From Schmidtea nova (lineage: Eukaryota): a stretch of 64,000 nt of DNA. The stretch covers positions 216,380,001-216,444,000 of the forward strand of contig CM097883.1 in assembly GCA_044892505.1 (NCBI GenBank). Direction: 5' to 3'. The notes below the pieces were generated by a model, which was not told where the DNA came from, searched no databases, and saw only the letters and a program-made list of their open reading frames with translations. The translations under genes were made by a program, and so were the position numbers. How positions within the stretch are numbered: position 1 is the stretch's first letter; every line of letters starts with the position of its first letter. Positions 1-64,000 of the stretch are shown here, in pieces.

Positions 1-11
1 GGAAAAAGCCA

Positions 12-2120
12 ATGTCACCACTTTCGCCAGATGAAAACCAATCATTTGAAAATTCAACAATTTGTTACTTGTGCATGAAACATATAATAGAAAAGGTCAG
101 AGATCACGATCATTTTACAGGAAAATATATGGGTTCCGCATGTAATAAATGTAATATTTCAAGGAAAATTAATGAAATATTGCTCGTTGTGTTTCACAAT
201 TTGAAGGGTTATGATTTACACCATATCCTTAAGCATGGGTTAAATCGTTTTCCGGATTGGAATTTAAGCTGTATTCCTCTTACAACTGAAAAGTTTTTAT
301 CGCTTATTGCATACATCGGTGGAATTTCAATTAAATTTATTGATTCTTATCAGTTTGTCAATGACTCCTTAGCTAAAGCCATCAAAACATTGAACCACTT
401 ACCCATTACAAAATCAGAATTTAATGGGATTATAGTAGAATCAAAAGGAATATTTCCATATAACTTTGCCACTAGTCAAGAAGTTCTGGAAACAACAAAA
501 GAATTACCCCCAATCTGGGATGGGGTTTCAAAAGAAGAATATGAAAAAGCCCAACATATATGGAAAGAAACACGTTGTGAAACATTGATGGATTATCAGT
601 TAATTTATTTGAAACTAGACGTGTTTCTATTGGCTGATTTCTTTCAACAGTTTCGAGCCAAATCTATAGCTCATAATCGATTGGAACCATTGAATTTTTA
701 TGGAATCTCTGGAATGTCTTGGGCATCATCACTTATGACTTTAGATGAACCAATTGAACTGATACGAGAAATGGAAATGTTTAATTTTTATGAAGGAGGA
801 ATTCGTGGTGGCCTTGCTTTTGTGAACAAACATTATGATAAATCAGATGCAACTACAGAGCTATTGTACATAGATATCAATAACCTTTATGGATGGGCCT
901 TAAGTCAAAGCTTGCCGTGTGGAGACTTTAGTTGGATTCATTCAGATCTAGATAAAATCTTAGACGAATGCAAGAATTTAGAATTAGAAACGCTTCCGTA
1001 TGGCTATACCGTAGAAGTTGATTTAGAGATCTCTTCAGAAATTCATGATTTCTTGGATGATCTACCTGTAGCAGCAGAAAAGATGTGTGCTCCAGGATCT
1101 AAAGTAGAAAAGTTAATGTTGACACACTATCCAAAGAAAAATTATGTAATTCATTGGCGGTTACTTCAAATGTTTTTATCATTAGGTGTAAAAGTAATCA
1201 ATATACATAGAGCTGTTAAATTTAAACAGGCTGCTATTTTCAAGAAGTATATTGATGCAAATACTAAGTTAAGAGCTGAGTCGAATAATAGTCTCGATAA
1301 GAGTTATTATAAGCTTTTGAATAATAGTCTGTACGGAAAAACAGTCGAAAATTTGAAGAAAAGAATGAATTTGAGATTATGTAATACTGAACAGAAAATG
1401 ATAACATATGCTTCCAAGCCAACTTTTCAAAGAAGTATCAAGATTGATGATGATTTAATAGCTGCCTTACTAAATAAAGACTCTATTTGTTTGGATAGAC
1501 CCAGCTACATTGGTCAAACTGTACTGGATTTATCTAAACTTAGGATGTATCAGTTACAATATCTGGAGTTAACTAAATATCGAGCACAATTCGGTTGCGA
1601 AATAAATATTGTTGCTGGAGATACCGATAGCTTTTTCTTGGAATGTAAAAATGTTAAATTAGATACATTATTACTGGCAATGGTTAATGAGAATCTCTTG
1701 GATACGTCTAATTATCCTTCGGAACATCCACTCTTTTCCAGAAAATTGGATTCAGTTATCGGAAAGTTCAAGGATGAAAGTAAAGGCGATGGATATAAAG
1801 AATGGGTCTTTTTAAGACCAAAATGTTACAGTTTGTTAGGGGAAAAAGAGTGCAATAAAGCTAAGAGTATAACATTGAAGGATACTAAACTGAATCATCA
1901 GTCGTACCTGGATTGTTATAATAACAGCAAAAGGTTTATAGTACCACAATGTCGAATTGGTACACAAAATCATCAATTATTTAGTTTCCAGCAGTCGAAA
2001 GTTGCTTTAACAAATGCCGATGATAAAAGAATTTGGATTGAAAAGAATAAAAGTCATGCATATGGGTACTATGGTGATGAAAGAAAAATGAAAACAATTT
2101 ACGAAGAAAATAGTTTATAA
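12..2120 (+). CDS. Protein-primed family B DNA polymerase (Maverick type), 5' part outside the window
   Basis: EndoVII-like CYLC...DHDHFTG...CNKCN; exonuclease VFHNLKGYD and FIDSYQF; polymerase motifs YIDINNLYG, KLLNNSLYGKT, AGDTDS. Collinear with 46662-50708. Confidence 0.95.
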   Translation: MSPLSPDENQSFENSTICYLCMKHIIEKVRDHDHFTGKYMGSACNKCNISRKINEILLVVFHNLKGYDLHHILKHGLNRFPDWNLSCIPLTTEKFLSLIAYIGGISIKFIDSYQFVNDSLAKAIKTLNHLPITKSEFNGIIVESKGIFPYNFATSQEVLETTKELPPIWDGVSKEEYEKAQHIWKETRCETLMDYQLIYLKLDVFLLADFFQQFRAKSIAHNRLEPLNFYGISGMSWASSLMTLDEPIELIREMEMFNFYEGGIRGGLAFVNKHYDKSDATTELLYIDINNLYGWALSQSLPCGDFSWIHSDLDKILDECKNLELETLPYGYTVEVDLEISSEIHDFLDDLPVAAEKMCAPGSKVEKLMLTHYPKKNYVIHWRLLQMFLSLGVKVINIHRAVKFKQAAIFKKYIDANTKLRAESNNSLDKSYYKLLNNSLYGKTVENLKKRMNLRLCNTEQKMITYASKPTFQRSIKIDDDLIAALLNKDSICLDRPSYIGQTVLDLSKLRMYQLQYLELTKYRAQFGCEINIVAGDTDSFFLECKNVKLDTLLLAMVNENLLDTSNYPSEHPLFSRKLDSVIGKFKDESKGDGYKEWVFLRPKCYSLLGEKECNKAKSITLKDTKLNHQSYLDCYNNSKRFIVPQCRIGTQNHQLFSFQQSKVALTNADDKRIWIEKNKSHAYGYYGDERKMKTIYEENSL

Positions 2121-2564
2121 TGAAATTATGTTATGATTAATAAAAATAATTAGAAAATGTCTTAGTTTTTATTATGTTTAAATGAAATTTATAATATTTT
2201 TTTTTCTTGTAATCTGGATACTCAAGATTATTAAAAATATATATATATTTTGTGAGTGTTTATTTATTAGTGATTTAAAACGAGTTTTTAGTATTATTTA
2301 AACAAAAGACTTTATTAACCTATTGGTAATATAAAACTAATAAGTAGTTAAAGCATTGTGCCAAAATTTTAATTAAATATATTTTAAGATTTAAACCTAC
2401 TTTATCTTCCAAAATCTCCGTGAATCAATTGAAAATAAAAGTTATTTTGAAATCCCCACCAAATTTTATTTATACAAAATATTTAGAAAACCACTTTTGT
2501 TTAAACACACTAATTATTCTATACGTACTATACATAATTAAAAGTCAATATAATGTTCTTTTAC

Positions 2565-2768
2565 ACACATTTAATTACCGCCAAAGTTCATGTATACACA
2601 CCTAATTCCCACCAAAGTCTATTTACACACACCTAATTCCCACCAAAGTCCGTGTACACACACACTTTATTACCACCAAAGTACATGTACACACACACTT
2701 TATTACCATCAAAGTTGGTTTACACACACCTAATTATCACCAAAGTTTATTTACGCACACTATAATCA
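2565..2768. repeat. About 6 degenerate copies of a ~30-33 bp tandem repeat near the Maverick 0 right end
   Basis: Recurring ACACACCTAATTCCCACCAAAGT core. Confidence 0.85.
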
Positions 2769-3568
2769 TTCGATCGTAAATGTTAGGGGGGGTAAGTGGT
2801 CTAGATGTGACACATCACACTACTATCATTCAATATCTTTTTTTATATTGACATTTTATGTGATACTTATTAGATTTATATATAAATAAAAATAGTTTCT
2901 ATATTATAATATGAATAATTTTAATTTGAACAAAACCTTGCGCTTGGCCAAGCCACTACTTCTCATATAGCCAGGTATGAGATGAAGCGTTATTGGATGT
3001 TTACGCTCACTTCGATGAAAATATGGATCGGAACACTGAAAGGACTCCAGTGAACTATTGATTCACCAAAGCGAATAATGATGGTACGTAGACTAAGTGG
3101 ACCATCATCAGACATATGGAAAATTCATTAATAATAAAAAATAATACGATAATCGTAAAATAATGTGATATTAAATTTAACTTTGATGGGTTGTGTGACA
3201 AAATCTAGAAGAATAAAAGCGGGACATAACCCTATTGATGATTTTGTACTTTGAATAATTTTGATTTTAAATAATAGATTGAGGTGTTATTTGTTTCTTT
3301 GTTTCAATTTGTGTTTGTATTTTGATTAGATATAACCATGTCTGAGATTAGTTCAGAGGGAAAATATAATTAGACAATGTGAGATTTGAGTAACCACCTT
3401 GCGAAGCCATTGTAGGTCAACGATTTTTACCAGCAAAAAGAAAACTAGTAGGAGGTTCTATGAAATTTATAACATTATTTCGAATATTAAGTCAACCACC
3501 ATCATTTACCTCCGAAACTGTGCCATTGATCTATAAGTTGATAACTGTGAGGTGATAATAAGTCCTGA

Positions 3569-4164
3569 ATGACCTATCCTTTAGGCTACCCCAGGTGCGA
3601 CAGACGCATGTTCTCTAGGGATCCCCATTTCGTTATATATCTTCGTTCAGAAACTATGGACTTGACCAAACGGTTAGCAGCAAACCGTCAAGGGATGTAC
3701 ACTGTGCTACATCAAGAGAATCTAACTCTCGAAACAACCATAGTGCGCCCAACTCAGGAGATCAACCAGTTGGGAGAACTACATTTTCCCCTGCTTAAAT
3801 GTGGAAACAAATCCAAAGAATTGGAACGATCACAAAGAGTTCTGTTAGAGCAAATTTTGGAATTCGAAGCCGTGAAACTCGAGTTAAAAGCATGTCTGAG
3901 ATTGGTCGCCCAAGATTACGTTGAGAAACAATTGAAGGTCTTATTTGGCCAATTACCTTCGAAAAATGAATTCAACAATTTCCAGTCGTGAATAGCCTTG
4001 AGCTCGTTAAGGTGACGGGTCGGCATATCGTTAAACAGTCAAGACAAACACCTTCAATCGAGACCATCGTAATCCACGAGTGCTTAAAAAAGAACCAAAT
4101 GGGCGCAAGGTGCCGAAGACAACGTTGTGCGTTTTCAGAGTGTCTCGGAATACAGGTTGATTGA
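3569..4164 (+). pseudogene. Frameshifted homolog of the orphan ORF at 22213-22809
   Basis: LEFEAVKLELKACLRLVAQDYVEKQLK aligns with MEWEATKIELRKCLHSVTASYIEKELR. In another frame, KKNQMGARCRRQRCAFSECLGIQVD aligns with KRKRIGQKRRRQRKLFAQRLQSQVD. Confidence 0.7.
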
Positions 4165-4510
4165 TTGAACAGTTTAACCGATTTCAGCGCTTGCTCAAGA
4201 AATTCTTCCAATGTGAAATTTAATAAATAATTACTGAGTATATTTTCTTTGTTTGATATAAACCTCCCAGTAAATAAGCTAGGACCCTTATAAATATTGA
4301 AATGAGTGACCTAGGAAACATAGAGAAGACCTTCTATCGGCCATGAGCCCGAGAGTGTGACAATGGGGAATAGTGATCTCCACGGCCGTTCAACTGCACA
4401 ATTAGCTCACGCCGTCCAACGTGAGTTCCAACGTGAGATAATTCTAGTGAAATTTCGCGGGTTGTGCATTAAGACCTTGCCATAGACCCATAATCTACCT
4501 GCACCAACAT

Positions 4511-4627
4511 AATCTAAGATTTGACATTAAATTTGGAGCACCACTTGAAGAATCTCTTTCAGTAATTGTATATGGAGTGTTTGAAAAAGAAATATAAATC
4601 AAGTTTAATCGTACAGTGTTAGTATAA
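4511..4627 (+). pseudogene. C-terminal scrap of a Maverick major capsid protein gene
   Basis: Translates NLRFDIKFGAPLEESLSVIVYGVFEKEI*IKFNRTVLV*, matching the end of the MCP at 42888-44108 (NLRLDIKFAKPIDEPVHVIIYGLFENEVQITANRTVLV); one internal stop. Confidence 0.85.
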
Positions 4628-7600
4628 AATATTTTTAATTAATTGAAAAATAGATGAAATATGGATTTTATTTTTATTTATATTAGTTTCATTCAGATTG
4701 ATCATATTGTACGAAAAATATTGGGGAACGAATTTCTTTGAGTTTTTCCATCAGATAAAATTCCTTATATAAATGTCAACAAAGCTTTCATTGTCAATAC
4801 TCAGTCAATACACTCAAATCTTAATGATGAACACTGGCTTACAAATTATGTTAAACAAGATAAAATATGTCTTTGATACAGTGAGTTTCTATTACTTTCC
4901 TATATTAGTTTCAAAACTTCAATCGTCACTGAAGCCAATTGAATATAATAGAATTTGATATCAAAAACCAATGACAAAATCATGTGGTCAGCACTGTTTA
5001 GTTTATTTGTAAACAATGAAAAATAAATAATATTTATATAAAAAAATAAATTTTTAAGTTTAATTACTTTTAATAATTTTCTTTTAAAATATTACAATAA
5101 ATTTTGCAATTGGGTTAATTAGTAAAATACATTACATAAAAAATTTAAGGTTTTATGTTACATATCTTTAGTTTAGTCAGTATTTATGATACATTTATTA
5201 ATAGATAATATTTTTTGTAAAAATTTTAAATATAAAAATGAAATCAATTTATTTAAATATCACTTTTTATATTATTTAAATTATGTAAGTTATTTTTTTA
5301 ATATTTTTTATTTATTGTTAGATTTTATTACCAAGAAATTATTTAAAAATAAATGGAAATATTCAAGAAGATATGTCTAAAGAAGAAATAATCGAAATAT
5401 ACAAAATTATTGAATTAATTCAACTAATAGAAAATGATGATGGATTTATTCCAAATGATTTTAGAGATGGTTGTTCATTTGATTTGAATTTTATTAACTT
5501 AAATATAATATTTTAATTTGGATCAAATAAACGAACAATCAATTTTCGTACAAGCGGTAAATAAAGAACCAATTAAATTAATAACGAAGATAGCAGTTAT
5601 ATTTTGAATTAGAGATTTATAAGTACCATTTTATAATTGAAAAATTTCACTTAATAAAAATATTTTGCAGCAAATGCTTAATTTGTTATTTATTAATTAT
5701 TTAATACCTACTTAATGCTGCTGCCAAGGAATCATCATTTTATATTATTATTCTGGTTTAGGGCTAGGATATCTCTTCGACTAACTGGTGACTTTTACAA
5801 TTTTATGACTTTATGCAATGACTCCTGTTACTCGAGTTGATTGGGTTCTAATTAGATTTTTGACGGTAATCCCGAACTTTCTATTTTATCTTTCAGAGTT
5901 TCTGAAATAAATCGAATTTCTTCTGGGGTTTTCCTAAAAAATATTAAATTACTTTGTTGACCAATCGAGTTCCGGGTTTTTCTTTTTATCACAGGATTTC
6001 CCGATATATAATTTGATCGGGGTAATTGCGTTAATTTTTGTTCGCTAGGACTTCCTCTAAATCATTCAATTATTGTCTGATAACTAGGCAATTTTGTTGA
6101 TGACTGAAGTTTTACATACCGCTCGAGTTTCTCATTAGGTAATTATTTTTTTAATTAATTTCTTTTTTCTTAATATTTCTTTCTTAGGACCCTTTTTTAT
6201 ATTATTATTTTGGATTCGTCTCATCATCTAACATCCGTCCATGTCAGTTTCCCTTGTAAAATTTTAATTTTTTAATTAATTTTTATTATTATTTTTTGAA
6301 TTTACAATGATTTTATTGATTTGCAATTAGTTTTTGTCCTTTTTGTTTTATTTTGTGATCGTTTGGACAAACCATTACAAAATTTTGGAATATAAAGATG
6401 TAGTTTAATTATTCGATTTTATGATAGAAATTAAATATTTTGATATCGTTAATTTTGTTTCATTTTGAATATTGTCTAATTGCATAGTTCCTCTACATAA
6501 ATAATTGTGTTATTGAAATGCATTTAAATTGACAAAACTAATTAAAGGCTCACAATTTCGAACATCTAATTTTTTCATCGAAAGCTTTACAGCTACAACT
6601 TGGGATATTTTATTTTATCATATTGATTAATATCTTGTTCATTGTGGAATGAATTAATTAGTAATCTATCATTAAAAAATTATGACATGTGGATAGACAT
6701 GTAGTTAGAAGAAAACCCGAATGTGATCGTTTTTAATTAAATTTTGATAAAGATTTTAATAAAATTATATTTTATTATTAGTTATTTCAATAAACTAATG
6801 TAAATGGAGCAATAGTTTAGTTTCAAATGATTTTTATAAAAAGAAATGTAAAAACTTATAATTTGAAAGATATAAATTGAAAGCAAAAATTTTTGAAGAC
6901 TTGTTTTTATTTTTGTAATGAACTTTGTAATTAATTATATTTTTAAAATTATGACTGGGTTTAAAATTATGAGTAAAATTAAATCAGAATCTTCGATAAA
7001 TGAATTTGAAATAACAAAACACTTTTACTTAACAATGATGGATTATTTGAATTTGATGAAATTTTCTGTGTAAATTATGACAATAAAAACGTTTTCGAAT
7101 CAAAATGCAAAATCCTCAATGCGTCTATTCACGAGGATATAGAAGTACTTAATGAATTGTGCAAAAGTCATTATCAATTGAATCCTTCCAAAGCAGACTA
7201 TCAAACAATATGTGACAATGAACAATCATTCATATCTTTACCTTATCGACAAATAAAAATGAATAATAATAAGGAACATTAATAATAATGGAGTTGAACA
7301 CCAGCAACAAAGCATCTCAAATTTCAAAGAACCTTTCCAGCAAGTTCGAAAGTAAAAAAGAAAAATCTTAACAATTTGCCCTAATAAGAATTTCTGAATT
7401 GACAATTTATTATTTAAATGTTTCACAAAAAGCTTGCTGATATTTGATTAATTTATTAGAACGAGTTTAAGGAAATTTGAAGTGTTATCTTCGAGTAAAT
7501 GAATAGGATTTCAGTAAATGAAAAAAGAGAATAGGTGAGGAAATTGATATATATCTTCTAACATTAATCCTTGAACCCATGAGACACTAGATCATTATAA

Positions 7601-8560
7601 TTTTAGTGTCAGTGCTTACTTTTTGCTGGTATCCATCCTATGTGCTAGTACTAATGTTGCTTAGCGACATGTAGCCAAAGGTTAAACTGGTTGTGAGGTT
7701 ACTATGGAAAAGAAAAATATAAATTTACCAGTAACTCAGCATTAATAAAAAAAGATTTTTACTTACCAAAATGCATAAGTTAGAAGACGAAATGAAAAGG
7801 AAATTACATAAAATGCGTAGAAAACAGTAAATGAAATGAAATTGGCACTCTTTCTTCAAGATCTTCACTTTATTTCAATTAATATTATAAACATTAGATA
7901 AATTGTTTTAAATAATAGTGTTAGAAGATGGGCGTAGAATAGGGGTTTGAAAATTAAAATATTATATAGTGGGAAATGGAAGGTACAGAATAAGTATACA
8001 TGTGGATCGGATTGGAATGACGATTCAATAATCAATGGAAAACATCAACTTCAATGAATTTATGATTTTAGTGATTCTATATGATGATATTTTACTGTTA
8101 ATCTTATTTGAATTTTTTTTATGATGATAATTATCTATTGAATATTCATGACAATTATGCGATTAAGCTGTGACTATCTGACAATTTTTATTTTATGGGA
8201 TAATTTTATTTTGTTACTCTTAATAAAATATTTTTGACAATTAATTTTTGTAATGACAATTTAACAGCATGACAATTTATCATTTGTGATCTTGCGAACA
8301 TATATTGATATTTTTTATGGTGATGGGCAAAATTTTATATAATTTTGAAAGAATATCTTGTTTTGAAAATATTTTATGTAAATTAATTTTTTTAACTATT
8401 TGGAAAATGGATTATATTTTCATTTATATTTTAATATTTTAATTCAATAAATTATAATAATAATAATAAAATAAATAAATAATATAGATTGTTTAAATTA
8501 AAAATAAATAAATTACTGTTTAAATTATCTTTTTGTTTTCACCTTTGATCTTTTTTTTAT

Positions 8561-8691
8561 TAATATCAATAATTCCCATAATGGATGACTATAGATCAAA
8601 ATTTCTTTTATAAAGGCTGTGCCGAAAAATTGTGCACTTATTTAAAGAAATTTTAATCTATATTCATCCATTATGGGAATTATTGATATTA
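8561..8691. repeat. Inverted repeat, ~48-bp arms with 2 mismatches and a ~34-nt spacer
   Basis: TAATATCAATAATTCCCATAATGGATGACTATAGATCAAAATTTCTTT at 8561-8608 is the reverse complement of 8644-8691 apart from two substitutions. Confidence 0.85.
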
Positions 8692-8869
8692 AAATTACTG
8701 TTTGTTTAAAAAAATTATATTTATGACCTACAAAGGTCAGCAAAATGAAATAATATTCCAAGGTTAAACAATAATTTTGAAAACAATTCTGCTTTGAAAA
8801 CAACTCTATTTTCAAAACAATTTCAATAAACTCATACATTAAAGGAACAACATTGTGAATCTAATAATA

Positions 8870-9201
8870 ACTTCTGAAACCATCTCTACACCATTCGTTC
8901 ATTGACGACCTTGCTCCTAAACACATCACTCATATTTCGTACCGTTTGTCTTGCATTAGACCCACGACGGAACTCGTATTCAAAAATGACACGAATTTTT
9001 GAAATATCCATTGTTTAGAAAAGTTGCTCTACAAATGCCAATTTATAATAAAATCAGATATTTAAATATGCACTATAAAAAGTAATTACCTATTTACGCA
9101 GTAAAACAAAAACAAATAACTTTCGAGCTCAATTATTTAAAATATCAAATGTCAAACTTTGGATTTTGAAAATCCGACATTTCATACTTAATGACCTAAT
9201 A
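8870..9201 (-). mobile_element. 5' fragment of a mariner (Tc1/mariner) transposon
   Basis: From ATG 9011: MDISKIRVIFEYEFRRGSNARQTVRNMSDVFRSKVVNERMV*RWFQK, a mariner N-terminal HTH with a premature stop. The upstream end TA+TTAGGTCATTAAGTATGAAATG resembles a mariner TIR. Confidence 0.8.
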
Positions 9202-10292
9202 AATAAATCTCGAAAAATTATTTAGAACAATTACATTCCTTCGATAGTATCGAGTTTCACAACAAGAGTTTCCGACTAAGAATAGATTCTAAATCGTATG
9301 GAGACGAGATAAACTAAAGAATTGGGTTTCAAAGTTACGCTAACTGTTGTTTTAATTTATATTAAATTAAAAGTTTGATACCAAAAAATACCATGAAATT
9401 AAAGTGTCCTTCCCGTCACACATTATCTCTGAATATCTTGATTTAACAAATATTATATGCCATCATAAATGAATCTTATAAAAAGTTAATATTTTTTCAT
9501 TCATACACCAGATTGTAATCACTTAGACAAGGCTATGAGACGTACATTTTATATTGTGTCGAAGTTTGTCTAAAATGTTTCAACATGAGACAAACGTGCA
9601 AGGAGATTGAAGTCAAATTAATAAAAACTGAAAAATGTAAAATTTATATAAAAATTAAAAATTGACAGATGCTGGGTGAAATTGGTATGTACGGAAGGCT
9701 AATGTAGAGACGAGTACGTAAATGATAATAAAATATCAATGGAAGATCCGTAGAAAAAGATATTCAATAAAAATTAAATATTAATGAATAATATATTTGT
9801 TATGGTTAATAGTAATGAAACGAGTCAATTGGAAAATCGAAAAGGAACTCTACAAAAATCAAATTATCCGAGTCTCAGGCAAAAATAATTGAGTTAATTG
9901 AGAAAATGAAAAGCGTGTCAGCTGGAATATATTACTGGAATAAAGAATAGTGCGGAGTGTTTTGCAAAAATTTTAAATTCTATTGATTTATCGTTTGTAA
10001 ATTGTGTAATTCAATAAAATCGATTGAGTTAGGTTTTAGTGATTTTCAATTATATAAGCACGAGAAGTCAGAGAAGAAACGGTTCCTCTTATCCCATTTT
10101 ATCACAGAAATAGTTGACACTGTGAACCCAAGTCCCAAGATTTGTGAAAAATAGTACCTAATCGATTTTTATACAAACTGCAAACAGGGTAATATTTATT
10201 ATATTAAATATAATTTTTACAAAAAATTTTAGATAATAGAAAACTCTCATTTAATTTTTATTAGTAAAACATAATAATACAGATTAATTAAT

Positions 10293-13200
10293 TTAAAATG
10301 CAAATTTCGCTCTGATTTTCTCCAAATTTTTCGCAATATCACTCGGTTCTTTTCCCAATTCGAAACTGATTGATCTTTGTTTGGATATTTCTAAAGTCGA
10401 GAAAATTTCACACAAATCCCCATCAATAACGTTCTTGCAGGGAAAATAATAAGATCTGTAATGCAAGTGATCCCTCCCCACTAACGAAACATTTTCCGCG
10501 CGAATATGTGATTCAAGAGTCTGGAAAAATTCATAAAAATCATTGCTTTGAAAGGGAACAAGAATTCCAATTCCACCGTTGATAGTTGTATAAACCAATG
10601 ACTCCAAGCCGCTGGGATTTAAAGTGGCTTTCTGTAGACTAGTGACGACTTCCCCGACATAGAAATGGCACAGAACCTCCACCTTCTGACTAGCCCCGCC
10701 TAAATGGCCCCGTTCCCACAGGGCTTTACTGCCGCTGGGATCCTCTTCGACGTCATCTGTTACGTCTTTCGGTAATCTCACTACGGAAATGTTTCCGAAC
10801 TTGTCGGCAGTGGCACAGGTGTCGTTATCAAGCACACAAATGTGGTTCACCCATCGCGTGGTTGTGTCATCGGCAAATATCACCAGCTGGTTCTCGGGCC
10901 GTCGGTGATATTTCACCCAAAATATACTGTCTTGCATGTCGGCAACCACGATGCGACTCTTATGGGCTTGTATTGTCACGATTCGATATGGGAAATTCTG
11001 GAATTAATCAGGTAATATACTCAGAGGGGGTTCCAAAAAAATTAGTCTTTATAAAAATTGAAATTAATCTTGAATGGAAAAGAATGGTAAAAGTATAAAA
11101 TGTTAACTTTTATTCTCGTCCAATTTAATTTTTTCGAAAAAATCAATAAAAGAAAATATTTGTTACAAGAAATATAGTAAAAGGTTTTCGGGGTTCAAGA
11201 AGTGTCTGTAGGTAGAAGCAGATCTATTGTATGATAAAGTTCAAAGTTATACTTTAAAGGATAAATGAAATAGGGTTTTATAGTATTAGAGAGTACCAAT
11301 ATTTCATTTATTAGTGTTCTTTTGGTCATTGTGAAGATTTATATATAATTATATTCTATATAAATAATACAAAATAAAAGTATAAGTGGCCAGGCGATAA
11401 AGAATAAGATATATACGTCTATATTGTATTAAAATTCATCTAAAATATAATTATAAGTTATCAAAAACACTAATAAATTAAATATTAATACTATCCAATG
11501 AAATATTATCACTATCCTATGGGATATTATCACTAGACAATGAGATATTAATACTATCCAATGAAATATTAACACTATCCAATGGGTTATTAATATTATC
11601 CAATGAGATATTAATACTATTCAATGAGTTATTAATACTATCCAATGAGATATTAATACTATCCAATGAAATGTTAACACTATCCAATGAGATATTATCA
11701 CTATCCAATGAGATATTAATACTATCCAATGAAATATTAACACTATCCAATGGGATATTAATACTATCCAATGAAATATTAATACTATCCAATGAAATAT
11801 TAACACTATCCAATGGGTTATTAATATTATCCAATGAGATATTAATACTATTCAATGAGTTATTAATACTATCCAATGAGATATTAATACTATCCAATGA
11901 AATGTTAACACTATCCAATGGGATATTAATACTATCCAATGAAATGTTAACACTATCCAATGGGATATTAATACTATCCAATGGGATATTAATACTATCC
12001 AATGGGATATTAACACTCCAATTAAATATTAACAGCTATTTTTTTAACAATTGTCATTTTGTATGAGGCTTTTACTGACTGAAACGGTTGCAGCATCTGA
12101 AAATTAGATATATTCCGCGCACAAAAAGCAAGAACTGGGTCAAAGTGATAAAACCGAATGTATATATATATATATATATAGGGTTCTTGTGGATTGCATA
12201 ATTCGAAATAAATTAAATATTACCCAAAATTTCATTATTAATAGATCGGCTTACTTTTGACTTTTTGCGGGTTGGCTTATATGCGAGTACATACGGTACG
12301 TGTATTTTTCTATACTCTTCTTTTGTTATATTGTAGGTGCTCTTAGTAAATAATCCTTAAATTGTGTCTGTTTATCTCCTATTTTACGCACTTTATTGTA
12401 AGTTCTATTTTAGTGTCTACATTTTTTGAAAATTTTGATTTGATTTGATTTATTATAATTTTTAAATTATTTTTTTTATTATAAAGATTTAACATTTAGC
12501 AATAATTTTTTAAAATTATTTTAAATTTAATGTAACACTTTATTTAAGCGTTTTTTTTTGAAAATTTCTTATAATTTTTCTTATAATTTTTACTTCTTAT
12601 AATTTTTTAATATTAAAATTATTTATTTTAATTTTAAAAATATTACTTTTTAAATTAAGTTTTTTATTTATAAAGAATTCTTATTTTTCATAAATTTTTT
12701 TAATTATTTTAAATTAAATGTAACAAATCTTATTTTAGCGTTTACATTTATTCAAAATTTTAATATGATCTTATTTTTTATGATAATTTTTTTAATTTAA
12801 AAAAATCATTTTGAAGCAATTTTTTTATTTTAATAAATTTTTAAAAATTATTTTTAATTTAATTTAACACTATTTAAGCGTTTATTTTGCTGAAATTTTT
12901 CATCTGATCTTATTTCTTATAATTTTTCTAATATTAAAATTTTTTATTTTAATTTTAAAAAATATTACTTTTTAAATTAAGTTTTTTATTTTTCTTATTT
13001 TGCATAATTTTTTTTAGTTATTTTAACGCAAAAAATAAAATTTGTTACATTTAATGAAAATTTTGATCTCATTGTATTTTATTATGATTTTTAAANNNNN
13101 NNNNNNNNNNNNNNNNNNNNNNNNNNNNNNNNNNNNNNNNNNNNNNNNNNNNNNNNNNNNNNNNNNNNNNNNNNNNNNNNNNNNNNNNNNNNNNNNNNNN

Positions 13201-13839
13201 NNNNNNNNNNNNNNNNNNNNNNNNNNNNNNNNNNNNNNNNNNNNNNNNNNNNNNNNNNNNNNNNNNNNNNNNNNNNNNNNNNNNNNNNNNNNNNNNNNNN
13301 NNNTTATTTATTATTATTATGTTATTATTATTTTAATTATCATCATTATCATTTATTTTTTTTATTATTTTTGGTATTTTCCGGTTAAAATAATAATAAT
13401 AAAATTAAAATAATGATGATGATTCTGTTGTTTATTGCCTAAATTGGTTTAAAAAGATTTTAAATTGACACTGTTCATTTTTTGATGAGGTCGAGATAAC
13501 CGGAAAGTACCTACTTTTATTTATTTTTAAAAAAATTATATTTTGAATTATTTTCTTTTTATCTATAAAGATTTATCATTTTGCATTGTCTAAGCGCCAA
13601 ATAATTGTGCTTACTTATAGATAGTAAAATTTTGAATAGATGACATGGAATGGTGCATAATAGATCAAAAATTTTAACAAGAAATGTAATATGATGCAAA
13701 GAGTCCCAAAAAATGTTATCAATTGAAATAGTGGATTATTTGCACTGATTTACAGAAATATATTAAAAAAAACAATTATTTGACATGCGCACGTGACAAA
13801 CCCGTTTGCAGCGAGCAAGCATTTGAGATCATTCAATAC

Positions 13840-13895
<56 letters not shown>

Positions 13896-16800
13896 CAAAA
13901 CGGAAACAATCCTTACCTTATTTACTGCCTTTCTTAGCAATTTCTTCTTTCCCATATCATAGATAATCAACCGGTTCGATAGACCAACCAAAAGGCGTCC
14001 TTGGAAACTGCACATAGCATCAGGAGAATCATCAACATTGGTAGTATGGACCAATTCTAGGAATTCCCCAGACTTTGATATCCTGTATGACCTGATATTG
14101 CCGCCATTGTTGCTGTACGGTGACAGTATGCAATCGAGCACCGTGCCAACAATTATGTACTGCTCATCCGGCCTAGAATGTGTGTATACATATATACTGA
14201 CTGATAAACTGGCTTATGCCACCTACTTTGTGGAGAATTTAGCCATCACCATAGAAACGGCAGCTTCGTTTTGCGGCAGCTCGATTTTCTGAACGAATTC
14301 CCCATTTAACGGTTTTATCACTTTGATGATACTGGCCCAGAATCCAGTTCCTGCTTTTGCTGCGCCGAATATATCTTCCGGTAGTTCTTCCTGTAGGAAT
14401 GCAGTCGCCATTTCTTTCGCCAGTTCCTGTTCCTCGTCTGCCGGGGCTTCCTGCATTTTCAAAGCAATTTGCTGCTTGCGTTCCTCCTTCGATTGCCTCG
14501 TGTATGCGTTGTGATCGGTTTCAATGATGATTGCATTGCCCGATTGAGGGTGTAACACAAACCTCCTCGGAGTGTATGTGAGCGGGTGGGAAAGTTGATT
14601 GAAAATCGTTCCGAGTTTCTCGAGTGCTAAAATCCTCAAAGAATTCTGGTAAATAGCTACGATTCCTTCTGGACATTGTTCCGATGAGAATCCACTGGCG
14701 TATTCAAGAGCTTCATAGCTCATCGGGGTTAAATGGAATCGATTTTGATAGGTATAGCTGAGCCATGGGCGAGTTGATATTGCTAGAACTGCTTCGCTGC
14801 CTTGTACCATTATTCGGAACAGTTTTACCGGTTGCGATCCCAAATACCGAGTACGAGTATCCGATAATTCCCCCTTGATAGGATCGATAAGTGCTCTCAA
14901 TAAACCACCGTTTTGTAAGCCAATATTCAAATATAGAGTTCCAGTGTTGCCTTTCTGCTGTTCGCTTTGATCATTGGCGCCTAATTCAGCAATACAAAGT
15001 GATTCGGGGTTCACCGGTAACCCTTGCATTGTCAATTGGGACAGGCAATTAGAAGGATCGAGCAAATACACTCGAACTGTTTGATCACTGAGTCCGACGG
15101 CTAAAAATCGAGACCGTTGTTCTTCCGCCGGTACCGACCCGAGTGCCATGCATATTATGTCGGCTGGAGCTTCTTTGCGGCCTTGGAATTCATTCAATTG
15201 ACCAGAATTGGAGTCCATTTCGAAATAAACCAATTCATTTCCCGTAAGAGCTATTACAACTTGCCGGCGGTTGAGAGCACACTTGACAATCGTTTTTTTC
15301 AATGGTGCACGCCATACATGAACACGACGATCCGGTCGAATGTGACGAATCCCGTCGGGATAAACCTGAACCAATGCATCGTCACCGAGTTGAGCACACA
15401 TTAAGGTTGGTGTTGTACCGAGAAATCCACTGTCGGTAACTTCTTCTACGGTTTCACCGATAGATAAAACTAGAGTTGCATTGATAAAAGAAACTACGAT
15501 GTATGCATCATACAATTCATCCGCGGTACGTTTCACTGTCCAAACTGCATTCGGATGTCCGGGAAGATCGGACTTTGCCATAACTGACACTTCAAGCCCG
15601 TGTGACAATAGTCTCAACGATGATCTCGGACCTCGGCCACATAACACTGCTAACTGTGGCGTATCTTCGTTCGCTAAATCCGCTATGTGACAACCAATTA
15701 TCGGTGCCAAACTATTCATTTCATCAATCTGTACGAGATTTTTCAATGTTCTCGGAGCAAAATAAAATGTATCTCCTTCTTCAAGTGGCATAGCCGACGA
15801 AAACTCCGGTTCATCATCTCCATCCGCAAGATTCGTAATTTGATACAAATAATGATTTCCAAACTCGGTAGCAACAAATAAAAATCCCGTTTTTAAAACA
15901 CACATCGATGTTGCAACTGGAACGGTGTCAAAGTATTTTAATCGCATTTCTCTCACCATTTCACAGTCGGTTTCTAAAGTGATTTTAAAAATATCTCCCT
16001 GTTCAGTTTGTACTAGAAAGAAAAATAATTTCTTTTTCGTTGTATGTGTAGCGCTACAAACGAAAAGCATTCCACGTTCTGGATCCTCTAAATCATTGCG
16101 TCGTCTTGGAATTGGACAACGGATATCCGGCTGGTCACCGAAATTCTTATAAGTGATATAATTTTCAGCGCAAATAATTATCCCAGATGGTCCTTCCTTT
16201 CCACCGGGGACAGAGATCAAAAAATTGGCATTCTCCTCCAATCTTTCACTGTATTTCCTTACGACATGATTTAAACCCAAATCCAACTCATAATATGTGA
16301 GATTTTTCCTAATATCCTCAACAGATGCTCCGGTCGTGTCGGCATCAGCATCGGAATAATCGACTTCTATTACAGCAAATGTTGGATTTTCAAAACCGAC
16401 ATCAACACCAATCATGTGTAAGGTTAATGTATTCGATCGATGGGCTTCAAGTGGTGAAGAAATGGTCAGGTTGTTTTCAGAATCTCGATTGAGCACATAT
16501 ACCATTTTCTGTTTCTCAATTGCACCAATCATTATCGCTCTGCCGTTCGGGTCCATCGCTAGAAATTGACCTGGGACGATTCTACGACAACCGCTTTTAC
16601 CGTATGTTTCCTGTTGGACTTTAATAAAAATGTTTTTAGATGGCATATATTCCAAAATCACAACTCGACCAGAGTCACTTGCCACTACAAGATAGTCTAA
16701 ATTGCATAGCTTAAAATATTTTTATATTTTATAAAAATGAAATAGTACCTTTAATTCCAGTCAAATGAAAAGCGTAAATAGCGCGAATTATTCCAAATAC

Positions 16801-16971
16801 CTCAGTAGACAATAAGGTTTGAATTTTGCCAGATGTTGTATCGGGACGTAATAGCTCTAAAACTTTGCCTTTTGCTACAACGATCTCTTGAACCTTTGTG
16901 CCAGAAAAGTGACCATGTACAGCTTCAATGATAGATGTACTTTTTTGCAGCGTTAAATTATAGAGTTTCAT
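10293..16971 (-). CDS. SF3B3: Splicing factor 3B subunit 3 (SAP130/Rse1); exons 16971-16749, 16696-14227, 14172-13917, 10997-10293
   Basis: Conserved sequence from MKLYNLTLQK through DSGRVVILEY, GRGPRSSLR and [24 protein letters not shown]. GT-AG introns of 52, 54 and 2919 nt join in frame to 3654 nt = 1217 aa. Confidence 0.97.
11481..12020. repeat. 21-bp minisatellite (~25 copies) in SF3B3 intron 3
   Basis: Unit close to TAATACTATCCAATGAGATAT; it generates the repetitive ORFs at 11517-12066. Confidence 0.95.
13843..13893. repeat. (TA)n microsatellite near the SF3B3 intron 3 donor; a shorter one lies at ~12160-12180
   Basis: Direct reading. Confidence 0.95.
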
Positions 16972-17856
16972 TTTAAATCTATTTTAAAATTGAATTAGGG
17001 AGTAAAAATTCAAAATGGCACACTATAGAGTTTAAAAATGTTTGATATTTAAACAAACCTTTTTTTCGTTGATAATTATTTAAAGTAAAAGTATCGATGA
17101 AAAATATCAAAATGTTTTTTATGATTATTAAATTAGAAATTCTTATTAACCAATTTAAATTATGGAACATTTTTAAAACAGAACTTTAGATTTGTAATTT
17201 TCAAATAATTTTCTAATCTCAAATTAGTGTCGTAAATATTTATTTCAATAAAAAACAATTTAGGTATTATAAAAAGATATTGTAAATTTATGAGGCTTTC
17301 ACGCAGTCTACTTATTCTAATATCGTGTATTATTTTGTTAATGAATTAATTTACTTTGTATTACTCGATGATGATGAAATTGGTGGGTTGTTGATCGTCA
17401 ATATGACCTTGACGTTGCTATGGCTCTCGTCAACAACTCAACACATAAAACATTAGATTTAACCATCTTGTTGCCCGTCACAATGTAACGTTGGTAATGC
17501 AACAAATGGGTGGGTATTCGCAATTAGTGAGCGTCGTCAATACGAAACTATGATTGACCGAATAACTCCTGGGTCCAAGGGCTACCGATAGAAGGATTAA
17601 TGCCCATTTTGTCCCTCCTATGCATTATTTACTTTCAAAAAATCATGAGTTATATCGAACTAAATTTACTACTAAACCTCAGTTGATTTTATTCAATTTA
17701 TTCCCTTTAAACATTCAAACAAATAAATTTTTCAAACACAAAAGAAAAACTTTTATGTCAGCTAAAACAACAACATAAACTACAAAGTAAGGCAATAAAT
17801 ACAAGATAAAATATAAATTGTCGATTCATATCACAACAACGTAATGTCAATCACTT

Positions 17857-18387
17857 CTAAGGACTCTTCGGATCTCGCAATCTCGCTTCCTGACGACGTC
17901 TTCGTCGAGCCCTCACTCCTTTGTTGGGTTTCTGCCGTGTAATTTTTGCTGGAACCGGAGGTGTCAGGATCTCTTCTTCGACCCTCACTTGGAACAATTC
18001 TCGAGGTGGACATGAAGATTTCGGCAAGATGGCAGTGATAATGCCGCTATCCACCCTCAATTTCCCGATCAGGAGCTCCTGCTCCCGTATCGTAACACGG
18101 CATGCTCGCAATCTCATTGCGTCTTCTGCAGCCTGTTGTAGAAGCATCTGGTTCTGCTTCTTCAGTTTGTTGTCGGTATCCTTGCCGGACCAGGTCGACT
18201 CCATATCTCTGCACCGCGCTCGAAATTTCTCCATCCGGGAGTTCATAATTTGCAACACGTCAGAGTTTGAGGTTTTCGTCTTTTCCATCTCGGCGAAGCA
18301 CTGATCTACCCATCGATTATGTCGGGCATTTTCCAAAATCAACCGGTGCATCTCCTCAAATTTTTGTTCCAGGTTCATTTCTGACAT
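17857..18387 (-). CDS. Orphan 176-aa coiled-coil protein with an Arg-rich C-terminus
   Basis: Higher-GC single ORF in AT-rich surroundings; TTTTAG immediately before the ATG; tail KGVRARRRRRQ. Shares a downstream DNA motif with the 22-kb ORF. Confidence 0.55.
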   Translation of the reverse strand: MSEMNLEQKFEEMHRLILENARHNRWVDQCFAEMEKTKTSNSDVLQIMNSRMEKFRARCRDMESTWSGKDTDNKLKKQNQMLLQQAAEDAMRLRACRVTIREQELLIGKLRVDSGIITAILPKSSCPPRELFQVRVEEEILTPPVPAKITRQKPNKGVRARRRRRQEARLRDPKSP

Positions 18388-20198
18388 CTAAAATCACACA
18401 TTCAATACACAATTAAGTCATCATCTAACATTATAATTTAATTTTAAATATTCATTTTAAATTATTAAGATAAAAATAATTTTATCGATGAACATTTATT
18501 GATTTTTCACAACCAACTATTATACACAAAATTTATCTCAAAACACAGGGATTTTCACACATTCATTATTAATTACAAGTTTATCCTCAAGTATACCATC
18601 GCCAACTCAATCCAGGGGTCGAAAAATCTTTGATCCATCACATAATTCGGGGTATACGATGTCTGTTGATTTTTAACTAAATCTTTATTATCTTCAAGAT
18701 TTTCTAAATTTGCATGTCTTTTTGTCAGAGAATTTAACGAAATTTTTACTTATCCCCTATACCTAGTGTCTAACTTGTTATTCTCATAGAAATTTTTTAT
18801 AAATTGTATTTTAAATTTTTAATAAATTTATATTTAAATTCTCACCGAGGCATTGGCAACGGTATCTATACAATTATTTCGTTAATTTCATATATTATTT
18901 TTGAAAATTCATTTAGGCTTTTCAAGAACTTTGAGGATGATTTCCGAACTCCAATTCTTACTCTTATTTACAAAATCCAATCCTGATCACTCTCCAGTCA
19001 GGAATATCCACGGACCCCTTATAAAAAGAAAAACTATATAAAAGGAAAACAAAAATTCTCGAATTTTGATTGGTTAATCTACAGTATGTAATTTTGATTT
19101 CTTTAATAAAATTATTGATTTAATTTAATTTTCTTTAGGCATGTTTTTGAATGAAATTTCAAGATCAGATCATTTATTCCACTATACAAAGGAAAATCTA
19201 CTAGTTGGATCGCCCCTAACACAGAAAATTTGGACAACTTCTCAATGCCAAGATTCTCTAATAAAGAAATGAGTATCTTCAAATGACAAGTAAATTATTA
19301 AATTGATTCAGATTTTCTTATTTTTCTTATATTTTAGACAAAGTGAACTCGTTTATGAGATGAAATCTTCGGTTCATTCGCTTTGCAAAGCCTAGAGCAG
19401 ATCATTTTTGGAATTTACTATCGACCTCGTCCTAATCTGATGTTCGTTCAAATAACAATTTTCTTTCTCTCGCCAGAGCCAAATTGGATTTTTTATTCAT
19501 ACGGTGATTCGATTTTAGTGACATTCCACAGCGTTCTCTTCCAGCAAACAGTTTATGACATAAATTTCTGAATAAATCTGGTGTTCGTATTTTTCTATCT
19601 TATGGTTTATTTCGAATGTTTTTATAATATTAAATGTTTTTACAATATTAGGATTAATTTAAATATATTTTCGTTTTTTGTCGTCATTTAAATCGTAGGT
19701 TTCAAGTCATTTAACCAACTTTTAGCTTCCATTTCTAAGGGATTTTTGATATGTTGTTATCCTGAAAAGAGTGATCGACAGTAAAAATTATCTCCTTTAC
19801 CATCCTTGGGTTTCTACGATTGACTTTCCCAACGATGGTATTTAGATCGATTAACTTATTGACCGAAATAGAAAGTGATATAGTCCATCTCAAGGGTGTT
19901 ATATAACGTAGTTCAGACTCTGTGAAAGCTTTAAGCTGTTACAGGCAGCAACTTGTTAGATTTTGGTAGTGATGCAAATAAAAGGGGGAATTTTCGTTTA
20001 ATGATTTAGTAATTTATCTTACCGGATAAAATAGCAAGCGGGTTGACAACTAATGATAAATGGAAAGTTGCTGGGACTACTGGAGGTGATAGGCGGAAGG
20101 TGGACTAATATAAACAGGGCGGTGCAATTTTGAATGAAGATGTGATTTTCATGTGTGATGGGAGATGTATATGTGGATTGTTGATTTCAAATTTGTGT

Positions 20199-21600
20199 AG
20201 TAGACAGAAGTGTGCACCATGAGTCATAGCTAAACAAATAAAATGACGTCATCGGTACCCCCGCCCCCCCCCCGATGACTCATTTTTTTCTTTTTTATGA
20301 CTCATCGATGACGAATTTCCAAAGGTTAAATAAGGTCAAACCTTTTTTAATATTAACCTTATTTAATATTATCCATAATTGCAATATGGATACAAGTTAA
20401 CAAAGACATACACGCAAGTTAATAAAAAATATTCAAGTGTTCAAAATTTTTTAAAACTATATAAGTATCATGCGAAAGATATTTGAGATGTGTGTGTGTG
20501 TATTTTCAAACCTTCAAGATGTCAAAATAAAATAATTAAACTACTACAACGTAATATATATTTATTTTCCTACCCATTTTGACACTGCAATTCATGTGCA
20601 ATATTAACAAAGACATTGCAAAACAGATGCAAGTTAACAAAGACATTGCAGTTGCAAGCCAAGTTAACAAAGACAAGATGTCAAAAAAGACTAATTATTA
20701 ATCACAAAGTGCATTCTCTTTTGGCCAATGATAAAAATAAATTAAATGAAAATACATATATTTTGTATGACATTATATGTATATCACATGATATTCATCA
20801 ATATTAATACCACAAGACTCACACTTATCAATATTTTTTAAACATTTTGAACAAATAATGACATGTCCACAAGGTAAATATAAAATGCCAACTCTATTTA
20901 TATTACATATTGAACAAGTGAGAAATCTTTGTTTGATTTCTTCCAATTTCTTGGTTACATTTACCTCTAAAATATCCACATTCAGCATGAAAGTTCGAAT
21001 AATAGTACGATATTTTCCAAGTCGAAATTCCATACATGACCAGAAAATGGTATTCAAATTGAATTCAGTAGAATCGATATCATTAAGAATCATAATAAAA
21101 CTGGATAATTTCATCATGGATTTATCATATCCGAATGATTCTGTTAAACCGATAATTAATTTATTATTGAAGGATTTGAATAATTTTGAAAGAATGTCGA
21201 TATCGCATTTCTCAATCGATGTTAAAATGTCATCAAGTATTAAAAAGGATTGGACCCAATTGTCCAAAGTAATGAAATTATCTGTAACCTAGTTTAAAAT
21301 AATTAATTAAATTTATATATATTTTTAAAACTAACTTTATTTGTTTCTTTATTTGTTTCTTTATTCATTTTCGTCAATCAATACTATTTACAAGTTGTAT
21401 TTATATTGCAAAAATCAACCAATTTAATAACCAACCATTTTATTGACCAACCAATGATTGAAAGTTTTGCTAAACTGTTACATTGAAATGATGATAAGTG
21501 ACATTGAAAATTAGGTAACAGTATATTTATTATTAGAAATATGTTCAAGTAATGAGCTTTTGCACATCAAAACCATCACAGAATAGGTTCTGCTACTAGG
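20199..21600 (+). mobile_element. Left end of a second Maverick related to the complete one (element B), truncated or interrupted
   Basis: Starts AGTAGACAGAAGTGTGCACCATGAGTCAT, identical to the first 29 nt of the 35137 terminus. Has TGACTCA/TGACGTCA sites, a C run and TAACAAAGACA repeats as in that TIR. 21540-21580 (ATGTTCAAGTAATGAGCTTTTGCACATCAAAACCAT) matches 37520-37560. Confidence 0.8.
20773..21368 (-). CDS. 182-aa protein with C-terminal IAP/MDM2-type RING; exons 21368-21336 and 21288-20773
   Basis: CSICNINRVGILYLPCGHVIICSKCLKNIDKCESC. A 47-nt GT-AG intron joins MNKETNKETNK in frame to VTDNFITLDNW. Confidence 0.75.
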
Positions 21601-22212
21601 GTTCTGCTCGCAATGTTCTGCTACTAAATGTTCTGTCACTATGATAAATACATGAAAAGTTATTATACTATTGAGATAATCACACATATTATTCTTAAAT
21701 TATAGTACAAATATATCAAAAATATATGAAATATACATTACTGCTGGGTTCATGGAGGGGTTAGATGAAAAATGCTCTAACAATGACTAGGGATCCCTCA
21801 TCCATGATCATGCATAAAATTGCAATTTTACACTCAAGCGCCCTTGATTATTTCCCTATATAATCAAGTTGGTGATGCGCAGGGTGGTTAAACAATGATG
21901 GGCAGGTGAGCACTATCGCTAGTACTACTCCCCATTTATGTTTACGGGTCCATTGCTGCCGTTAGAAGGACTTATGCTTTCATCATCTGCTTAGGTATTC
22001 CGCAATAATCTTTTTTAGAAAATTTATATTTAACATTGCGTATTCTGCGAGAAGTGTTTAAATCGAAATGCTCGCTTAATCATTTATTTACCCCTGTTAG
22101 GTATGTTGTGAGAGGAGTTTATACTTTTATTCTACATTTATCTAATTATTTGTCAAGTACTGAATCCATTTAAAAGAACAACAACAATTTTAAATTAACA
22201 CGAAAATTTTAT

Positions 22213-22809
22213 TTAAGTTTTAATTAATTCCGTAAAAACTCCCGCCGGAGGAAAAATTTCCGTCAACAATTCTCCTTCGGTCATCTGATGTAGACCATCT
22301 ACTTGACTCTGTAATCGCTGAGCGAATAATTTCCTCTGTCTTCGCCGTTTCTGCCCAATGCGCTTGCGTTTCTGGTGCGCATTTGCCGATGAGGTGATTG
22401 GGTTTGCTGCAGGAGCCGTCTCATTCCGACTTTCGATTAGATCGGCGACATCCGTGCCAATGGAATTTACAGTCTTCTTTTCCGCTGTCCAAGCTTGATA
22501 CGTAACCGGACGGATTTGCTCTCTGAGTTCTTTCTCGATATATGAGGCAGTTACGGAATGGAGGCATTTTCGGAGTTCTATCTTTGTAGCCTCCCATTCC
22601 ATTTGGTAATCGGCTGCAGTCTGCTGGGCGCGTTCGGTTTTACTGATTTGCTCTTTCATCCGGGCCGGAGCAAACCAGCTTTTGCGCAAGTATGCAATCT
22701 GTGCCTTGGCTTTGATCAATTGTGCCTTGAGGAGACCCAATTCCTTGTCCTGGGCTCTCCGGATCCGCCACATCTTTTCCAATTCTCTCTGTATCAAATC
22801 GGTGGTCAT
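22213..22809 (-). CDS. Orphan 198-aa coiled-coil protein with an Arg/Lys-rich C-terminal segment
   Basis: Intact ORF; TTATAG-A-ATG start context; degenerate homolog at 3569-4164. Confidence 0.7.
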   Translation of the reverse strand: MTTDLIQRELEKMWRIRRAQDKELGLLKAQLIKAKAQIAYLRKSWFAPARMKEQISKTERAQQTAADYQMEWEATKIELRKCLHSVTASYIEKELREQIRPVTYQAWTAEKKTVNSIGTDVADLIESRNETAPAANPITSSANAHQKRKRIGQKRRRQRKLFAQRLQSQVDGLHQMTEGELLTEIFPPAGVFTELIKT

Positions 22810-22989
22810 TCTATAATTTATTTAGGATATTCACTTTATGATTATATGAAAAATTAAAATCTGATTATAGGATTATTAGGTTACGAATACGAACCATTAA
22901 AAATACAAAACCAAAACTCAAAACAACAAAATAAAAACACCGCTGAACATTAATATTTGAACACAATTTAAACATTTTACAATCAGTTT

Positions 22990-23469
22990 TTATCTCCGAA
23001 ACAAGCTATGTAATTCGCTGTTAATCGGCCTCCGACGAAGACGAGCCCAAGAGAATGAGGGTTGTCCTTTCTGGCACTCCTTGCCGAACGGTTTTCGTGG
23101 TAGAAATTCGTGTAGGCCTAGTTGACATAGTTCCCGACGAGGGATGTGCCCCCAATAAATTATACGGCTTGTTCGTCCCTCAGTGTTCTTGACCAATACG
23201 ATCAATCGGCCAAACTTATTTGAGTACGGCCTTTGGGAAATCGGCCAGTTCGGTCCTCCTCGATAGAGTATTTGGTCGTTCCCTCCTGTCCATATCGAGA
23301 ACGGGCATTTTCGGCCAAACCCATGTCGCCACTTATACATCTGGCAGTTGAGGGTTCGCAATATTGATGCCGGTAGATCCTTGAGCTGCGAGATCTTTCC
23401 ATTTTGTATATTCCCTTGTTCCACATCCCGTAGTTGAGTTAATTGATTCATAAGTTCGGCTGTCGACAT
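22990..23469 (-). CDS. Orphan 159-aa basic protein
   Basis: Intact higher-GC ORF; AATATAG-ATG start context; 180 nt upstream of the 198-aa ORF on the same strand. No recognisable domain. Confidence 0.55.
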   Translation of the reverse strand: MSTAELMNQLTQLRDVEQGNIQNGKISQLKDLPASILRTLNCQMYKWRHGFGRKCPFSIWTGGNDQILYRGGPNWPISQRPYSNKFGRLIVLVKNTEGRTSRIIYWGHIPRRELCQLGLHEFLPRKPFGKECQKGQPSFSWARLRRRPINSELHSLFRR

Positions 23470-24173
23470 CTATATTACATTTATTGGATATAGAATATAT
23501 GAGTTAACGGAGGGAATTTGTTGATAAATCATTTATACTGCATATAATCACAAAAGTTACTTAAAATTAAGATTAATTTTATTTCTCTCCGCCGTGATCT
23601 ACCACGGTCGGAATAAAGAGTTCATAATTAGTCCTGTGCTATATACAGCATTCAGGAATATAGAATTTAATACCGATTTCCGCGCTATATACAGCGATCG
23701 GACTATAACTTGGGAACCGCGCCATATACGACGATCGGTCTATTTTTAGTAACTAATTTTAATTTTAACTTGGATTTTCCGACGCATTCCAATGCGATCG
23801 GAATTTATCGACATTATAATTTTGTAGGCGAGATGCCGATTCCGAATGAAATCGGACTTTAGACTACGTTGGATTTTCTTATTTCAGCGAAATTATTCAA
23901 ATTTATTTTATTTGTTGCTCACTGTTTTTCCATGCGAGAGGTTCCATTTCGATTCAATTGACTAAAAATTTAAATGATGAGTATGCCCTACCATGGGGTG
24001 TCCCTCCTTATCAATCCGCCCTCCGCATTCTCCCTATTTGGCCCTCGACACTCGTCCATTGTGCAACCCAGAATTAAATAATTAGTAAATGGTCTGTACT
24101 AGACTAAAAATTCAATCAAATTTTCTAAATAAAATTCTATATCTAACTAAATATTAAAAAGGTTGAACCGCCA

Positions 24174-24885
24174 TGTGAGACCGTGAGGCCCCACAACGAC
24201 GACTCGGACTCCCTCGCCGCGTGAGCAGCATAGGAAGTATAGCTATATGCATTAAAATGTCAATATAAAAAAAAAATAAAATAACGTTTACATATAAAAT
24301 TTTAATTGAATAAAAATCATGGGTACATCATATAAGACAAAATAAAGAAATTACTTCCGTACTTGAATGTGTGGTTCCTTGTATGAAATTCGGTTTTTTC
24401 AAAAAATCTCGTTTTGTTCAATGAAATATTACTTAAATCAAAGTTTAGTCTTGATTGTAAGTTAAAAGTAAAACGTCTGTTGTTGTGATTTTTGGATCGG
24501 TATTTATACTGATCCGTCTGGTTGGATTGACCAATCAGGATCAGGCCGTCCTTCAAAGTATTTTTATTATTTTATTCTAACCTAAACATTATTTTGTTTC
24601 CTTTTCCGGTTTCTCGCTGGGTAGTCCTGGTTTTCCAAGTAATTAATTAATTATTTGCACTATTATTTTATTTAATTCTATCTTTTCTTATTTCAGGCCC
24701 CCTTTTGCTGTTGTTTACCGGTTTATTTTCAAAATTTCCTTTTACTGAAAATTTATCAAATATTATTTGTCGTTTTATTGTTATTTTTAATTTGTTTTTC
24801 TTGTTATTTTTATGTTTATTATTTTCTTATTGTTTTGTGTTTTTGCTCTTTTATTGTGTTTTTAGGTGATTTGGCGGGCCCAACA
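24174..24885 (-). repeat. Putative 3' LTR (~712 bp) of the giant retroelement
   Basis: On the minus strand it begins TGTTGGG and ends GGTCTCACA. Contains ATTGG (24531-24535), TATAAATA (24508-24501) and ATTAAA (24306-24301) followed by a T-rich tract. A G-rich PPT-like tract precedes it at 24902-24886. The second LTR is outside the window, so the boundaries are unconfirmed. Confidence 0.45.
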
Positions 24886-25089
24886 TCACCCGGGGACCCC
24901 TAAAATTGCGTCCCGCAATTAATTATACATAAATACTTATATTCATCATACATAAAAAGTTTTATGGAATTATACACGCAAAGAAAAATCACGTAAGGTG
25001 ATCGAATTTATACTTATCATAAAGTTTGTCAATAAATAGTCAAAAATGTAATGATTTGTCACAATAGTTCGATAAGTTTATCATAATGT

Positions 25090-25659
25090 TTATACAATTT
25101 GCTCGATCGTCTGGCTCGCTTGGGGTTGAGTTCGGGTCCTCTCGTTGATTATTTGTAGCTCGTAGTGGGTTTGGATGTGGTTGAGGTGGCTCCTTATTCG
25201 TCTTTGAGCTCGGTTATCTCGTCTGGAGGTTTGGTTGTAGATTTTCTGCTTTTGTTTTAGGATCTTTATTCTATATGAGGCAATTAGGATTGTGATTGCG
25301 ATGATAGTTGTGCTGATTGCTAGGATTATGATGATTGCTATGATCCATTTTTCTTGATATTCTATTTCAGCTTGGGATAGGCTTTTTATGGGCTCTCTAC
25401 CTTCTTTCAGGATTTTTCGGGTTTCTTTTAATTTCAGTTGTTGGTTACCGAAGATTTGTTGGATTTGATGATCTTGATTGTAGGGGTATTTCTGTCGGAA
25501 TTCGTTGATTTCTTTAATTACTTCTTCGATTAGGCTGTCTACTTTCTGGTAGATTTTGTCGGGTAGAACTCGTAATTGGGTTTCGGTTAGTTGTAGATCT
25601 TCTCTCTGTAGGGTAATGGTTGTTAACCATAGGAGTGTTGCTATTGCGAGCTTTCTCAT
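25090..25659 (-). CDS. Type I membrane protein (~189 aa), last accessory gene of the retroelement
   Basis: Signal-like MRKLAIATLLWLTTITL from ATG 25659 (the ORF-track start at 25692 is GTG); TM WIIAIIIILAISTTIIAITILIASY followed by basic residues. Confidence 0.7.
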   Translation of the reverse strand: MRKLAIATLLWLTTITLQREDLQLTETQLRVLPDKIYQKVDSLIEEVIKEINEFRQKYPYNQDHQIQQIFGNQQLKLKETRKILKEGREPIKSLSQAEIEYQEKWIIAIIIILAISTTIIAITILIASYRIKILKQKQKIYNQTSRRDNRAQRRIRSHLNHIQTHYELQIINERTRTQPQASQTIEQIV

Positions 25660-25734
25660 CTCTTTTATACATCGGTCAATACAGCTTGACACTTTTTATT
25701 TTACATAATTTATTTACACTTGGTTTCCGCACAT

Positions 25735-26796
25735 TTATACAAGGGTTTCGTTGGGTTCGTGAAAACCTTCGTCTTGAGGTTCCACCTGATTTATGGGGAG
25801 TGGCATCCATATTACCGTGCTCCTCCACATTTCGACTTCTTCTCGGTATGTGTGGGATATCTGGATCTCTTCATCTAATAAGTATTCCAGATAGTTCGCT
25901 TGTTCTGTTAGGGTTTCAATTTGTTTTTCTAGTTCTGCCAATTTTTTCTCTCTCTCTTCCTTCTCCATCATTTCGGTCACTGCTGCTGTGATACTTGTTT
26001 CTTTTATTGGTGTTGGTTTTTCTGCCAACTTCTTTCTCAGTTCTTCGTTTTCTTTTGTCAAATTTGTTATGTTCTCTTCATAACTCTGCCTCGTTTCTTC
26101 CAGTCTTTCTTTAGTTCTTTTTAATTCTATTTTCTTCTGGGTGATCACTCCTTGATATCCATTTATGTCTCTTTTCATGTTTTCTTCCTTGTGATTCCAC
26201 ATTCCGGTCAGCATACCTTTTAATTGTTCTTGATTGGCTAAATCTTTTCCCATTCTTTGTACTTGATAAGTTAATTCTTTTATTTTCTTGGCTTGTTCTC
26301 TGATAAATTGTTGTCTTTTCTTACTCCATACTTTATTTGACGCTTCTTGACTGATCTTTTGCCCTAATTCCTCTTTTAATTCATCGATCTCTTTAAACAG
26401 TTTCCAATCATCGCTGTACGCTGTTCGTTCTATTATCTCCCTTGCTTCCTTGTAAGAGTCTTTTGCCTCTTTCTTCCAATATCTTGCTTGTTCTGTGATT
26501 GACTGAATCTTATGGTCTGTTTTTATTTGTTGTCTATCCCTATCCTCTCGTCGCTCTTTCATCATCTCTTTGTAGTATTCGTTTTGTTGTCTTAGCAGTT
26601 TGTAGACTTCTTCTATTTTTTCTCGACTTCTTTGATTTGTTTTCTCGGCTTCTCTTAGTGCTTGGGTTTGTCTTTCCAATTCCTCCTGTTTTCGATAATA
26701 GACATGAATCCATATCCCAGTCCGCTCCATGTGATTTCTGATCATTTCGTCTTGATGTACTGTTACTTCTTGTAAGGTTACTTCTATATTTCCCAT
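25735..26796 (-). CDS. 353-aa long coiled-coil accessory protein
   Basis: Intact ORF rich in E/K/Q/R; starts MGNIEV; AATTATAG-AA-ATG context. Confidence 0.75.
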   Translation of the reverse strand: MGNIEVTLQEVTVHQDEMIRNHMERTGIWIHVYYRKQEELERQTQALREAEKTNQRSREKIEEVYKLLRQQNEYYKEMMKERREDRDRQQIKTDHKIQSITEQARYWKKEAKDSYKEAREIIERTAYSDDWKLFKEIDELKEELGQKISQEASNKVWSKKRQQFIREQAKKIKELTYQVQRMGKDLANQEQLKGMLTGMWNHKEENMKRDINGYQGVITQKKIELKRTKERLEETRQSYEENITNLTKENEELRKKLAEKPTPIKETSITAAVTEMMEKEEREKKLAELEKQIETLTEQANYLEYLLDEEIQISHTYREEVEMWRSTVIWMPLPINQVEPQDEGFHEPNETLV

Positions 26797-26909
26797 TTCT
26801 ATAATTACAGATAAAAAGAATATTTAATCATTTTTTATTTTTATTGTTTTTGATTATTTGTTAATTCATATTGTTTCTATACATTTTATTTACATGGTTA
26901 CTTCCTTCA

Positions 26910-28286
26910 TTACGCCAACCATCCTTTTCTGTCTGTTTTCTCATGCCTCTCCATCTCTATGTATAGCGTGTCTGCATATAGTCGCTCCCATAGGTTTTCT
27001 TTCCTTATAAACATTGGTTCTCCTGCTGCTAGTCCGCATTCTGTTGTTGGTTTTTCGCTCGTACTCGTATGTTTGTCTGTTTCAAAGAACTTTTCTACTG
27101 GTTTTCCCATACTTTTGATTCTTATAATGACTCCTACTTTCAAGGGCCATTCTATTAGGTCATCGTATTCTCCTTTACATAGCGAGAAAAATATTGACAC
27201 GTGTGTTCCTTGTCCTCTTCCGTCTCCATTTGGGTATACTTTCAATCTTATTTTAACCCCGTTTTTCCATAAATAAAATGGTGGGCTTATTACTGCTGTT
27301 TTAGTCATATTTCTGGCTTCTGCTAGTTTGTCTCTGAAATCTGTTATTTTCCATAAGTAAGGTGCGATTGGTAAGTCCCTTCTTTCGTCAATTTCTCGTA
27401 TTAATTGATTATATTGTATTTTCATTCCTTTTCCTAATTCTTCTATGGCTATTATTTTCTTTTCCATTCTTTCGCGAGTTAGTTCAAACTGCTCTCTTGT
27501 TTCTAGTAGTAAACTCATCATTATCTTATGTGATTCTACTTCTTTTTCTAATTTCTGGATTGTCTGTTCCGTTTCTTTTGTCGTTTCGTTTGTCATTTCC
27601 ACATGCGTTAGTGCTGCTTCTTCTAGGTGTTGTTTCATTGATTGCCGCGTCCGCTTTTCTTTGCATCCCTGTTTGTTATATGGACATTCTCTTGGTCTTT
27701 CGGTACATACTTTCCAATGTTCATGTAACTTTACTTCTTCTGTTATTTCGCAATTGTTTGGACAGTTACTTACATATTGTCTGCATACTTTCTCCTCTGT
27801 TATATTCAAGTGTTCCTCTTCGATTTTTCTCCTCGTTTCTCGAGTTTCACAATACTCGCATGCGATTTCTTCTTCTTTACATTCTTCCTTGTGTTGTTCT
27901 CTCTTCTTTAGAGTTATTGTCTGTTGGCATTTCTCGCATTCGGCTCTCTTTTCCTCGCATTTTTCCATATGGTTCTCCAGATTACTTATTTGTCCTTGCC
28001 ATGTACAAGGTGTATTTACGCACTCCGTTGTGGTGCTCATAATTTCTCTTTGGGTTGCTTTGTCCGTTCTGGTTTCGTCCAACACTATTCTTCCTTCCTT
28101 ACATTCTGGGCATGTTGTTATTCCTGTTGCATCTAATTCTTGTATACATTTTGTACATATTCTACATCCACATATCGTTTGTCTGGGTTCTCGTAGTAAA
28201 TTATTACATTTCCCGCAGGTGAGCCTCTTGCTCCATTTTCTGTTTTCTAGTCTCAAAATTTCGATTATTCGTTCTTCTCTGTCCAT
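26910..28286 (-). CDS. Intronless TRAF-family protein (RING, TRAF zinc fingers, coiled coil, MATH); most like the TRAF2/3/5 type
   Basis: RING CGKC...CGCRICTKC...CPEC; zinc fingers such as CTWQGQISNLENHMEKC and HWKVCTERPRECPYNKQGC; MATH YLWKITDF...SPPFY...YPNGDGRGQGTHVSIFF...GEYDDLIEWP. Confidence 0.92.
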   Translation of the reverse strand: MDREERIIEILRLENRKWSKRLTCGKCNNLLREPRQTICGCRICTKCIQELDATGITTCPECKEGRIVLDETRTDKATQREIMSTTTECVNTPCTWQGQISNLENHMEKCEEKRAECEKCQQTITLKKREQHKEECKEEEIACEYCETRETRRKIEEEHLNITEEKVCRQYVSNCPNNCEITEEVKLHEHWKVCTERPRECPYNKQGCKEKRTRQSMKQHLEEAALTHVEMTNETTKETEQTIQKLEKEVESHKIMMSLLLETREQFELTRERMEKKIIAIEELGKGMKIQYNQLIREIDERRDLPIAPYLWKITDFRDKLAEARNMTKTAVISPPFYLWKNGVKIRLKVYPNGDGRGQGTHVSIFFSLCKGEYDDLIEWPLKVGVIIRIKSMGKPVEKFFETDKHTSTSEKPTTECGLAAGEPMFIRKENLWERLYADTLYIEMERHEKTDRKGWLA

Positions 28287-28379
28287 TTTCTACAATAATA
28301 TATACATTCGACTTGTCATTTATTTTTGGTTTTTCTTGTTTTTTATTTTTACATATTTACAATTTTCCGCTTTATTTAT

Positions 28380-28736
28380 CTATGGCTCATTCGTTGAATC
28401 TGGTTCCGCTTCGTTGTTTAGTCTATTTATTACCCAACTCATCCATCCTTCTTCGGATTCTTCTCTTTCTCCTCGTGTTAAATGGTTTATTTCTATTGCT
28501 TGTCTTTGATTGATATTGCTTATATTTTGATTTTCTCTGGTGAGCTCGGTTATCACTCTTTGTTGTTCTTCTATTCTGTGTAATTGTTCGAAACAGTTGT
28601 TATAACTTTCTGATAATAACATTTGTCTTTCCGCTAATTGGTTCTGTAATGAGTTGACTGTTCGTACTAATAAATCACATTGTGCCTTCCATCTCATAGC
28701 CATAGTTATTTCAGTTGTTTCGTCTTGTTCGTTCAT
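28380..28736 (-). CDS. 118-aa coiled-coil accessory protein
   Basis: Intact ORF between pol and TRAF; AATTTAG-AAA-ATG context. Confidence 0.7.
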   Translation of the reverse strand: MNEQDETTEITMAMRWKAQCDLLVRTVNSLQNQLAERQMLLSESYNNCFEQLHRIEEQQRVITELTRENQNISNINQRQAIEINHLTRGEREESEEGWMSWVINRLNNEAEPDSTNEP

Positions 28737-28860
28737 TTTCTAAATTATATACATCGTTTACTTGCTTTTCTATCTTTTTACAATTTTTATAATATCGATA
28801 CCCATACTATTACGGTAATGCTTTGTTATTTACACTATTATTTACAGTCATAATCCGCCC

Positions 28861-31800
28861 CTATACCATCATTATCGTCTTTTCCTCGTATCGTTCTTCA
28901 TCTTCTATTTGTTTCCAGAATTCTTTACCTTTCGTTCTTCTTTGGAGTTCTTGCTGTATCTCTTCTGGTATTTCTATTCTTTGCTTCATAATTTTAATAT
29001 CTGGCCATTGTATGGCTGTCGCTTTGTTTCTCTTTCTGTATCTCCCATATATTATCATGCTTGTCGTCATTATCCCATATGCTATTAATATTCCTATACT
29101 GATTAATCCTATTACTGTTTTTCCACGGTTTGTTGCTTTGATTTTATTCTGATTCGCTTTTATCTCATTTTGGGTTTGAGCCTCTGGCTTCTTCTCCTTC
29201 TGTACTTGATTCTTGACTTTGTTCATTACTTCTTGTGTAGACCAATGGCGATTTAGTAGTTGTTTGACGTTATTTTCTTTTGTTCGGTTTTCCACGTTTC
29301 CTGGTTCGATCTGTTGTTGTAGTTTCTCTGAGATCTGATATAATCCGCATTCTGGTTTTTCTGAACCTTTTCTAGTGAAGGTACATATCGCGTATGTCTT
29401 ATTTACTTCCATTTTCTTTAATTCGACTTTTTCCTTATTCCCTGTTTCTTTACAGTGGGTTAGGTTGCCTTCTTCTCCTTCTGGGTTATGCTTTGTCCAA
29501 CATATTCCTTTCACTGTTTGATCGAGTCCTGTTAATGTCAGAGTTCTTTCTGTTTTGGTTAACTCTTCTTCGTCGAATTTCAGTATTTCTCCTTTTTGAA
29601 ATGTCTTACAATGCTCTATTCCCTCTTGGATTCCTTTCTCCCAGATACATATACTTCCTTCTTCATTCATTTGTATTTCTTGTATTTCGATTTCCTTGTT
29701 TGTTTGTGATTCGTCGCTTGTCTGAACTTGGTATTCCTTCCTTGGTTCGTTGTATGTTCCCCAGCATAGTTTGTTGCTGCTTGTTTTTCTTATTGTTATG
29801 GCCATTTGTTCTATTATTATTCCTCTGTCAAAACGTTTGGACATTGCTATTATTAACGCTATGCATACGCACTCTTGTTGGGGTGATGTTCTTTCTCTCG
29901 TGTTATTGGTGCTTTTCTCCCCTTCTCCTGGTTTATCCGTTGTGTTTCTTATCTGAGTTGCTGGTTGATCTATGGTGTTTTTGATTTCTTTCTTTGTTGG
30001 TTTTACTCTATACCATTCGAGTCTAGGCGTTTCGTATTTTTGACATACGACTGTCTTAGGTAGCCCCGACTTCTTTTCCTTTCCTATTATGCATATCCGA
30101 TGCATGATTCCTCTGTCCATCCCTTCTATTCGTACTATATCCTGGTCGGATTTTCTGATTATACATTTTAGTGGGTTATCTTTCCCAATTGGTTCATCCT
30201 CTCTATTCCAGCATATTTTCTCGACCTCCTGGACATTTACTATTTTTATCCCTGCTTGTAGGTTTGTTGCTTCTTCCCTATTGATTAACGTTAGTATTAT
30301 TGTTAGACCCAACCATTTTGAACTCTGCGGTAGGCTTCTGGTTCGCCTTTCATATTTTTTCTCTTCTCCTTTAATCTCTTTTATTTCCTTGTCTTCGTTG
30401 TTTATTCCTAGTTTTCCGCTTTTTGTTTCTTTCTTATTTGTTTCTTCTCGTGCTTTTTCTTCTAGTATTTCTACTCCATGGCTTGTATTATCTATATTTA
30501 GCCATTGGGTTGTTGATTTTCTTGGGTTTATCTTGCGTATCCATATAGCTGATAACGCGATTATTACTGGTATGGTCGCTGTTAATATTCCTAAGCCAAT
30601 TAGTTCTTTAATTTCTTTATTCTCGTCTGTTTGTATAGATTCGCTTTGGTTGAACATTATTCCGTATTGTCCCTTTAGTTTTCTCATTAATTGTTCTCGT
30701 TCCTCTTGTTTTCTTTTGACTTCTTTGATAACTTCTTCAGGTGTCCATTTTGCTTGAGGATCGGTTATTATTTTTTCTGCGTCCATTTGTTCATTCGTTT
30801 GGCTTAGTTCCTTGAATTCGAGTTTCCTTGCTACTCCTTTTGATGTCGCGTTTGCTGGTGTATAGTAGGTTTCGCATCTTTCTTGTTGGTTTCCTAGTGT
30901 GTTCATTTTTTCTATTGTACATACTTCATACTCGCTATTAAATTGTAGTTTTTCGATCCTGATTTCTTTATTTGTTTTTCTGCACTCTCTTGATTGTCTT
31001 CTTATATGTTTCTGGACTATTATCCAACATATTTCCAATGTTTTATTCTCTATTTTCCATAATGTTAGAGTTGCTGATGTCTTTCTCTCGGGTTTTGTCG
31101 TAACTTCCTGGCTTATTGGTTGTTTATTGCTTTTAAAGGTAGTGGTGTACTTCGGTTTTCCTTTGTTTCGTTGTTTCCTTTTATTTTTCCGTGTTAACGT
31201 TTTGGTTCTTGTTCCGGATGAAGTCGTATGTATTCCGCATTCTAGGTCGTTTATCGTTATCTGATCATTTTTCTTTACCAAACATATTTCGTAGGTTTGT
31301 TTACTTTCTAAACCTTTTATTTGAATCGTCGTTGTTCCTGTGTTTGTTCGACATTGTGGTGTCGTTCTTTTATTTACTTCTTTTTCGTACTTCCTCCAGC
31401 ATACTCCTTTCACATTTGGTTCTATCTCTTTTATTTCTAATGTTATGTTTACTTTCCGCTTGATTTGTTTATTTCTCTTCCTCGTTCTCCTTCGGAACTT
31501 TATTACCTCTCCAGGTTGGAATGTTTTACATTTTGTGGTACCTTTCTTGTTCCTCTCTTTCTCAAGTAGGCATAGTTTGTACATCTTGTCTGCTCTTACT
31601 TCGGATACTTTAATTACTTTGTTTGTTGTTGGCTTTCGACTTTTCCTTATTTCGTTTACGCCGATTTCTTCGTCATTCCTCGCCCAACATTTTATGTTAG
31701 TGTTCTGTGTATCTTCCACTTCTGTTATTGTCATAGTTTCAATTTCTATTCCTTCCTCTAATCGTTTTATTATTATTAGTATGAGTGCTAAGCATAATAC

Positions 31801-34800
31801 TTCCATTTGGTAAGACACTCTTTCGGTTTCGTTTGTGGCAACTCTTGCTTCGGGCCTCTTTATTGTAATTCGTATAGTTGGTGTTGTTTGCTTATCTATT
31901 GCCTGGGGTTTTTTGTTTTCTGTTCCCTGTGTCTCTGTTCTTCCACATTTTCCGAGGATGTAATCTCCTTTGGGTGACTGTTGTATTGTCATGGCTGCTT
32001 TAGGTGTTTGGTATTTTGCACATGCGATTGTGTTGTGTGATCTTGGATGCTTTTGTTTTCTAACGGTGCATATTTTGTACCAGGTATTTAGATCTAGGTC
32101 GTTGATCTCTATGATTTCTTGCTCGTGTTCTGAGATTCTGCAATCCATCGGGCTATTTTGTTCCGTGATTTTGTCCTTTTTCGACCAACATACTCGTTCG
32201 ATTCCCTCTGCGTTTTTTATTTGTATTATTGCCCTTTCTTCACATGTCATTCCCTGACTTGGATTAATTAACGTTATAATCATTGTTAATAATAGTAATT
32301 CTGGTTTGAAGAATGGTTTTATGGTTGATTTATAACCTGTTCTTTGGGTGTCATTTTTATCTCCTTGGTCGTTTTTTCCTTGTTCTCCATCTTCATCTCT
32401 TTGTTTTTCGTCTTCACTTTTCTTTTCTTCCTTGTCTCGTTTCTTGTCTTTTCTCTCGTTTTCCTCTTTATCGGGTGGTTCGTGATCGTTTGAATTTTCT
32501 GAGTTGTTACCGTCGTCACTATCTGTATTGTCATCTCCCCCTGGCTCGTCGAAAATGTCGTCCTCGACATTGATTTCTTCTATCAATTTTGCATATGCTA
32601 ATGTCGTTAGGTTACTTGCCTCAAATTCTTGTGTTTCTACCTGCTCCGGTATTACTTTGTTAGTGGATTTATATTCCAAGATTTCCTTTTTGGCCTTGAT
32701 CCAATTGTTGATGTATGTCTTCATCAATTCTTTCCATTTGCCTGTGTATTTTTCTTCTTTCGGGCTGGTTGTGATTCTTAGATCCTTTCTTTCCATAAAC
32801 ATCTTCAATATCTCTGGCCATTTATACGTTATTAGGGCACTTCTTATACACCAGTTCTGGTTATGTTCTGTAAACTCATTAATCCTGAAAGCTGGTTCGT
32901 TTGTATTCGGGTTGATCCACGTGAGTATTGATTCTGTTAGTTCGACATTGTGCATCATTGTCAATACACTGGGTTTCTTAATTGTTTTGGTTAGGTATTC
33001 TATTTCTTTCTGGTTTGAGACGGTTTTAATGAAACTGACCATTTCCCAATTGTGTGTTAATAATGCTACATCCAATATTGAATTATCTTTATCTGTTTTA
33101 CCTGTAAGTCCTGCACCTGCTTTGTATAGTTCTTCTAATACCTTTGTTTTCGTTTTGGCCCTTGCTGCAAATACCATAAGTGTATCTCCTTTCTCGTCTA
33201 CCCTATTCATATTGCTTCCGCAATTTAGCATTACTCGTGCAATTTCCATTACTTTTCTATCTTTGCCATTTCGTAAAGCTCTATGTATGGGCATTATTCC
33301 GTCCTTTGGTAGTAAAAATGTTACTGGCATCTCCTTTTTTATAGTCGTTATATCGTTGCCATTGTATGTTCCTTTTGCGTATGCGTGTACTTTTTCAACT
33401 AATGCGCCGAGTATTTCCAGTGCATGTTTACTATTCTCGAATTCCGGTAACAATTCTTTTGCTTTTTCTTGTATCGCATCTAGTCTAGCTTGGTATGGTG
33501 CTTCTGCTTTAAAGAGTGGTGTGAGTTTCTTGTTACTTTCTCTTTCTTTTTTCTCTAAAACCTGTTTGCATTTTTCGGGATGGTTTAAGATTTTTACTAA
33601 TTCCTCATATTCGCTTACTATCGTCTGGTATTTCTCGTTAAAATTGTTTATGTCTTTGTATGTTATTAGTTTATCAAGTGGTTTCGCACACCATTTCCTA
33701 ATCTTGTTGAATAAGGCATTCTTTTCTTTATCGAATTGATGTTCTTCTTCATTCTTTGTGATGTTTATGTTTCCTCTATCTAATAAGGTTAGTAATGTCT
33801 TCTGATCACAAGTAAATTTCAAAAGGTATCTTAACAGTGCGTTTTGTCCTTCGCTGTATACTTCGTTTATGTCTAAGACCCATGTATCATCTTCTGGTCG
33901 TTTCCATTTGACTAACTTACGGATCGTGTTGCATTTACCAATTTTGATTGCCTCTTTGATAATGTCTCCTTTAACTAGTTCGTCTATCTCCCAAGTGGAG
34001 TTAGCTATTATGTATTTCAGCATTGGTTGGTGAGAACTCCATATTACGTGATTTAGCACTGTTTTGTCTTCTCTATCTCGTTCTGTCCAACTGAAATGAG
34101 CTTTTATCAATAGATCTATCATTTCTTTATCTGCTTGGTGGATTGCGGCTGTCATTAATGGAGTTTCTTGTTCCCGATTCCCTACGTCCAAGTTTTGGTT
34201 TGTTTCTTTTGCGATTTTTAGGAATTCTTTTGCTCTTTCAATGTTTTTACACTCTATCGCATTATGTAAGGCTGGTTGTCCTCCTACATCTTTCAATAAG
34301 AGTATTTCAGGGATTTTTTCCAATAATTCAGAAATAATTGGTTCGGTTGGTAATCCTTGTGCGTAACGGCTAATTATATGTCTAATATCCCTTGATATGC
34401 CTGCTTCGTCTCTAACATGCCATCTTCCCATTATCTCTCTCGCCTTCAATATGATTTCTTTATTTCTGATTTCTTTTTGCCTTATTTCTGCTTTGTCGTC
34501 TTCAGTTGCATTAGCTCTGAGCATATTTATCCTGGCTGTTTGTGATCTAGTTATTATTCGATTTTCTGGTGTTGTAGTTATCGTTTTAGGCACCTTCTTA
34601 CATCTGCAGGTGTTTACATATATGGGTCGTATTAAGGGTCGATTTATTAGCTTAACTTTGACATTATTGTCCTTTTTGTATATAATTTCATAAGGTCCTC
34701 TTCCAGGTCTTTGGAGTTTCTTAACTGTTCCTGGTATTATTTCGGGAGTTTCTATTATCACCCAATCTCCTGGTTTTAGATCGTTCGCTTTAACATTTTT

Positions 34801-35136
34801 CTTCTGGTCGTGTAAGTCCTTATAACTTTCCTGATAAAATTTAATGTTGAGTTCTGCCGTTTTCCATATTTCCTGCATTCTTTCTTTGAATTTGGTTACG
34901 TAGTCGTCATCTTCCATATATTGCGATAATGGTGGCTGATACTCTAAATCTATGGGCATGTTGCATTCTCTTCCATACATAAGTTGAAATGGGCTTAGTT
35001 TTGTTGCTGCATGTATCGACATTCGGTATGCCATTAAACATAATTTTATGTATTCGTCCCAATCAGTCTGATGTCTGCTGACGTAATTTGATAACATTCT
35101 GATCAATGTACCATTGAATCGCTCCGTTTGTCCATT
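28861..35136 (-). CDS. 3' part of retroelement Pol: integrase C-half, ankyrin repeats and two FN3-like membrane modules
   Basis: NGQTERFNGTLIRML carries the catalytic E; GPY motif RPGRGPYEII; ankyrin-like units at ~34290-33030; repeated W...C...I-x-x-L...Y-x-I-C domains, signal-like segments and two TM helices. The first 23 aa of the ORF-track entry come from the Maverick TIR. Confidence 0.9.
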   Translation of the reverse strand, partial: NGQTERFNGTLIRMLSNYVSRHQTDWDEYIKLCLMAYRMSIHAATKLSPFQLMYGRECNMPIDLEYQPPLSQYMEDDDYVTKFKERMQEIWKTAELNIKFYQESYKDLHDQKKNVKANDLKPGDWVIIETPEIIPGTVKKLQRPGRGPYEIIYKKDNNVKVKLINRPLIRPIYVNTCRCKKVPKTITTTPENRIITRSQTARINMLRANATEDDKAEIRQKEIRNKEIILKAREIMGRWHVRDEAGISRDIRHIISRYAQGLPTEPIISELLEKIPEILLLKDVGGQPALHNAIECKNIERAKEFLKIAKETNQNLDVGNREQETPLMTAAIHQADKEMIDLLIKAHFSWTERDREDKTVLNHVIWSSHQPMLKYIIANSTWEIDELVKGDIIKEAIKIGKCNTIRKLVKWKRPEDDTWVLDINEVYSEGQNALLRYLLKFTCDQKTLLTLLDRGNINITKNEEEHQFDKEKNALFNKIRKWCAKPLDKLITYKDINNFNEKYQTIVSEYEELVKILNHPEKCKQVLEKKERESNKKLTPLFKAEAPYQARLDAIQEKAKELLPEFENSKHALEILGALVEKVHAYAKGTYNGNDITTIKKEMPVTFLLPKDGIMPIHRALRNGKDRKVMEIARVMLNCGSNMNRVDEKGDTLMVFAARAKTKTKVLEELYKAGAGLTGKTDKDNSILDVALLTHNWEMVSFIKTVSNQKEIEYLTKTIKKPSVLTMMHNVELTESILTWINPNTNEPAFRINEFTEHNQNWCIRSALITYKWPEILKMFMERKDLRITTSPKEEKYTGKWKELMKTYINNWIKAKKEILEYKSTNKVIPEQVETQEFEASNLTTLAYAKLIEEINVEDDIFDEPGGDDNTDSDDGNNSENSNDHEPPDKEENERKDKKRDKEEKKSEDEKQRDEDGEQGKNDQGDKNDTQRTGYKSTIKPFFKPELLLLTMIITLINPSQGMTCEERAIIQIKNAEGIERVCWSKKDKITEQNSPMDCRISEHEQEIIEINDLDLNTWYKICTVRKQKHPRSHNTIACAKYQTPKAAMTIQQSPKGDYILGKCGRTETQGTENKKPQAIDKQTTPTIRITIKRPEARVATNETERVSYQMEVLCLALILIIIKRLEEGIEIETMTITEVEDTQNTNIKCWARNDEEIGVNEIRKSRKPTTNKVIKVSEVRADKMYKLCLLEKERNKKGTTKCKTFQPGEVIKFRRRTRKRNKQIKRKVNITLEIKEIEPNVKGVCWRKYEKEVNKRTTPQCRTNTGTTTIQIKGLESKQTYEICLVKKNDQITINDLECGIHTTSSGTRTKTLTRKNKRKQRNKGKPKYTTTFKSNKQPISQEVTTKPERKTSATLTLWKIENKTLEICWIIVQKHIRRQSRECRKTNKEIRIEKLQFNSEYEVCTIEKMNTLGNQQERCETYYTPANATSKGVARKLEFKELSQTNEQMDAEKIITDPQAKWTPEEVIKEVKRKQEEREQLMRKLKGQYGIMFNQSESIQTDENKEIKELIGLGILTATIPVIIALSAIWIRKINPRKSTTQWLNIDNTSHGVEILEEKAREETNKKETKSGKLGINNEDKEIKEIKGEEKKYERRTRSLPQSSKWLGLTIILTLINREEATNLQAGIKIVNVQEVEKICWNREDEPIGKDNPLKCIIRKSDQDIVRIEGMDRGIMHRICIIGKEKKSGLPKTVVCQKYETPRLEWYRVKPTKKEIKNTIDQPATQIRNTTDKPGEGEKSTNNTRERTSPQQECVCIALIIAMSKRFDRGIIIEQMAITIRKTSSNKLCWGTYNEPRKEYQVQTSDESQTNKEIEIQEIQMNEEGSICIWEKGIQEGIEHCKTFQKGEILKFDEEELTKTERTLTLTGLDQTVKGICWTKHNPEGEEGNLTHCKETGNKEKVELKKMEVNKTYAICTFTRKGSEKPECGLYQISEKLQQQIEPGNVENRTKENNVKQLLNRHWSTQEVMNKVKNQVQKEKKPEAQTQNEIKANQNKIKATNRGKTVIGLISIGILIAYGIMTTSMIIYGRYRKRNKATAIQWPDIKIMKQRIEIPEEIQQELQRRTKGKEFWKQIEDEERYEEKTIMMV

Positions 35137-36241
35137 AGTAGACAGAAGTGTGCACCATGAGTCATCGCAGAACAAAGGAAATGACGTCATCGATGAGTCA
35201 TCCATGACCCCCCCGATGACTCATAAATGACGTCATCGATGACTCATAAATGACGTCATCGATGACTCATAAATGACGTCATCGATGACTCATCGATGAC
35301 TCATCGATGACTCATCACATGACTCATCGATGACTCATCGATGACGTCATCGATGACTCATTTCAAATTTGAATTTTATGACGTCATCGATGACTCATTT
35401 CAAATTCAAATTTTAAATTTAAATTCCCAAGGGTCCGATAAGGTCAGACCTTCAAACAAGGGTATCATTCGAAAGGTCTTTTAAAGGTCTATCCAATGGT
35501 CATACCCTCGAGGGTGTATGGAGGATCCTTAACCTTCAAAGGGGTCAAAAACCTTCAACCTTTTACAATCCTTATAATATACATATCAAACAAAAGGTAA
35601 TTGGGAGGTAAGTAAGATGGTCATACCCTCGAAGGTGTATGGAGGATCCTTAACCTTCAAGGGGTCAAAAACCTTCAACCTTTTACAATCCTTATAATAT
35701 ACATATCAAACAAAAGGTAATTGAAGGGTGCACACAATGGTCATACCTTCCAAGGTCTATGGTGGGTGCTCAACCTTCAAAGGGTACAAAACAAGGATAT
35801 AAAGGTAAGTACGGTTTTCTTAATGACTCATCAGTATGACTCATTGGGATGACTCATTAGTATGACTCATCAATATGACTCATCAGTATCACTCATTGGT
35901 ATGACTCATCAGTATGACTCATCAGTATGACTCATCAGTATGACTCATCAGTATGACTCATCAGTATGACTCATCAGTATGACTCATCAATAAATATTAA
36001 CAAAGACAATGCAATCCATGTGCAAAGAAACAAAGACAATGCAATCCATGTGCAACGAAACAAAGACTAATGAAATATAATATTTAATAATAATAATTTT
36101 GTACAGAGATAAATTGTGTGTGTGTGTGTTTAAGACAAATCACAGTACTCATTGAACGCGCGTGAAACGCGCGTTCTTCTTCCTTGTTTTATAAGACAAA
36201 TCACAGTACTCATTGAACGCGCGTGAAACGCGCGTTCTTCT
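35137..36241 (+). repeat. Left TIR (at least 1105 bp) with internal tandem arrays
   Basis: Reverse complement of 51834-52916, differing by one extra 23-bp unit and a 7 versus 8 C run. Contains 11-13 bp TGACTCA/TGACGTCA arrays, ~120-bp direct repeats and two ~58-bp repeats. Confidence 0.95.
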
Positions 36242-36258
36242 TCTTCCCTTGTTGTTTA

Positions 36259-36295
<37 letters not shown>

Positions 36296-36299
36296 TTAT

Positions 36300-36902
36300 T
36301 TATTTATAAATATATTGTTGCGAACGTGTACAAAATTTGGATTCAAAATTATTACTACTAGGAATATTATTCATAGGAACATTATTTACAGGAATTTTAT
36401 TCTTATTAATATTCTCTAACCTTATCGATGTTGCCAATATCAAGATCATTATTAATATGAATAAACTTATGTAATGTAAAACTATCGATGTTTTTTCGCT
36501 TTCAACTGTCTGATTTTGGTATCTGACTTCATATTGTTTTTTAACAATTGTTTGATTCGTACATTTCAAACTTTCAACAATTTTCATCATTATTTTCAAC
36601 ATTATTTTTTCCATTTCTTTATTAATCAAATCATTTTTTGAAGGACATTGTAATTTTATTTTGCTAATTATTTTTTCAATATCATTATTATTAATCAAAT
36701 TATTTTTTGAAGGACATTGATCACATTGTAATTTTATTTGATTGCATTCAGTGTTTGAGTAAACACATATTTCATTATAACTCGCACAAGTACTATCTTC
36801 TCTTCTAAACGGATGGGTTGATTGGCAAGCTTCTAAAGCCTGTTCTCCATCAGTATTTTGAACACACAATAAAAATACAAACATGGTTATAAGCAGTTTC
36901 AT
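36300..36902 (-). CDS. Maverick cargo: signal peptide, Cys-rich ectodomain and TM (~200 aa)
   Basis: MKLLITMFVFLLCVQNTDG from ATG 36902; internal duplication IKLQC(DQC)PSKN(N/D)LIN; TM IVLHYISLFILIMILILATSI. Confidence 0.7.
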   Translation of the reverse strand: MKLLITMFVFLLCVQNTDGEQALEACQSTHPFRREDSTCASYNEICVYSNTECNQIKLQCDQCPSKNNLINNNDIEKIISKIKLQCPSKNDLINKEMEKIMLKIMMKIVESLKCTNQTIVKKQYEVRYQNQTVESEKTSIVLHYISLFILIMILILATSIRLENINKNKIPVNNVPMNNIPSSNNFESKFCTRSQQYIYK

Positions 36903-36967
36903 TTTAAATAAATACAAAATAAAATAAAAAACTAAATTTGTTCATAGTAAAATTTATTAAATAACAA

Positions 36968-37384
36968 TTAGGCGTATCGTGCATTATCAACTCTCCAAAT
37001 TGGAGTTGTCACTTCCTTTTTATCAACCTTGTATCCTTGAATGATTATCGTAACGAACCAGTGTTCTTGATCAATGAAATCGATTGTTTGATAAGCATTA
37101 TGGAAACGAGTCTTCCTGTTATTGATATACATCGTTTCTTTACAAATTAAATTCACATTGATTTTTGAAAATACTCTATTTAGTGCGATAATATCCTCTT
37201 TATCAATAATAATAGATAGACTATCATACAACGACTTTGTTAATTTTACGGGATAAGATAAGCGAAACGGAATTTCTTCTACCAAGAAATAGATTCGGCT
37301 ATCATAATACATCTGGACTGGTTTCACCTCAGTCGGGAATAATCTTTCTTCGCTGACATCATAACCTCGTTTTCGTGAATCCAT
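36968..37384 (-). CDS. Maverick hypothetical protein (~138 aa, probable start MDSRKRG)
   Basis: Intact ORF; the region upstream of it is conserved in element B. Confidence 0.6.
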   Translation of the reverse strand: MDSRKRGYDVSEERLFPTEVKPVQMYYDSRIYFLVEEIPFRLSYPVKLTKSLYDSLSIIIDKEDIIALNRVFSKINVNLICKETMYINNRKTRFHNAYQTIDFIDQEHWFVTIIIQGYKVDKKEVTTPIWRVDNARYA

Positions 37385-37927
37385 TTTTATAAATTGTGAC
37401 AAATTTGTAGAAATGACTTTGTATTTATAGTGAGGACTGGATGCCTTTGTCCAATCACAATCATGCATTTGTATTGCACACGTTATACATGTCTTTGTTG
37501 TAAGTGTGTGTGTGTTGTATATGTTCAAGTAATAAGCTTTTGCATATAAAAACCATAACAAAAGATGTACTGATAGTAAGGGTCTGTAAGTGGATAAAAT
37601 ATTTATTTATATCACAATAATTTATTTTACAATAATTTTTTTTATAAAAAATACTATTTTTAACCTTGGTAAATAAAAAGTTTAATAATTACTCAAAGTT
37701 AAAATAATTAATTAAATTCATAATAATAATTTAAAGTTAAATAAAAAATTATTAATAACTATTACTAAAAACTATTAAAAAACTAAAACTATTTCTTAAA
37801 AAACTGTTACTTAAAAAACTAAAAAACTAATACTAAAAACTAATAAAAACTAAAACTGAAACTAAAAACATTTATTAATATGAAAAACCTAAAAAATCAC
37901 TGTTTACAAATACACACAAATTGATAA

Positions 37928-38476
37928 TCAATGTTCTTCAGGAACTCGGTGACATTCGTCACAATCTGGAGATTCGGGAGACTCCATCGGCTCATCGGAT
38001 TCGATTGGATATGGCCCATCTAGAGTTGGGCAATCAGAATGAGCCGGACAATCTGTAGAATCCATCGATTGATCCGGAGTTGAATTTGGCCATGGCTCCT
38101 TGATATCTTCTTCCTCAATTGTTTCCAGCTGCGAATCGAATTCCTTCAATGCGTTTCTGAGAACCCAAATGTGGTATTTTCGGATCCTCTCGACACAATG
38201 ATCGCATTGATAAGCGCATAATATATGCTCAGCAATGACGGGCAAATCATTGTGGATATTGGCGATATGATCCAAAATTATTTTATTGAGATCGATGCCG
38301 GTCAGCATTTGAATCTTGTACGGCAGAATTTCTGGTGCCGTGTATGCCAAGGTAGGCATTAATTTCGGGAAGATTTCTTCGAGCTTGCCCAGGACCACGT
38401 TCATCAGTTTTCCTGAAAAAGAAATAATATTAAATTTGAAAAAAGATTAATTAAAATCTTTACCATTTTTAATCAT
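37928..38476 (-). CDS. Maverick hypothetical protein with a CxxxCxxC motif; exons 38476-38464 and 38412-37928
   Basis: A 51-nt GT-AG intron joins MIKNG in frame to KLMNVVLG; CAYQCDHC; S/P/D-rich tail. Confidence 0.6.
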
Positions 38477-38670
38477 ATTTTCTTCTAAGCACATTTTTAA
38501 TTCTAAATTATGAGAGAATGTTCTTAGTATATATACGATAGAAACACACATCATGTACGAAATGAACAACTTTCAACCAATAAGAATAAAGTATGCACAA
38601 CATGTCTTTATTCTATCGATACACACTCGACCAATCAGAATCGTGCATTTCCATTGCATGAATATTGCAG

Positions 38671-39138
38671 TCATGAGTCACATGTTAGTATGAAATCAAC
38701 AAAGGCTTTATCTTCTATAATTGATTTTATATCGTTAATAATATTATCAACTATATTAGTATAGTCTTTATTTTTTAATCCTAATATGACTACTTTACCA
38801 CTAGCAAAAATATTGACACACATTGGATTATATTTTGTATATCTTAAAGCTGGAAATAATTCTGGTTCATAAACACATGGAATCAATTTAGATAACTCAT
38901 TTAAATTACAAATAAATCCTAAATCTGCAGTCACAGTTATCGATTGTATTGTTAAATCGTGAGACTTTACTTTTTCATCACTAATAAATTCCTTGCATCC
39001 CATTATTCTATATCTGCCTGTCTTAAAGTATATTATTGGGTATTTTCCACTTCTATCTACAATTTGCTGTGGTTTCCCAGTTGGAAATATCATGTGCGAC
39101 ACATCTGTCTTACCCTTGTAATTAATGTTTCTAATCAT
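38671..39138 (-). CDS. TATA-binding-protein-like protein (155 aa)
   Basis: YEPELFPALRY...NIFASGKVVILGLK matches the TBP second-repeat signature YEPELFPGL...LIFxSGKVVxTGAK. LTIQSITVTADL and IIYFKTGRYRIMG match the inter-repeat strand and the first repeat. Confidence 0.82.
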   Translation of the reverse strand: MIRNINYKGKTDVSHMIFPTGKPQQIVDRSGKYPIIYFKTGRYRIMGCKEFISDEKVKSHDLTIQSITVTADLGFICNLNELSKLIPCVYEPELFPALRYTKYNPMCVNIFASGKVVILGLKNKDYTNIVDNIINDIKSIIEDKAFVDFILTCDS

Positions 39139-39224
39139 TATTAAAAATATTTTAAATCTAACAACAAAGAGATAATTAATATTTTAATCAATATAAACAA
39201 TAATACTAATAAATAATTACAAAC

Positions 39225-39848
39225 ATGGAATTAAGAAATGATGCAGTTTATCAAATTGTCGGTCCGAGCGGGAGCGGAAAAACTTTATTTGTTTGTAAAT
39301 TATTACAATCTAAATTATTCAAATCAAAATTTAATAAAATTTATTGGCATAGGGGTGCTGACGACGAAAGCGGAATGACTCAAGATCAGTTTTGTAAAAT
39401 AAAAATGACAATCATAAAAGGTTTCGATAAAAACTGGTCATCTAGATTAAGAGAAGGGGATGTGATTATTATTGATGACTTGTATCAAGAAGCAAATAAA
39501 GAAAAGGATTTTAATAATTTATTTACGAAAATCGCTAGACACAAAGGTGTTACAGTTATTTTTATTACTCAGAATTTATTTCATCAGGGTGGTAGTCATC
39601 GAACTCGTAATTTAAATGTTCAATATCTTGTTGTTTTTAAAAATCCTCGTGATGCAACAGTTATTGATTTTCTGGCAAGACAAGCTTATCCTTCTAATCG
39701 GAATTTCTTGATTGATGCGTTTCAGGATGCTACAAAATCTCCTCATGGATATCTTTTCTTGGATTTTACGCAACAATGCAGTGATGATTTAAGAGTTAGA
39801 ACTGATATTTTTAACAAGGAAGGAGCCATGGTTTATAAACAAAGTTAA
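39225..39848 (+). CDS. Maverick DNA-packaging ATPase (FtsK-HerA/A32 type)
   Basis: Walker A GPSGSGKT, Walker B IIIDDL, ARHKGVTVIFITQN, VVFKNPRD. Confidence 0.93.
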   Translation: MELRNDAVYQIVGPSGSGKTLFVCKLLQSKLFKSKFNKIYWHRGADDESGMTQDQFCKIKMTIIKGFDKNWSSRLREGDVIIIDDLYQEANKEKDFNNLFTKIARHKGVTVIFITQNLFHQGGSHRTRNLNVQYLVVFKNPRDATVIDFLARQAYPSNRNFLIDAFQDATKSPHGYLFLDFTQQCSDDLRVRTDIFNKEGAMVYKQS

Positions 39849-39868
39849 ATATATTTACAGTAGTAATC

Positions 39869-40405
39869 ATGTTAATGAAATCTAGAGTAAAGTTTGAACG
39901 CTTGATAAAGGCAAGAAAAACAATGAAGAAAACAAAGAAAACAAAGAAAACAAAGAAATCAGTTTCGAAACCCGTTTCTAAAACAAGTTATACTCCTTCG
40001 AAAAAACTAATTATGGATAATTTTCCCAAACAAAATCAAATTCCCCCTATTTTGAAATCTAATCCGAAACAAATACATCATCGGAGTTTTCCGTTTTTTA
40101 ATGCATTGCTAAAAGCCCCCAGTGCTAGAAGAATGGGTATTCTTCAGTCGTTTCCCAATTACGTCATTGATGATTTACTCGCTATTTTAATTAAAGTCGT
40201 ACGAGGTAAAATGAATCTAACTCCTTCTAATCGTCGGGTTTTGAACAAGCATAAAAAACCATTGTTATCACTTGTAAAAACAAAAAATAAAAAACTTATG
40301 CGTAAAATAATATATAAACAACAAGGAGGGTTTATTGCTGCATTATTACCCCTAGCTTTATCGTTATTAGGTGGTGCTGGTTTATTGGGAAAAAGAACGT
40401 CATAA
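39869..40405 (+). CDS. Basic core protein with an adenovirus pX/mu-like C-terminus
   Basis: Very K/R-rich; ends KQQGG|FIAALLPLALSLLGG, similar to adenoviral pX MRGG|xLPxLIP. Confidence 0.7.
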   Translation: MLMKSRVKFERLIKARKTMKKTKKTKKTKKSVSKPVSKTSYTPSKKLIMDNFPKQNQIPPILKSNPKQIHHRSFPFFNALLKAPSARRMGILQSFPNYVIDDLLAILIKVVRGKMNLTPSNRRVLNKHKKPLLSLVKTKNKKLMRKIIYKQQGGFIAALLPLALSLLGGAGLLGKRTS

Positions 40406-40408
40406 ACA

Positions 40409-40621
40409 ATGGGTCAATCATTACCTAATTTAAATTTAAACTTTAAATCTTCTTGTTGTAATGGAGAAGATCTGGACGAACCCGAAAGACGAAGCCGGTT
40501 TCGGTGGAGTCGAAAAGTTAAGGAAAAAAGTACAGAAGTCGAAACAACAGACACAAAGCTGGTTATCGGGGCAACTTGCATACAGTCTAAACAAACCGAT
40601 GCTGAAACGGTTTCCAACTAG
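40409..40621 (+). CDS. Possible small myristoylated protein overprinted on the integrase 5' end
   Basis: MGQSLP...SSCC; ATG 3 nt after the upstream stop; overlaps integrase in another frame. Confidence 0.4.
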   Translation: MGQSLPNLNLNFKSSCCNGEDLDEPERRSRFRWSRKVKEKSTEVETTDTKLVIGATCIQSKQTDAETVSN

Positions 40622-41505
40622 ATCATATAAAACGTATAGAATCAATGATTTGTGGCAAATGGATTTGATGGAAATGATTCCGTATTCAAAAATTAACAAG
40701 GGATACAAGTATATTTTAACATGTATTGATGTTTACAGTCGTTTTGCGCGGGCAATCGCAGTAAAATCGAAATCTGGTAATGATATGGCAATCGCGATCA
40801 AAGCAATGATCAAAAAGGATCGTCCAACAAATTTACAAACCGATTTGGGTAAATTTTAATTATAATTTATTGATTTAATATTTTTTAGGTAAGGAATTTT
40901 ACAACAGTAAAGTCAAGGAAGTTATCAAGGGAATCAATCATTATTCGGTATTCTCGCAATTCAAAGCCGCTCATGTCGAGAGATTTAATCGTACATTACG
41001 AGATCGGCTCAAAAAATATTTTGTACATCAAGGTAATAAAACATGGATTAATGTTTTACCACAAATGATCCATAGTTATAATCATTCTGCTCATCGAGGT
41101 ATAAATGGCAGGAAACCTGCAGAAGTAGTTAATACTGAAAATATCGTGAGTGATACAATAATCAAGAAACCGAAATATAAAATAGGTGATCATGTTCGAA
41201 TTAGTAAAATTAGTGCATCGCCATTCATTAAAAATTTTGATAGTAATTGGAGTGATGAGGTATTTAAAATATCGAAGGTCAACACAGTCCAGAATCCTGT
41301 CATGTATACTATTTCTGACTCTGATAACAATATAGTCAGTGGGAAATTCTATGAACAAGAATTACAAGTTATACCTCCACCTACAATATTTAGAATTCAA
41401 AAAATATTGAAAACTAAAATGGTAGGTAAGGATAAACAATACTATGTCAAATGGCATGGATATAAAGAACCATCATGGATATCGTCAAAAAACATAGTAA
41501 AATGA
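40461..41505 (+). CDS. Maverick retroviral-like integrase with C-terminal chromodomain; exons 40461-40848 and 40889-41505
   Basis: WQMDL (D1); QTDLG|KEF (D2, joined across a 40-nt GT-AG intron); HVERFNRTL (E); chromodomain YYVKWHGYKEPSWI. Confidence 0.93.
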
Positions 41506-42518
41506 ATTTTTATATGATTCTACCTAGCAATAGTTGCCCGAATATCCATCCAGATAATACCGCAAGTAAATTCATGGTCAATTTGCAAAATCCTATTTAT
41601 TTACAAGGAAATTGGGAAGTTGCTCTATTGGATTTTACATTTGTTTACCAACCTTTTCCTTATTATAGTCAATGTAAAATTTTTTACAATAAAATAAGAA
41701 CGACTGTTGCATATGCATTTTTCTCGATATATAATGATAGTGGCGAGCTTAATGTTCCAACTCACACTATTGATCCAGATATCGAAATGCGGTATAGAAG
41801 TGGCAGAATTCTTCTCACATGTAATTTTCTTCCTTATACAATTACATTTAATAATCTTGATGATGCAAAACGAATGGGAAGTAATAAACTGACATTCACA
41901 TGTAATGAAGAAGAATGTGAATTCAGAGTTTTGCAAAAAGCTGGTAGCAAAGATGAAGAAGTATTTAATTTCAGTATATCTTATAATAGAGATGAACGAC
42001 ATGTATTCACGTTCAAGAATGACTTGTATATAACGCATCTAGATGAATTACAGAAATATATTTCCGATAATTGTTCGGATATTTTTACTATTGTTGAATT
42101 AAATAAATTGTTCAAATTCAAACTAAAAGAAAATATTTCTAATGTGAGATTTGATAAATACCTTGTCCATACATTGGGATTAGATAAGGATACATTTAGC
42201 GGTAAAAATATCGTTTCTGGTGTTCGTCAACCGAAAATATCTAAGCTTCATCAGCAATTATTCATATACAGTAACATTATCGAACCGATAATTGTTGGAG
42301 ATTCTTTGGTTCCTTTACTGAAATCGGTATGGATCGAAAAATACGAGGTAGATGAAATTGTTCAAATACAAATAGAAAATCCAATGTATTTATCGCTTTC
42401 GAATTCATGTATAAACAATATAGAAATAAATATCAGGGATGATATTGGAAGATTAATAAACTTTCCAAAAGATTCAAAAACTCATTTAACTCTACATTTT
42501 CGAAAAAACGATGAGTAA
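41502..42518 (+). CDS. Maverick minor capsid (penton-like) protein
   Basis: FYMILPSNS...NTASKF...L-x-G-x-WEVAL at the N-terminus and LFIYSNIIEP...GD...LL...Y...I.INIRDD.G...F...THLTLHFRK at the C-terminus; ATGA overlap with the integrase stop. Confidence 0.88.
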   Translation: MNFYMILPSNSCPNIHPDNTASKFMVNLQNPIYLQGNWEVALLDFTFVYQPFPYYSQCKIFYNKIRTTVAYAFFSIYNDSGELNVPTHTIDPDIEMRYRSGRILLTCNFLPYTITFNNLDDAKRMGSNKLTFTCNEEECEFRVLQKAGSKDEEVFNFSISYNRDERHVFTFKNDLYITHLDELQKYISDNCSDIFTIVELNKLFKFKLKENISNVRFDKYLVHTLGLDKDTFSGKNIVSGVRQPKISKLHQQLFIYSNIIEPIIVGDSLVPLLKSVWIEKYEVDEIVQIQIENPMYLSLSNSCINNIEINIRDDIGRLINFPKDSKTHLTLHFRKNDE

Positions 42519-42891
42519 TCCCGATATAGTTTCTTTGTACAGTAATAGCCAAACTGGTGGCGAATTACCGTATTTTGTAGGTAAACAGTATGGATCAGGT
42601 TGGTTGAAAACTATTGGTAGATTTGCACTTCCAATACTTAAGCGATTAGGTAGTTTTGGATTCAATACTGCCAAGGATGTTATCATGAAAGATAATAAAA
42701 TATTACCATCATTGAAAACAAATGCTTTGGCCGCAGTTAATAAAGCTATACCTACTGTAACAAAAATGATTCCTTCAATTACAAATATGTTTACAAAAAA
42801 TGAACCTGAACCTGTACCAGTAGGACCAAGACGTAAACGAAGACGTATAAACAAACGAATGAAAGGTCATGGAACTATATTTGAAGAATGA
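42511..42891 (+). CDS. Small virion protein with protease-site-like motifs and an amphipathic helix (pVI-like)
   Basis: QTGG and QYGSG motifs, WLKTIGRFALPILKRLG helix, basic tail PRRKRRR; lies between the minor and major capsid genes. Confidence 0.7.
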   Translation: MSNPDIVSLYSNSQTGGELPYFVGKQYGSGWLKTIGRFALPILKRLGSFGFNTAKDVIMKDNKILPSLKTNALAAVNKAIPTVTKMIPSITNMFTKNEPEPVPVGPRRKRRRINKRMKGHGTIFEE

Positions 42892-44108
42892 TTTGCGGTA
42901 AATCTGAATTATGTATTTTTGATCGACCAAGCCCCCAAGCAGTTATTGAATATGGGGTGTTTGAAGATGTGTTTCCAATGAATTCTATTACAGATAGTAG
43001 AAATGATGTTGAATTTTACATTAATGGATCGGCAACCGAATATTTGGATTTGAACGATACGTTATTATCCGTTACGGTCAAAGTTGTAGATAAAGATAAA
43101 AATAAATTAGTTGATGCGAGTGATGTAGTACCTAATAATTACTTGTTTCATACACTTTTCAAAGATGTGATTCTTGGATTTAATAATATAAAAATCGAGG
43201 GTGGAAACAATACATATGCACACAAGGCAATAATCGAAACTATTTTAAATTATACTAGTGATTCAAAAGAAACTTGTCTTACTCCAATGGGATATGGTGC
43301 AAGCGACGATAGAAAAAAGTGGATCAAGGGATCGAAACTTTTTAACATGTGTTCATCATTACAACTTGATTTTATGGATCAACCTAAATACTTACTTCCC
43401 GGAGTTAATGTACATATTAGATTGAAGCGATCTGATTCTGCATTATCACTGAAATCGGCAACTGGGAAACCAATACTCCAATTAGTAGACGCTAAATTAA
43501 TGGTAAGAAGAGTTCGGTGTGAATCTTCAGTTTTGGCCGGTCATCAAATTGGTTTAAATAGCAAACATGCAATTTATCCGATAAAATCCAAAGAAATAGT
43601 TTCGTTTGCTATTGGGAAAGGTGCATCGTCATTTTACAAGGAGCAAATATTTGGAGATAGAAGAATGCCTAATTTCATTCTTGTGGCTTTTCAAACTGAA
43701 AATCAATATAACGGATCATATGCTGAATCTTCATCTTCATTCAAACACTTTAATGTAACTTCATTATCATTATCGAAAAATACCGATTATCGAGAAACTT
43801 ATACTCAAGATTTTGAAAATGATAATTTTAGTGCCACATATATGCAAAGTCTTGTCCGAAATTTAGGATATTTGGATAAAAACTTGAATTGTGGTATAAG
43901 TCTGGATGAATTTAAAGCAAAATATCCATTCTTTACATTTGTTCTGGCTCCCGATTTCGATTTGAATCAAAGTCAAATCCCACAAAACGGTAATTTAAGG
44001 CTAGATATAAAGTTTGCAAAACCCATTGATGAACCGGTTCATGTAATTATATATGGATTGTTTGAAAATGAAGTACAAATTACTGCCAATCGAACAGTAC
44101 TGGTTTGA
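42888..44108 (+). CDS. Maverick major capsid protein (double jelly-roll)
   Basis: SELCIF...Q, VEFYING...YLDLNDT.L, KYLLPGV..HIRLKRS, GNLRLDIKFAKP; 406 aa. Confidence 0.92.
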   Translation: MICGKSELCIFDRPSPQAVIEYGVFEDVFPMNSITDSRNDVEFYINGSATEYLDLNDTLLSVTVKVVDKDKNKLVDASDVVPNNYLFHTLFKDVILGFNNIKIEGGNNTYAHKAIIETILNYTSDSKETCLTPMGYGASDDRKKWIKGSKLFNMCSSLQLDFMDQPKYLLPGVNVHIRLKRSDSALSLKSATGKPILQLVDAKLMVRRVRCESSVLAGHQIGLNSKHAIYPIKSKEIVSFAIGKGASSFYKEQIFGDRRMPNFILVAFQTENQYNGSYAESSSSFKHFNVTSLSLSKNTDYRETYTQDFENDNFSATYMQSLVRNLGYLDKNLNCGISLDEFKAKYPFFTFVLAPDFDLNQSQIPQNGNLRLDIKFAKPIDEPVHVIIYGLFENEVQITANRTVLV

Positions 44109-44158
44109 GCAGAGCTCAAACAGTATAAATAACCAAAGTTATTATTATTATTATAATT

Positions 44159-44535
44159 ATGGAGTAAGTTTTTAATTGAATAATTATTTATTTTTAATTA
44201 GTTCTATTCAGGTATTACAACAAGGTAAAAAACTATTGGGAAACCAATTTCTTGGAGTTTTTCCGTTAGATAAAATTCCTTATTTGAAAATGAATCAAGC
44301 CATCATTGTAAATACTCACACTTCTACTTTGGGCGGTGAACATTGGATTGCGGTTTACGTGAAACCGGATCGAATACATGTATTTGATCCCTTTGGATAT
44401 TATTATCCAAATTTACTTGTTCGAAAATTGCAAACTATTGGTAAACCTATTGTGTATAATAGAATTCGGTATCAACATCCATTAACAATCACTTGTGGAC
44501 AACATTGCCTTGCATGGCTAAAATCTATGTTATAA
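44159..44535 (+). CDS. Adenain-like cysteine protease; exons 44159-44163 and 44202-44535
   Basis: Catalytic H (GEHWIAV), D (FDPFG) and C (TCGQHC). A 38-nt GTAAGT...TTAG intron gives the start MDSIQVL. Confidence 0.9.
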
Positions 44536-44567
44536 ACAATTTAGTTTAATAAATGTTATTGTAAAAA

Positions 44568-44969
44568 ATGACTTGTTATTTTATTGATATGTACGGTTAT
44601 AATGATATTGGAGGAACAATTATTAAGGAATTATGCATTATGAATGTAAATAGTATTTTCACACCCTTGTATTATATATACAGTGATTTATCTTTCTGGC
44701 CTGATCGTATAGAATCGTTTGAAGGACAAGATTATTTTTGCCCAAAATGTATAATGGATGATATTGAAAATAAAGGAGCTATATTCTATGTTACAGATAA
44801 TGAAAAGTTGCAAGTTTTAAAGAAATATTTCCCGAAATTGAGATTAATTAAATATAATTTTAAAGAATTTGAAGATGTTCCAGAAAATATCTCATGTCCA
44901 TATAAAGACCATAGTATGTGTGCATATAAAGGATGCTTGTCTGGTGTAATTGATTATTTAAAACAATAA
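44568..44969 (+). CDS. Maverick small protein, possibly DEDD-exonuclease-like
   Basis: N-terminal IDMYGY...IKELCI and C-terminal CPYKDHSMCA resemble a recurrent Polinton ORF; assignment by eye only. Confidence 0.5.
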   Translation: MTCYFIDMYGYNDIGGTIIKELCIMNVNSIFTPLYYIYSDLSFWPDRIESFEGQDYFCPKCIMDDIENKGAIFYVTDNEKLQVLKKYFPKLRLIKYNFKEFEDVPENISCPYKDHSMCAYKGCLSGVIDYLKQ

Positions 44970-45475
44970 ATGTATTATTCGTGTTTTATTATTATTAATA
45001 TTAATATTATTAATATTTTTATAAACTTGCAGAATTCACATCCAATTTGCAGATTAACATCCATCTAGCTATACTTTTCGATAATTATAAAGAAATTGCA
45101 TGCAGGCACGCATGCAGACACTCAATTATTTCACATATAAATCGACTTGGGTGTATTCACATCTGCATCTACACCTATAAGATATTTCATAAACACTTTA
45201 GTCACGTAGTGTCTTTGTATCGTTGCATCCGACATGCATCGTGCAATATAACAAAGACATGATTCATACTTGGTGAGTGAATTATTAACACACATACTTG
45301 GTGAGAGATTTTTAACATACATACTCAGTGTGCACACATACTTTTTCTACCCTATCTCGCTTGTGATTGGCTCGTGAATAAAGTTTGTAATAAACGTGAT
45401 ATATACTATATGTTTTCATTATTTCGTCACAATTTAAACAATCTTTTAAAAATTTCAAATTATTATTATTAAACA

Positions 45476-46031
45476 ATGAACAACATTTCTCAATCGATTA
45501 AAGAAAATATCCGTAGGAATAGATTTGGTAATTTCTATTTTATTTATTTTATAAATTTTATAACAAATTAATTATAGGAAAAATGAATCTCAACATGAAG
45601 ATTTCAACCAATTTAAATACCGAAAAAGATACTGAAAAAGAGAATGAAAATGGTAAAAATTTTAAAAAATACTAATTTCATTATTGTTATTATTATTATT
45701 ACAGTAACAAATGTACAATTAACAACTCAATACTATGCAGCTAGCAGAAACGAAAGATTAAACGTTGATATCGATGGTAATTGTTTCTTTTATTTATTAT
45801 TATTAAATGATTAATTTAAAGCCGAAGAAACTTCCGAAATTAATATGCCCCTGATTAGGGAAGATCAAAATATGCCCCTGATTAGGGAAGATCAAAATAT
45901 GCCCCTTATTAGGGATGAACCCATGCCCCTTATTAGGGATGAACCCATGCCCCTTATTAGGGAAGAAAGTATGCCCCTTATTAGGGATGTTGCTGCACCA
46001 GAAGATGATCGCTATAATGGTCGGCAGAAAT
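45476..46031 (+). CDS. Multi-exon ORF with MPLIR(E/D) repeats; exons 45476-45527, 45578-45652, 45705-45776, 45822-46031 (3' end unresolved)
   Basis: Three GT-AG introns (50, 52, 45 nt) all in phase 1 keep one frame that matches ORF 45845-46096; probable further donor GTACGT at 46032. Confidence 0.6.
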
Positions 46032-46199
46032 GTACGTTTTTATTTATTTTTTATAAATTATTTATAAATTATTTATTTCAATTTTTTATAAATTAACTTT
46101 TATTGTACAAATTTTATTTATAAGTTCTATTTTATTATTTAATTATAACATCAAAGTTATTAAATAATAAAATAGTAATTATAAATAAATATTATACAA

Positions 46200-46490
46200 T
46201 AAAAATAAACTATGAAAATTTTATTTAAATGATCGATTTTATGACAATGAAACTATGAAAATTTTATTTAAATGATCGATTTTATGACAATGAAACTATG
46301 AAAATTTTATTTAAATGTTCGATTTTATGACAATGAAACTATGAAAATTTTATTTAAATGATCGATTTTATGACAATGAAACTATGAAAATTTTATTATA
46401 ATGATCGATTTTATGACAATGAAAATTTTATTATAATGATCGATTTTATGACTATGAAAATTTTATTAAAAAGATTGATTTTATGACAAT
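46200..46490. repeat. 43-bp tandem repeat (~6 copies) upstream of PolB
   Basis: Unit AAACTATGAAAATTTTATTTAAATGATCGATTTTATGACAATG at 46207, 46250 and onward. Confidence 0.9.
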
Positions 46491-46661
46491 CTTATTTTAT
46501 GAGAAAATATATTTTATGAGAAATGATAAATTATAATATTTTTATGATACATGACATTATTATACATCCGATATTGAATTTATAGTTTAAATTCAATATC
46601 GATTGTATAATAATTATTATATACTTTATAACATTATTTTTTATAATAAAATCTTGATATT

Positions 46662-49600
46662 TTGATAAATTTAGGTAAACTATACAGTTCTTATTGTAAT
46701 AGTACTTTTCATAATGACTGTCATAGTCTTATGGAAAAGTACTATTATTACAAATATAATAGTATTTTTTACCTTATTTGCCCTACTTGCAAAACTTTAC
46801 AAACATGCACATACATCGAATTCTACAATACACATAGAAACCATTTAACACAATTCAATGGTTCTAAAAAGAATTTGTTTAACTCCATTTTTGCTAATAC
46901 TATTAAACAAAATAATGTGGACAGTGTTCCCAAATTATTAAAAAGTAATGTGGACTGCGTTCCCAAACAAGTAATTATTAATGTGGACTCTGTCCCAATC
47001 TCTTGCAATGTGGACTGTGTTCCCAACCAAATAATCAATAATGTGGAATGTGTTCCCAAATTATTAAAAAGAACAAATACAGAAACAGTTTGTGAAACAC
47101 CAAATAAAATAGGTAAATTTGAGGTTATTGATATAAGTGACGATGATGACGATGTGGTTGTTATTTCGTCAGATGAAGAGGAAATAGACCCTATAGTTTT
47201 AAACTGTTACTCTGTTAAGCAAATAGGTTTAGGGTTAATATCTGTTGATTCTGATCTCAATAATTCGCACATCATCGTTAAGATGGATGTTGCACATTTA
47301 AATTTAAATAATCTTTCTGTTCCATCTCTTTTACTAGAAAAATTAACATCGATTATTTCTGCCATGAAATCTGTTAAGATCCAATTTTGTATAAAGGTTG
47401 AAATGATGAAAGACGATGAATACCAGTCTTTTGTCATTTCAAATTCAGCGCGTGTATGGACGACTGATTTCATTGATGAGGGCGTTACACATCTCAACGA
47501 AAAAATTATCCAAATGAACGAGAAGGGTTCAAATTGGAAATTAAATAAAATAGAATATATTAGTTTTGTAATAACGAAATACTCTGAAATTACCAGATTA
47601 AGAGGTAAAAAATTTCTTTCAACACCGAAATCTTTACTGAATAAGGATTGCATTATCAATGTCAATAACACCGACAATCTTTGCTTCCTTTATAGTGTCT
47701 TGTCTGTTAAAAATTATAATCAGGTTGATGATGAAATTCGACATTTACCAACAACTTATAACTTGACATCACTTCGCTTTGATATAAATGATATGCCAAT
47801 GAAGCTAAGTAACATTAGCAGATTTGAATTATCAAACCCCGGTTATGCAATTAATGTATTATCGTATGACGAAAATGCGTTAGTTGACTTGACTAATAAA
47901 AGTGAAGTGATGAAACATCCATTCATCGATATTATCTATAAAAGTAAAGTAGTGGGGGGCACTGTCATAAACCTACTTTTAATTGAAAATAAAAAAGAAT
48001 TTCATTACGCAGGAATATATAACATCGACAAATTTTTAAATTGTAAAACTTCGGCGATAACCCCAGTGAGAATTTATAATAAATGGTGTCCTAGGTGCTT
48101 GCATGGCTTCCGTAATTCAGATACATTCAAGAGACATCGTGGTCTTTGTGATGCCAACCAAATAGGCACAACTTTGTATACACTTCCTAATAATAAATTT
48201 TTACGTTTTAGCGACTGGACGAAGACAGTGACCCCTCCTTTTGTAATTTATGCCGATTTTGAGGCAATTTTACCTCGCGACTCGAAATATTACCAAAAAC
48301 ATTTGCCCATTTCTGCGGGTTTATTACTTATTAATAATTTCACTGGGGTTAAATTATATAAATCCTTCTATGGCCTTGATTGCGTTGCCAAATTCCTGCA
48401 AGAAATTGAAAATATAAGTCGAAAAATTGTAACGCCCTATTATTTCGCAAATAAAAATAAGCAAATAATATTAACCTACGAAGACATGCAACATTTTTCT
48501 TATGCAACACACTGCTACTTGTGTGAAAATATTTTAGTAAATCCTGTTAAAGACCACGATCACTTTACAGGTGCTTACCTAGGAGCAGCATGCAACGAAT
48601 GTAATATAAATAGGCAAATTCGACACACTTTGCCGATAGTTTTTCATAATCTACGGGGATATGATTTACATCATATCCTCAAATTCGGACTTTCTAAATA
48701 CGAATCGTGGAACATTAGCTGTGTTCCTGTCACCAGTGAGAAGTTTCTCAGTCTTTTTGCGAGAATCGGATCACTCACAGTGAAGTTTATCGATTCGTAT
48801 CAATTTGCCAGCGAATCTCTAAATAACTTAGTAAAAACTCTAACATCTTTTCCTCTTACTTCTTCGGAATTTACCGGGACTATTATCACCAGTAAGGGAA
48901 TTTTTCCATATGATGTTGCTACATCTTTATCTGTCTTGAGGTCGATCACTGAATTGCCGCCGATTTGGGAAGGTGTCGAAATTGCTGATTATGAAAAGGC
49001 AAAAGAAATATGGAGAGAAAATTCGTGTACCTCATTATTTGATTATATGATGGTTTACATGAAACTCGACATATTTCTTTTGGCTGATTATTTTCAACAA
49101 TTTCGTGCAAAGAGTATAGCTCATAATAAACTTGAGCCGTTGAATTTTTTGGGTATACCAGGTATGAGCTGGTGTTCTGCATTAATGACTTTGGAATCTC
49201 CTATCGAGCTTTTGCAAGATATGGAGATGTACAACTTTTTTGAGGGTGGAATCAGGGGCGGCCTCACTTTCGTTAATAAACATCATGTTAAATCAGGCCC
49301 AGATACAGAGTTGCTGTATATAGATATTAATAATCTGTATGGCTGGGCTCTTTCACAAAACTTACCGGACGGGGACTTTGTTTGGGTCACGGATGACCAC
49401 TTGCTTCATGACATCTTGTTGGAGTGCACTACGGTTGATTTATGTTCACTTAACTATGGTTATACCATAGAAGTGGATTTAGAGATACCGGCATCTATTC
49501 ACGACTTACTGGATGATTTACCAGTAGCTGCTGAAAAGATGTGTGTGCCAGGTTCGAAGGTGCATAAGTTGCTTTTGACGCACATGCCTAAGAAAAACTA

Positions 49601-50708
49601 TGTGCTTCATTGGCGACTTTTGCAGATGTTTCTGAGGTTAGGTGTTGTAGTGACCAAAATACATCGAGCTATTAAATACCATCAAAGTAGGCTTTTTAAG
49701 AAATACGTTGATACAAATACTGCTTTGAGAGCTTCTTCCACCACGAAACTCGACAAAAATTATTTTAAGTTATTAAATAACAGTCTCTACGGCAAAACCG
49801 TAGAGAATCTGAAAAAACGTATAAATTTAAGACTGTGCAATTCGGCACGTAAATTAATAACATATAGCAGTAGCCCGTATTTTAGGAAATCAACGAAAAT
49901 TGACCATAATCTTATATCAGTGCTTTTGAGGAAGGAGTCTGTGTGTTTAGATAGGCCAAGTTATATAGGACAGACGGTCTTGGACTTGTCTAAACTAAGA
50001 ATGTATGAACTACAATATATAGAGTTAGAGAAATATAGGAAAGAGTTTAATTGTAAGATTAATATTGCAGCAGGAGACACAGACTCCTTTTTTCTTGAAA
50101 TTGTTAATTGTAGGCTTTCTGTTCTTTTGCCCGCTATGGTGAGGGATCAACTTTTAGATACTTCGAACTATGACCCGAGCCATCCCTTATTTTCGCGTAA
50201 TTTGGATTCAGTTATAGGAAAGTTTAAGGACGAAAATAAGGGCTTCAAATATGAAGAGTGGGTTTTTCTTCGCCCTAAATGCTATAGTTTACTTGGCGAC
50301 GAGGAGTGTTTAAAAGCCAAGGGCATATGTTTGGCTACTGCGGGACTTAACCATTCGCATTACCTAGACTGTTACACAACAAGTAAAATATATAAAGTCC
50401 CGCAGTTTCGTATAGTCTCAAAAAATCATCAGGTTTATAGTGTCAAAAATACAAAAACGGCACTCAATTGCAACGACGACAAACGCAATTGGGTGTCGAA
50501 AAACAAAAGTTTTGCATATGGGCACTATAGGGTAGAAAATACTATTATAGGTTATGATGAAACAATTACCCCAGCCGAACCTGATGGATTTGATGATGAG
50601 GAGTTCGATGATGGCGAAACGGCTGAATCGCGCAGACTCCACGAATACCTGGTGAGGATGGAGCAGCAATTGCGTGATCAGCCATCTACATCCACCGGTA
50701 TATATTGA
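46662..50708 (+). CDS. Protein-primed family B DNA polymerase with a terminal-protein-like N-terminal region
   Basis: CFLYSVLS, YADFE, EndoVII-like KDHDHFTG, FHNLRGYD, YIDINNLYG, KLLNNSLYGKT, AGDTDS. N-terminal NVD(S/C)VP repeats. True start uncertain (the ORF-track start is TTG). Confidence 0.96.
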   Translation: MINLGKLYSSYCNSTFHNDCHSLMEKYYYYKYNSIFYLICPTCKTLQTCTYIEFYNTHRNHLTQFNGSKKNLFNSIFANTIKQNNVDSVPKLLKSNVDCVPKQVIINVDSVPISCNVDCVPNQIINNVECVPKLLKRTNTETVCETPNKIGKFEVIDISDDDDDVVVISSDEEEIDPIVLNCYSVKQIGLGLISVDSDLNNSHIIVKMDVAHLNLNNLSVPSLLLEKLTSIISAMKSVKIQFCIKVEMMKDDEYQSFVISNSARVWTTDFIDEGVTHLNEKIIQMNEKGSNWKLNKIEYISFVITKYSEITRLRGKKFLSTPKSLLNKDCIINVNNTDNLCFLYSVLSVKNYNQVDDEIRHLPTTYNLTSLRFDINDMPMKLSNISRFELSNPGYAINVLSYDENALVDLTNKSEVMKHPFIDIIYKSKVVGGTVINLLLIENKKEFHYAGIYNIDKFLNCKTSAITPVRIYNKWCPRCLHGFRNSDTFKRHRGLCDANQIGTTLYTLPNNKFLRFSDWTKTVTPPFVIYADFEAILPRDSKYYQKHLPISAGLLLINNFTGVKLYKSFYGLDCVAKFLQEIENISRKIVTPYYFANKNKQIILTYEDMQHFSYATHCYLCENILVNPVKDHDHFTGAYLGAACNECNINRQIRHTLPIVFHNLRGYDLHHILKFGLSKYESWNISCVPVTSEKFLSLFARIGSLTVKFIDSYQFASESLNNLVKTLTSFPLTSSEFTGTIITSKGIFPYDVATSLSVLRSITELPPIWEGVEIADYEKAKEIWRENSCTSLFDYMMVYMKLDIFLLADYFQQFRAKSIAHNKLEPLNFLGIPGMSWCSALMTLESPIELLQDMEMYNFFEGGIRGGLTFVNKHHVKSGPDTELLYIDINNLYGWALSQNLPDGDFVWVTDDHLLHDILLECTTVDLCSLNYGYTIEVDLEIPASIHDLLDDLPVAAEKMCVPGSKVHKLLLTHMPKKNYVLHWRLLQMFLRLGVVVTKIHRAIKYHQSRLFKKYVDTNTALRASSTTKLDKNYFKLLNNSLYGKTVENLKKRINLRLCNSARKLITYSSSPYFRKSTKIDHNLISVLLRKESVCLDRPSYIGQTVLDLSKLRMYELQYIELEKYRKEFNCKINIAAGDTDSFFLEIVNCRLSVLLPAMVRDQLLDTSNYDPSHPLFSRNLDSVIGKFKDENKGFKYEEWVFLRPKCYSLLGDEECLKAKGICLATAGLNHSHYLDCYTTSKIYKVPQFRIVSKNHQVYSVKNTKTALNCNDDKRNWVSKNKSFAYGHYRVENTIIGYDETITPAEPDGFDDEEFDDGETAESRRLHEYLVRMEQQLRDQPSTSTGIY

Positions 50709-51833
50709 GGTAAATTTATTTATTATTTTATTCATTTTCATTATTATTATTATTATTATTATAGACTATACGCCAATAGGAAAAAGAAGAAGAAAAATAT
50801 TAAGAAGAATATTGATGATTTTTACTATGAACAAAGCTTTATTTGGAATAAATTGAATGGAAATAAATTTTTTAATTTAAAATAATTGTTGTTTTTTCCC
50901 TATTGGGTTATATTTTTTAAATATTTGTTGAATTTTATTTTTATAAGTTTTTATTATTTTTGTTAATATTATATTTTTTCTATGNNNNNNNNNNNNNNNN
51001 NNNNNNNNNNNNNNNNNNNNNNNNNNNNNNNNNNNNNNNNNNNNNNNNNNNNNNNNNNNNNNNNNNNNNNNNNNNNNNNNNNNNNNNNNNNNNNNNNNNN
51101 NNNNNNNNNNNNNNNNNNNNNNNNNNNNNNNNNNNNNNNNNNNNNNNNNNNNNNNNNNNNNNNNNNNNNNNNNNNNNNNNNNNNNNNNNNNNNNNNNNNN
51201 NNNNNNNNNNNNNNNNNNNNNNNNNNNNNNNNNNNNNNNNNNNNNNNNNNNNNNNNNNNNNNNNNNNNNNNNNNNNNNNNNNNNNNNNNNNNNNNNNNNN
51301 NNNNNNNNNNNNNNNNNNNNNNNNNNNNNNNNNNNNNNNNNNNNNNNNNNNNNNNNNNNNNNNNNNNNNNNNNNNNNNNNNNNNNNNNNNNNNNNNNNNN
51401 NNNNNNNNNNNNNNNNNNNNNNNNNNNNNNNNNNNNNNNNNNNNNNNNNNNNNNNNNNNNNNNNNNNNNNNNNNNNNNNNNNNNNNNNNNNNNNNNNNNN
51501 NNNNNNNNNNNNNNNNNNNNNNNNNNNNNNNNNNNNNNNNNNNNNNNNNNNNNNNNNNNNNNNNNNNNNNNNNNNNNNNNNNNNNNNNNNNNNNNNNNNN
51601 NNNNNNNNNNNNNNNNNNNNNNNNNNNNNNNNNNNNNNNNNNNNNNNNNNNNNNNNNNNNNNNNNNNNNNNNNNNNNNNNNNNNNNNNNNNNNNNNNNNN
51701 NNNNNNNNNNNNNNNNNNNNNNNNNNNNNNNNNNNNNNNNNNNNNNNNNNNNNNNNNNNNNNNNNNNNNNNNNNNNNNNNNNNNNNNNNNNNNNNNNNNN
51801 NNNNNNNNNNNNNNNNNNNNNNNNNNNNNNNNN

Positions 51834-52916
51834 AGAAGAACGCGCGTTTCACGCGCGTTCAATGAGTACTGTGATTTGTCTTATAAAACAAGGAAGAAGA
51901 ACGCGCGTTTCACGCGCGTTCAATGAGTACTGTGATTTGTCTTAAACACACACACACACAATTTATCTCTGTACAAAATTATTATTATTAAATATTATAT
52001 TTCATTAGTCTTTGTTTCGTTGCACATGGATTGCATTGTCTTTGTTTCTTTGCACATGGATTGCATTGTCTTTGTTAATATTTATTGATGAGTCATACTG
52101 ATGAGTCATACTGATGAGTCATACTGATGAGTCATACTGATGAGTCATACTGATGAGTCATACTGATGAGTCATACCAATGAGTGATACTGATGAGTCAT
52201 ATTGATGAGTCATACTAATGAGTCATCCCAATGAGTCATACTGATGAGTCATTAAGAAAACCGTACTTACCTTTATATCCTTGTTTTGTACCCTTTGAAG
52301 GTTGAGCACCCACCATAGACCTTGGAAGGTATGACCATTGTGTGCACCCTTCAATTACCTTTTGTTTGATATGTATATTATAAGGATTGTAAAAGGTTGA
52401 AGGTTTTTGACCCCTTGAAGGTTAAGGATCCTCCATACACCTTCGAGGGTATGACCATCTTACTTACCTCCCAATTACCTTTTGTTTGATATGTATATTA
52501 TAAGGATTGTAAAAGGTTGAAGGTTTTTGACCCCTTTGAAGGTTAAGGATCCTCCATACACCCTCGAGGGTATGACCATTGGATAGACCTTTAAAAGACC
52601 TTTCGAATGATACCCTTGTTTGAAGGTCTGACCTTATCGGACCCTTGGGAATTTAAATTTAAAATTTGAATTTGAAATGAGTCATCGATGACGTCATAAA
52701 ATTCAAATTTGAAATGAGTCATCGATGACGTCATCGATGAGTCATCGATGAGTCATGTGATGAGTCATCGATGAGTCATCGATGAGTCATCGATGACGTC
52801 ATTTATGAGTCATCGATGACGTCATTTATGAGTCATCGGGGGGGGTCATGGATGACTCATCGATGACGTCATTTCCTTTGTTCTGCGATGACTCATGGTG
52901 CACACTTCTGTCTACT
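51834..52916 (-). repeat. Right TIR (at least 1083 bp; inner boundary in the N gap)
   Basis: Reverse complement of the left TIR. Confidence 0.95.
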
Positions 52917-53939
52917 TCCATTCGTTTGCGGGTGATATGGTGAAGTTCTCAATTTTGCTATTCTGAAATAGTTTGTCACCTCGTTCAATAACTCACTCAT
53001 AAAATTAGTTCCTTGGTCTGTGAGTATTTGTTTTGGAGTTCCGTATCTGCAACATATTTCTTCCACTAGAATTTTTGCTACGGTTTTTGCTCTTTGGTCT
53101 TGCATGGCAAATGCTTCCGGGAATTTCGTCAGATAATCCGTTATTACCAATATATAAATATTTCCGTTTAAACTTTCTGGTAATGGTCCTATTACGTCCA
53201 TTGCTATAGTTGTCATTGGCTCTGCTGGTATCGGCATTGGTTGTAGCGGGTTCTTCCATTTCTTCCCACTATCCTTTCTGGTTGCGCAAGTTAGACAATT
53301 TTTAATCCATTCCTTTATATCTTCTTCCATTGTTCGCCAATAATATTTTTGTCTCATACGATTCATGGTCTTTTTCTCGGACATATGACCTCCCAATTTC
53401 CCATCATGGTATTGGATCATTATCTCTTTCCTTCTGTTTTCCGGTAAACACATCAATCTCTTTTCCCCGTCTTGTATTAACAACCATCCTTTATTTATTA
53501 TGTAGCGATGTTGATATTTTCCTATATGTTCCTTTAATTCTTTATTATCTTTGAATACCTCCATGTTTCGAGATGTTAGGAACTCTATGATTTGTCCTAA
53601 TTCTTTGTCTTCTTGTTGATCTTTCTTAAGCTCGCTAAAATCTAAATCTTCTGCTATTAATACACAAATTCGTTGTACATCAGGATCGGTTAATTCCGGA
53701 AATGTCAGTCTTGACATACAGTCTGCATTCGCATTTGCTCGTCCTGATTTAAATTTTATGTCCGGTGAGTACTCCTGTAACTGCATTGCCCATCGCATTA
53801 GTCTACTAGATGTTTCCTTGTGCTGTCCTAACCATACAAGCGGTTGGTGATCTGTTGTTATGCAGATGATGTGTCCCCATAATAAATATTTAAAGTGTTT
53901 AATAGCTAATATAATCGCTAATGCTTCCCGTTCTGTCAC
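52917..53939 (-). CDS. Retroelement Pol middle part: RNase H end and integrase N-half
   Basis: TEREALAIILAIKHF, TDHQPL, GRANANADCMSR; HHCC zinc finger; IAMDVIGPL (D1), TDQGTNF (D2); ends YHPQTNG at the TSD. Confidence 0.93.
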
Positions 53940-55960
53940 TGAGTAATTTTCTCATGCTTTTTGAATGTTCGGCTATAATATCCGATTACCCGTTCCTTTC
54001 CTTCGTCGTCGTATTGTCCTAATACGGCTCCTGCTGCATATCCGCTTGCATCTGTTGCAAGTAGGAATGGCTTCTTGAAGTCTGGGTGTACCAATATGGG
54101 TGCGGTTATCAGTTTATCTCTCAATGTTTCAAAAGCTGTTTGTTGTTCATCTCCCCATATGAATGATACATCTTTCTTTACCAGCTCCTGTATAGGCTTT
54201 GCGATTCCGGCGTAATCTTTTATAAACTTTCTATAATATCCACATAATCCGAGGAATTCTTGTATTTGGGTTATTGTTTTTGGTACTGGGCATTCTTTTA
54301 CTTTGTCGATATTTCTAGGATCCGGTTCTTTTCCTTTTGCTGACACTATATGTCCTAAAAATGTAACCTTTTCTTTTGCCCAATCGCATTTTGATGGCTT
54401 GAGTTTTAACTTCCATTGTCTAAGCCTAACGAATACATCTCGAATATCCTGTATGTGTTGTTCAAACGTGCTAAAATAAATTAATAAGTCGTCTATGTAG
54501 ACCATACACTGCTTTATTCCATGGGTGACGAAAGTCATGCATCTCTGAAATGATGCTGGTGCGTTCGTTAATCCAAATGGCATCTTTCGAAATTGATATA
54601 GGTCTCTACCGATGGTAAAGGCAGTTTTCTCTTTATCTTCTTCCTTCATTTTTATTTGCCAATATCCGCTTTTCAGATCTAACGACGTAAAATATGCTGC
54701 TCCCTGTAAGGTTAATAACATTTCATTGATGTCCGGTAATGGGTAGGTATCTCTTTTTGTCACTGTATTCAATCTTCGATAGTCGATGCAGAATCTCTGT
54801 GTTCCGTCTTTTTTCTTTACCATTACCACTGGAAATTGCCAGGGTGAACAACTGGGTTCGATTACTTCTGCATCCAACATTTTCTTCACTTCTGCTTCTG
54901 CTACTGCTTTCTGTGCTTCCGCTAATTTGTACGGCCTTAATGCAATTGGTGTTTCATCTGTTAATGGTATTGTATGTAGTGTGACATCACATGTTCCTAG
55001 ATCTAAATCGGATGCTGCAAATATGTCCTTATACTCCATCAAAAGTTTTTCTAACTGCTTCTTTTGATCCTCATTTAATAATTCACTATCAATATTCCAG
55101 GTTGGTTCTTTATCTTCCTCTGCTCCTTCTATTGGTAGTTCGATATCCATCATTGGGGTTAATTTACCTAATCTTTCGTTTTCGTAGATTATTTTGTCCT
55201 CCTCGTCGAAATTTACCACGTTTATTGGGATTTCTCCATTATCATTTATGTTGACTAATCCTCTTGCCATTGGCAACGCTTTTCTTTTCTCGAATCTCTT
55301 ACTTGGTTCGAAAATCATATCCCCTTGGATTGTCGGGTCTATTTTTACGTAACATATTTTTTCCTTTCTTGCGGGTATTATCATTTGCTTTGAACTTGTC
55401 ACTTTGGCTTCTATTGCGCATATTTGTCCTGTGCGATCCTTTAGTCTCATTGTTCCGAGGTCGATTACAATCTCTTTAAATAGTGCTGGCATCAAATCTG
55501 TTCCGATAATGCAAGGTACGCTTAATGCTGGTATGACAGCTACGTACGTATCGATTTCCGTGTTTAAATGGCGTATTTTTACCCACCATCTTCCTGCTAC
55601 TTCTACAACTTCTTTGCTACATGCAATTACATGGACGTTTGTCCTTTCTATTTCCCGTCTTTGCTCTTGTGGTATCCATTTGATGTCGATGGCGGAAATG
55701 TTTGCTCCATTGTCGATCATTGCTTCGATTTCTCTTCCGTTAATTTCTATTGTCGTGGTTAATACTGGACCTGTGTTTGATGACATTACGGCGATCGTGT
55801 GTGTATCTCCTTGTGGATCTACGCTTCTACATCTTCTCATTTTATAATCTTCTGGTATCATGGGGTATACATTTGTCATTGGCATCATTTGCATTGTGCT
55901 ATTTTTCCTCCTTGTAGTGGTTCTTGATACATTGTTGGTGGAGGTGCGTAACATTTCCAT
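53936..55960 (-). CDS. Retroelement Pol 5' part: aspartic protease, reverse transcriptase and RNase H start; frameshift at ~53947
   Basis: AMIDNGAN, RFCIDYRRLN, LDLKSGYWQI, FGLTNAPASFQ, VYIDD, LATDAS. Adding one A to GAGAAAATTAC restores HEKNYSVTERE and joins the next ORF. Confidence 0.95.
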   Translation of the reverse strand: MEMLRTSTNNVSRTTTRRKNSTMQMMPMTNVYPMIPEDYKMRRCRSVDPQGDTHTIAVMSSNTGPVLTTTIEINGREIEAMIDNGANISAIDIKWIPQEQRREIERTNVHVIACSKEVVEVAGRWWVKIRHLNTEIDTYVAVIPALSVPCIIGTDLMPALFKEIVIDLGTMRLKDRTGQICAIEAKVTSSKQMIIPARKEKICYVKIDPTIQGDMIFEPSKRFEKRKALPMARGLVNINDNGEIPINVVNFDEEDKIIYENERLGKLTPMMDIELPIEGAEEDKEPTWNIDSELLNEDQKKQLEKLLMEYKDIFAASDLDLGTCDVTLHTIPLTDETPIALRPYKLAEAQKAVAEAEVKKMLDAEVIEPSCSPWQFPVVMVKKKDGTQRFCIDYRRLNTVTKRDTYPLPDINEMLLTLQGAAYFTSLDLKSGYWQIKMKEEDKEKTAFTIGRDLYQFRKMPFGLTNAPASFQRCMTFVTHGIKQCMVYIDDLLIYFSTFEQHIQDIRDVFVRLRQWKLKLKPSKCDWAKEKVTFLGHIVSAKGKEPDPRNIDKVKECPVPKTITQIQEFLGLCGYYRKFIKDYAGIAKPIQELVKKDVSFIWGDEQQTAFETLRDKLITAPILVHPDFKKPFLLATDASGYAAGAVLGQYDDEGKERVIGYYSRTFKKHEKITQ

Positions 55961-58900
55961 GCGTCGGCTGGATTCTTTTCGATGTATTGTGGTGCTTGGT
56001 TCTTATACACTTGTCCTCCCTTATAGTCGTCATCGTCATCATCGTCGTCACTCGAATCATTTTGGGTTTTATATCCTTTCATCCTCTCCCATAAACCTTT
56101 TCTTTCTCTCTTGAGCTGTTGTCTTGCTTGTTCGTCATTCATTATCTTTTTAAATTTTCGTCCTACTTCTTCATCTGTTCCCTTCATTTTTGCGAGTATC
56201 TTCAACAATCTCTTTATTCGATGTATGTCCTTTGAGTGTCCGTGCAACACCATCGTTTTCGCAAGGAATGGTAAAAACCCTACTACCATTTTCCAATTCA
56301 CTTTCTTTTCTCTCTTGTAGATGTCAAAACACGCGAGCATTTGCGTTATTATCACTCTGACGATTTGTATTATTAATATAACCCCCAGTATTCCAGCCAT
56401 CATTTGTCCGAATATCAGAAATCTTCCCCACATTGCTTTCATCATATTTTCTGTGGCTTTCTTGAAATGTGCTGGTGACAACAACAGCTCATAATTCGGT
56501 CCTTCTCGATAATTCGTTCCTCCCGTTATCGTTACGATATTTGACAGTAATGCTTCTCTTCTCGCTGGAAATAATATATTCTGCCTTGCTGCTTCTAAAT
56601 CCTTTGGACTATATATTCCGTTGTTTGAGACATCTACGTCGCTGAATTGCCTATCCTTTGACAACTGCATTAATTCGAATTCTCTTGGTGCTATCACTTC
56701 GGATCTTCCTGGGAACATAACCCATTTACCATCTGGTTTCTGATAAAGCGGTCCATACGCATTACTACAGTTGAATGGATTTGGTTCAAACCCTGGTGGA
56801 TTGATGATTCTCGTCACCGGTTGAACGTATCGTACTTTTCCTTTGTAGTCGATTTCTAACTCATTTGTACAGGTTCCAGGTTTCAACTGCGTTGTTGCTG
56901 CTAGCGACGCGTGTGTCTTTTCGCAAATGTATACGTACATTGCTTCTCCAACCACTCTTCCGAAATGTCCTTCTCTCAGTGGTAATAATGGCATCGCGCT
57001 ATCTGGATTCGTAATCGCTACGGCCAACTTCGTCTTTAATATTTCTCGATTCAGTATACAATCATTATTTATCAGATCGTAGTACACTTTTTGTAATGAG
57101 GCTTGTCCTCTATGGAATAGGAAATCCATTTTATTATTCACATACAAGTGTAGTTTGATATCCATTGTGTCGATTTTGGGTTTCGCATTCGGCACTTCTT
57201 GTTTTGACACATATATTCCTGGGTAATTCGTTTCGTATACCGTTGTACTACACTTAAGGGTTGCTTTCCCTTTTATGAACCTCATTCCCACATCCTGATT
57301 TGTGGTTATCAACACTGTTGGTGTGGCTCTCATCTCTATCCGTTTTTCTCTATGATCTGGTTTCAGTTGTCTTTTATTCTCTAAAGCTTCCTTGAGATGC
57401 TTTGCTCTAGCTTTGTCGTCATCGTCTTCTTCCTGGAACGTTTTTCCTTGAATTTCGTCGAACTGTGCTCCTTGTAGCAGTTGTAATTGACATTCGTTCA
57501 CCTTTGGTTTGTATACTAATGTTGACATTCCCGTTTGACACATGCTCCTGTCGATTTTACACATGGATAACGTTTTCATTTCTCCCGTTGTTGGTTCGAA
57601 GAATGCTTCGTAGCTTTTTAGTTCGACTATATACGTATCCATCACCACTAAGTTGGTTGCGGGTACTCCGAATATCGGGTAGGTTTCTCCATGACAATAT
57701 CCTTCTCCTCCCGTAATCCGTCCTGCTACATAGTATGTCTGTTGCAGCATCATTCCTGGCTTTCCTCTTATCTTGATTTTATCTCTTGTTGTTACTTCTC
57801 CATGTTTAAACAGTGCTTCGCAGTCTTCTCCTTGTAACATGATTGGTTCTCTTTCCGTTCCTGGCATGACAATTGCTGAATAATGTCCTCTCCCGCAGTA
57901 GAATGCGAATCTCGTCTTCTGCACTTTACATTCATTCACCATTGTCTTTATGAGTTCTGCTTCTTGATACACGTGGTACCATTGTTCCTTTTTAATCTTT
58001 TGCAACTCTACTGGAGTTGCATCTTTGCATTGCTCCGTACCTCTCAATGAATACTTTTCTCCTAACTTCATTTGGTCGCAATCAAACACTTCGAATGCTG
58101 TTGCGCTATCGGTGCTAATCATCCATATCAACATCATCATTATTATAGAGCTCAAATTCATTGATGACTTCGCGTTTCCTGTTCCTGCTTGTTCTTTTTC
58201 TAACTCTTCTAATATTTTTTCGAATTTCTTTTTCATATTCTTGGCTTGCGTTTTCTTCTGGTTAGTTTTTATAAATGTTTCCCATCCTCCTTTGTTAATG
58301 ACGTATGGTTCTATTTCTCTGGCTATAATTTTTGCGGTATTTTTTATATGTCTCTCTAATGCAGTGGGTTTTGGTCGACCTCTACTCAGTGTCAACAGAT
58401 TGTAGATCGTGTATGCAATGGCTATTACGTATTTATTATCAGTTTCCGCTCCTTCTGTCAATTTCTTTATTAACGTGGTGGTTCCTTGCCAGTCTAGATG
58501 ATTTGACTTCGTCTTTTCTTTTATGAATTCCGGTAAGATGGGTGCGATTGCGCTGTGTAGTGACTTCGCCTTTTCGCTTATTTCAGTTATCCGCCAGTAT
58601 TTTCTCAATTCCGGATCAATTATTGCCAATATTTCCATTATTGTTTTCGATATCCATTCCTCCCCTTGACATATTGGTGTTGTCTCTTTTTCTTTCATCT
58701 CCGCAATTTTATTTAGTTTCCTTAGGCATAATTCCCATTGATCTTGTCTCTTTTCATCTTTATTTCTTATAACTACAGTTGCTGGATCTGTCTTAGGTCT
58801 ACCTCGAGGTCGTCTATCCATTCCTGTACCTGTTTCCACAAACCTTGTTGCCCGTCCGGTTTCTTCCGTGACATCTCTTGGTTCGTTAGCTCTTTCCTCT

Positions 58901-61900
58901 AACCATCTTTCCATTTCTTGTGTTAATTGTATATTTTCGACATTCGCTCCTCTCGTTTCGTCTTCTGTCAAATCGTTTACTTCTTCTATTATTATTTCTT
59001 CTTCGACTTCTGTTTCTCCGGTGTTGGTTACTTGTATTGTCGTAGGTAGTTCTTGTATTCTTTCGAAAATGTTATCGTCTTTTTCCTTTGTTAATTCGGT
59101 TAGCTCTTCTATCATATCGTCGCTATCCGTCAAAATTTCGTCTACGTCGTATGGTTGTGGTGGAGTCATTTCTCTATTCCCTCTGGATGTTGTCTCAGAT
59201 CGTCTTGAACTTGTCCCTGGCGTTAGTACTGATTTCATCGGGCTCGGCGTACTTATACTTCCGTGTGGTTTATGGTTTTCTTCTTTACGTTTCAATGGTT
59301 GCCCCGCTATTGCTTCCACTGTCAGGGTATTCATGAGATCTAGTTGTGCTGGCGTTATTCCAATTTCCAAACTGTTATCTAATGATCGTCCTTGGTGTTG
59401 TAAATGGAATGGTGGTTCGTATCTCAATTTCTTTTTAATATCTCGAATTTTTTCTGCTATTCCAACCCACAATTCCTCCTTATCCTTGTTTGGGTATATT
59501 ATTCTTAAATGTACCTTTTGTGGAATTTCTTGCGAGAATTCTTGATTTCTCCATTTCCTGATTACGTGGTCTAGTTGTTCCGGGCACCACTCGTTAACTC
59601 TTTTATATTCCGCGATTGCTTTTGCTACTTTACGCAAGCATGTTATATCCTCCCCATTTACCACGAAAAAATCTGCGAGACCCTTTATTACTTTTCTCTT
59701 ACCGTGCGCATTAGTTTTTAATATTTCGACAAATTCTTCCGTTTTTTGCTTTTCCCTTTCTAGCCACATAGCCGCGGTTTCTGGTCCATCTAGGTCTATT
59801 GGCGTAGCTTTCCTTGTCACCATGCAAACTCTTCCTATCTCTGGTTCGCAGTCATCTTCAATTCCTCTTTTATATTCTTCTTCATATTCCCCTTCTTTTG
59901 GTTCCCAACATTTTCCTTTCTCGTTCCATTGTTTTTCTACGGGTGTTTGTATTCGTCTGTTGAGATTGAGTTCTTCTAATACGTTTTCCCACTCTGGCCA
60001 ACTTCGCCAATTTCGATAAATTTCTACTATTTGTTGTAATTTACGCACAACTTTTTTCCGTCGTTCCCGTTCTCTTTTCTCGTCTTTAGCAGTTTCTCTG
60101 GGTGTATCGTTCATTCTGCTAACGTGGATGGTTTGGTGATTATCCCATATACCGATTTTGTATAGTCGTCTCTCATCGTGATCCCATAATACATGTTCGT
60201 TGTATTGTATGATTATGTCGTCTTCCCATTCGTCTTCTGGTTCTCTTTGCACTAGTGTCTCGTTAATGACATTTATTAATTCTTTAATGGTGCAATCCGC
60301 TACCACTTCAATTTCTTTGGTGTCTTCATTAGTCAATTCTACTGAAATTTTTAGATCCGTTATTTGCCCTTGTCTAAACATTGTTTTTCCCATTTTTGCG
60401 ATTAATTTGTCGTGTGAGATCTGTGACCATCTCGTGTGGCTTGTGTCACGTATGCACTCAATACATCGTTTCAATTTCTCGTATTCGCTTCTCATTAACT
60501 CTTTTCTATGTTTTTTGACTTGTGGTATGATTTGTTCTATCAGGGAATTTAGATTCTTTCGTAAGACTCGTTCTTTCTCGTATTCTAACCGTGGTTTTAT
60601 TCTCCTTTCGAAGCACGTGTTTGCTTCCCTTGCAACTTCTTGTAGGTTCTCTTCTTCCTTTTCATCACATATTGATAACAGGGTTATTTCTCCTGGCCAT
60701 ATACCTGTTTCTACTAAGTGCGTTCTTTTCTTTACGAGTCTATTCTGCGAATAGATGAATTTGTTTTTATATGAGCTCCCTAGCCTGTTCTCTACCCATC
60801 TGTAGATATCGTCTGTAAATGGAGTTTTAATCCAGATTCTTGGTGTAGATGTATTTATTATTATTGAGATGGTGTAATTGAGGAGTGGTTCCTCTATTAA
60901 TTTCCCTACGTATCGATTCAACATGTCTACTTCCCGGTCTTGTAACCATTCTTTGTAGTTCATTTGTAATAATGCTTTCATGAATTTCCGGTATTGTTTC
61001 TTATCCATGAACTCTTCGTTATATATTACTTCTAGCGAGTTATCTAGTAATTTCTGGATTTCATCTACTTTTATCTGTGTAGGTTCTGAGGTCTTTACTA
61101 CTTTTCTCTCTTTATTTTCGTCTTCGGATTCGTTTAATATGTCTCCTGCTAGGCTACTGATGTCACTATCTTCTTCCTCATCGGAAAACTCTCTGGTGGT
61201 ATTTCTTAACATATTAATATGTGCTATTTGGTTCGTTTTCCCTTGTATATTCTCCGTTGGTTTTGTTTTGTTTTTTCTGATTTCTGGTGTTAGTTCATTT
61301 TTGTCCTCTATTACTTCGACTTTTTCCATTTTCTTTCCCAACTCGTCTATCTCTTTTAAACGTCTTCTTATCATTTTTCCTTCAAATATTCGCCTGATTC
61401 GGGTTTCGTGACGTATTGGTGGTGGAATTTCTTCTGGTTCTATTTCTTTAATAATCATCACGTTTCTTTTTGTTTCTACTACTCCCAAGTTTTCCCATAT
61501 GTCCGTTAATTCCAACTTTACTTTTGGCGCACCTTCTATTTGTAGGAACGCTTCTCTGGGCAGTTTCGTTACTCCTGGGACCATCTGGTTTACTTTGTTG
61601 AATAATATTCCCACTTCTTCTTTTACGTTATACTGGAATCTAAACACGGATTTGTTGGGCATGATTACCATCATTCCTCTTTTCCAAATCTCCTTTCCTT
61701 CTTCCTGGTTTATCTCGGTTTCCACTTCCTTTTTTGTTTCTTTTTCTACTTCTTCATCTTTTTGTACTATCTCTTTTCGACTTTCGTTGTCGGCTGGATT
61801 TGGGTCTATCGAATTTATTTCCGGTGTGGTTTCTTTCTCGTGGTTATCTGTTTGCTTTATTGCTCTCATCATGTTAATTCTTATAGGTTGTCGTTCTCTT

Positions 61901-63669
61901 TCTTTCTGTTTTTGTTCATCCTCTCTTTGTATTCTTGCCCATTCCTGAGCATGTCGTGCTTGACTTTCTCGATTCAATCGTTCGTTTTCGCTTTCTATTT
62001 TTCTCATCATGTTAATTTGCTGTTGATTGATTTGCGGATTTCCTCTCGTCGTATTGTTTATAAGTTCCGTCAACCTTTGAACTTCTTGCATCAAATGTAT
62101 TTCTTTGGTGGTGGTTTTGTTCTGACTATTGTTATTATTGACTTGTTGGTTCCCATAATCTGGTCGGTTTACGGTATTTGTTTGATTTCCGTAATTTGGT
62201 CGGCTCCCATTACTCTGCCAGTTTCCTCGCTGATTACTTTTTTGTCCGCAATTTCTTGAATAGTGACCAGGTCGTCCGCAATTAAAACAGATTATTGTAG
62301 AACATCTGCTTTCCGAGTGTCCTTTAACTCCACATTTTCCGCAATTCAAATTTTGATAGCATTCTTGCTGCCAGTGTCCCAACTTCCCGCATGTTTTACA
62401 TTGTTTTGTTTGTCTTTGAGGGTTGTAATTGTTTTGGTTTTCAAAGTTCTGCACTTTATTTCCTTCATTCCTTCGTTGAGGGGGTGGTCGGTTTAATTGT
62501 TGCGAATTTGGAATGTGATTGTTGAGATTTACCTCTGGTTCGGTTTGTGCTGTGTCCATGGCTAAATAAATTCTGCCCTCACTTCCTATCATATGCAATT
62601 CGAATCTGTTAGCTGTTTCTAACGCTTGATCAATGGTCTTGCATCCTTGGCATCCAACTTGCGCTCTTATGTCGGGTCTTCTTAATCCTCCTATGAAGAT
62701 GGCTGCCATTAACTCCTCGTTTATTGGACCTCCATCCTTGAATACCGATTTTGCTAATTTTTTCAGTTCACTTGCGTATACCGCATTAGATTCATTCATC
62801 TTTTGTTTCCTCATTGAAAATTCTATGAATGCCTCGCTTAGCACTTTATTTATTCCAAATGTTTGTTGGAAAAAATCCTTTATCGCTGTCCAGCTTGTAG
62901 GTGGATTGGTACCATTTTTCGCTTCCAAATATAGGTCCAATGCACTATCTTTCAAATATAACTGAATTCTGCTTACTGTTGTTTCCGCTTTCCACTTGCA
63001 TACTTCTACGAATATGCCAAATTCTTTTAAAAAGGTTTCTAATTTACTCGCATCTCCGTTAAACGGTTCTCCTGAAAATTTATCCTTTATTTCTTCTCTT
63101 GGTTCACCCATTTCAATTCCGCTGTCTTGAGTTATTTTACTTTCGTTTCCTCTTGTTTCTAGTTCGTTGTTATGTTCGTCTTCTGTTTCACTCGAGCTTG
63201 AATCGCTTTCTGTTTCTCTTATTACTTCGTTATCCGATTTTATACTTTCGTTATCACTCTCGTTGATTTCTATCTCTGGTTCTACCTCGTTTTCTACTTC
63301 TTCGATATTATCGTTGTTAGTTTCGTCGATCTCTCCTTCTTGTTCTATCTCGTGTTCTATTTCTTCGATATTATCGTTGTTAGTTTCGTCGCTTTCTATT
63401 TCACTTGTTTGGTTCTCCTTGGGTTCCGCTTGGTTTTCTTTGTTACTTGAGCTGTTGCTTACTATTGACAATTTATCGTTTTCGATAATCGATTTATCTC
63501 TTATTATTCTCCTCGCTTTACTCCCTTGTGGGTTCTTGTTGTTATCTTTGCCGGCTTTCTGCTTTTTTGTTGTTTTTGTTGTTGTACTAATTTTGTCTTT
63601 TTTGTTAATATTGCTGCCGACTTCCTTTTCCGTTGGCTTTACTACGACAATCTTTGCTCCTTTTCTCAA
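55885..63669 (-). CDS. ORF1 polyprotein (2594 aa): Gag, accessory domains and envelope glycoprotein
   Basis: Capsid-like region from MGEP (63111; FNGD...LETFL...LYLKDSALDLY); three CX2CX4HX4C knuckles at 62401-62248; signal-like MNLSSIIMMMLIWMIS then AFEVFDC; Cys-rich ectodomain and TM at ~56425-56330. No ATG at the ORF 5' end. Confidence 0.9.
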   Translation of the reverse strand: MRKGAKIVVVKPTEKEVGSNINKKDKISTTTKTTKKQKAGKDNNKNPQGSKARRIIRDKSIIENDKLSIVSNSSSNKENQAEPKENQTSEIESDETNNDNIEEIEHEIEQEGEIDETNNDNIEEVENEVEPEIEINESDNESIKSDNEVIRETESDSSSSETEDEHNNELETRGNESKITQDSGIEMGEPREEIKDKFSGEPFNGDASKLETFLKEFGIFVEVCKWKAETTVSRIQLYLKDSALDLYLEAKNGTNPPTSWTAIKDFFQQTFGINKVLSEAFIEFSMRKQKMNESNAVYASELKKLAKSVFKDGGPINEELMAAIFIGGLRRPDIRAQVGCQGCKTIDQALETANRFELHMIGSEGRIYLAMDTAQTEPEVNLNNHIPNSQQLNRPPPQRRNEGNKVQNFENQNNYNPQRQTKQCKTCGKLGHWQQECYQNLNCGKCGVKGHSESRCSTIICFNCGRPGHYSRNCGQKSNQRGNWQSNGSRPNYGNQTNTVNRPDYGNQQVNNNNSQNKTTTKEIHLMQEVQRLTELINNTTRGNPQINQQQINMMRKIESENERLNRESQARHAQEWARIQREDEQKQKERERQPIRINMMRAIKQTDNHEKETTPEINSIDPNPADNESRKEIVQKDEEVEKETKKEVETEINQEEGKEIWKRGMMVIMPNKSVFRFQYNVKEEVGILFNKVNQMVPGVTKLPREAFLQIEGAPKVKLELTDIWENLGVVETKRNVMIIKEIEPEEIPPPIRHETRIRRIFEGKMIRRRLKEIDELGKKMEKVEVIEDKNELTPEIRKNKTKPTENIQGKTNQIAHINMLRNTTREFSDEEEDSDISSLAGDILNESEDENKERKVVKTSEPTQIKVDEIQKLLDNSLEVIYNEEFMDKKQYRKFMKALLQMNYKEWLQDREVDMLNRYVGKLIEEPLLNYTISIIINTSTPRIWIKTPFTDDIYRWVENRLGSSYKNKFIYSQNRLVKKRTHLVETGIWPGEITLLSICDEKEEENLQEVAREANTCFERRIKPRLEYEKERVLRKNLNSLIEQIIPQVKKHRKELMRSEYEKLKRCIECIRDTSHTRWSQISHDKLIAKMGKTMFRQGQITDLKISVELTNEDTKEIEVVADCTIKELINVINETLVQREPEDEWEDDIIIQYNEHVLWDHDERRLYKIGIWDNHQTIHVSRMNDTPRETAKDEKRERERRKKVVRKLQQIVEIYRNWRSWPEWENVLEELNLNRRIQTPVEKQWNEKGKCWEPKEGEYEEEYKRGIEDDCEPEIGRVCMVTRKATPIDLDGPETAAMWLEREKQKTEEFVEILKTNAHGKRKVIKGLADFFVVNGEDITCLRKVAKAIAEYKRVNEWCPEQLDHVIRKWRNQEFSQEIPQKVHLRIIYPNKDKEELWVGIAEKIRDIKKKLRYEPPFHLQHQGRSLDNSLEIGITPAQLDLMNTLTVEAIAGQPLKRKEENHKPHGSISTPSPMKSVLTPGTSSRRSETTSRGNREMTPPQPYDVDEILTDSDDMIEELTELTKEKDDNIFERIQELPTTIQVTNTGETEVEEEIIIEEVNDLTEDETRGANVENIQLTQEMERWLEERANEPRDVTEETGRATRFVETGTGMDRRPRGRPKTDPATVVIRNKDEKRQDQWELCLRKLNKIAEMKEKETTPICQGEEWISKTIMEILAIIDPELRKYWRITEISEKAKSLHSAIAPILPEFIKEKTKSNHLDWQGTTTLIKKLTEGAETDNKYVIAIAYTIYNLLTLSRGRPKPTALERHIKNTAKIIAREIEPYVINKGGWETFIKTNQKKTQAKNMKKKFEKILEELEKEQAGTGNAKSSMNLSSIIMMMLIWMISTDSATAFEVFDCDQMKLGEKYSLRGTEQCKDATPVELQKIKKEQWYHVYQEAELIKTMVNECKVQKTRFAFYCGRGHYSAIVMPGTEREPIMLQGEDCEALFKHGEVTTRDKIKIRGKPGMMLQQTYYVAGRITGGEGYCHGETYPIFGVPATNLVVMDTYIVELKSYEAFFEPTTGEMKTLSMCKIDRSMCQTGMSTLVYKPKVNECQLQLLQGAQFDEIQGKTFQEEDDDDKARAKHLKEALENKRQLKPDHREKRIEMRATPTVLITTNQDVGMRFIKGKATLKCSTTVYETNYPGIYVSKQEVPNAKPKIDTMDIKLHLYVNNKMDFLFHRGQASLQKVYYDLINNDCILNREILKTKLAVAITNPDSAMPLLPLREGHFGRVVGEAMYVYICEKTHASLAATTQLKPGTCTNELEIDYKGKVRYVQPVTRIINPPGFEPNPFNCSNAYGPLYQKPDGKWVMFPGRSEVIAPREFELMQLSKDRQFSDVDVSNNGIYSPKDLEAARQNILFPARREALLSNIVTITGGTNYREGPNYELLLSPAHFKKATENMMKAMWGRFLIFGQMMAGILGVILIIQIVRVIITQMLACFDIYKREKKVNWKMVVGFLPFLAKTMVLHGHSKDIHRIKRLLKILAKMKGTDEEVGRKFKKIMNDEQARQQLKRERKGLWERMKGYKTQNDSSDDDDDDDDYKGGQVYKNQAPQYIEKNPADAWKCYAPPPTMYQEPLQGGKIAQCK

Positions 63670-64000
63670 GGGGATTACTTTTGTATTCTCAATTTTCTTG
63701 TCCTATCTCTTATCGTATTCTGATTCTTCTTGCTTGATTGATTGATTTGATTGATTTGTATATTTAAAATACAAAGGTCCTCAACGATACATTATTGTTA
63801 TCGTCGCGCTTTTATTCCCTTTCTTTCGGGATTACTTATTACTGGGTTTTCATTATTTCCCCATTCCCAGATTCTCCTTTATTTTTAGTCTATTTAAATT
63901 ATCTATAGACTGGTCACAATTATCTATTTATGTCGTAATAATTATCTATACTTTATAAATCAATTACTTTTCCCACAGTTGCCCAATTTATTGGTCGCTC

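Follow-up and report, generated by a model that had tools for sequence, protein, structure and literature searches.

The canonical TATA-binding protein (TBP) carries four intercalating Phe residues, with DNA kinks at base pairs 1-2 and 7-8, and its stirrup glutamates E144/E146 contact TFIIB (PMC10005294, excerpts). Beta- and gammaherpesviruses encode TBP-fold factors of their own (vTBPs: KSHV ORF24, EBV BcRF1 and HCMV UL87), which go together with a TATT box ~30 bp before late genes and with host Pol II; these vTBPs are large, bind Pol II themselves and belong to a six-protein complex (PMC6541308, excerpts). TBP homologs of the Nucleocytoviricota gave 23 BFVD matches at E<=0.001 in our search, many of them named TBP or TFIID, at 9-23% identity. 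As a rule, NCLDV genomes include RNA polymerase genes. For Maverick-like elements, the Fig. 5 legend of Starrett et al. 2021 (PMC8502044) lists a gene 'similar to TATA binding proteins' on MELD-virus/adintovirus-like maps. The element so labelled has an adintovirus-like PolB; this is a legend entry, which we set beside the family reported here by its label, and the accessible parts of the paper hold no structure, family survey or promoter analysis of the gene. Text searches of PMC8097293, PMC11161782 and bioRxiv 2026.10.13.758929 turned up neither TBP nor TATA. Apart from the Starrett legend label, we found no description of the TBP family or of its box in the literature within our scope, outside which lie subscription papers and Repbase reports.

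Here we describe a compact TBP encoded by a Maverick/Polinton element in a 64,000-nt window of Schmidtea nova contig CM097883.1. The protein shares with cellular TBPs the saddle fold (Z 11-12 over 133-142 residues), the C-terminal Phe pair, one N-terminal Phe and the stirrup glutamates, at 21-30% identity in structural alignments. It differs from them in its length (155 aa versus a cellular core of ~180 aa), in a first repeat that lacks H1, a full H2 and one Phe, in its place on a mobile element and in its pairing with a box that has C at position 7 (C7). The likeness to the herpesvirus vTBPs lies in a virus-encoded TBP fold and would extend to a modified TATA box before late genes, with the function of the element protein predicted from sequence. 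Unlike the vTBPs, the element TBP is apparently a lone protein of 155 aa, wholly covered by the TBP fold, with no room for a herpesvirus-type Pol II-binding part; its sequence still identifies it as a TBP, and its TFIIB stirrup is retained. BcRF1 is a poor fold match to it (E 4e-3, 13% identity). Unlike NCLDVs, the element has no RNA polymerase gene by a Pfam scan of 14 element ORFs, from which the protease ORF was left out; several ORFs of the element have no assigned family.

The element and its compact TBP

The TBP gene lies in a complete Maverick/Polinton whose insertion interrupted a gypsy integrase gene. The hallmarks of the group are present, namely long terminal inverted repeats (TIRs), AG...CT ends and a 6-bp target-site duplication (TCCATT flanks both ends), together with its gene set of protein-primed DNA polymerase B (pPolB), rve integrase and A32-like ATPase. 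The latter two were assigned by Pfam, and pPolB through its 66% identity to window ORF 12-2120, which matches DNA_pol_B_2 (E 7e-32). The features are as follows.

35137..52916, 17,780 bp: complete Maverick/Polinton, ends AGTAG...CTACT
35137..36241, + strand: left TIR, with a 1005-nt core 100% complementary to the right arm
36968..37468, - strand: ORF166, likely OB-fold single-strand DNA-binding protein (SSB), weak fold match
38671..39138, - strand: compact TBP homolog, 155 aa (Pfam, PDB matches, AlphaFold, alignment)
39139..39224: divergent intergenic region, 86 nt with 10 G+C bases
39225..39848, + strand: packaging ATPase, A32-like (Pox_A32, E 1e-6)
39869..40405, + strand: ORF178, conserved basic Maverick protein, no Pfam match
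40461..41505, + strand: integrase with chromodomain, split over two frames (rve Pfam match)
41502..42518, + strand: putative minor capsid protein, no Pfam match, synteny in relatives
42888..44108, + strand: putative major capsid protein, no Pfam match, synteny in relatives
44159..44535, + strand: putative adenain-type protease, predicted short intron
44568..44969, + strand: ORF133, conserved Cys/His-rich Maverick protein
46731..50708, + strand: pPolB, 66% identical to window ORF 12-2120
51834..52916, - strand: right TIR

Several of these roles are putative: ORF178 would be a core protein and the ORF at 41502..42518 the minor capsid protein, and by their motifs and by synteny the ORFs at 42888..44108 and 44159..44535 would encode the major capsid protein and the adenain-type protease. 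The frame gap in the integrase gene is similar in relatives, which suggests an intron. The predicted short introns of the integrase (40860-41064) and protease (44164-44201) genes are conserved in some relatives; intact vertebrate Mavericks have been reported as intronless (PMC8097293, excerpts).

The sequence-only reading had described a TBP-like ORF of 155 aa with a clear second repeat, both Phe positions of that repeat and a shortened first repeat, and each part of this description was borne out. Pfam TBP PF00352 matches residues 62-134 (E 7.8e-15, 54.9 bits versus a cut-off of 22.9; the NCBIfam TBP models are archaeal only), and all 35 PDB sequence matches are TBPs or TBP fusions. The AlphaFold model, built on a 63-row alignment, has a pLDDT of 95, and its 44 Foldseek matches in the PDB at E<=0.001 are all TBP chains. 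Model residues 1-145 form a two-repeat saddle that aligns with residues 66-240 of yeast TBP (Z 11.6, rmsd 3.0, 138 aligned). The check by Foldseek and structural alignment thus found a TBP fold, and the objection that the protein might have none failed.

F38, F95, F111 and E93 are invariant in 63/63 aligned relatives, and E91 is present in 61/63; F95 sits in ELFPAL and F111 in NIFASG, both in the second repeat. The site of the first Phe of the first repeat is Q in 56 of the 63, with F38 retained in that repeat, so that three intercalating Phe residues are invariant and one is replaced, in departure from the canonical four. The canonical helices of the first repeat are likewise not kept, since H1 is absent from the model and H2 is reduced to a 6-residue helix; motif spacings in this repeat are ~10 and 13 residues below those of canonical TBP. 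The TFIIB-stirrup glutamates correspond to E91 and E93 and are kept as in canonical TBP. The gene is intronless, and its start Met is common to the element TBP and its relatives; on the strength of this shared start, a possible splice acceptor ahead of the ATG was discarded.

The element is abundant in its host genome. All 150 scored matches of a genome protein search with the element TBP are 99-100% identical, and a 23-mer taken from the TBP gene has 1,576 exact matches, versus 0 for the reversed control. Over 1 kb, the 30 top-scoring own-genome loci share 98.7-100% identity; some of the Maverick expansion, at least, is therefore very recent.

Two neighbors of the TBP gene were checked as possible transcription partners. 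ORF166 lies next to the TBP gene in 18/56 metagenome loci and has a weak fold match to the Enc34 SSB (prob 0.97, E 0.07), while ORF133, a neighbor in 15/56, gave no PDB match. On the strand of the TBP gene lie ORF200 (36300-36902), a predicted secreted or membrane protein, and ORF158 (37928-38404), which is acidic and fast-evolving; neither has a family match. Short tandem repeats occur upstream of the pPolB gene (45845-46460), one set of which encodes PLIRE-like peptide repeats. The two TIRs hold 24 and 23 TGA[CG]TCA words and 6 and 5 TGACGTCA words in two tandem arrays, and the 15.6-kb interior holds 2 and 0, respectively. We take these words to be AP-1-like and CRE-like sites, and the arrays could, judging from the words themselves, be host stress-responsive enhancers for early genes.

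The TATAAAC(A) box

Within the window, TATAAACA lies upstream of the ATPase, ORF178, major capsid and ORF133 genes. The corresponding sites and a canonical TATA box near the protease gene are listed below.

39192..39200, + strand: TATAAACAA box, intergenic, 33 nt upstream of the ATPase ATG
39834..39842, + strand: TATAAACAA box, within the final codons of the ATPase gene, 35 nt before ORF178
42846..42854, + strand: TATAAACAA box, within ORF126, 42 nt before the ATG of the putative major capsid gene
44531..44539, + strand: TATAAACAA box, overlaps the stop codon of the protease gene, 37 nt before ORF133
44124..44131, + strand: canonical TATAAATA, 28-35 nt upstream of ATG 44159

Six TATAAACAA sites fall on the + strand within 39192-44539 (~5 kb) versus ~0.2 expected, while the count for the whole window is within chance (7 versus 3.6 expected, reached in 8/100 shuffles). 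Five of the six lie wholly or partly within the coding sequence of a preceding gene, in which the box word can arise from conserved codons, and two of the six are ~100 nt from the next ATG. The TIRs contain no TATAAACAA.

The box was then scored in TBP-bearing loci from metagenomes. Before de-duplication there were 45 TBP, 15 ATPase, 7 capsid and 13 ORF133 upstream regions, and a locus was kept only if it had a usable ATG and 70 nt of flank. Among de-duplicated loci, TATAAAC is found 25-60 nt upstream of the ATPase gene in 9/11, of the major capsid gene in 4/7 and of ORF133 in 6/9, or 19/27 when pooled, and upstream of the TBP gene in 0/29. The Fisher p of 5e-9 for 19/27 versus 0/29 is optimistic, as the box genes were pooled after inspection of the upstream regions. 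Background is low, with TATAAAC in 1.2% of windows and 0.3/27 in shuffles, and few of the putative minor capsid (1/7) and ORF126 (1/6) genes have the box in front of them. Its placement in relatives is mostly 32-48 nt upstream, and 17 of 23 ATAAAC sites begin at -32 to -39. The loci of the host's own genome, which are not independent of one another, show the box before the ATPase gene in 23/26 and before ORF178 in all 18 shown. Controls for orientation and position gave 0/27 for the reverse strand, 1/27 for GTAAAC and 1/27 for AATAAA, by which Forkhead and poly(A) readings of the box are disfavored.

The TBP gene has a different upstream region. Its relatives carry canonical TATA in 15/29 and an initiator-like TCA[TC][AT] in 25/29 (4/27 for the box genes); the element in the window has no canonical TATA within 80 nt of its TBP gene on that gene's strand.

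The sequence-only reading had placed weight on a different site, the TATAAATA 28-35 nt upstream of the protease ATG. This box is indeed at 44124-44131, before ATG 44159, but it is a canonical variant with no fixed position in nine relatives, and the conserved word is TATAAAC(A). Moreover, ATG 44159 reaches the protease only via a predicted 38-nt GT-AG intron (44164-44201); a similar ATG and a donor-like word occur in two relatives.

A C at position 7 is compatible with binding by an ordinary TBP. The title of PDB entry 1qn3 names a TBP bound to a C-at-7 TATA variant, and in Arabidopsis 27% activity was left with a TATAAAcg variant (PMC10005294, excerpts). The box could be common to all Mavericks and be read by host TBP.

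Distribution and origin of the TBP family

Of 95 protein matches of the element TBP, about 83 are of the same type by inspection, at 35-75% identity; a representative search returned 111 proteins at E<=1e-10, in which family members are mixed with canonical TBPs. Another gene of the same element is present in 39/56 metagenome TBP loci, and the remaining 17 are contigs of 1.0-3.1 kb with no foreign context by eye. Viral contigs yielded no relative, whether scanned with the ATPase sequence or with alignments of TBP, ATPase and capsid. Three TBP-domain clusters in the Atlas, with taxa based on 1-9 members, were uninformative.

The start codons of the TBP and ATPase genes are exactly 86 nt apart, as the sequence-only reading had stated. 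Its further point, that the two genes are divergent, holds for the host genome, where the TBP gene is present head-to-head beside the ATPase gene in 26/26 loci examined, but not generally: among 15 metagenome loci with both genes, 12 are co-directional, two head-to-head and one has TBP downstream. The divergent layout is therefore local.

Nine pairs of own-genome TBP genes gave dN/dS of 0.09-0.18 in eight cases, with the ninth saturated, and eight metagenome pairs gave 0.12-0.31. The Maverick-linked TBP family is under purifying selection. It includes a longer grade, mostly of 160-173 aa, which keeps the spacing for both first-repeat helices and has already lost the first Phe; one such member (L076) adjoins a Maverick ATPase and integrase. 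Sequence comparison of the two grades suggests that the first repeat shrank stepwise, with the Phe lost before the helices. A single query of the host genome found no long form. Another long-form gene (L085:2-358) lies near an ORF that by its motif resembles the parvovirus-like PLA2X of adintoviruses.

In a 31-row tree, the TBP family is one clade (100/100), the stem of which measures 2.05 changes per site. The archaeal split places it with the eukaryotes (99/100), and the compact forms have a nested position (99/96); a quick 74-row tree gives the same picture. The trees were built without TRF2 and without most NCLDV TBPs. Three distinct viral-contig TBPs were included, two of which fall among eukaryote TBPs, while one joins the family on a very long branch. 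TRF2 has lost intercalating Phe residues (PMC10005294, excerpts), and the element family keeps three.

One possible origin, namely that the gene is a recently captured and decaying copy of host TBP, is barely credible and is refuted in its recent and decaying form. An AU test on the 31-row set did not reject the whole family as sister of host TBP (p=0.42). On the other side stand the single, fully supported clade with its long stem, compared with an end branch of 0.12 changes per site for host TBP, and the rejection of own-genome element copies grouped with host TBP (AU p=0.0002). The dN/dS of 0.09-0.18 and the intronless gene with its conserved start, against an intron-bearing host TBP gene, also speak against this origin. 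Nesting within host TBP, the check that the sequence-only reading had named, has thus been rejected for a recent capture. By these comparisons the capture of TBP is old and is not a recent one from this host; an ancient capture from some eukaryote is likely.

The host itself has a canonical TBP and several divergent paralogs (L087-L091), two of which group with cestode TBP-like proteins; the best matches of one paralog are cestode proteins, which points to a flatworm as the probable host. The host TFIIB gene is split over exons, and a single-exon match in the TFIIB search is presumably Brf1, judging from a motif.

Proposed mechanism, its alternatives and the surrounding sequence

We propose, with a probability of about 0.62, that the element TBP is the element's own promoter-recognition factor, which would bind TATAAAC(A), recruit host TFIIB and Pol II and turn on the packaging and capsid genes. 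Host TFIID would transcribe the TBP gene first, because the upstream regions of its relatives often hold canonical TATA and mostly hold the initiator-like word. The protein would then bind DNA via its intact C-terminal half-saddle. The 3' half of a TATA box lies under the N-terminal repeat of TBP, and the remodelled N-terminal half of the element protein may read the C at position 7; the protein would prefer TATAAACA over TATAAAAG. The retained stirrup glutamates would recruit TFIIB. The first-repeat helix surfaces of TBP bind TFIIA, TAF1 and Mot1, and the loss of these helices may free the element TBP from TFIIA, TAF and Mot1 control. The outcome would be a one-gene early-to-late switch, in which "early" and "late" are gene classes that we infer; of the three box genes, ORF133 is not a known late gene.

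That such a factor redirects Pol II to late promoters had already been supposed in the sequence-only reading. The conserved, gene-class-specific box is consistent with this idea, but the protease box on which it was built is not the conserved one. The other role offered there, a decoy, appears less likely. Here the box would be a weak promoter for host TBP or a paralog, and the element TBP a decoy or dominant-negative protein, which would lower host transcription by titrating out TFIIB or regulators of TBP. No surface is better kept than the TFIIB stirrup, as such a protein would have it, and base-contact positions differ from canonical TBP (M46 and L119, which we take to replace the canonical Thr pair, and S66, presumably in place of Asn). 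Several divergent TBP paralogs are present in the host, and host TBP tolerates C at position 7. However, the three Phe residues and the strands of the concave face vary little or not at all across a family at 40-62% identity, beyond what a pure TFIIB sponge needs. A decoy also leaves unexplained why a fixed C7 box accompanies one gene class and is missing upstream of the TBP gene, so we consider it unlikely.

The box data also fit a repressor or timer, in which the element TBP on the box silences packaging and capsid genes for as long as the element stays integrated, and in which, in the head-to-head layout, binding at 39192 would occlude its own promoter as well. The element persists at very high copy number (1,576 exact 23-mer matches), and in this genome 54-62 nt separate the box from the TBP ATG. 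Yet a blocker has no need of the conserved TFIIB-contact glutamates, and the head-to-head layout is found in only 2/15 metagenome loci, which makes this reading more doubtful than the decoy. Still less probable is a non-transcriptional role of the TBP at ends, origins or single-stranded DNA in replication or packaging, with the box read by another factor such as a Forkhead protein. The TBP gene is often beside the likely SSB gene (18/56 loci), and ATAAACA resembles a Forkhead site, but the TIRs lack TATAAACAA, and the Forkhead-preferred GTAAAC (1/27) and the reverse orientation (0/27) are rare or absent. The divergent TBP of Giardia binds single-stranded DNA, but it has lost three Phe residues (PMC12209930, excerpts), whereas the element family has lost one.

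It is tempting to go further, and we see even odds that a widespread Maverick clade uses an orthogonal Pol II code, in which a minimal single-gene TBP, its N-terminal half stripped stepwise, would pair with a private TATAAAC, escape host TBP regulators and turn on virion genes. This would be the smallest viral late-transcription system known to us, with a vTBP origin independent of herpesviruses. It would also imply that a TBP of altered specificity without first-repeat helices can work with host Pol II, and would offer a natural minimal mutant for TBP biology and possibly an orthogonal promoter tool. Animal Maverick particles have not been observed (PMC8097293, excerpts). For the timing of capsid genes in Mavericks/Polintons, a dedicated TBP with a fixed box would provide a concrete control point, and the box would serve as a sequence tag for late genes across this Maverick clade. 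With more than 1,000 near-identical TBP copies in the host, even leaky expression could affect host transcription.

The surroundings of the element are rich in other mobile sequence. A second Maverick subfamily (L099, L100) is represented by the pPolB at 12-2120 (66% identical to that of the element), followed by capsid and protease fragments at ~4511-5018, and shortly before the window starts there is a pPolB copy in inverted orientation. The segments 52893-63111 and 28861-35136 make up a large gypsy-type retroelement with gag, protease and RT, the integrase gene of which is split by the Maverick; it also has a fusion glycoprotein domain of Monjiviricetes type and a long ORF of ankyrin repeats. 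The first codons of the ORF at 28861-35205 lie inside the Maverick TIR. Beside the long ORF of the retroelement, a TRAF-like gene with zf-TRAF and MATH domains (25735-28286) is either a host gene or retroelement cargo, and a DDB1/CPSF-type beta-propeller host gene occupies 10293-16646 in at least two ORFs.

Follow-up and report, generated by a model that had tools for sequence, protein, structure and literature searches.

Broken copy of a Burro-like Ty3/gypsy family that joins Gag, a Bcl-2-like domain, a gB-type Env and Pol in a single frame, probably translated as a membrane-threaded polyprotein

Planarian Burro elements are longer than 30 kb and encode one ORF of 4,873–5,140 aa, in which, according to the text of Arkhipova and Yushenova 2019 (PMC6431247), env is placed in frame between gag and pol. 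Chary and Hayashi 2026 (PMC13524379) report GAG-ENV-POL gypsy elements with a gB-type env from Nematoda, Bryozoa and Platyhelminthes, with six in Schmidtea mediterranea (Smed_errantivirus_1-6), and cite Sacco 2022 for nematodes and Dezordi 2020 for BEL/Pao; the main text of that article does not use the terms 'polyprotein', 'fused', 'single ORF' or 'in-frame', and discusses neither cargo domains nor processing. Both the gene order and the in-frame fusion are, therefore, in print, and the gag-env-pol layout, which the first-pass annotation of the present locus had considered new for a gypsy element, is not new. The literature searched gave no account of processing by signal peptidase, of Pol carried on an Env tail, or of FN3-like modules; such accounts may stand in Grohme 2018, Sacco 2022, the Repbase entries or the figures, which lay outside the reach of that search.

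The window (the whole stretch of DNA analysed, 64,000 nucleotides) holds an element of this kind, the features of which are collected in Table 1. By description, it is likened to Burro/GYPSM1 as presented in the text of PMC6431247: shared are a length of ~30 kb with LTRs, one giant ORF, a Gag with three CCHC knuckles, a BCL2-like domain, an in-frame env matching mononegavirus fusion glycoproteins and then PR-RT-RH-IN, and ankyrin repeats and MATH/TRAF cargo are common to both. The differences concern the length of the ORF (~5,685 codons here; 4,873 and 5,140 there), the position of TRAF, which forms a downstream accessory ORF here but is found inside ORF1 or upstream in Burro, and the FN3-like membrane modules that follow integrase here, of which there is no mention in the text of the Burro account. 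Two further Burro domains, BIR (looked for in the larger ORFs) and dUTPase, gave no Pfam match, and of three segments considered as ubiquitin-like candidates, one matched Ubiquitin_4 (E = 0.049), the PR-RT spacer being without a match; the Burro paper used the more sensitive HHpred. The element is Burro-like, and is not assigned to any of Burro1-4. It is also a GAG-ENV-POL gB-type errantivirus in the sense of the main text of PMC13524379, sharing with those elements a Ty3/gypsy Pol, a gB-type env, the gene order and many near-identical copies; the feature is real and conserved. Compared by eye, about 128 of 156 positions agree between the env of one sister family in this genome (L131) and the published Smed_errantivirus_1 fragment, an agreement suggestive of a planarian host; the window env is similar to those of Smed_errantivirus_5 and 6, with which it has an insertion of roughly 10 residues in common.

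Table 1. Features of the element and of the Polinton nested in it (window positions)
Feature	Position	Strand	Basis or remark
3' LTR, 3,148 bp	21742..24889	-	6 mismatches to 5' LTR
Accessory TRAF-like ORF: RING, TRAF zinc fingers, MATH	26910..28289	-	Pfam; marker 148 times in genome
Integrase end, ankyrin repeats, two signal-to-TM modules (7 FN3-like Cys/Trp repeats in all)	28861..35136	-	Pfam, hydropathy, model
Polinton/Maverick: terminal inverted repeats, 6-bp target duplication, DNA polymerase B-like ORF, A32-type ATPase	35137..52916	.	Inside integrase
RNase H and integrase N-terminal/core part, up to Polinton	52917..53951	-	Pfam, copy comparison
Protease, RT, start of RNase H	53936..55900	-	Pfam, PDB; second private frameshift near 53,950
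5' part of polyprotein frame: Gag, cargo, Bcl-2-like domain, env	55885..63702	-	Stop to stop; shortened by frameshift near 55,900
Env cytosolic tail, running on into protease in most copies	55900..56329	-	Copy comparison
Env transmembrane segment	56330..56430	-	Hydropathy
Class III fusogen ectodomain (chuvirus G/herpes gB fold)	56431..58095	-	Pfam, profile, predicted model
Internal signal sequence; predicted signal-peptidase cut before 58095	58096..58161	-	Motif and hydropathy
Bcl-2-like domain with BH2-like GGW motif	58231..58668	-	Pfam in relatives, structure profile
Probable ubiquitin-like domain (weak)	60085..60369	-	Pfam Ubiquitin_4, E = 0.049
Gag: first Met 63111, retrotrans_gag, three CCHC knuckles	62240..63111	-	Pfam and motifs

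The window copy, which is broken three times, is split within integrase by a 17.8-kb Polinton, and measures 47,604 bp from LTR to LTR, or 29.8 kb after subtraction of the Polinton. The paired LTRs have TG..CA ends and a 4-bp target duplication, the 5' LTR lying beyond the window end (L031:2198-5345), and over 20 nt, counting the CCA, the primer site is the complement of tRNA-Pro(TGG) genes in the same genome. At G000:C1:459,609,000-459,657,000 (L042), tRNA-Pro genes form a large tandem array with a period of 308 bp, and the tRNA end fitting the primer site has 899 matches genome-wide. By Pfam, pol is of the Ty3/gypsy type in the order PR-RT-RH-IN, and the best PDB matches of RT are to Ty3 RT (E = 8e-72 and 1e-70), ahead of retroviral RTs. 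Ankyrin repeats follow integrase (Ank_2, E = 1.6e-12), and the accessory TRAF-like ORF matches MATH_2 (E = 1.3e-21). Past the ankyrins, the region 28861-32300 (-) comprises two signal-to-TM modules with, respectively, four and three repeats of ~85 aa, each with invariant C, W, C, C; one of these repeats was modelled as a beta-sandwich (pLDDT 87), for which the nearest domains are FN3 (TM ~0.6, best E = 0.012), and the ESM Atlas supplied a lead only for the post-integrase region (0.86, FN3). A signal-like stretch after integrase is also present in relatives. An IAP-type RING ORF lies upstream of the polyprotein (L031:1400-1777, -); together with the TRAF-like, Bcl-2-like and ankyrin domains, it would make up a set of apoptosis/NF-kB-related cargo, as judged from the domains themselves.

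Several further features surround the element. The Polinton has terminal inverted repeats of more than 1 kb, and also carries a TBP-like ORF (Pfam TBP, E = 9e-15) and an integrase-like ORF. A further element, which has a RING ORF and inverted termini of Polinton type (20199-21741 and L031:5346 to L032:836), apparently surrounds the retroelement, and, as the latter carries a Polinton in turn, three elements would be nested. A 2.5-kb inverted duplication (99.9%), at window 1-2565 and L033:1-2565, contains a polymerase B-like ORF of another Polinton. At 10293-16721 (-), the window includes a host gene with two beta-propeller Pfam matches and a 21-bp tandem repeat between long exons, which we take to resemble the splicing factor SF3B3/RSE1.

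The minus-strand stop-to-stop ORF 63702-55885 spans 2,605 codons. Within it, Gag is marked by a retrotrans_gag match at aa 248-341 (Pfam, E = 1e-3) and by three CCHC knuckles at aa 435-485, and there is no stop between these domains and the hydrophobic stretch 58161-58096 (-), so that the frame holds Gag and env uninterrupted, as the first-pass annotation had said. The motifs it had listed were all found too: the hydrophobic stretch is followed by AFEVFDC..YSLRGTEQC, a Cys-rich ectodomain with 14 cysteines, WGRFLIFGQMMAGILG and a TM segment. This env matches Pfam PF24664 (Monjiviricetes_fusion) with an E-value of 5.7e-71, a resemblance far beyond chance. Two points call for correction: env had been given as the last ~740 aa, but there are 758 aa from Met58161 to the stop and 736 aa in the predicted mature Env; and env had been placed between gag and pol as a fusion to Gag, of which the in-frame position stands but direct adjacency does not, as ~1,360 residues of cargo separate the last knuckle (aa 485) from the signal (aa 1848). 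The last 150 of these cargo residues, directly upstream of the env signal, are Bcl-2-like: of five family members aligned, four score against Pfam Bcl-2 (best E = 1.8e-4), while the domain of the window copy gives no such match on its own, and a profile of the domain reaches Bcl-xL structures (E ~0.003), ranked behind two unrelated designed proteins. In a hydropathy scan, the signal (aa 1852) and the TM (aa 2438) stand out as the only strongly hydrophobic segments of the 2,605-aa frame, and pol has no noteworthy one; a moderately hydrophobic stretch, ~20 residues after the Env TM, is conserved and falls below the cut-off used.

A search for other copies yielded 3,619 candidates, 71 of which were scored; all 71 are 98–100% identical at the protein level over the query. 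The open frame around env runs to at least 5,600 codons in 21 of them and to more than 2,700 in 55, and in many copies gag-env-PR-RT-RH-IN-ankyrin reads as a single ORF of ~5,685 codons. Each of four long-ORF copies, picked by frame length, has one frame from Gag into env, and one from the Bcl-2 motif through RT and IN to beyond the ankyrins; relative to these four, the frameshifts near 55,900 and 53,950 are private to the window copy, the stop at 55885 lying behind the first of them, and a programmed frameshift between env and pol was rejected on this ground. An assembly chimera was also rejected, since the layout is repeated across the family. Among the 30 best-scoring loci (the window being one of them), 25 have no stop in the 562 codons before env, and 25 none from env through protease to the end of the examined stretch. 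Taking instead the first 30 of the 151 env-marker sites in order of position, which gives a sample with less bias, 22 have an uninterrupted frame over the 499 codons ahead of the marker, and the stops in the other eight are at eight different places. Most copies thus lack a stop or frameshift between gag and env, the result by which the proposed fusion was to be judged, and the fusion holds. By contrast, the notion of a 'structural' gag-env polyprotein set apart from pol is wrong, because env continues in frame into pol in the family.

Exact 20-base markers occur genome-wide 151 times for env, 155 times for the region upstream of env, 145 times for protease and 148 times for TRAF, indicating a family of roughly 150 copies. 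On contig C1, the markers keep a constant distance in 65 of 68 pairs of env with upstream and in 61 of 68 of env with protease, and at G000:C1:590,840,000-590,960,000 four copies lie ~33 kb apart, resembling a tandem array. Depth over env is roughly twofold in contigs of four sequencing runs from one study; the sharing of env between families that this suggested was rejected, as marker counts are equal across env and its flanks, and a sister subfamily with a similar env and diverged flanks (L083, L092, L095) may explain the excess. No env-skipping joint was present in the contigs of these four runs, which carries no weight as to either expression or splicing. Pooled over pairs of copies, pN/pS comes to 0.09 in env (26 of 30 copies, those with indels or under 90% identity being left out), to 0.08 in the stretch of signal and Bcl-2 and to 0.12 in the upstream region (25 of 30 copies each), the pairs in all cases not being independent. 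Several other env-bearing families of this genome (L076-L079, L110-L139) have single ORFs of ~3,230–3,440 codons; in the two of these sister families that were examined, and likewise in public polyproteins, the order gag/Bcl-2-like/signal/env/pol recurs.

Env, searched with HMMER against 1.84 billion representatives, returned 900 matches, with long proteins scoring best. Thirteen of the top polyprotein-type matches were scanned: ten have a protease downstream of env, with or without RT, and the remaining three end with env or are fragments. Ranked below the polyproteins are stand-alone proteins of ~650–700 aa, including the G proteins of Tacheng tick virus 4 and Wufeng shrew chuvirus 2. The Env model (AlphaFold, from a 114-sequence alignment; pLDDT 89, pTM 0.71) finds chu-like and xinmo-like virus glycoproteins as its top Foldseek matches (E to 4e-34, TM up to 0.70), Tacheng tick virus 4 G being a top fold match as well as a sequence match. 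Among the PDB matches listed for the model, all are herpesvirus gB (E to 3e-14, TM 0.26–0.45); the TM-scores to solved gB being low, this match rests on E-values. When the 114-sequence profile was run against the PDB, 37 of 37 matches were to gB (best E = 0.0023), and single-sequence and 5-sequence env searches of the PDB gave nothing relevant. Word-indexed homologue searches found none with a near-length limit and two when longer proteins were allowed; the viral contig collection held no relative of env, and the ESM Atlas no usable match for it. Ten cysteines are kept in at least 90% of the 114 aligned sequences. On the predicted model, Env is a class III fusogen of the chuvirus G/herpes gB type, and the suggestion of a chuvirus-like, gB-type glycoprotein is upheld by the Pfam family, the gB-only profile matches and the Foldseek comparison with class III fusogens alike.

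The G proteins of chuviruses (Jingchuvirales) and of G-bearing BEL/Pao elements belong to the same Pfam family and have the same fold as this Env. Chuvirus-type G is, however, a stand-alone protein and only 20–29% identical, whereas the Env described here is embedded in a polyprotein; moreover, the retroelement host of the chuvirus-type env is BEL/Pao there (Dezordi 2020, as cited in the main text of PMC13524379) and Ty3/gypsy here. Membership of BEL/Pao was rejected for the present element, given the lack of BEL-type Pfam domains, the Ty3-type RT and the position of env 5' of pol. In a midpoint-rooted FastTree tree of 65 rows (all 61 selected proteins plus four from this genome), the window env clusters, with a support of 98, with all 12 polyprotein-embedded envs, three sister-family envs and four fragments, the stand-alone proteins falling elsewhere; with a midpoint root only, no donor or direction of env capture is implied. 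NCBI lists one env-pol polyprotein of this group (P0008) under a Flavobacteriaceae MAG, where it appears as a hypothetical protein; a contaminating animal contig is the likely source.

The junction in front of Env was compared across 18 polyproteins, 13 of them public and five from this genome. In all 18, a hydrophobic core is found at a fixed distance before the first conserved Cys; this core is short (about 11–15 residues), and is followed by a polar spacer and then by a -3/-1 site, where small residues occupy both positions in 17 of the 18, compared with a background of 6.6%. The earlier prediction of an internal signal-peptidase site thus agrees with the -3/-1 rule in the relatives, and the assignment of the hydrophobic stretch as an internal signal with a predicted signal-peptidase cut is well supported at the sequence level.

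Our main reading, which we would put at about three in four, is that the window contains a broken copy of a ~150-copy, 29.8-kb Burro-like Ty3/gypsy family with Gag, Bcl-2-like domain, Env and Pol in one frame, translated as what is likely a membrane-threaded polyprotein with predicted cuts by signal peptidase and protease. Host signal peptidase would cut in front of Env, the ectodomain of which would enter the ER lumen; Gag and the cargo would remain cytosolic, and the Env signal, lying where a Bcl-2 protein would have its tail anchor, would initially hold them at the membrane. PR-RT-RH-IN-ankyrin would hang on the cytosolic tail of Env, to be freed by the element's own protease on the cytosolic side, and Pol would, in this way, reach budding sites with Env, not via a Gag-Pol frameshift. 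Two further signals past the ankyrins would release the FN3-like membrane proteins, and Env would fuse the particles with new cells. The main doubt concerning the predicted topology of Pol is the moderately hydrophobic stretch after the Env TM: were it to span the membrane, the predicted sidedness of Pol would fail.

Env is produced from spliced or separately initiated RNA in Drosophila gypsy and in retroviruses, and an output of Gag, Env and Pol at 1:1:1 is unusual in Ty3/gypsy elements. This stoichiometry counts in favour of Env arising mainly from a message of its own, with Gag-Pol from an env-skipping one and the common frame secondary, as does the Met at the signal start of the window copy (58161). 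Such an arrangement nevertheless appears unlikely: Met58161 is replaced in five of 29 in-frame copies, nine of the 18 polyproteins lack a Met throughout the 43 residues preceding the core (some carry one inside it), and both junctions are in frame across families whose envs are only 36–40% identical.

The cleavage itself may be questioned as well, for Bcl-2 proteins have a tail anchor where the hydrophobic stretch sits, a position that favours an uncleaved anchor; Env would then be tethered at both ends, and cut solely by the element's protease on the cytosolic side. For gB-type ectodomains, the main text of PMC13524379 describes two kinds of flanks: a signal peptide with a TM, or a TM on each side. 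The short core, the polar spacer and the small residues of the -3/-1 site in 17 of the 18 relatives speak against retention of the anchor, which we regard as distinctly improbable. Finally, the broken window copy and the stops in many copies are what a decayed passenger without present function might leave, but this is barely credible, and already largely refuted, in view of the pN/pS of 0.09 for env and the ten cysteines kept across the alignment; in addition, the equal copy number of the env, upstream and protease markers (151, 155 and 145) implies that env is not being lost.

The membrane-threaded polyprotein has a parallel outside the retroelements. Flavivirus and alphavirus polyproteins lead from a capsid protein through an internal signal to a glycoprotein released by signal peptidase, and carry the enzymes beyond it in the same chain; the element likewise presents capsid, signal, glycoprotein and enzymes in one chain. 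This is a working analogy only, as there is no homology: class II fusogens and RNA replication are found there, class III and reverse transcription here. Extended further, the analogy would have these elements behave as flavivirus-like enveloped flatworm viruses, with six ER crossings, three freed surface proteins and RT/IN loaded through the Env tail, a proposal to which we would give slightly worse than even odds. The chain would amount to ~5,500 residues, and the freed proteins would be the class III fusogen and two FN3-repeat proteins, which is again tentative and somewhat short of an even chance; just as tentatively, the Env signal may have a second role, that of tail anchor for a Bcl-2 mimic by which Gag is tethered. 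If true, Env-tail packaging without a Gag-Pol frameshift would constitute a third way of loading Pol in reverse-transcribing particles.

Should the predicted topology hold, Pol would be packaged by way of Env and not of Gag, and host signal peptidase would serve a retroelement in the processing of one polyprotein. According to the text of PMC8532177, BURRO1 is transcribed and PIWI-repressed in S. mediterranea, its transcripts rising on PIWI knock-down, and native material is, therefore, open to examination. As a young family of ~150 copies with an env under purifying selection, in a genome that carries further env-bearing families, the element offers a natural system for studying a possible cell-to-cell spread of non-insect gypsy elements.

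What the first reader, a model, noticed from the sequence alone, without database searches (positions are those of the whole stretch)
58096..58660. Bcl-2-like domain just upstream of the Env signal peptide, which could double as its membrane anchor
Seen: a helical block ending IEPYVINKGGWETF (GGW at ~58290), which fits the BH2 pattern W-I-x3-G-G-W-x2-F. The BH1 NWGR motif is not conserved (DNKYVIAI at the equivalent place). The hydrophobic signal follows about 40 aa later. Established: Bcl-2 proteins are C-terminally membrane anchored, and viral Bcl-2s are often highly diverged. Inference: after signal-peptidase cleavage the element would release a tail-anchored apoptosis modulator in equal amount with Env.
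Basis: inference. Interest (0 to 1): 0.8.

Follow-up and report, generated by a model that had tools for sequence, protein, structure and literature searches.

The report
Bcl-2 fold in giant retroelement polyprotein
A giant virus-like retrotransposon carries a strongly diverged copy of the Bcl-2 cell-death-regulator fold directly in front of its envelope protein, an arrangement already reported for planarian Burro elements, and the envelope's signal peptide likely stays on the Bcl-2 part as a membrane anchor.

Summary
The domain is real. Window 58246-58683 (minus strand) lies in the polyprotein of a ~30-kb, recently inserted, high-copy Gypsy LTR element, in the order Gag - unknown region - Bcl-2 fold - internal signal - class III Env - PR-RT-RH-IN. 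Pfam misses it, but sister elements pass the Pfam Bcl-2 cut-off, a profile built without it finds it, and its alignment-based model matches only Bcl-2-fold structures in the top 35 rows (Z up to 11.9). GGW is kept in all 8 lineages compared from this genome, and is absent from one outside relative that keeps the domain. A BCL2 motif followed in frame by env is in print for planarian Burro elements (PMC6431247), and this scan noted the same on other DNA. The tail-anchor idea is plausible and untested: topology fits and rubella capsid is a precedent, but the segment looks like an ordinary short ER signal peptide, also present in a relative lacking the domain. The BH1 groove glycine is replaced in all 8 lineages, so canonical BH3 binding is doubtful. 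Verdict: new member of a known kind; modest interest.

The parts
58246..58683 (-). Bcl-2-fold helical domain (about 146 aa) inside the polyprotein
   Evidence: model residues 20-165 align to Bfl-1, Bcl-xL, BOK, BAX, BAK and viral Bcl-2s, Z up to 11.9; Foldseek; leave-one-out profile
58273..58314 (-). BH2-like motif ending GGWETF (Tyr in place of the first Trp)
   Evidence: sequence; GGW invariant in 14 of 14 rows of A3
58432..58443 (-). BH1-equivalent position, TDNK in place of NWGR
   Evidence: alignment A1 against L041, which reads NWDR
58162..58245 (-). charged linker, predicted helix; length varies between lineages
   Evidence: model helix 166-185; GGW-to-Env distance 45-65 aa
58096..58161 (-). 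internal Env signal peptide; candidate C-terminal anchor of the upstream product
   Evidence: hydropathy peak at aa 1851; 19 uncharged residues, small-residue c-region; cleavage site inferred by eye, no predictor run
55885..58095 (-). Env, class III (Monjiviricetes/gB-type) fusion glycoprotein with C-terminal TM near 56360-56421
   Evidence: PF24664 E 5.6e-71; TM
58792..58815 (-). AT-hook-like RGRP motif upstream of the domain
   Evidence: sequence; similar motif in L043 and P0002; name recalled, not tested
58684..61200 (-). unannotated polyprotein region between Gag and the Bcl-2 fold
   Evidence: no convincing Pfam family
61201..63702 (-). Gag region with CCHC zinc knuckles
   Evidence: zf-CCHC E 1.4e-08
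53936..56002 (-). PR-RT-RNase H start (separate frame in this copy)
   Evidence: Pfam RVP, RVT_1, RT_RNaseH
52917..53951 (-). RNase H end and integrase N-part (separate frame in this copy)
   Evidence: Pfam RT_RNaseH, Integrase_H2C2, rve
35137..52916 (.). 17.8-kb insertion with terminal inverted repeats and a 6-bp target duplication, splitting the integrase; Polinton/Maverick-like
   Evidence: intact copy L097 matches the window on both sides of it; junctions; class name from recalled features
28861..35136 (-). 3' part of the same polyprotein: integrase end, ankyrin repeats, weak Fn3-like repeats
26910..28289 (-). accessory ORF, TRAF-like (RING, TRAF zinc finger, MATH)
   Evidence: MATH_2 E 1.3e-21, zf-TRAF E 3.1e-07
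21742..24889 (-). 3' LTR (3148 bp); the 5' LTR lies just right of the window (L100:2198-5345)
   Evidence: 99.81% identical, 6 mismatches

Best explanation
This is a captured, strongly diverged Bcl-2-fold domain that sits in frame just before the Env signal peptide in the polyprotein of a giant Burro-type Gypsy element; it likely stays tethered to the cytosolic face of the ER by that signal peptide after cleavage and likely dampens death or stress signalling in the host cell. Shown: the fold (model and profiles), the domain order, the single reading frame in intact copies, retention across lineages. Inferred: the 5,600-plus-residue polyprotein is made on one frame; the internal signal inserts at the ER translocon and sends Env to the lumen; signal peptidase cuts before the Env start; the Env TM returns PR-RT-IN to the cytosol; the signal remains the C-terminus of the upstream product, as for rubella capsid. 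The anchor is a by-product of Env topology rather than a captured Bcl-2 tail. My odds by step: Bcl-2 fold 0.95; signal retained as anchor about 0.6; pro-survival effect about 0.5, probably not through a canonical BH1 groove.
For: Fold: VIA top 35 rows all Bcl-2 fold, best Bfl-1 Z 11.9, rmsd 3.0, 139 aligned; Foldseek PDB 48 of 48 listed rows Bcl-2 family; viral library ranks 1-9 and 11 viral Bcl-2s; alignment held element sequences only. Sequence: L041 and L043 pass the Pfam Bcl-2 cut-off (35.1 and 33.5 against 31.4 bits); element versus stand-alone profile 96.3%, E 1.7e-9; element profile finds Bcl-xL at E 2e-6. Kept under selection: dN/dS 0.14-0.51 in 7 of 8 computable pairs. One frame: 33 of 150 scored copies have an open frame of 5,600 aa or more with no stop in the match. 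Topology. Precedent: rubella capsid keeps the E2 signal peptide, needs it to reach mitochondria, and is anti-apoptotic (PMC3040668, passages). The element also carries TRAF and ankyrin domains.
Against: No direct Pfam hit; PDB sequence search E about 1.8; no Foldseek row reaches E 0.001; only 1 of 5 models was confident (pLDDT 67 against 46-52) and the signal region has pLDDT under 50. BH1 Gly replaced in all 8 lineages. No BH3 consensus in the domain. The signal is short and ends acidic, unlike mitochondrial Bcl-2 tails (recalled), and resembles that of P0002, which lacks the domain. One pair gave dN/dS 1.01, Env is more constrained than the domain in most pairs, pairs share L062, several are saturated, and none involves the window's own lineage. 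P0003 keeps the domain but not GGW. In rubella the signal was not needed for protection.
Confidence: 0.5

Rival explanations
1. The domain is released from the membrane: the element's protease cuts in the linker, or signal peptide peptidase cuts the signal within the membrane (as recalled for hepatitis C core), leaving a soluble or peripheral Bcl-2-fold protein.
For: Short h-region flanked by Ser/Asn/Thr, 19-residue hydropathy 1.45; linker variable in length and sequence, 45-65 aa from GGW to Env.
Against: None of the recurring protease-site-like motif in the linker of 5 of 5 lineages scanned; the motif itself is my inference.
Confidence: 0.2
2. The fold is used as a signalling-adaptor inhibitor, like poxvirus Bcl-2-fold proteins A46, A52, B14 and N1 (functions recalled), acting with the element's TRAF and ankyrin domains on innate-immune signalling rather than on Bak/Bax.
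For: BH1 glycine replaced by Asp, Glu or Asn in all 8 lineages; TRAF and ankyrin domains on the same element; these poxvirus proteins appear among the fold matches.
Against: They score lower (Z 4.8-7.4) than cellular and herpesviral pro-survival proteins (Z 9.6-11.9); BH2 GGW is kept, and Arg/Lys at the BH1 Arg position in 3 of 8 lineages.
Confidence: 0.15
3. The domain has a structural role: a helical, membrane-proximal matrix-like module that holds the Gag-side product next to Env during particle assembly; any death-regulating role is lost in this lineage.
For: Fixed position next to the signal in all lineages examined; longest branch of the tree and loss of Pfam signal in the window's lineage.
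Against: P0002 has the same kind of Env and signal with no such domain, so assembly does not need it in general.
Confidence: 0.1
4. Env is made separately, from a spliced RNA or from the Met at the start of the signal, so domain and Env are not made one to one.
For: A Met sits at the start of the signal in the window and in L051, L061, L062; spliced env is the rule in insect gypsy elements (recalled).
Against: No Met between GGW and the signal core in L040 and L067; no good acceptor-like site before the signal (best 8 of 15 pyrimidines).
Confidence: 0.05

Closest known systems
Burro / GYPSM1 giant Gypsy-like LTR elements of planarians (as described in PMC6431247, section 7 read; it cites Jurka 2007 and Grohme et al. 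2018, not seen)
   Same: About 30 kb, high copy, one ~5,000-aa polyprotein, Gag with CCHC knuckles, BCL2-like motif, mononegavirus-like env in frame between BCL2 and PR, MATH/TRAF and ankyrin domains.
   Different: Here the ORF is longer (about 5,650-5,690 aa), TRAF is a downstream accessory ORF, no BIR was found in the ORFs scanned, and the Bcl-2 domain is below Pfam detection. The section does not mention the signal peptide as an anchor. No Burro sequence was available for direct comparison.
Viral Bcl-2 homologues (BHRF1, KsBcl-2, A179L, M11L, GIV66)
   Same: Diverged Bcl-2 fold carried by a virus-like element.
   Different: Those are stand-alone genes of large DNA viruses with their own tail (recalled); this one is a polyprotein domain in a reverse-transcribing element.
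Rubella virus capsid with retained E2 signal peptide (PMC3040668, passages)
   Same: Polyprotein product whose C-terminus is the next glycoprotein's signal peptide, serving as membrane anchor; anti-apoptotic.
   Different: Capsid is not a Bcl-2 homologue; retention and targeting are shown there and only inferred here.
GAG-ENV-POL errantiviruses with HSV/gB-type env (PMC13524379, passages)
   Same: Env between gag and pol in Platyhelminthes, Nematoda and Bryozoa; ectodomain flanked by signal and TM.
   Different: The main text has no occurrence of Bcl, apoptosis or Burro; supplements not seen.

Membership tests
Bcl-2 fold superfamily | Helical bundle superposable on Bcl-2 proteins over the whole domain | tested here: met
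   Z 11.9, rmsd 3.0, 139 aligned; top 35 rows Bcl-2 fold; predicted model, pLDDT 67
Bcl-2 fold superfamily | Sequence homology to Bcl-2 proteins at profile level | tested here: met
   through sister domains:
Canonical multi-BH Bcl-2 family | Pfam PF00452 over cut-off | tested here: not met
   no hit for the window's domain; 2 of 5 sister domains pass, 3 hit weakly
Canonical multi-BH Bcl-2 family | BH1 NWGR | tested here: not met
   TDNK here; Gly replaced in all 8 lineages
Canonical multi-BH Bcl-2 family | BH2 W-x4-GGW | tested here: inconclusive
   GGW kept in 14 of 14 rows; first Trp is Tyr in the window
Canonical multi-BH Bcl-2 family | BH3 motif | tested here: inconclusive
   one loose match upstream of the folded domain (aa 1662), none inside
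Canonical multi-BH Bcl-2 family | C-terminal tail anchor | tested here: inconclusive
   only the Env signal could serve; short, acidic end
Canonical multi-BH Bcl-2 family | Binds BH3 helices and regulates Bak/Bax | not testable with these tools
   needs binding and cell assays
Burro-type giant Gypsy elements | LTR element of about 30 kb, many copies | tested here: met
   about 29.7 kb between outer LTR ends in copy L097-L099 and 29.8 kb here without the insert; 150 of 150 scored matches at 96-100%
Burro-type giant Gypsy elements | Single ~5,000-aa ORF with env between BCL2-like motif and PR | tested here: met
Burro-type giant Gypsy elements | MATH/TRAF and ankyrin accessory domains | tested here: met
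Burro-type giant Gypsy elements | BIR, SUMO-like and dUTPase-like motifs | tested here: inconclusive
   not found by Pfam in the ORFs scanned; the last two were HHpred-level calls in the paper; DNA between 63,700 and the 5' LTR not scanned
Burro-type giant Gypsy elements | Sequence kinship with Burro-1 to -4, planarian host | not tested
   no Burro sequence held; host group inferred from architecture only

The most novel reading that the evidence does not exclude
A retroelement uses one hydrophobic segment twice, as Env signal peptide and as the tail anchor of a functional pro-survival Bcl-2 with a rebuilt, glycine-less groove, so that every cell making Gag, Env and Pol also gets an equal dose of a membrane-bound death inhibitor; with hundreds of near-identical young copies this would shape stem-cell survival in the host.
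Probability: 0.25. Interest if true: 0.7.

Novelty: new member of a known kind. Interest (0 to 1): 0.3.

Why it matters
Bcl-2 mimics are known from large DNA viruses; a working one in a retrotransposon polyprotein would show a germ-line parasite protecting its host cell from death. The presence of the motif before env is already published for Burro elements, so the gain here is confirmation by fold in a lineage that Pfam misses, the view across eight lineages (one likely capture, GGW kept, BH1 glycine lost) and a concrete, testable topology. It matters more only if anchoring and protection are shown at the bench.

Tried and rejected
Direct Pfam scan: no Bcl-2 hit. PDB sequence search: Bcl-xL only at E 1.7-2 over the BH2 end. 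ESM Atlas: no usable hit. Homolog searches with the domain alone found nothing: 0 of 440 candidates, 0 in 1.84 billion representatives, 0 of 5385 with alignment A3. Single-sequence model: pLDDT 49.5, Bcl-2 rows only at Z 5.7-6.6 among unrelated helical rows, not relied on. Complex prediction of the domain with a 40-residue BH3-like segment of stand-alone gene L032: no verdict, score 0.02, alignment not used. The BH3 exon of the Bak-like genes L035/L037 was not found in 9.9 kb upstream of each. No RNA holder listed; four contig sets of unknown kind showed no joint into the Env signal and say nothing on splicing or expression. Tree of 15 domains: element rows form one side of a weak branch (85/81; 87% of bootstrap trees), the window's row has the longest branch, no donor can be named. 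Grohme et al. 2018 not held. Searches for a paper on the anchor idea or on Burro Bcl-2 function found none; the library lacks most subscription journals, and I recall, unverified, a preprint on an anti-apoptotic role of the Burro1 BIR domain that these searches did not return. Rejected: chance GGW match; a stand-alone host Bcl-2 gene (it is inside the polyprotein frame).

Full report
Observation. The finding lies on the minus strand in a 2605-aa open frame, 55885..63702. The BH2-like motif has Tyr-Val for Trp-Ile. Pfam gives zinc knuckles and a Monjiviricetes fusion glycoprotein for this ORF (E 5.6e-71) and PR, RT, RNase H and integrase for the two frames that follow, but no Bcl-2.

The element. 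The domain has at least 150 copies in G000 at 96-100% identity (150 scored of 1019 candidates); 33 of the 150 lie in open frames of 5,600 aa or more with no stop in the match, 4 have a stop in the match (counted by hand). A stretch of one such copy matches window 52917-53915 and then 26253-35139, so the window holds one element, broken by two frame changes in the env-pol region and split in integrase by a 17.8-kb insertion with inverted ends. Its LTRs are 3148 bp and 99.81% identical; outer length is about 29.8 kb without the insert. The 3' half carries ankyrin repeats and a TRAF-like ORF.

Is it Bcl-2? A Pfam Bcl-2 search of G000 returned stand-alone genes and many long-frame hits. The latter are sister elements with the same order: domain, GGW, linker, hydrophobic signal, Env. 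Env-based and pattern searches gave further lineages; I compared eight: window, L041, L043, L051, L061, L062, L067, L087. In L041 a stop separates domain and signal. Of five sister domains scanned, two pass the Pfam cut-off and three hit weakly (E 0.012-0.078); the window's does not hit. A profile of those five scores the window's domain 26.5 bits, above all 1000 shuffles and all 1000 shuffles with the BH2 tail kept. The six-row element profile matches the stand-alone genes at 96.3% and Bcl-xL at E 2e-6. AlphaFold2 with 14 element rows gave pLDDT 67, pTM 0.63 for the best of five models, the other four 46-52; three rows had been found with the Bcl-2 HMM, none is a host gene. The model matches Bcl-2-fold chains in the top 35 of 50 rows (Bfl-1 Z 11.9, rmsd 3.0, 139 aligned; first unrelated row Z 4.8), in 48 of 48 Foldseek PDB rows (best E 0.009, none under 0.001) and at the top of the viral library. 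The fold is therefore well supported, by prediction.

What is kept and lost. GGW and a Tyr in the central helix are invariant in 14 of 14 rows. The BH1 glycine is replaced in all eight lineages; the window reads TDNK where L041 reads NWDR. That glycine is needed for BH3 binding in Bcl-2 and Bcl-xL, though several poxvirus proteins bind without it (both recalled). dN/dS over the domain was 0.14-0.51 in 7 of 8 computable pairs out of 10, and 1.01 in one; Env was 0.06-0.25; pairs are not independent and none includes the window's lineage. Of two outside Env relatives, P0003 has the domain (40.6 bits, 0 of 500 shuffles) without GGW, and P0002 lacks it (3.3 bits, 3 of 500). A tree puts the eight element rows on one side of a weak branch, compatible with one capture.

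The anchor. The ORF has two strong hydrophobic segments, the signal and the Env TM. That is the topology a Gag-Env-Pol polyprotein needs, and it leaves the signal on the upstream product after cleavage (inference). Domain, linker and signal are in frame in 29 of the 30 closest copies (these were chosen by identity). The signal has 19 uncharged residues, 11-residue hydropathy 2.52, 19-residue 1.45, and net charge -2 near the cut; sisters score 1.6-2.2 and P0002, without the domain, 1.60. So it is an ordinary signal peptide that could act as an anchor, more likely at the ER than at mitochondria. A recurring motif that may mark protease sites occurs five times between aa 377 and 828 and not again before Env, nor in four sister linkers; if it is the site, the anchored product is about 1,000 residues long. 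Rubella capsid shows that a retained signal peptide can anchor an anti-apoptotic polyprotein product, although there it was dispensable for protection (PMC3040668, passages).

What is known. PMC6431247 (section 7 read) reports a BCL2-like motif in Burro-2, -3 and -4, env in frame between BCL2 and PR with hits to mononegavirus glycoproteins, and suggests meddling with host apoptosis. PMC13524379 (passages) describes GAG-ENV-POL elements in flatworms without mention of Bcl. PMC11410931 (passages) only names Burro. The original Burro paper was not held; its supplement may say more. I found no paper on the signal as anchor. Two earlier notes of this scan reached the same reading on other DNA; they are not independent support, and I had read the paper before seeing them.

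Verdict. A real, diverged Bcl-2-fold domain in a Burro-type element; not a canonical Bcl-2 by motifs; arrangement already in print; anchoring likely but unshown; function untested. Interest 0.3.

Noticed in passing
window 35137-52916: Polinton/Maverick-like insertion with long inverted ends and a 6-bp target duplication inside the integrase of a very young LTR element (LTRs 99.81% identical), so the insertion is itself recent; it holds a 1352-aa polymerase-like ORF (46650-50708) and capsid-, ATPase- and integrase-like ORFs named by eye.
   Followed up: partly
window 26910-28289 (-): Complete TRAF-like ORF (RING, zinc finger, MATH) carried as an accessory gene before the 3' LTR; two more ORFs follow (25735-26823 coiled-coil, 25090-25695 with a TM-like segment).
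   Followed up: partly
window 28861-35136 (-): About 2,000 residues after integrase: ankyrin repeats, then repeated Fn3-like units with signal- and TM-like segments, resembling surface proteins embedded in the polyprotein.
   Followed up: no
window 20378-21203 and L100:7181-8006: An 826-bp inverted repeat (99.5%) flanks the element on both sides outside the LTRs; the element may sit inside a DNA transposon.
   Followed up: no
window 10293-11003 and 14223-16721 (-): Two long intron-free stretches that look like splicing factor SF3B3 (by eye), apparently one gene in two pieces.
   Followed up: no
L036, L038, L039, L042, L050: Short stand-alone Bcl-2-like ORFs (125-230 aa), some with stops, that group apart from the other host genes in the tree; they could belong to another mobile element.
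   Followed up: no
L043 and L051 upstream of the domain: One or two ubiquitin/SUMO-looking stretches between Gag and the Bcl-2 fold, as reported for Burro; seen by eye only.
   Followed up: no
window 3-2120 (+): A second polymerase-like ORF related to 46650-50708, suggesting another Polinton-like element at the left edge.
   Followed up: no

Follow-up and report, generated by a model that had tools for sequence, protein, structure and literature searches.

The long reading frame ORF1 carries four ubiquitin-like (Ubl) segments, of which U2-U4 are almost certainly, and U1 very probably, beta-grasp domains. Our tentative reading (probability about 0.4) is that they are non-conjugatable docking modules serving the life cycle of the element itself, not ubiquitin mimics. 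The window, that is, the whole stretch of 64,000 nucleotides from Schmidtea nova that was analysed, holds ORF1 on the minus strand (55885..63702; 2,605 aa from stop to stop, comprising Gag, cargo, a Bcl-2-like domain and Env). All four segments, proposed in an earlier note on this DNA, lie in frame within it at the claimed places, at aa 681-755, 941-1013, 1115-1196 and 1396-1465, corresponding to U1 (61438..61677, minus strand), U2 (60664..60882, minus), U3 (60115..60360, minus) and U4 (59308..59517, minus); both peptides quoted there are also present in ORF1. The positions of U2-U4 stood as given, while the start of U1 had to be moved by about 6 aa, to approximately 61677. The repeat unit is a helical bundle of about 78 aa followed directly by a Ubl; U1, which is less conserved and less certain than the other three, has no preceding helical module.

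The element is a young, multi-copy Burro-type Ty3/Gypsy retroelement with the order Gag, cargo, Bcl-2-like domain, gB/chuvirus-type Env, Pol. It has the Gypsy pol order PR-RT-RH-IN and the Ubl, BCL-2, ankyrin and MATH/TRAF cargo, the Burro assignment being based on the published description of Burro/GYPSM1. In the genome, 81 scored matches to the U2-U4 region are 96-100% identical to it, and 20 of these 81 copies lie in open frames of 5,649-5,736 aa. In the window copy the frame is broken before the protease, whereas other copies form one ORF of about 5,685 aa; the env-pol junction broken here is in frame in all three other copies checked, and in intact copies Env lies in frame between BCL-2 and the protease within one giant ORF.

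Upstream of the Ubl array ORF1 encodes the Gag capsid region with CCHC zinc knuckles (62250..63090, minus; PF03732, E 1.8e-4; PF00098, E 2.9e-7). Downstream of it, sequence reading revealed an RPRGRPK motif (58792..58815, minus), which we take to be AT-hook-like, with similar words in families C, E and G. It is followed by the Bcl-2-like domain (58273..58710, minus), which gave no direct Pfam match in the window copy and an E-value of 2e-9 against a profile of the Bcl-2-like regions of 8 other families, these regions matching PF00452. Then come a hydrophobic segment (58093..58149, minus; hydropathy peak 1.45 at aa 1852), the presumed Env signal peptide, and Env itself, a gB/chuvirus-type fusion glycoprotein (56314..58092, minus; PF24664, E 5.7e-71). 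The protease, RT, RNase H and the start of the integrase occupy two frames in the window copy (52893..56002, minus), and the integrase is split by a Maverick/Polinton-like insertion (35137..52916), which has 100% complementary inverted repeats of about 1.08 kb and a 6-bp TSD, TCCATT. The insertion is complete, and other Maverick-like ends are seen at approximately 20198 and in locus L032. The rest of the integrase, ankyrin repeats and FN3-like/membrane cargo follow at 28861..35220 (minus), where past the ankyrin repeats there are several hydrophobic segments and Cys-containing FN3-like repeats (Pfam Fn3 only at E 0.049), perhaps forming a second surface protein. A separate accessory ORF (26910..28289, minus) encodes RING, TRAF zinc fingers and MATH. 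No match to the BIR domain was found among the 13 proteins scanned. The 3' LTR spans at least 21738..24886 (minus), with its partner 2-5 kb past the window end; the pair is 99.8% identical over 3,149 nt, so that each LTR is at least 3.1 kb long. The element spans approximately 47.6 kb, that is, about 30 kb after subtraction of the 17.8-kb Maverick. An 826-nt LTR-flanking segment (window 20378-21203) recurs at L031:8181-9006 in the opposite orientation with 99.5% identity, which suggests an inversion or an insertion at one LTR. A host exon of the DDB1/RSE1/CPSF1-type beta-propeller (14223-16721, minus) adjoins the element.

The homology of the window segments to the ubiquitin family is transitive, leading from the segments to a profile of other families and from that profile to ubiquitin, ISG15 and NEDD8 in PDB. 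The Ubl profile was the Ubl half of an alignment of 20 units from other families, with the window sequences excluded; the 20-unit alignment matches polyubiquitin, ISG15 (E 4.7e-6) and NEDD8. At fixed windows the profile scores were 14.5 bits for U4, 10.3 for U3, 7.2 for U2 and 4.6 for U1, being reached by none of 500 shuffles for each of U4, U3 and U2, and by 3/500 for U1. The four best non-overlapping peaks along ORF1 were U4, U3, U2 and U1, with the next peak at 3.8. Family-profile hhalign E-values were 7e-5 (U4), 1e-4 (U3), 1.9e-4 (U2) and 0.009 (U1), and H4 together with U4 yielded 60%, E 8.6e-5; with own-lineage profiles the scores were 24-26 over U2-U4 and 15-17 for U1, compared to at most 14 in unrelated windows. 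In Pfam searches with single segments only U3 of the four had a match (Ubiquitin_4, E 0.039), while single segments found no match among 1.84 billion representative sequences, and the family-only profile found no Ubl in PDB. The other-family units match PF11976 in 5/20 cases and PF00240 in 2/20, all below the cut-off. ESM Atlas yielded ubiquitin/Rad60 clusters for U3 and U1 (scores 0.81-0.87), which we consider leads only. Structure prediction adds modest support: beta-grasp rows head the Foldseek list for the H2-U2-H3-U3 model, and U2 and U3 each aligned to SUMO or ubiquitin, at pLDDT 53 for U2/U3; the family-only AF2 model (pLDDT 36) had no usable fold.

In the case of U1, it is conceivable, though unlikely, that the segment does not have the ubiquitin-like fold and the array comprises three Ubls. 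Its scores against the general profile are weak (the 3/500 shuffles above; hhalign E 0.3 as a single sequence), it has no helical partner (356/500 shuffles reach the upstream helical score), and its model is of low confidence. However, the first-position Ubls of families E and G can be aligned with U1 over its full length, with the equivalents of L43, L50 and G60 kept. Against three of these, whose profile was chosen after the fact, U1 scored 17-21.7 bits, with 0/1000 shuffles for each of 4 U1 versions and an hhalign probability of 79% (E 1.7e-5). In subfamily A3 it is 73% identical, compared to 42% and 56% for its flanks. Among near-identical copies, picked by similarity over U2-U4, the mean identity of U1 is 85% versus 98-99.9% for U2-U4. 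In the U1 region (61438-61677; loci L002-L030) shared amino-acid variant blocks are shuffled among copies otherwise 97-99% identical, which suggests recombination between old alleles.

The helical modules differ in strength. H2 (60883..61110, minus) is a weak match (helical-profile peak 15.8, E 0.012), H3 (60361..60600, minus) peaks at 16.9 and is predicted to be a three-helix bundle, and H4 (59518..59760, minus; dN/dS 0.04) is the best match to other families (score 20.4, E 0.0012). As there are helical peaks before U2, U3 and U4 and none before U1, the array consists of a lone U1 and three helix+Ubl units. The model of the module is a three-helix bundle with generic fold matches only. Since single segments gave weak matches in Pfam and none in the sequence database, relatives were gathered initially by Env and Bcl-2 queries, and later by unit queries. 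The seven elements that were retrieved by queries other than a Ubl (B1, B2, C, C2, P0004-P0006) all carry the helix+Ubl unit, in one or two copies, between the nucleocapsid and the Env signal peptide, and all three ENA polyproteins without a Bcl-2 profile match retain it. One copy from each of seven other families was scanned in pieces reaching from the upstream to the downstream flank, and no TRAF/RING pattern was found (0/7; the LTR bounds are uncertain for two of these, B2 and G), the sole TRAF match belonging to a neighbouring element outside the LTR; all seven copies retain the unit. Thus, the unit is more constant than TRAF or Bcl-2 and, judged from sequence, is a fixed part of the related Gag-Env-Pol elements. 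A weak search revealed no cellular protein carrying it. In six loci of other families (L165, L166, L167, L169, L170, L171) a single 3' accessory ORF of 470-830 aa replaces the TRAF cluster, and the four 3' accessory ORFs scanned had no Pfam match. Sequence reading of two ENA polyproteins, P0004 and P0005, points to three protease-like segments, two before RT and one after the integrase.

All four Ubls are kept in subfamilies A2 (approximately 82% identity) and A3 (approximately 62%), U1-U4 being 63-73% identical in A3. Between A1 and A2 the dN/dS ratio is 0.18 for U1, 0.12 for U2, 0.07 for U3 and 0.11 for U4, whereas the ratios of the two upstream linkers are 0.25 and 0.26 and that of the linker following U4 is 0.13; by these estimates all four Ubls are under purifying selection. 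The all-versus-all comparison, proposed earlier as a check for internal duplication, yielded E-values of 0.13-0.61, so that duplication is undetectable between the four Ubls, and the tree does not resolve; hence the expansion of the array is old. In subfamily A2 of the same genome (e.g. loci L161 and L185) the open frames are exactly 5,140 aa long, which is the ORF1 length given for a Burro-like element of Dugesia tigrina in the available part of a review (PMC6431247), possibly by coincidence.

The ubiquitin hallmarks are largely missing. As claimed earlier, no segment ends in di-Gly: aa 600-1500 contain no GG dipeptide, and GG is absent from all 25 arrays of the window's lineage. The view of integral, non-conjugatable beta-grasp domains is supported. 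At ubiquitin position 44, U1, U3 and U4 have Gln and U2 has Tyr (or Ile, the register being uncertain); none of the 20 related units has Ile there. According to the alignment, position 8 is P, S, T and P in U1-U4, respectively, and Lys48 and Lys63 are missing in all four, as is the Leu8-Ile44-Val70 patch. The alignment of U2 with ubiquitin proposed earlier is off by one residue relative to the family-anchored register. An acidic patch at positions 51-55, present in 15/20 related units, is lost in U1-U4.

The other proposal of the earlier note, that the segments are ubiquitin-proteasome decoys or adaptors working with the TRAF RING, fared worse: no clear Ile44 patch is present, and as TRAF is missing in 7/7 other families that keep the unit, the TRAF-coupled reading is unsupported. 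Its broader form is doubtful too, namely that the Ubls act as decoys or adaptors in host signalling linked to ubiquitin (proteasome receptors, DUBs, E2/E3s) and belong, along with Bcl-2, ankyrin and TRAF, to a kit against apoptosis and immunity. The window element does combine TRAF, ankyrin and Bcl-2-like cargo, the largest Ubl array is found in the one examined lineage having TRAF, the polymorphism of U1 among near-identical copies could reflect host conflict, and interference with apoptosis and ubiquitination is suggested in the review passages available (PMC6431247). However, the Ile44 patch, Lys48/63 and di-Gly are all missing, the unit persists both without TRAF (7/7) and without Bcl-2 (3/3), and the dN/dS of U1 ranges from 0.18 to 0.24 and does not exceed 1. 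It is quite improbable that the helical module is a degenerate TFIIS-N domain (TND/IBD-like), the released pieces with the AT-hook tethering integration or transcription machinery in the nucleus and the Ubl being an accessory surface. The helical profile aligned with 9 host PF08711 domains in a plausible register (hhalign score 19.9, E 0.0026, versus at most 14.2 in 60 column shuffles and 13.2 reversed), and the AT-hook-like motif occurs in several families; but the match probability was only 11%, the scores of single host domains were reached by 1-122 of 500 shuffles, PF08711 has no row among the 25 families listed for the 20 units and no fold match listed, the model is a three-helix bundle, and the AT-hook piece would be membrane-anchored.

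About as improbable is the unit as a late-domain substitute recruiting ESCRT for budding, with the Ubl acting as a fused ubiquitin and the helical bundle being MIT-like. Ubiquitin fused to retroviral Gag does act as a late-domain substitute, and such a fusion has in common with the window element a ubiquitin fold beside Gag in an enveloped retroelement; but the rescue, according to the available part of that study, needs L8/I44, which are not conserved in U1-U4 (PMC2958808). Slightly less probable is that the Ubls have no partners and are stable folding or spacer units, keeping the huge polyprotein soluble and its cleavage sites exposed. The four Ubls have no detectable common surface and have lost the ancestral acidic patch, as this would predict; nevertheless surface positions are conserved too, with dN/dS of 0.01-0.04 within A1 for U2-U4 (in copies picked by similarity over the region), and relatives from other families retain both a specific acidic patch and a helical partner that is obligatory. 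A tandem array of at least 25 PF08711 (TFIIS-N/Med26) matches with approximately 1.2 kb spacing lies at C1:216.19-216.25 Mb of the same genome.

The reading of the segments as docking modules, with its probability of about 0.4, includes the following mechanism. Four motifs of the form I/V-N/C/A-M/V/A-hydrophobic start at 62016, 61878, 61218 and 59829 (aa 563, 609, 829 and 1292; 59818..62016, minus). They are located at domain borders, are retained in A2 and A3 amid poorly conserved linkers, and have similar words at the protease start, the protease end, the RNase H/IN junction and the IN end; they resemble retroviral protease sites, and we regard them as candidate cleavage sites. The Ubl region would be cytosolic and, while the polyprotein is being made, would connect Gag with the Env precursor inserted in the membrane; the element's protease would then cut this region into three products: U1; H2-U2-H3-U3; and H4-U4-AT-hook-Bcl-2, the latter ending in the hydrophobic Env signal segment, which could anchor it to the membrane at its C-terminus. 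Using surfaces other than the Ile44 patch, each product would contact a partner, either of the host or of the element, and most plausibly aid particle assembly or trafficking, and the extra Ubl copies would have arisen long ago and then diverged. More speculatively, the helix+Ubl unit could be a core protein, so far overlooked, of the enveloped retroelements with Gag-Env-Pol order, better conserved than their Bcl-2 or TRAF cargo: a cytosolic, initially membrane-tethered adaptor replacing matrix and late-domain functions via a non-Ile44 surface, expanded here into four diverged, separately released modules.

Integral domains of this kind are known as type II ubiquitin-like domains. Like Rad60/SUMO-like (PF11976), the UBL of Ddi1/UBQLN, the UBL of Rsa4 and FERM F0, the window Ubls are beta-grasp domains without a C-terminal di-Gly, embedded in larger proteins, the identity being about 5-20%. 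Shuttles of the Rad23/UBQLN type carry the Ile44 patch, which the window Ubls do not. The primary literature on Burro, a type abundant in planarian genomes, is reportedly that of Jurka 2007 and Grohme 2018, known to us through a review.

In the available part of this review, Burro/GYPSM1, a giant planarian Ty3/Gypsy element, is described as having a 'Ubi2/SUMO-like (PF11976)' motif before BCL-2, with env placed in frame between gag and pol (PMC6431247). Features common to Burro/GYPSM1 and the window element are the size of about 30 kb, LTRs of several kb, a single polyprotein of at least about 5,000 aa, three CCHC knuckles in Gag, a Ubl preceding BCL-2, an env that lies between BCL-2 and the protease in the same frame, ankyrin repeats and MATH/TRAF cargo. 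The window element differs in that its TRAF is encoded by a separate accessory ORF further downstream, neither within ORF1 nor before it, and in that the review text has one Ubi2/SUMO-like motif, whereas here there are four, three of them with a helical module unmentioned there. The earlier note had left out both this published Ubl and the helical domain before U2-U4. The common Gag-Env-Pol order, the gB-type Env and many intact copies are also features of the GAG-ENV-POL HSV/gB-type errantiviruses of Platyhelminthes, Nematoda and Bryozoa (PMC13524379); the words 'ubiquitin', 'Bcl' and 'Burro' do not occur in the main text of that paper, where the Gag-Env cargo is not discussed. Four copies or a helical partner were not found described in the literature searched, which excludes the primary Burro papers, figures and supplements. 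Thus, new are the expansion to four Ubls and the helical partner, one Ubl at that position being already published (PMC6431247), which limits the surprise. Another Burro cargo, B-IAP, is reported to protect stem cells (PMC13465017, citing another study, in the part available). With the Ubl as half of a unit independent of TRAF and Bcl-2, testing is redirected from a ubiquitin decoy to a small, expressible module, which may explain how capsid assembly is coupled to the membrane in a single Gag-Env-Pol polyprotein.

A separate fusion of ubiquitin with Gag occurs in a high-copy BEL/Pao element distinct from the Burro type (L055, L058, L061-L063, L066, L069 and L076; e.g. L076:4729-9999, plus strand). 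Near-canonical ubiquitin (PF00240, 98 bits) with an intact LRLRGG is fused in frame directly before Gag and is preceded by captured host pieces including Hsp70; a limited literature search revealed no such fusion. Most of the 150 scored ubiquitin matches are in long frames and may be of the BEL/Pao type, 8 loci having been read. This ubiquitin would let host DUBs cut out Gag.
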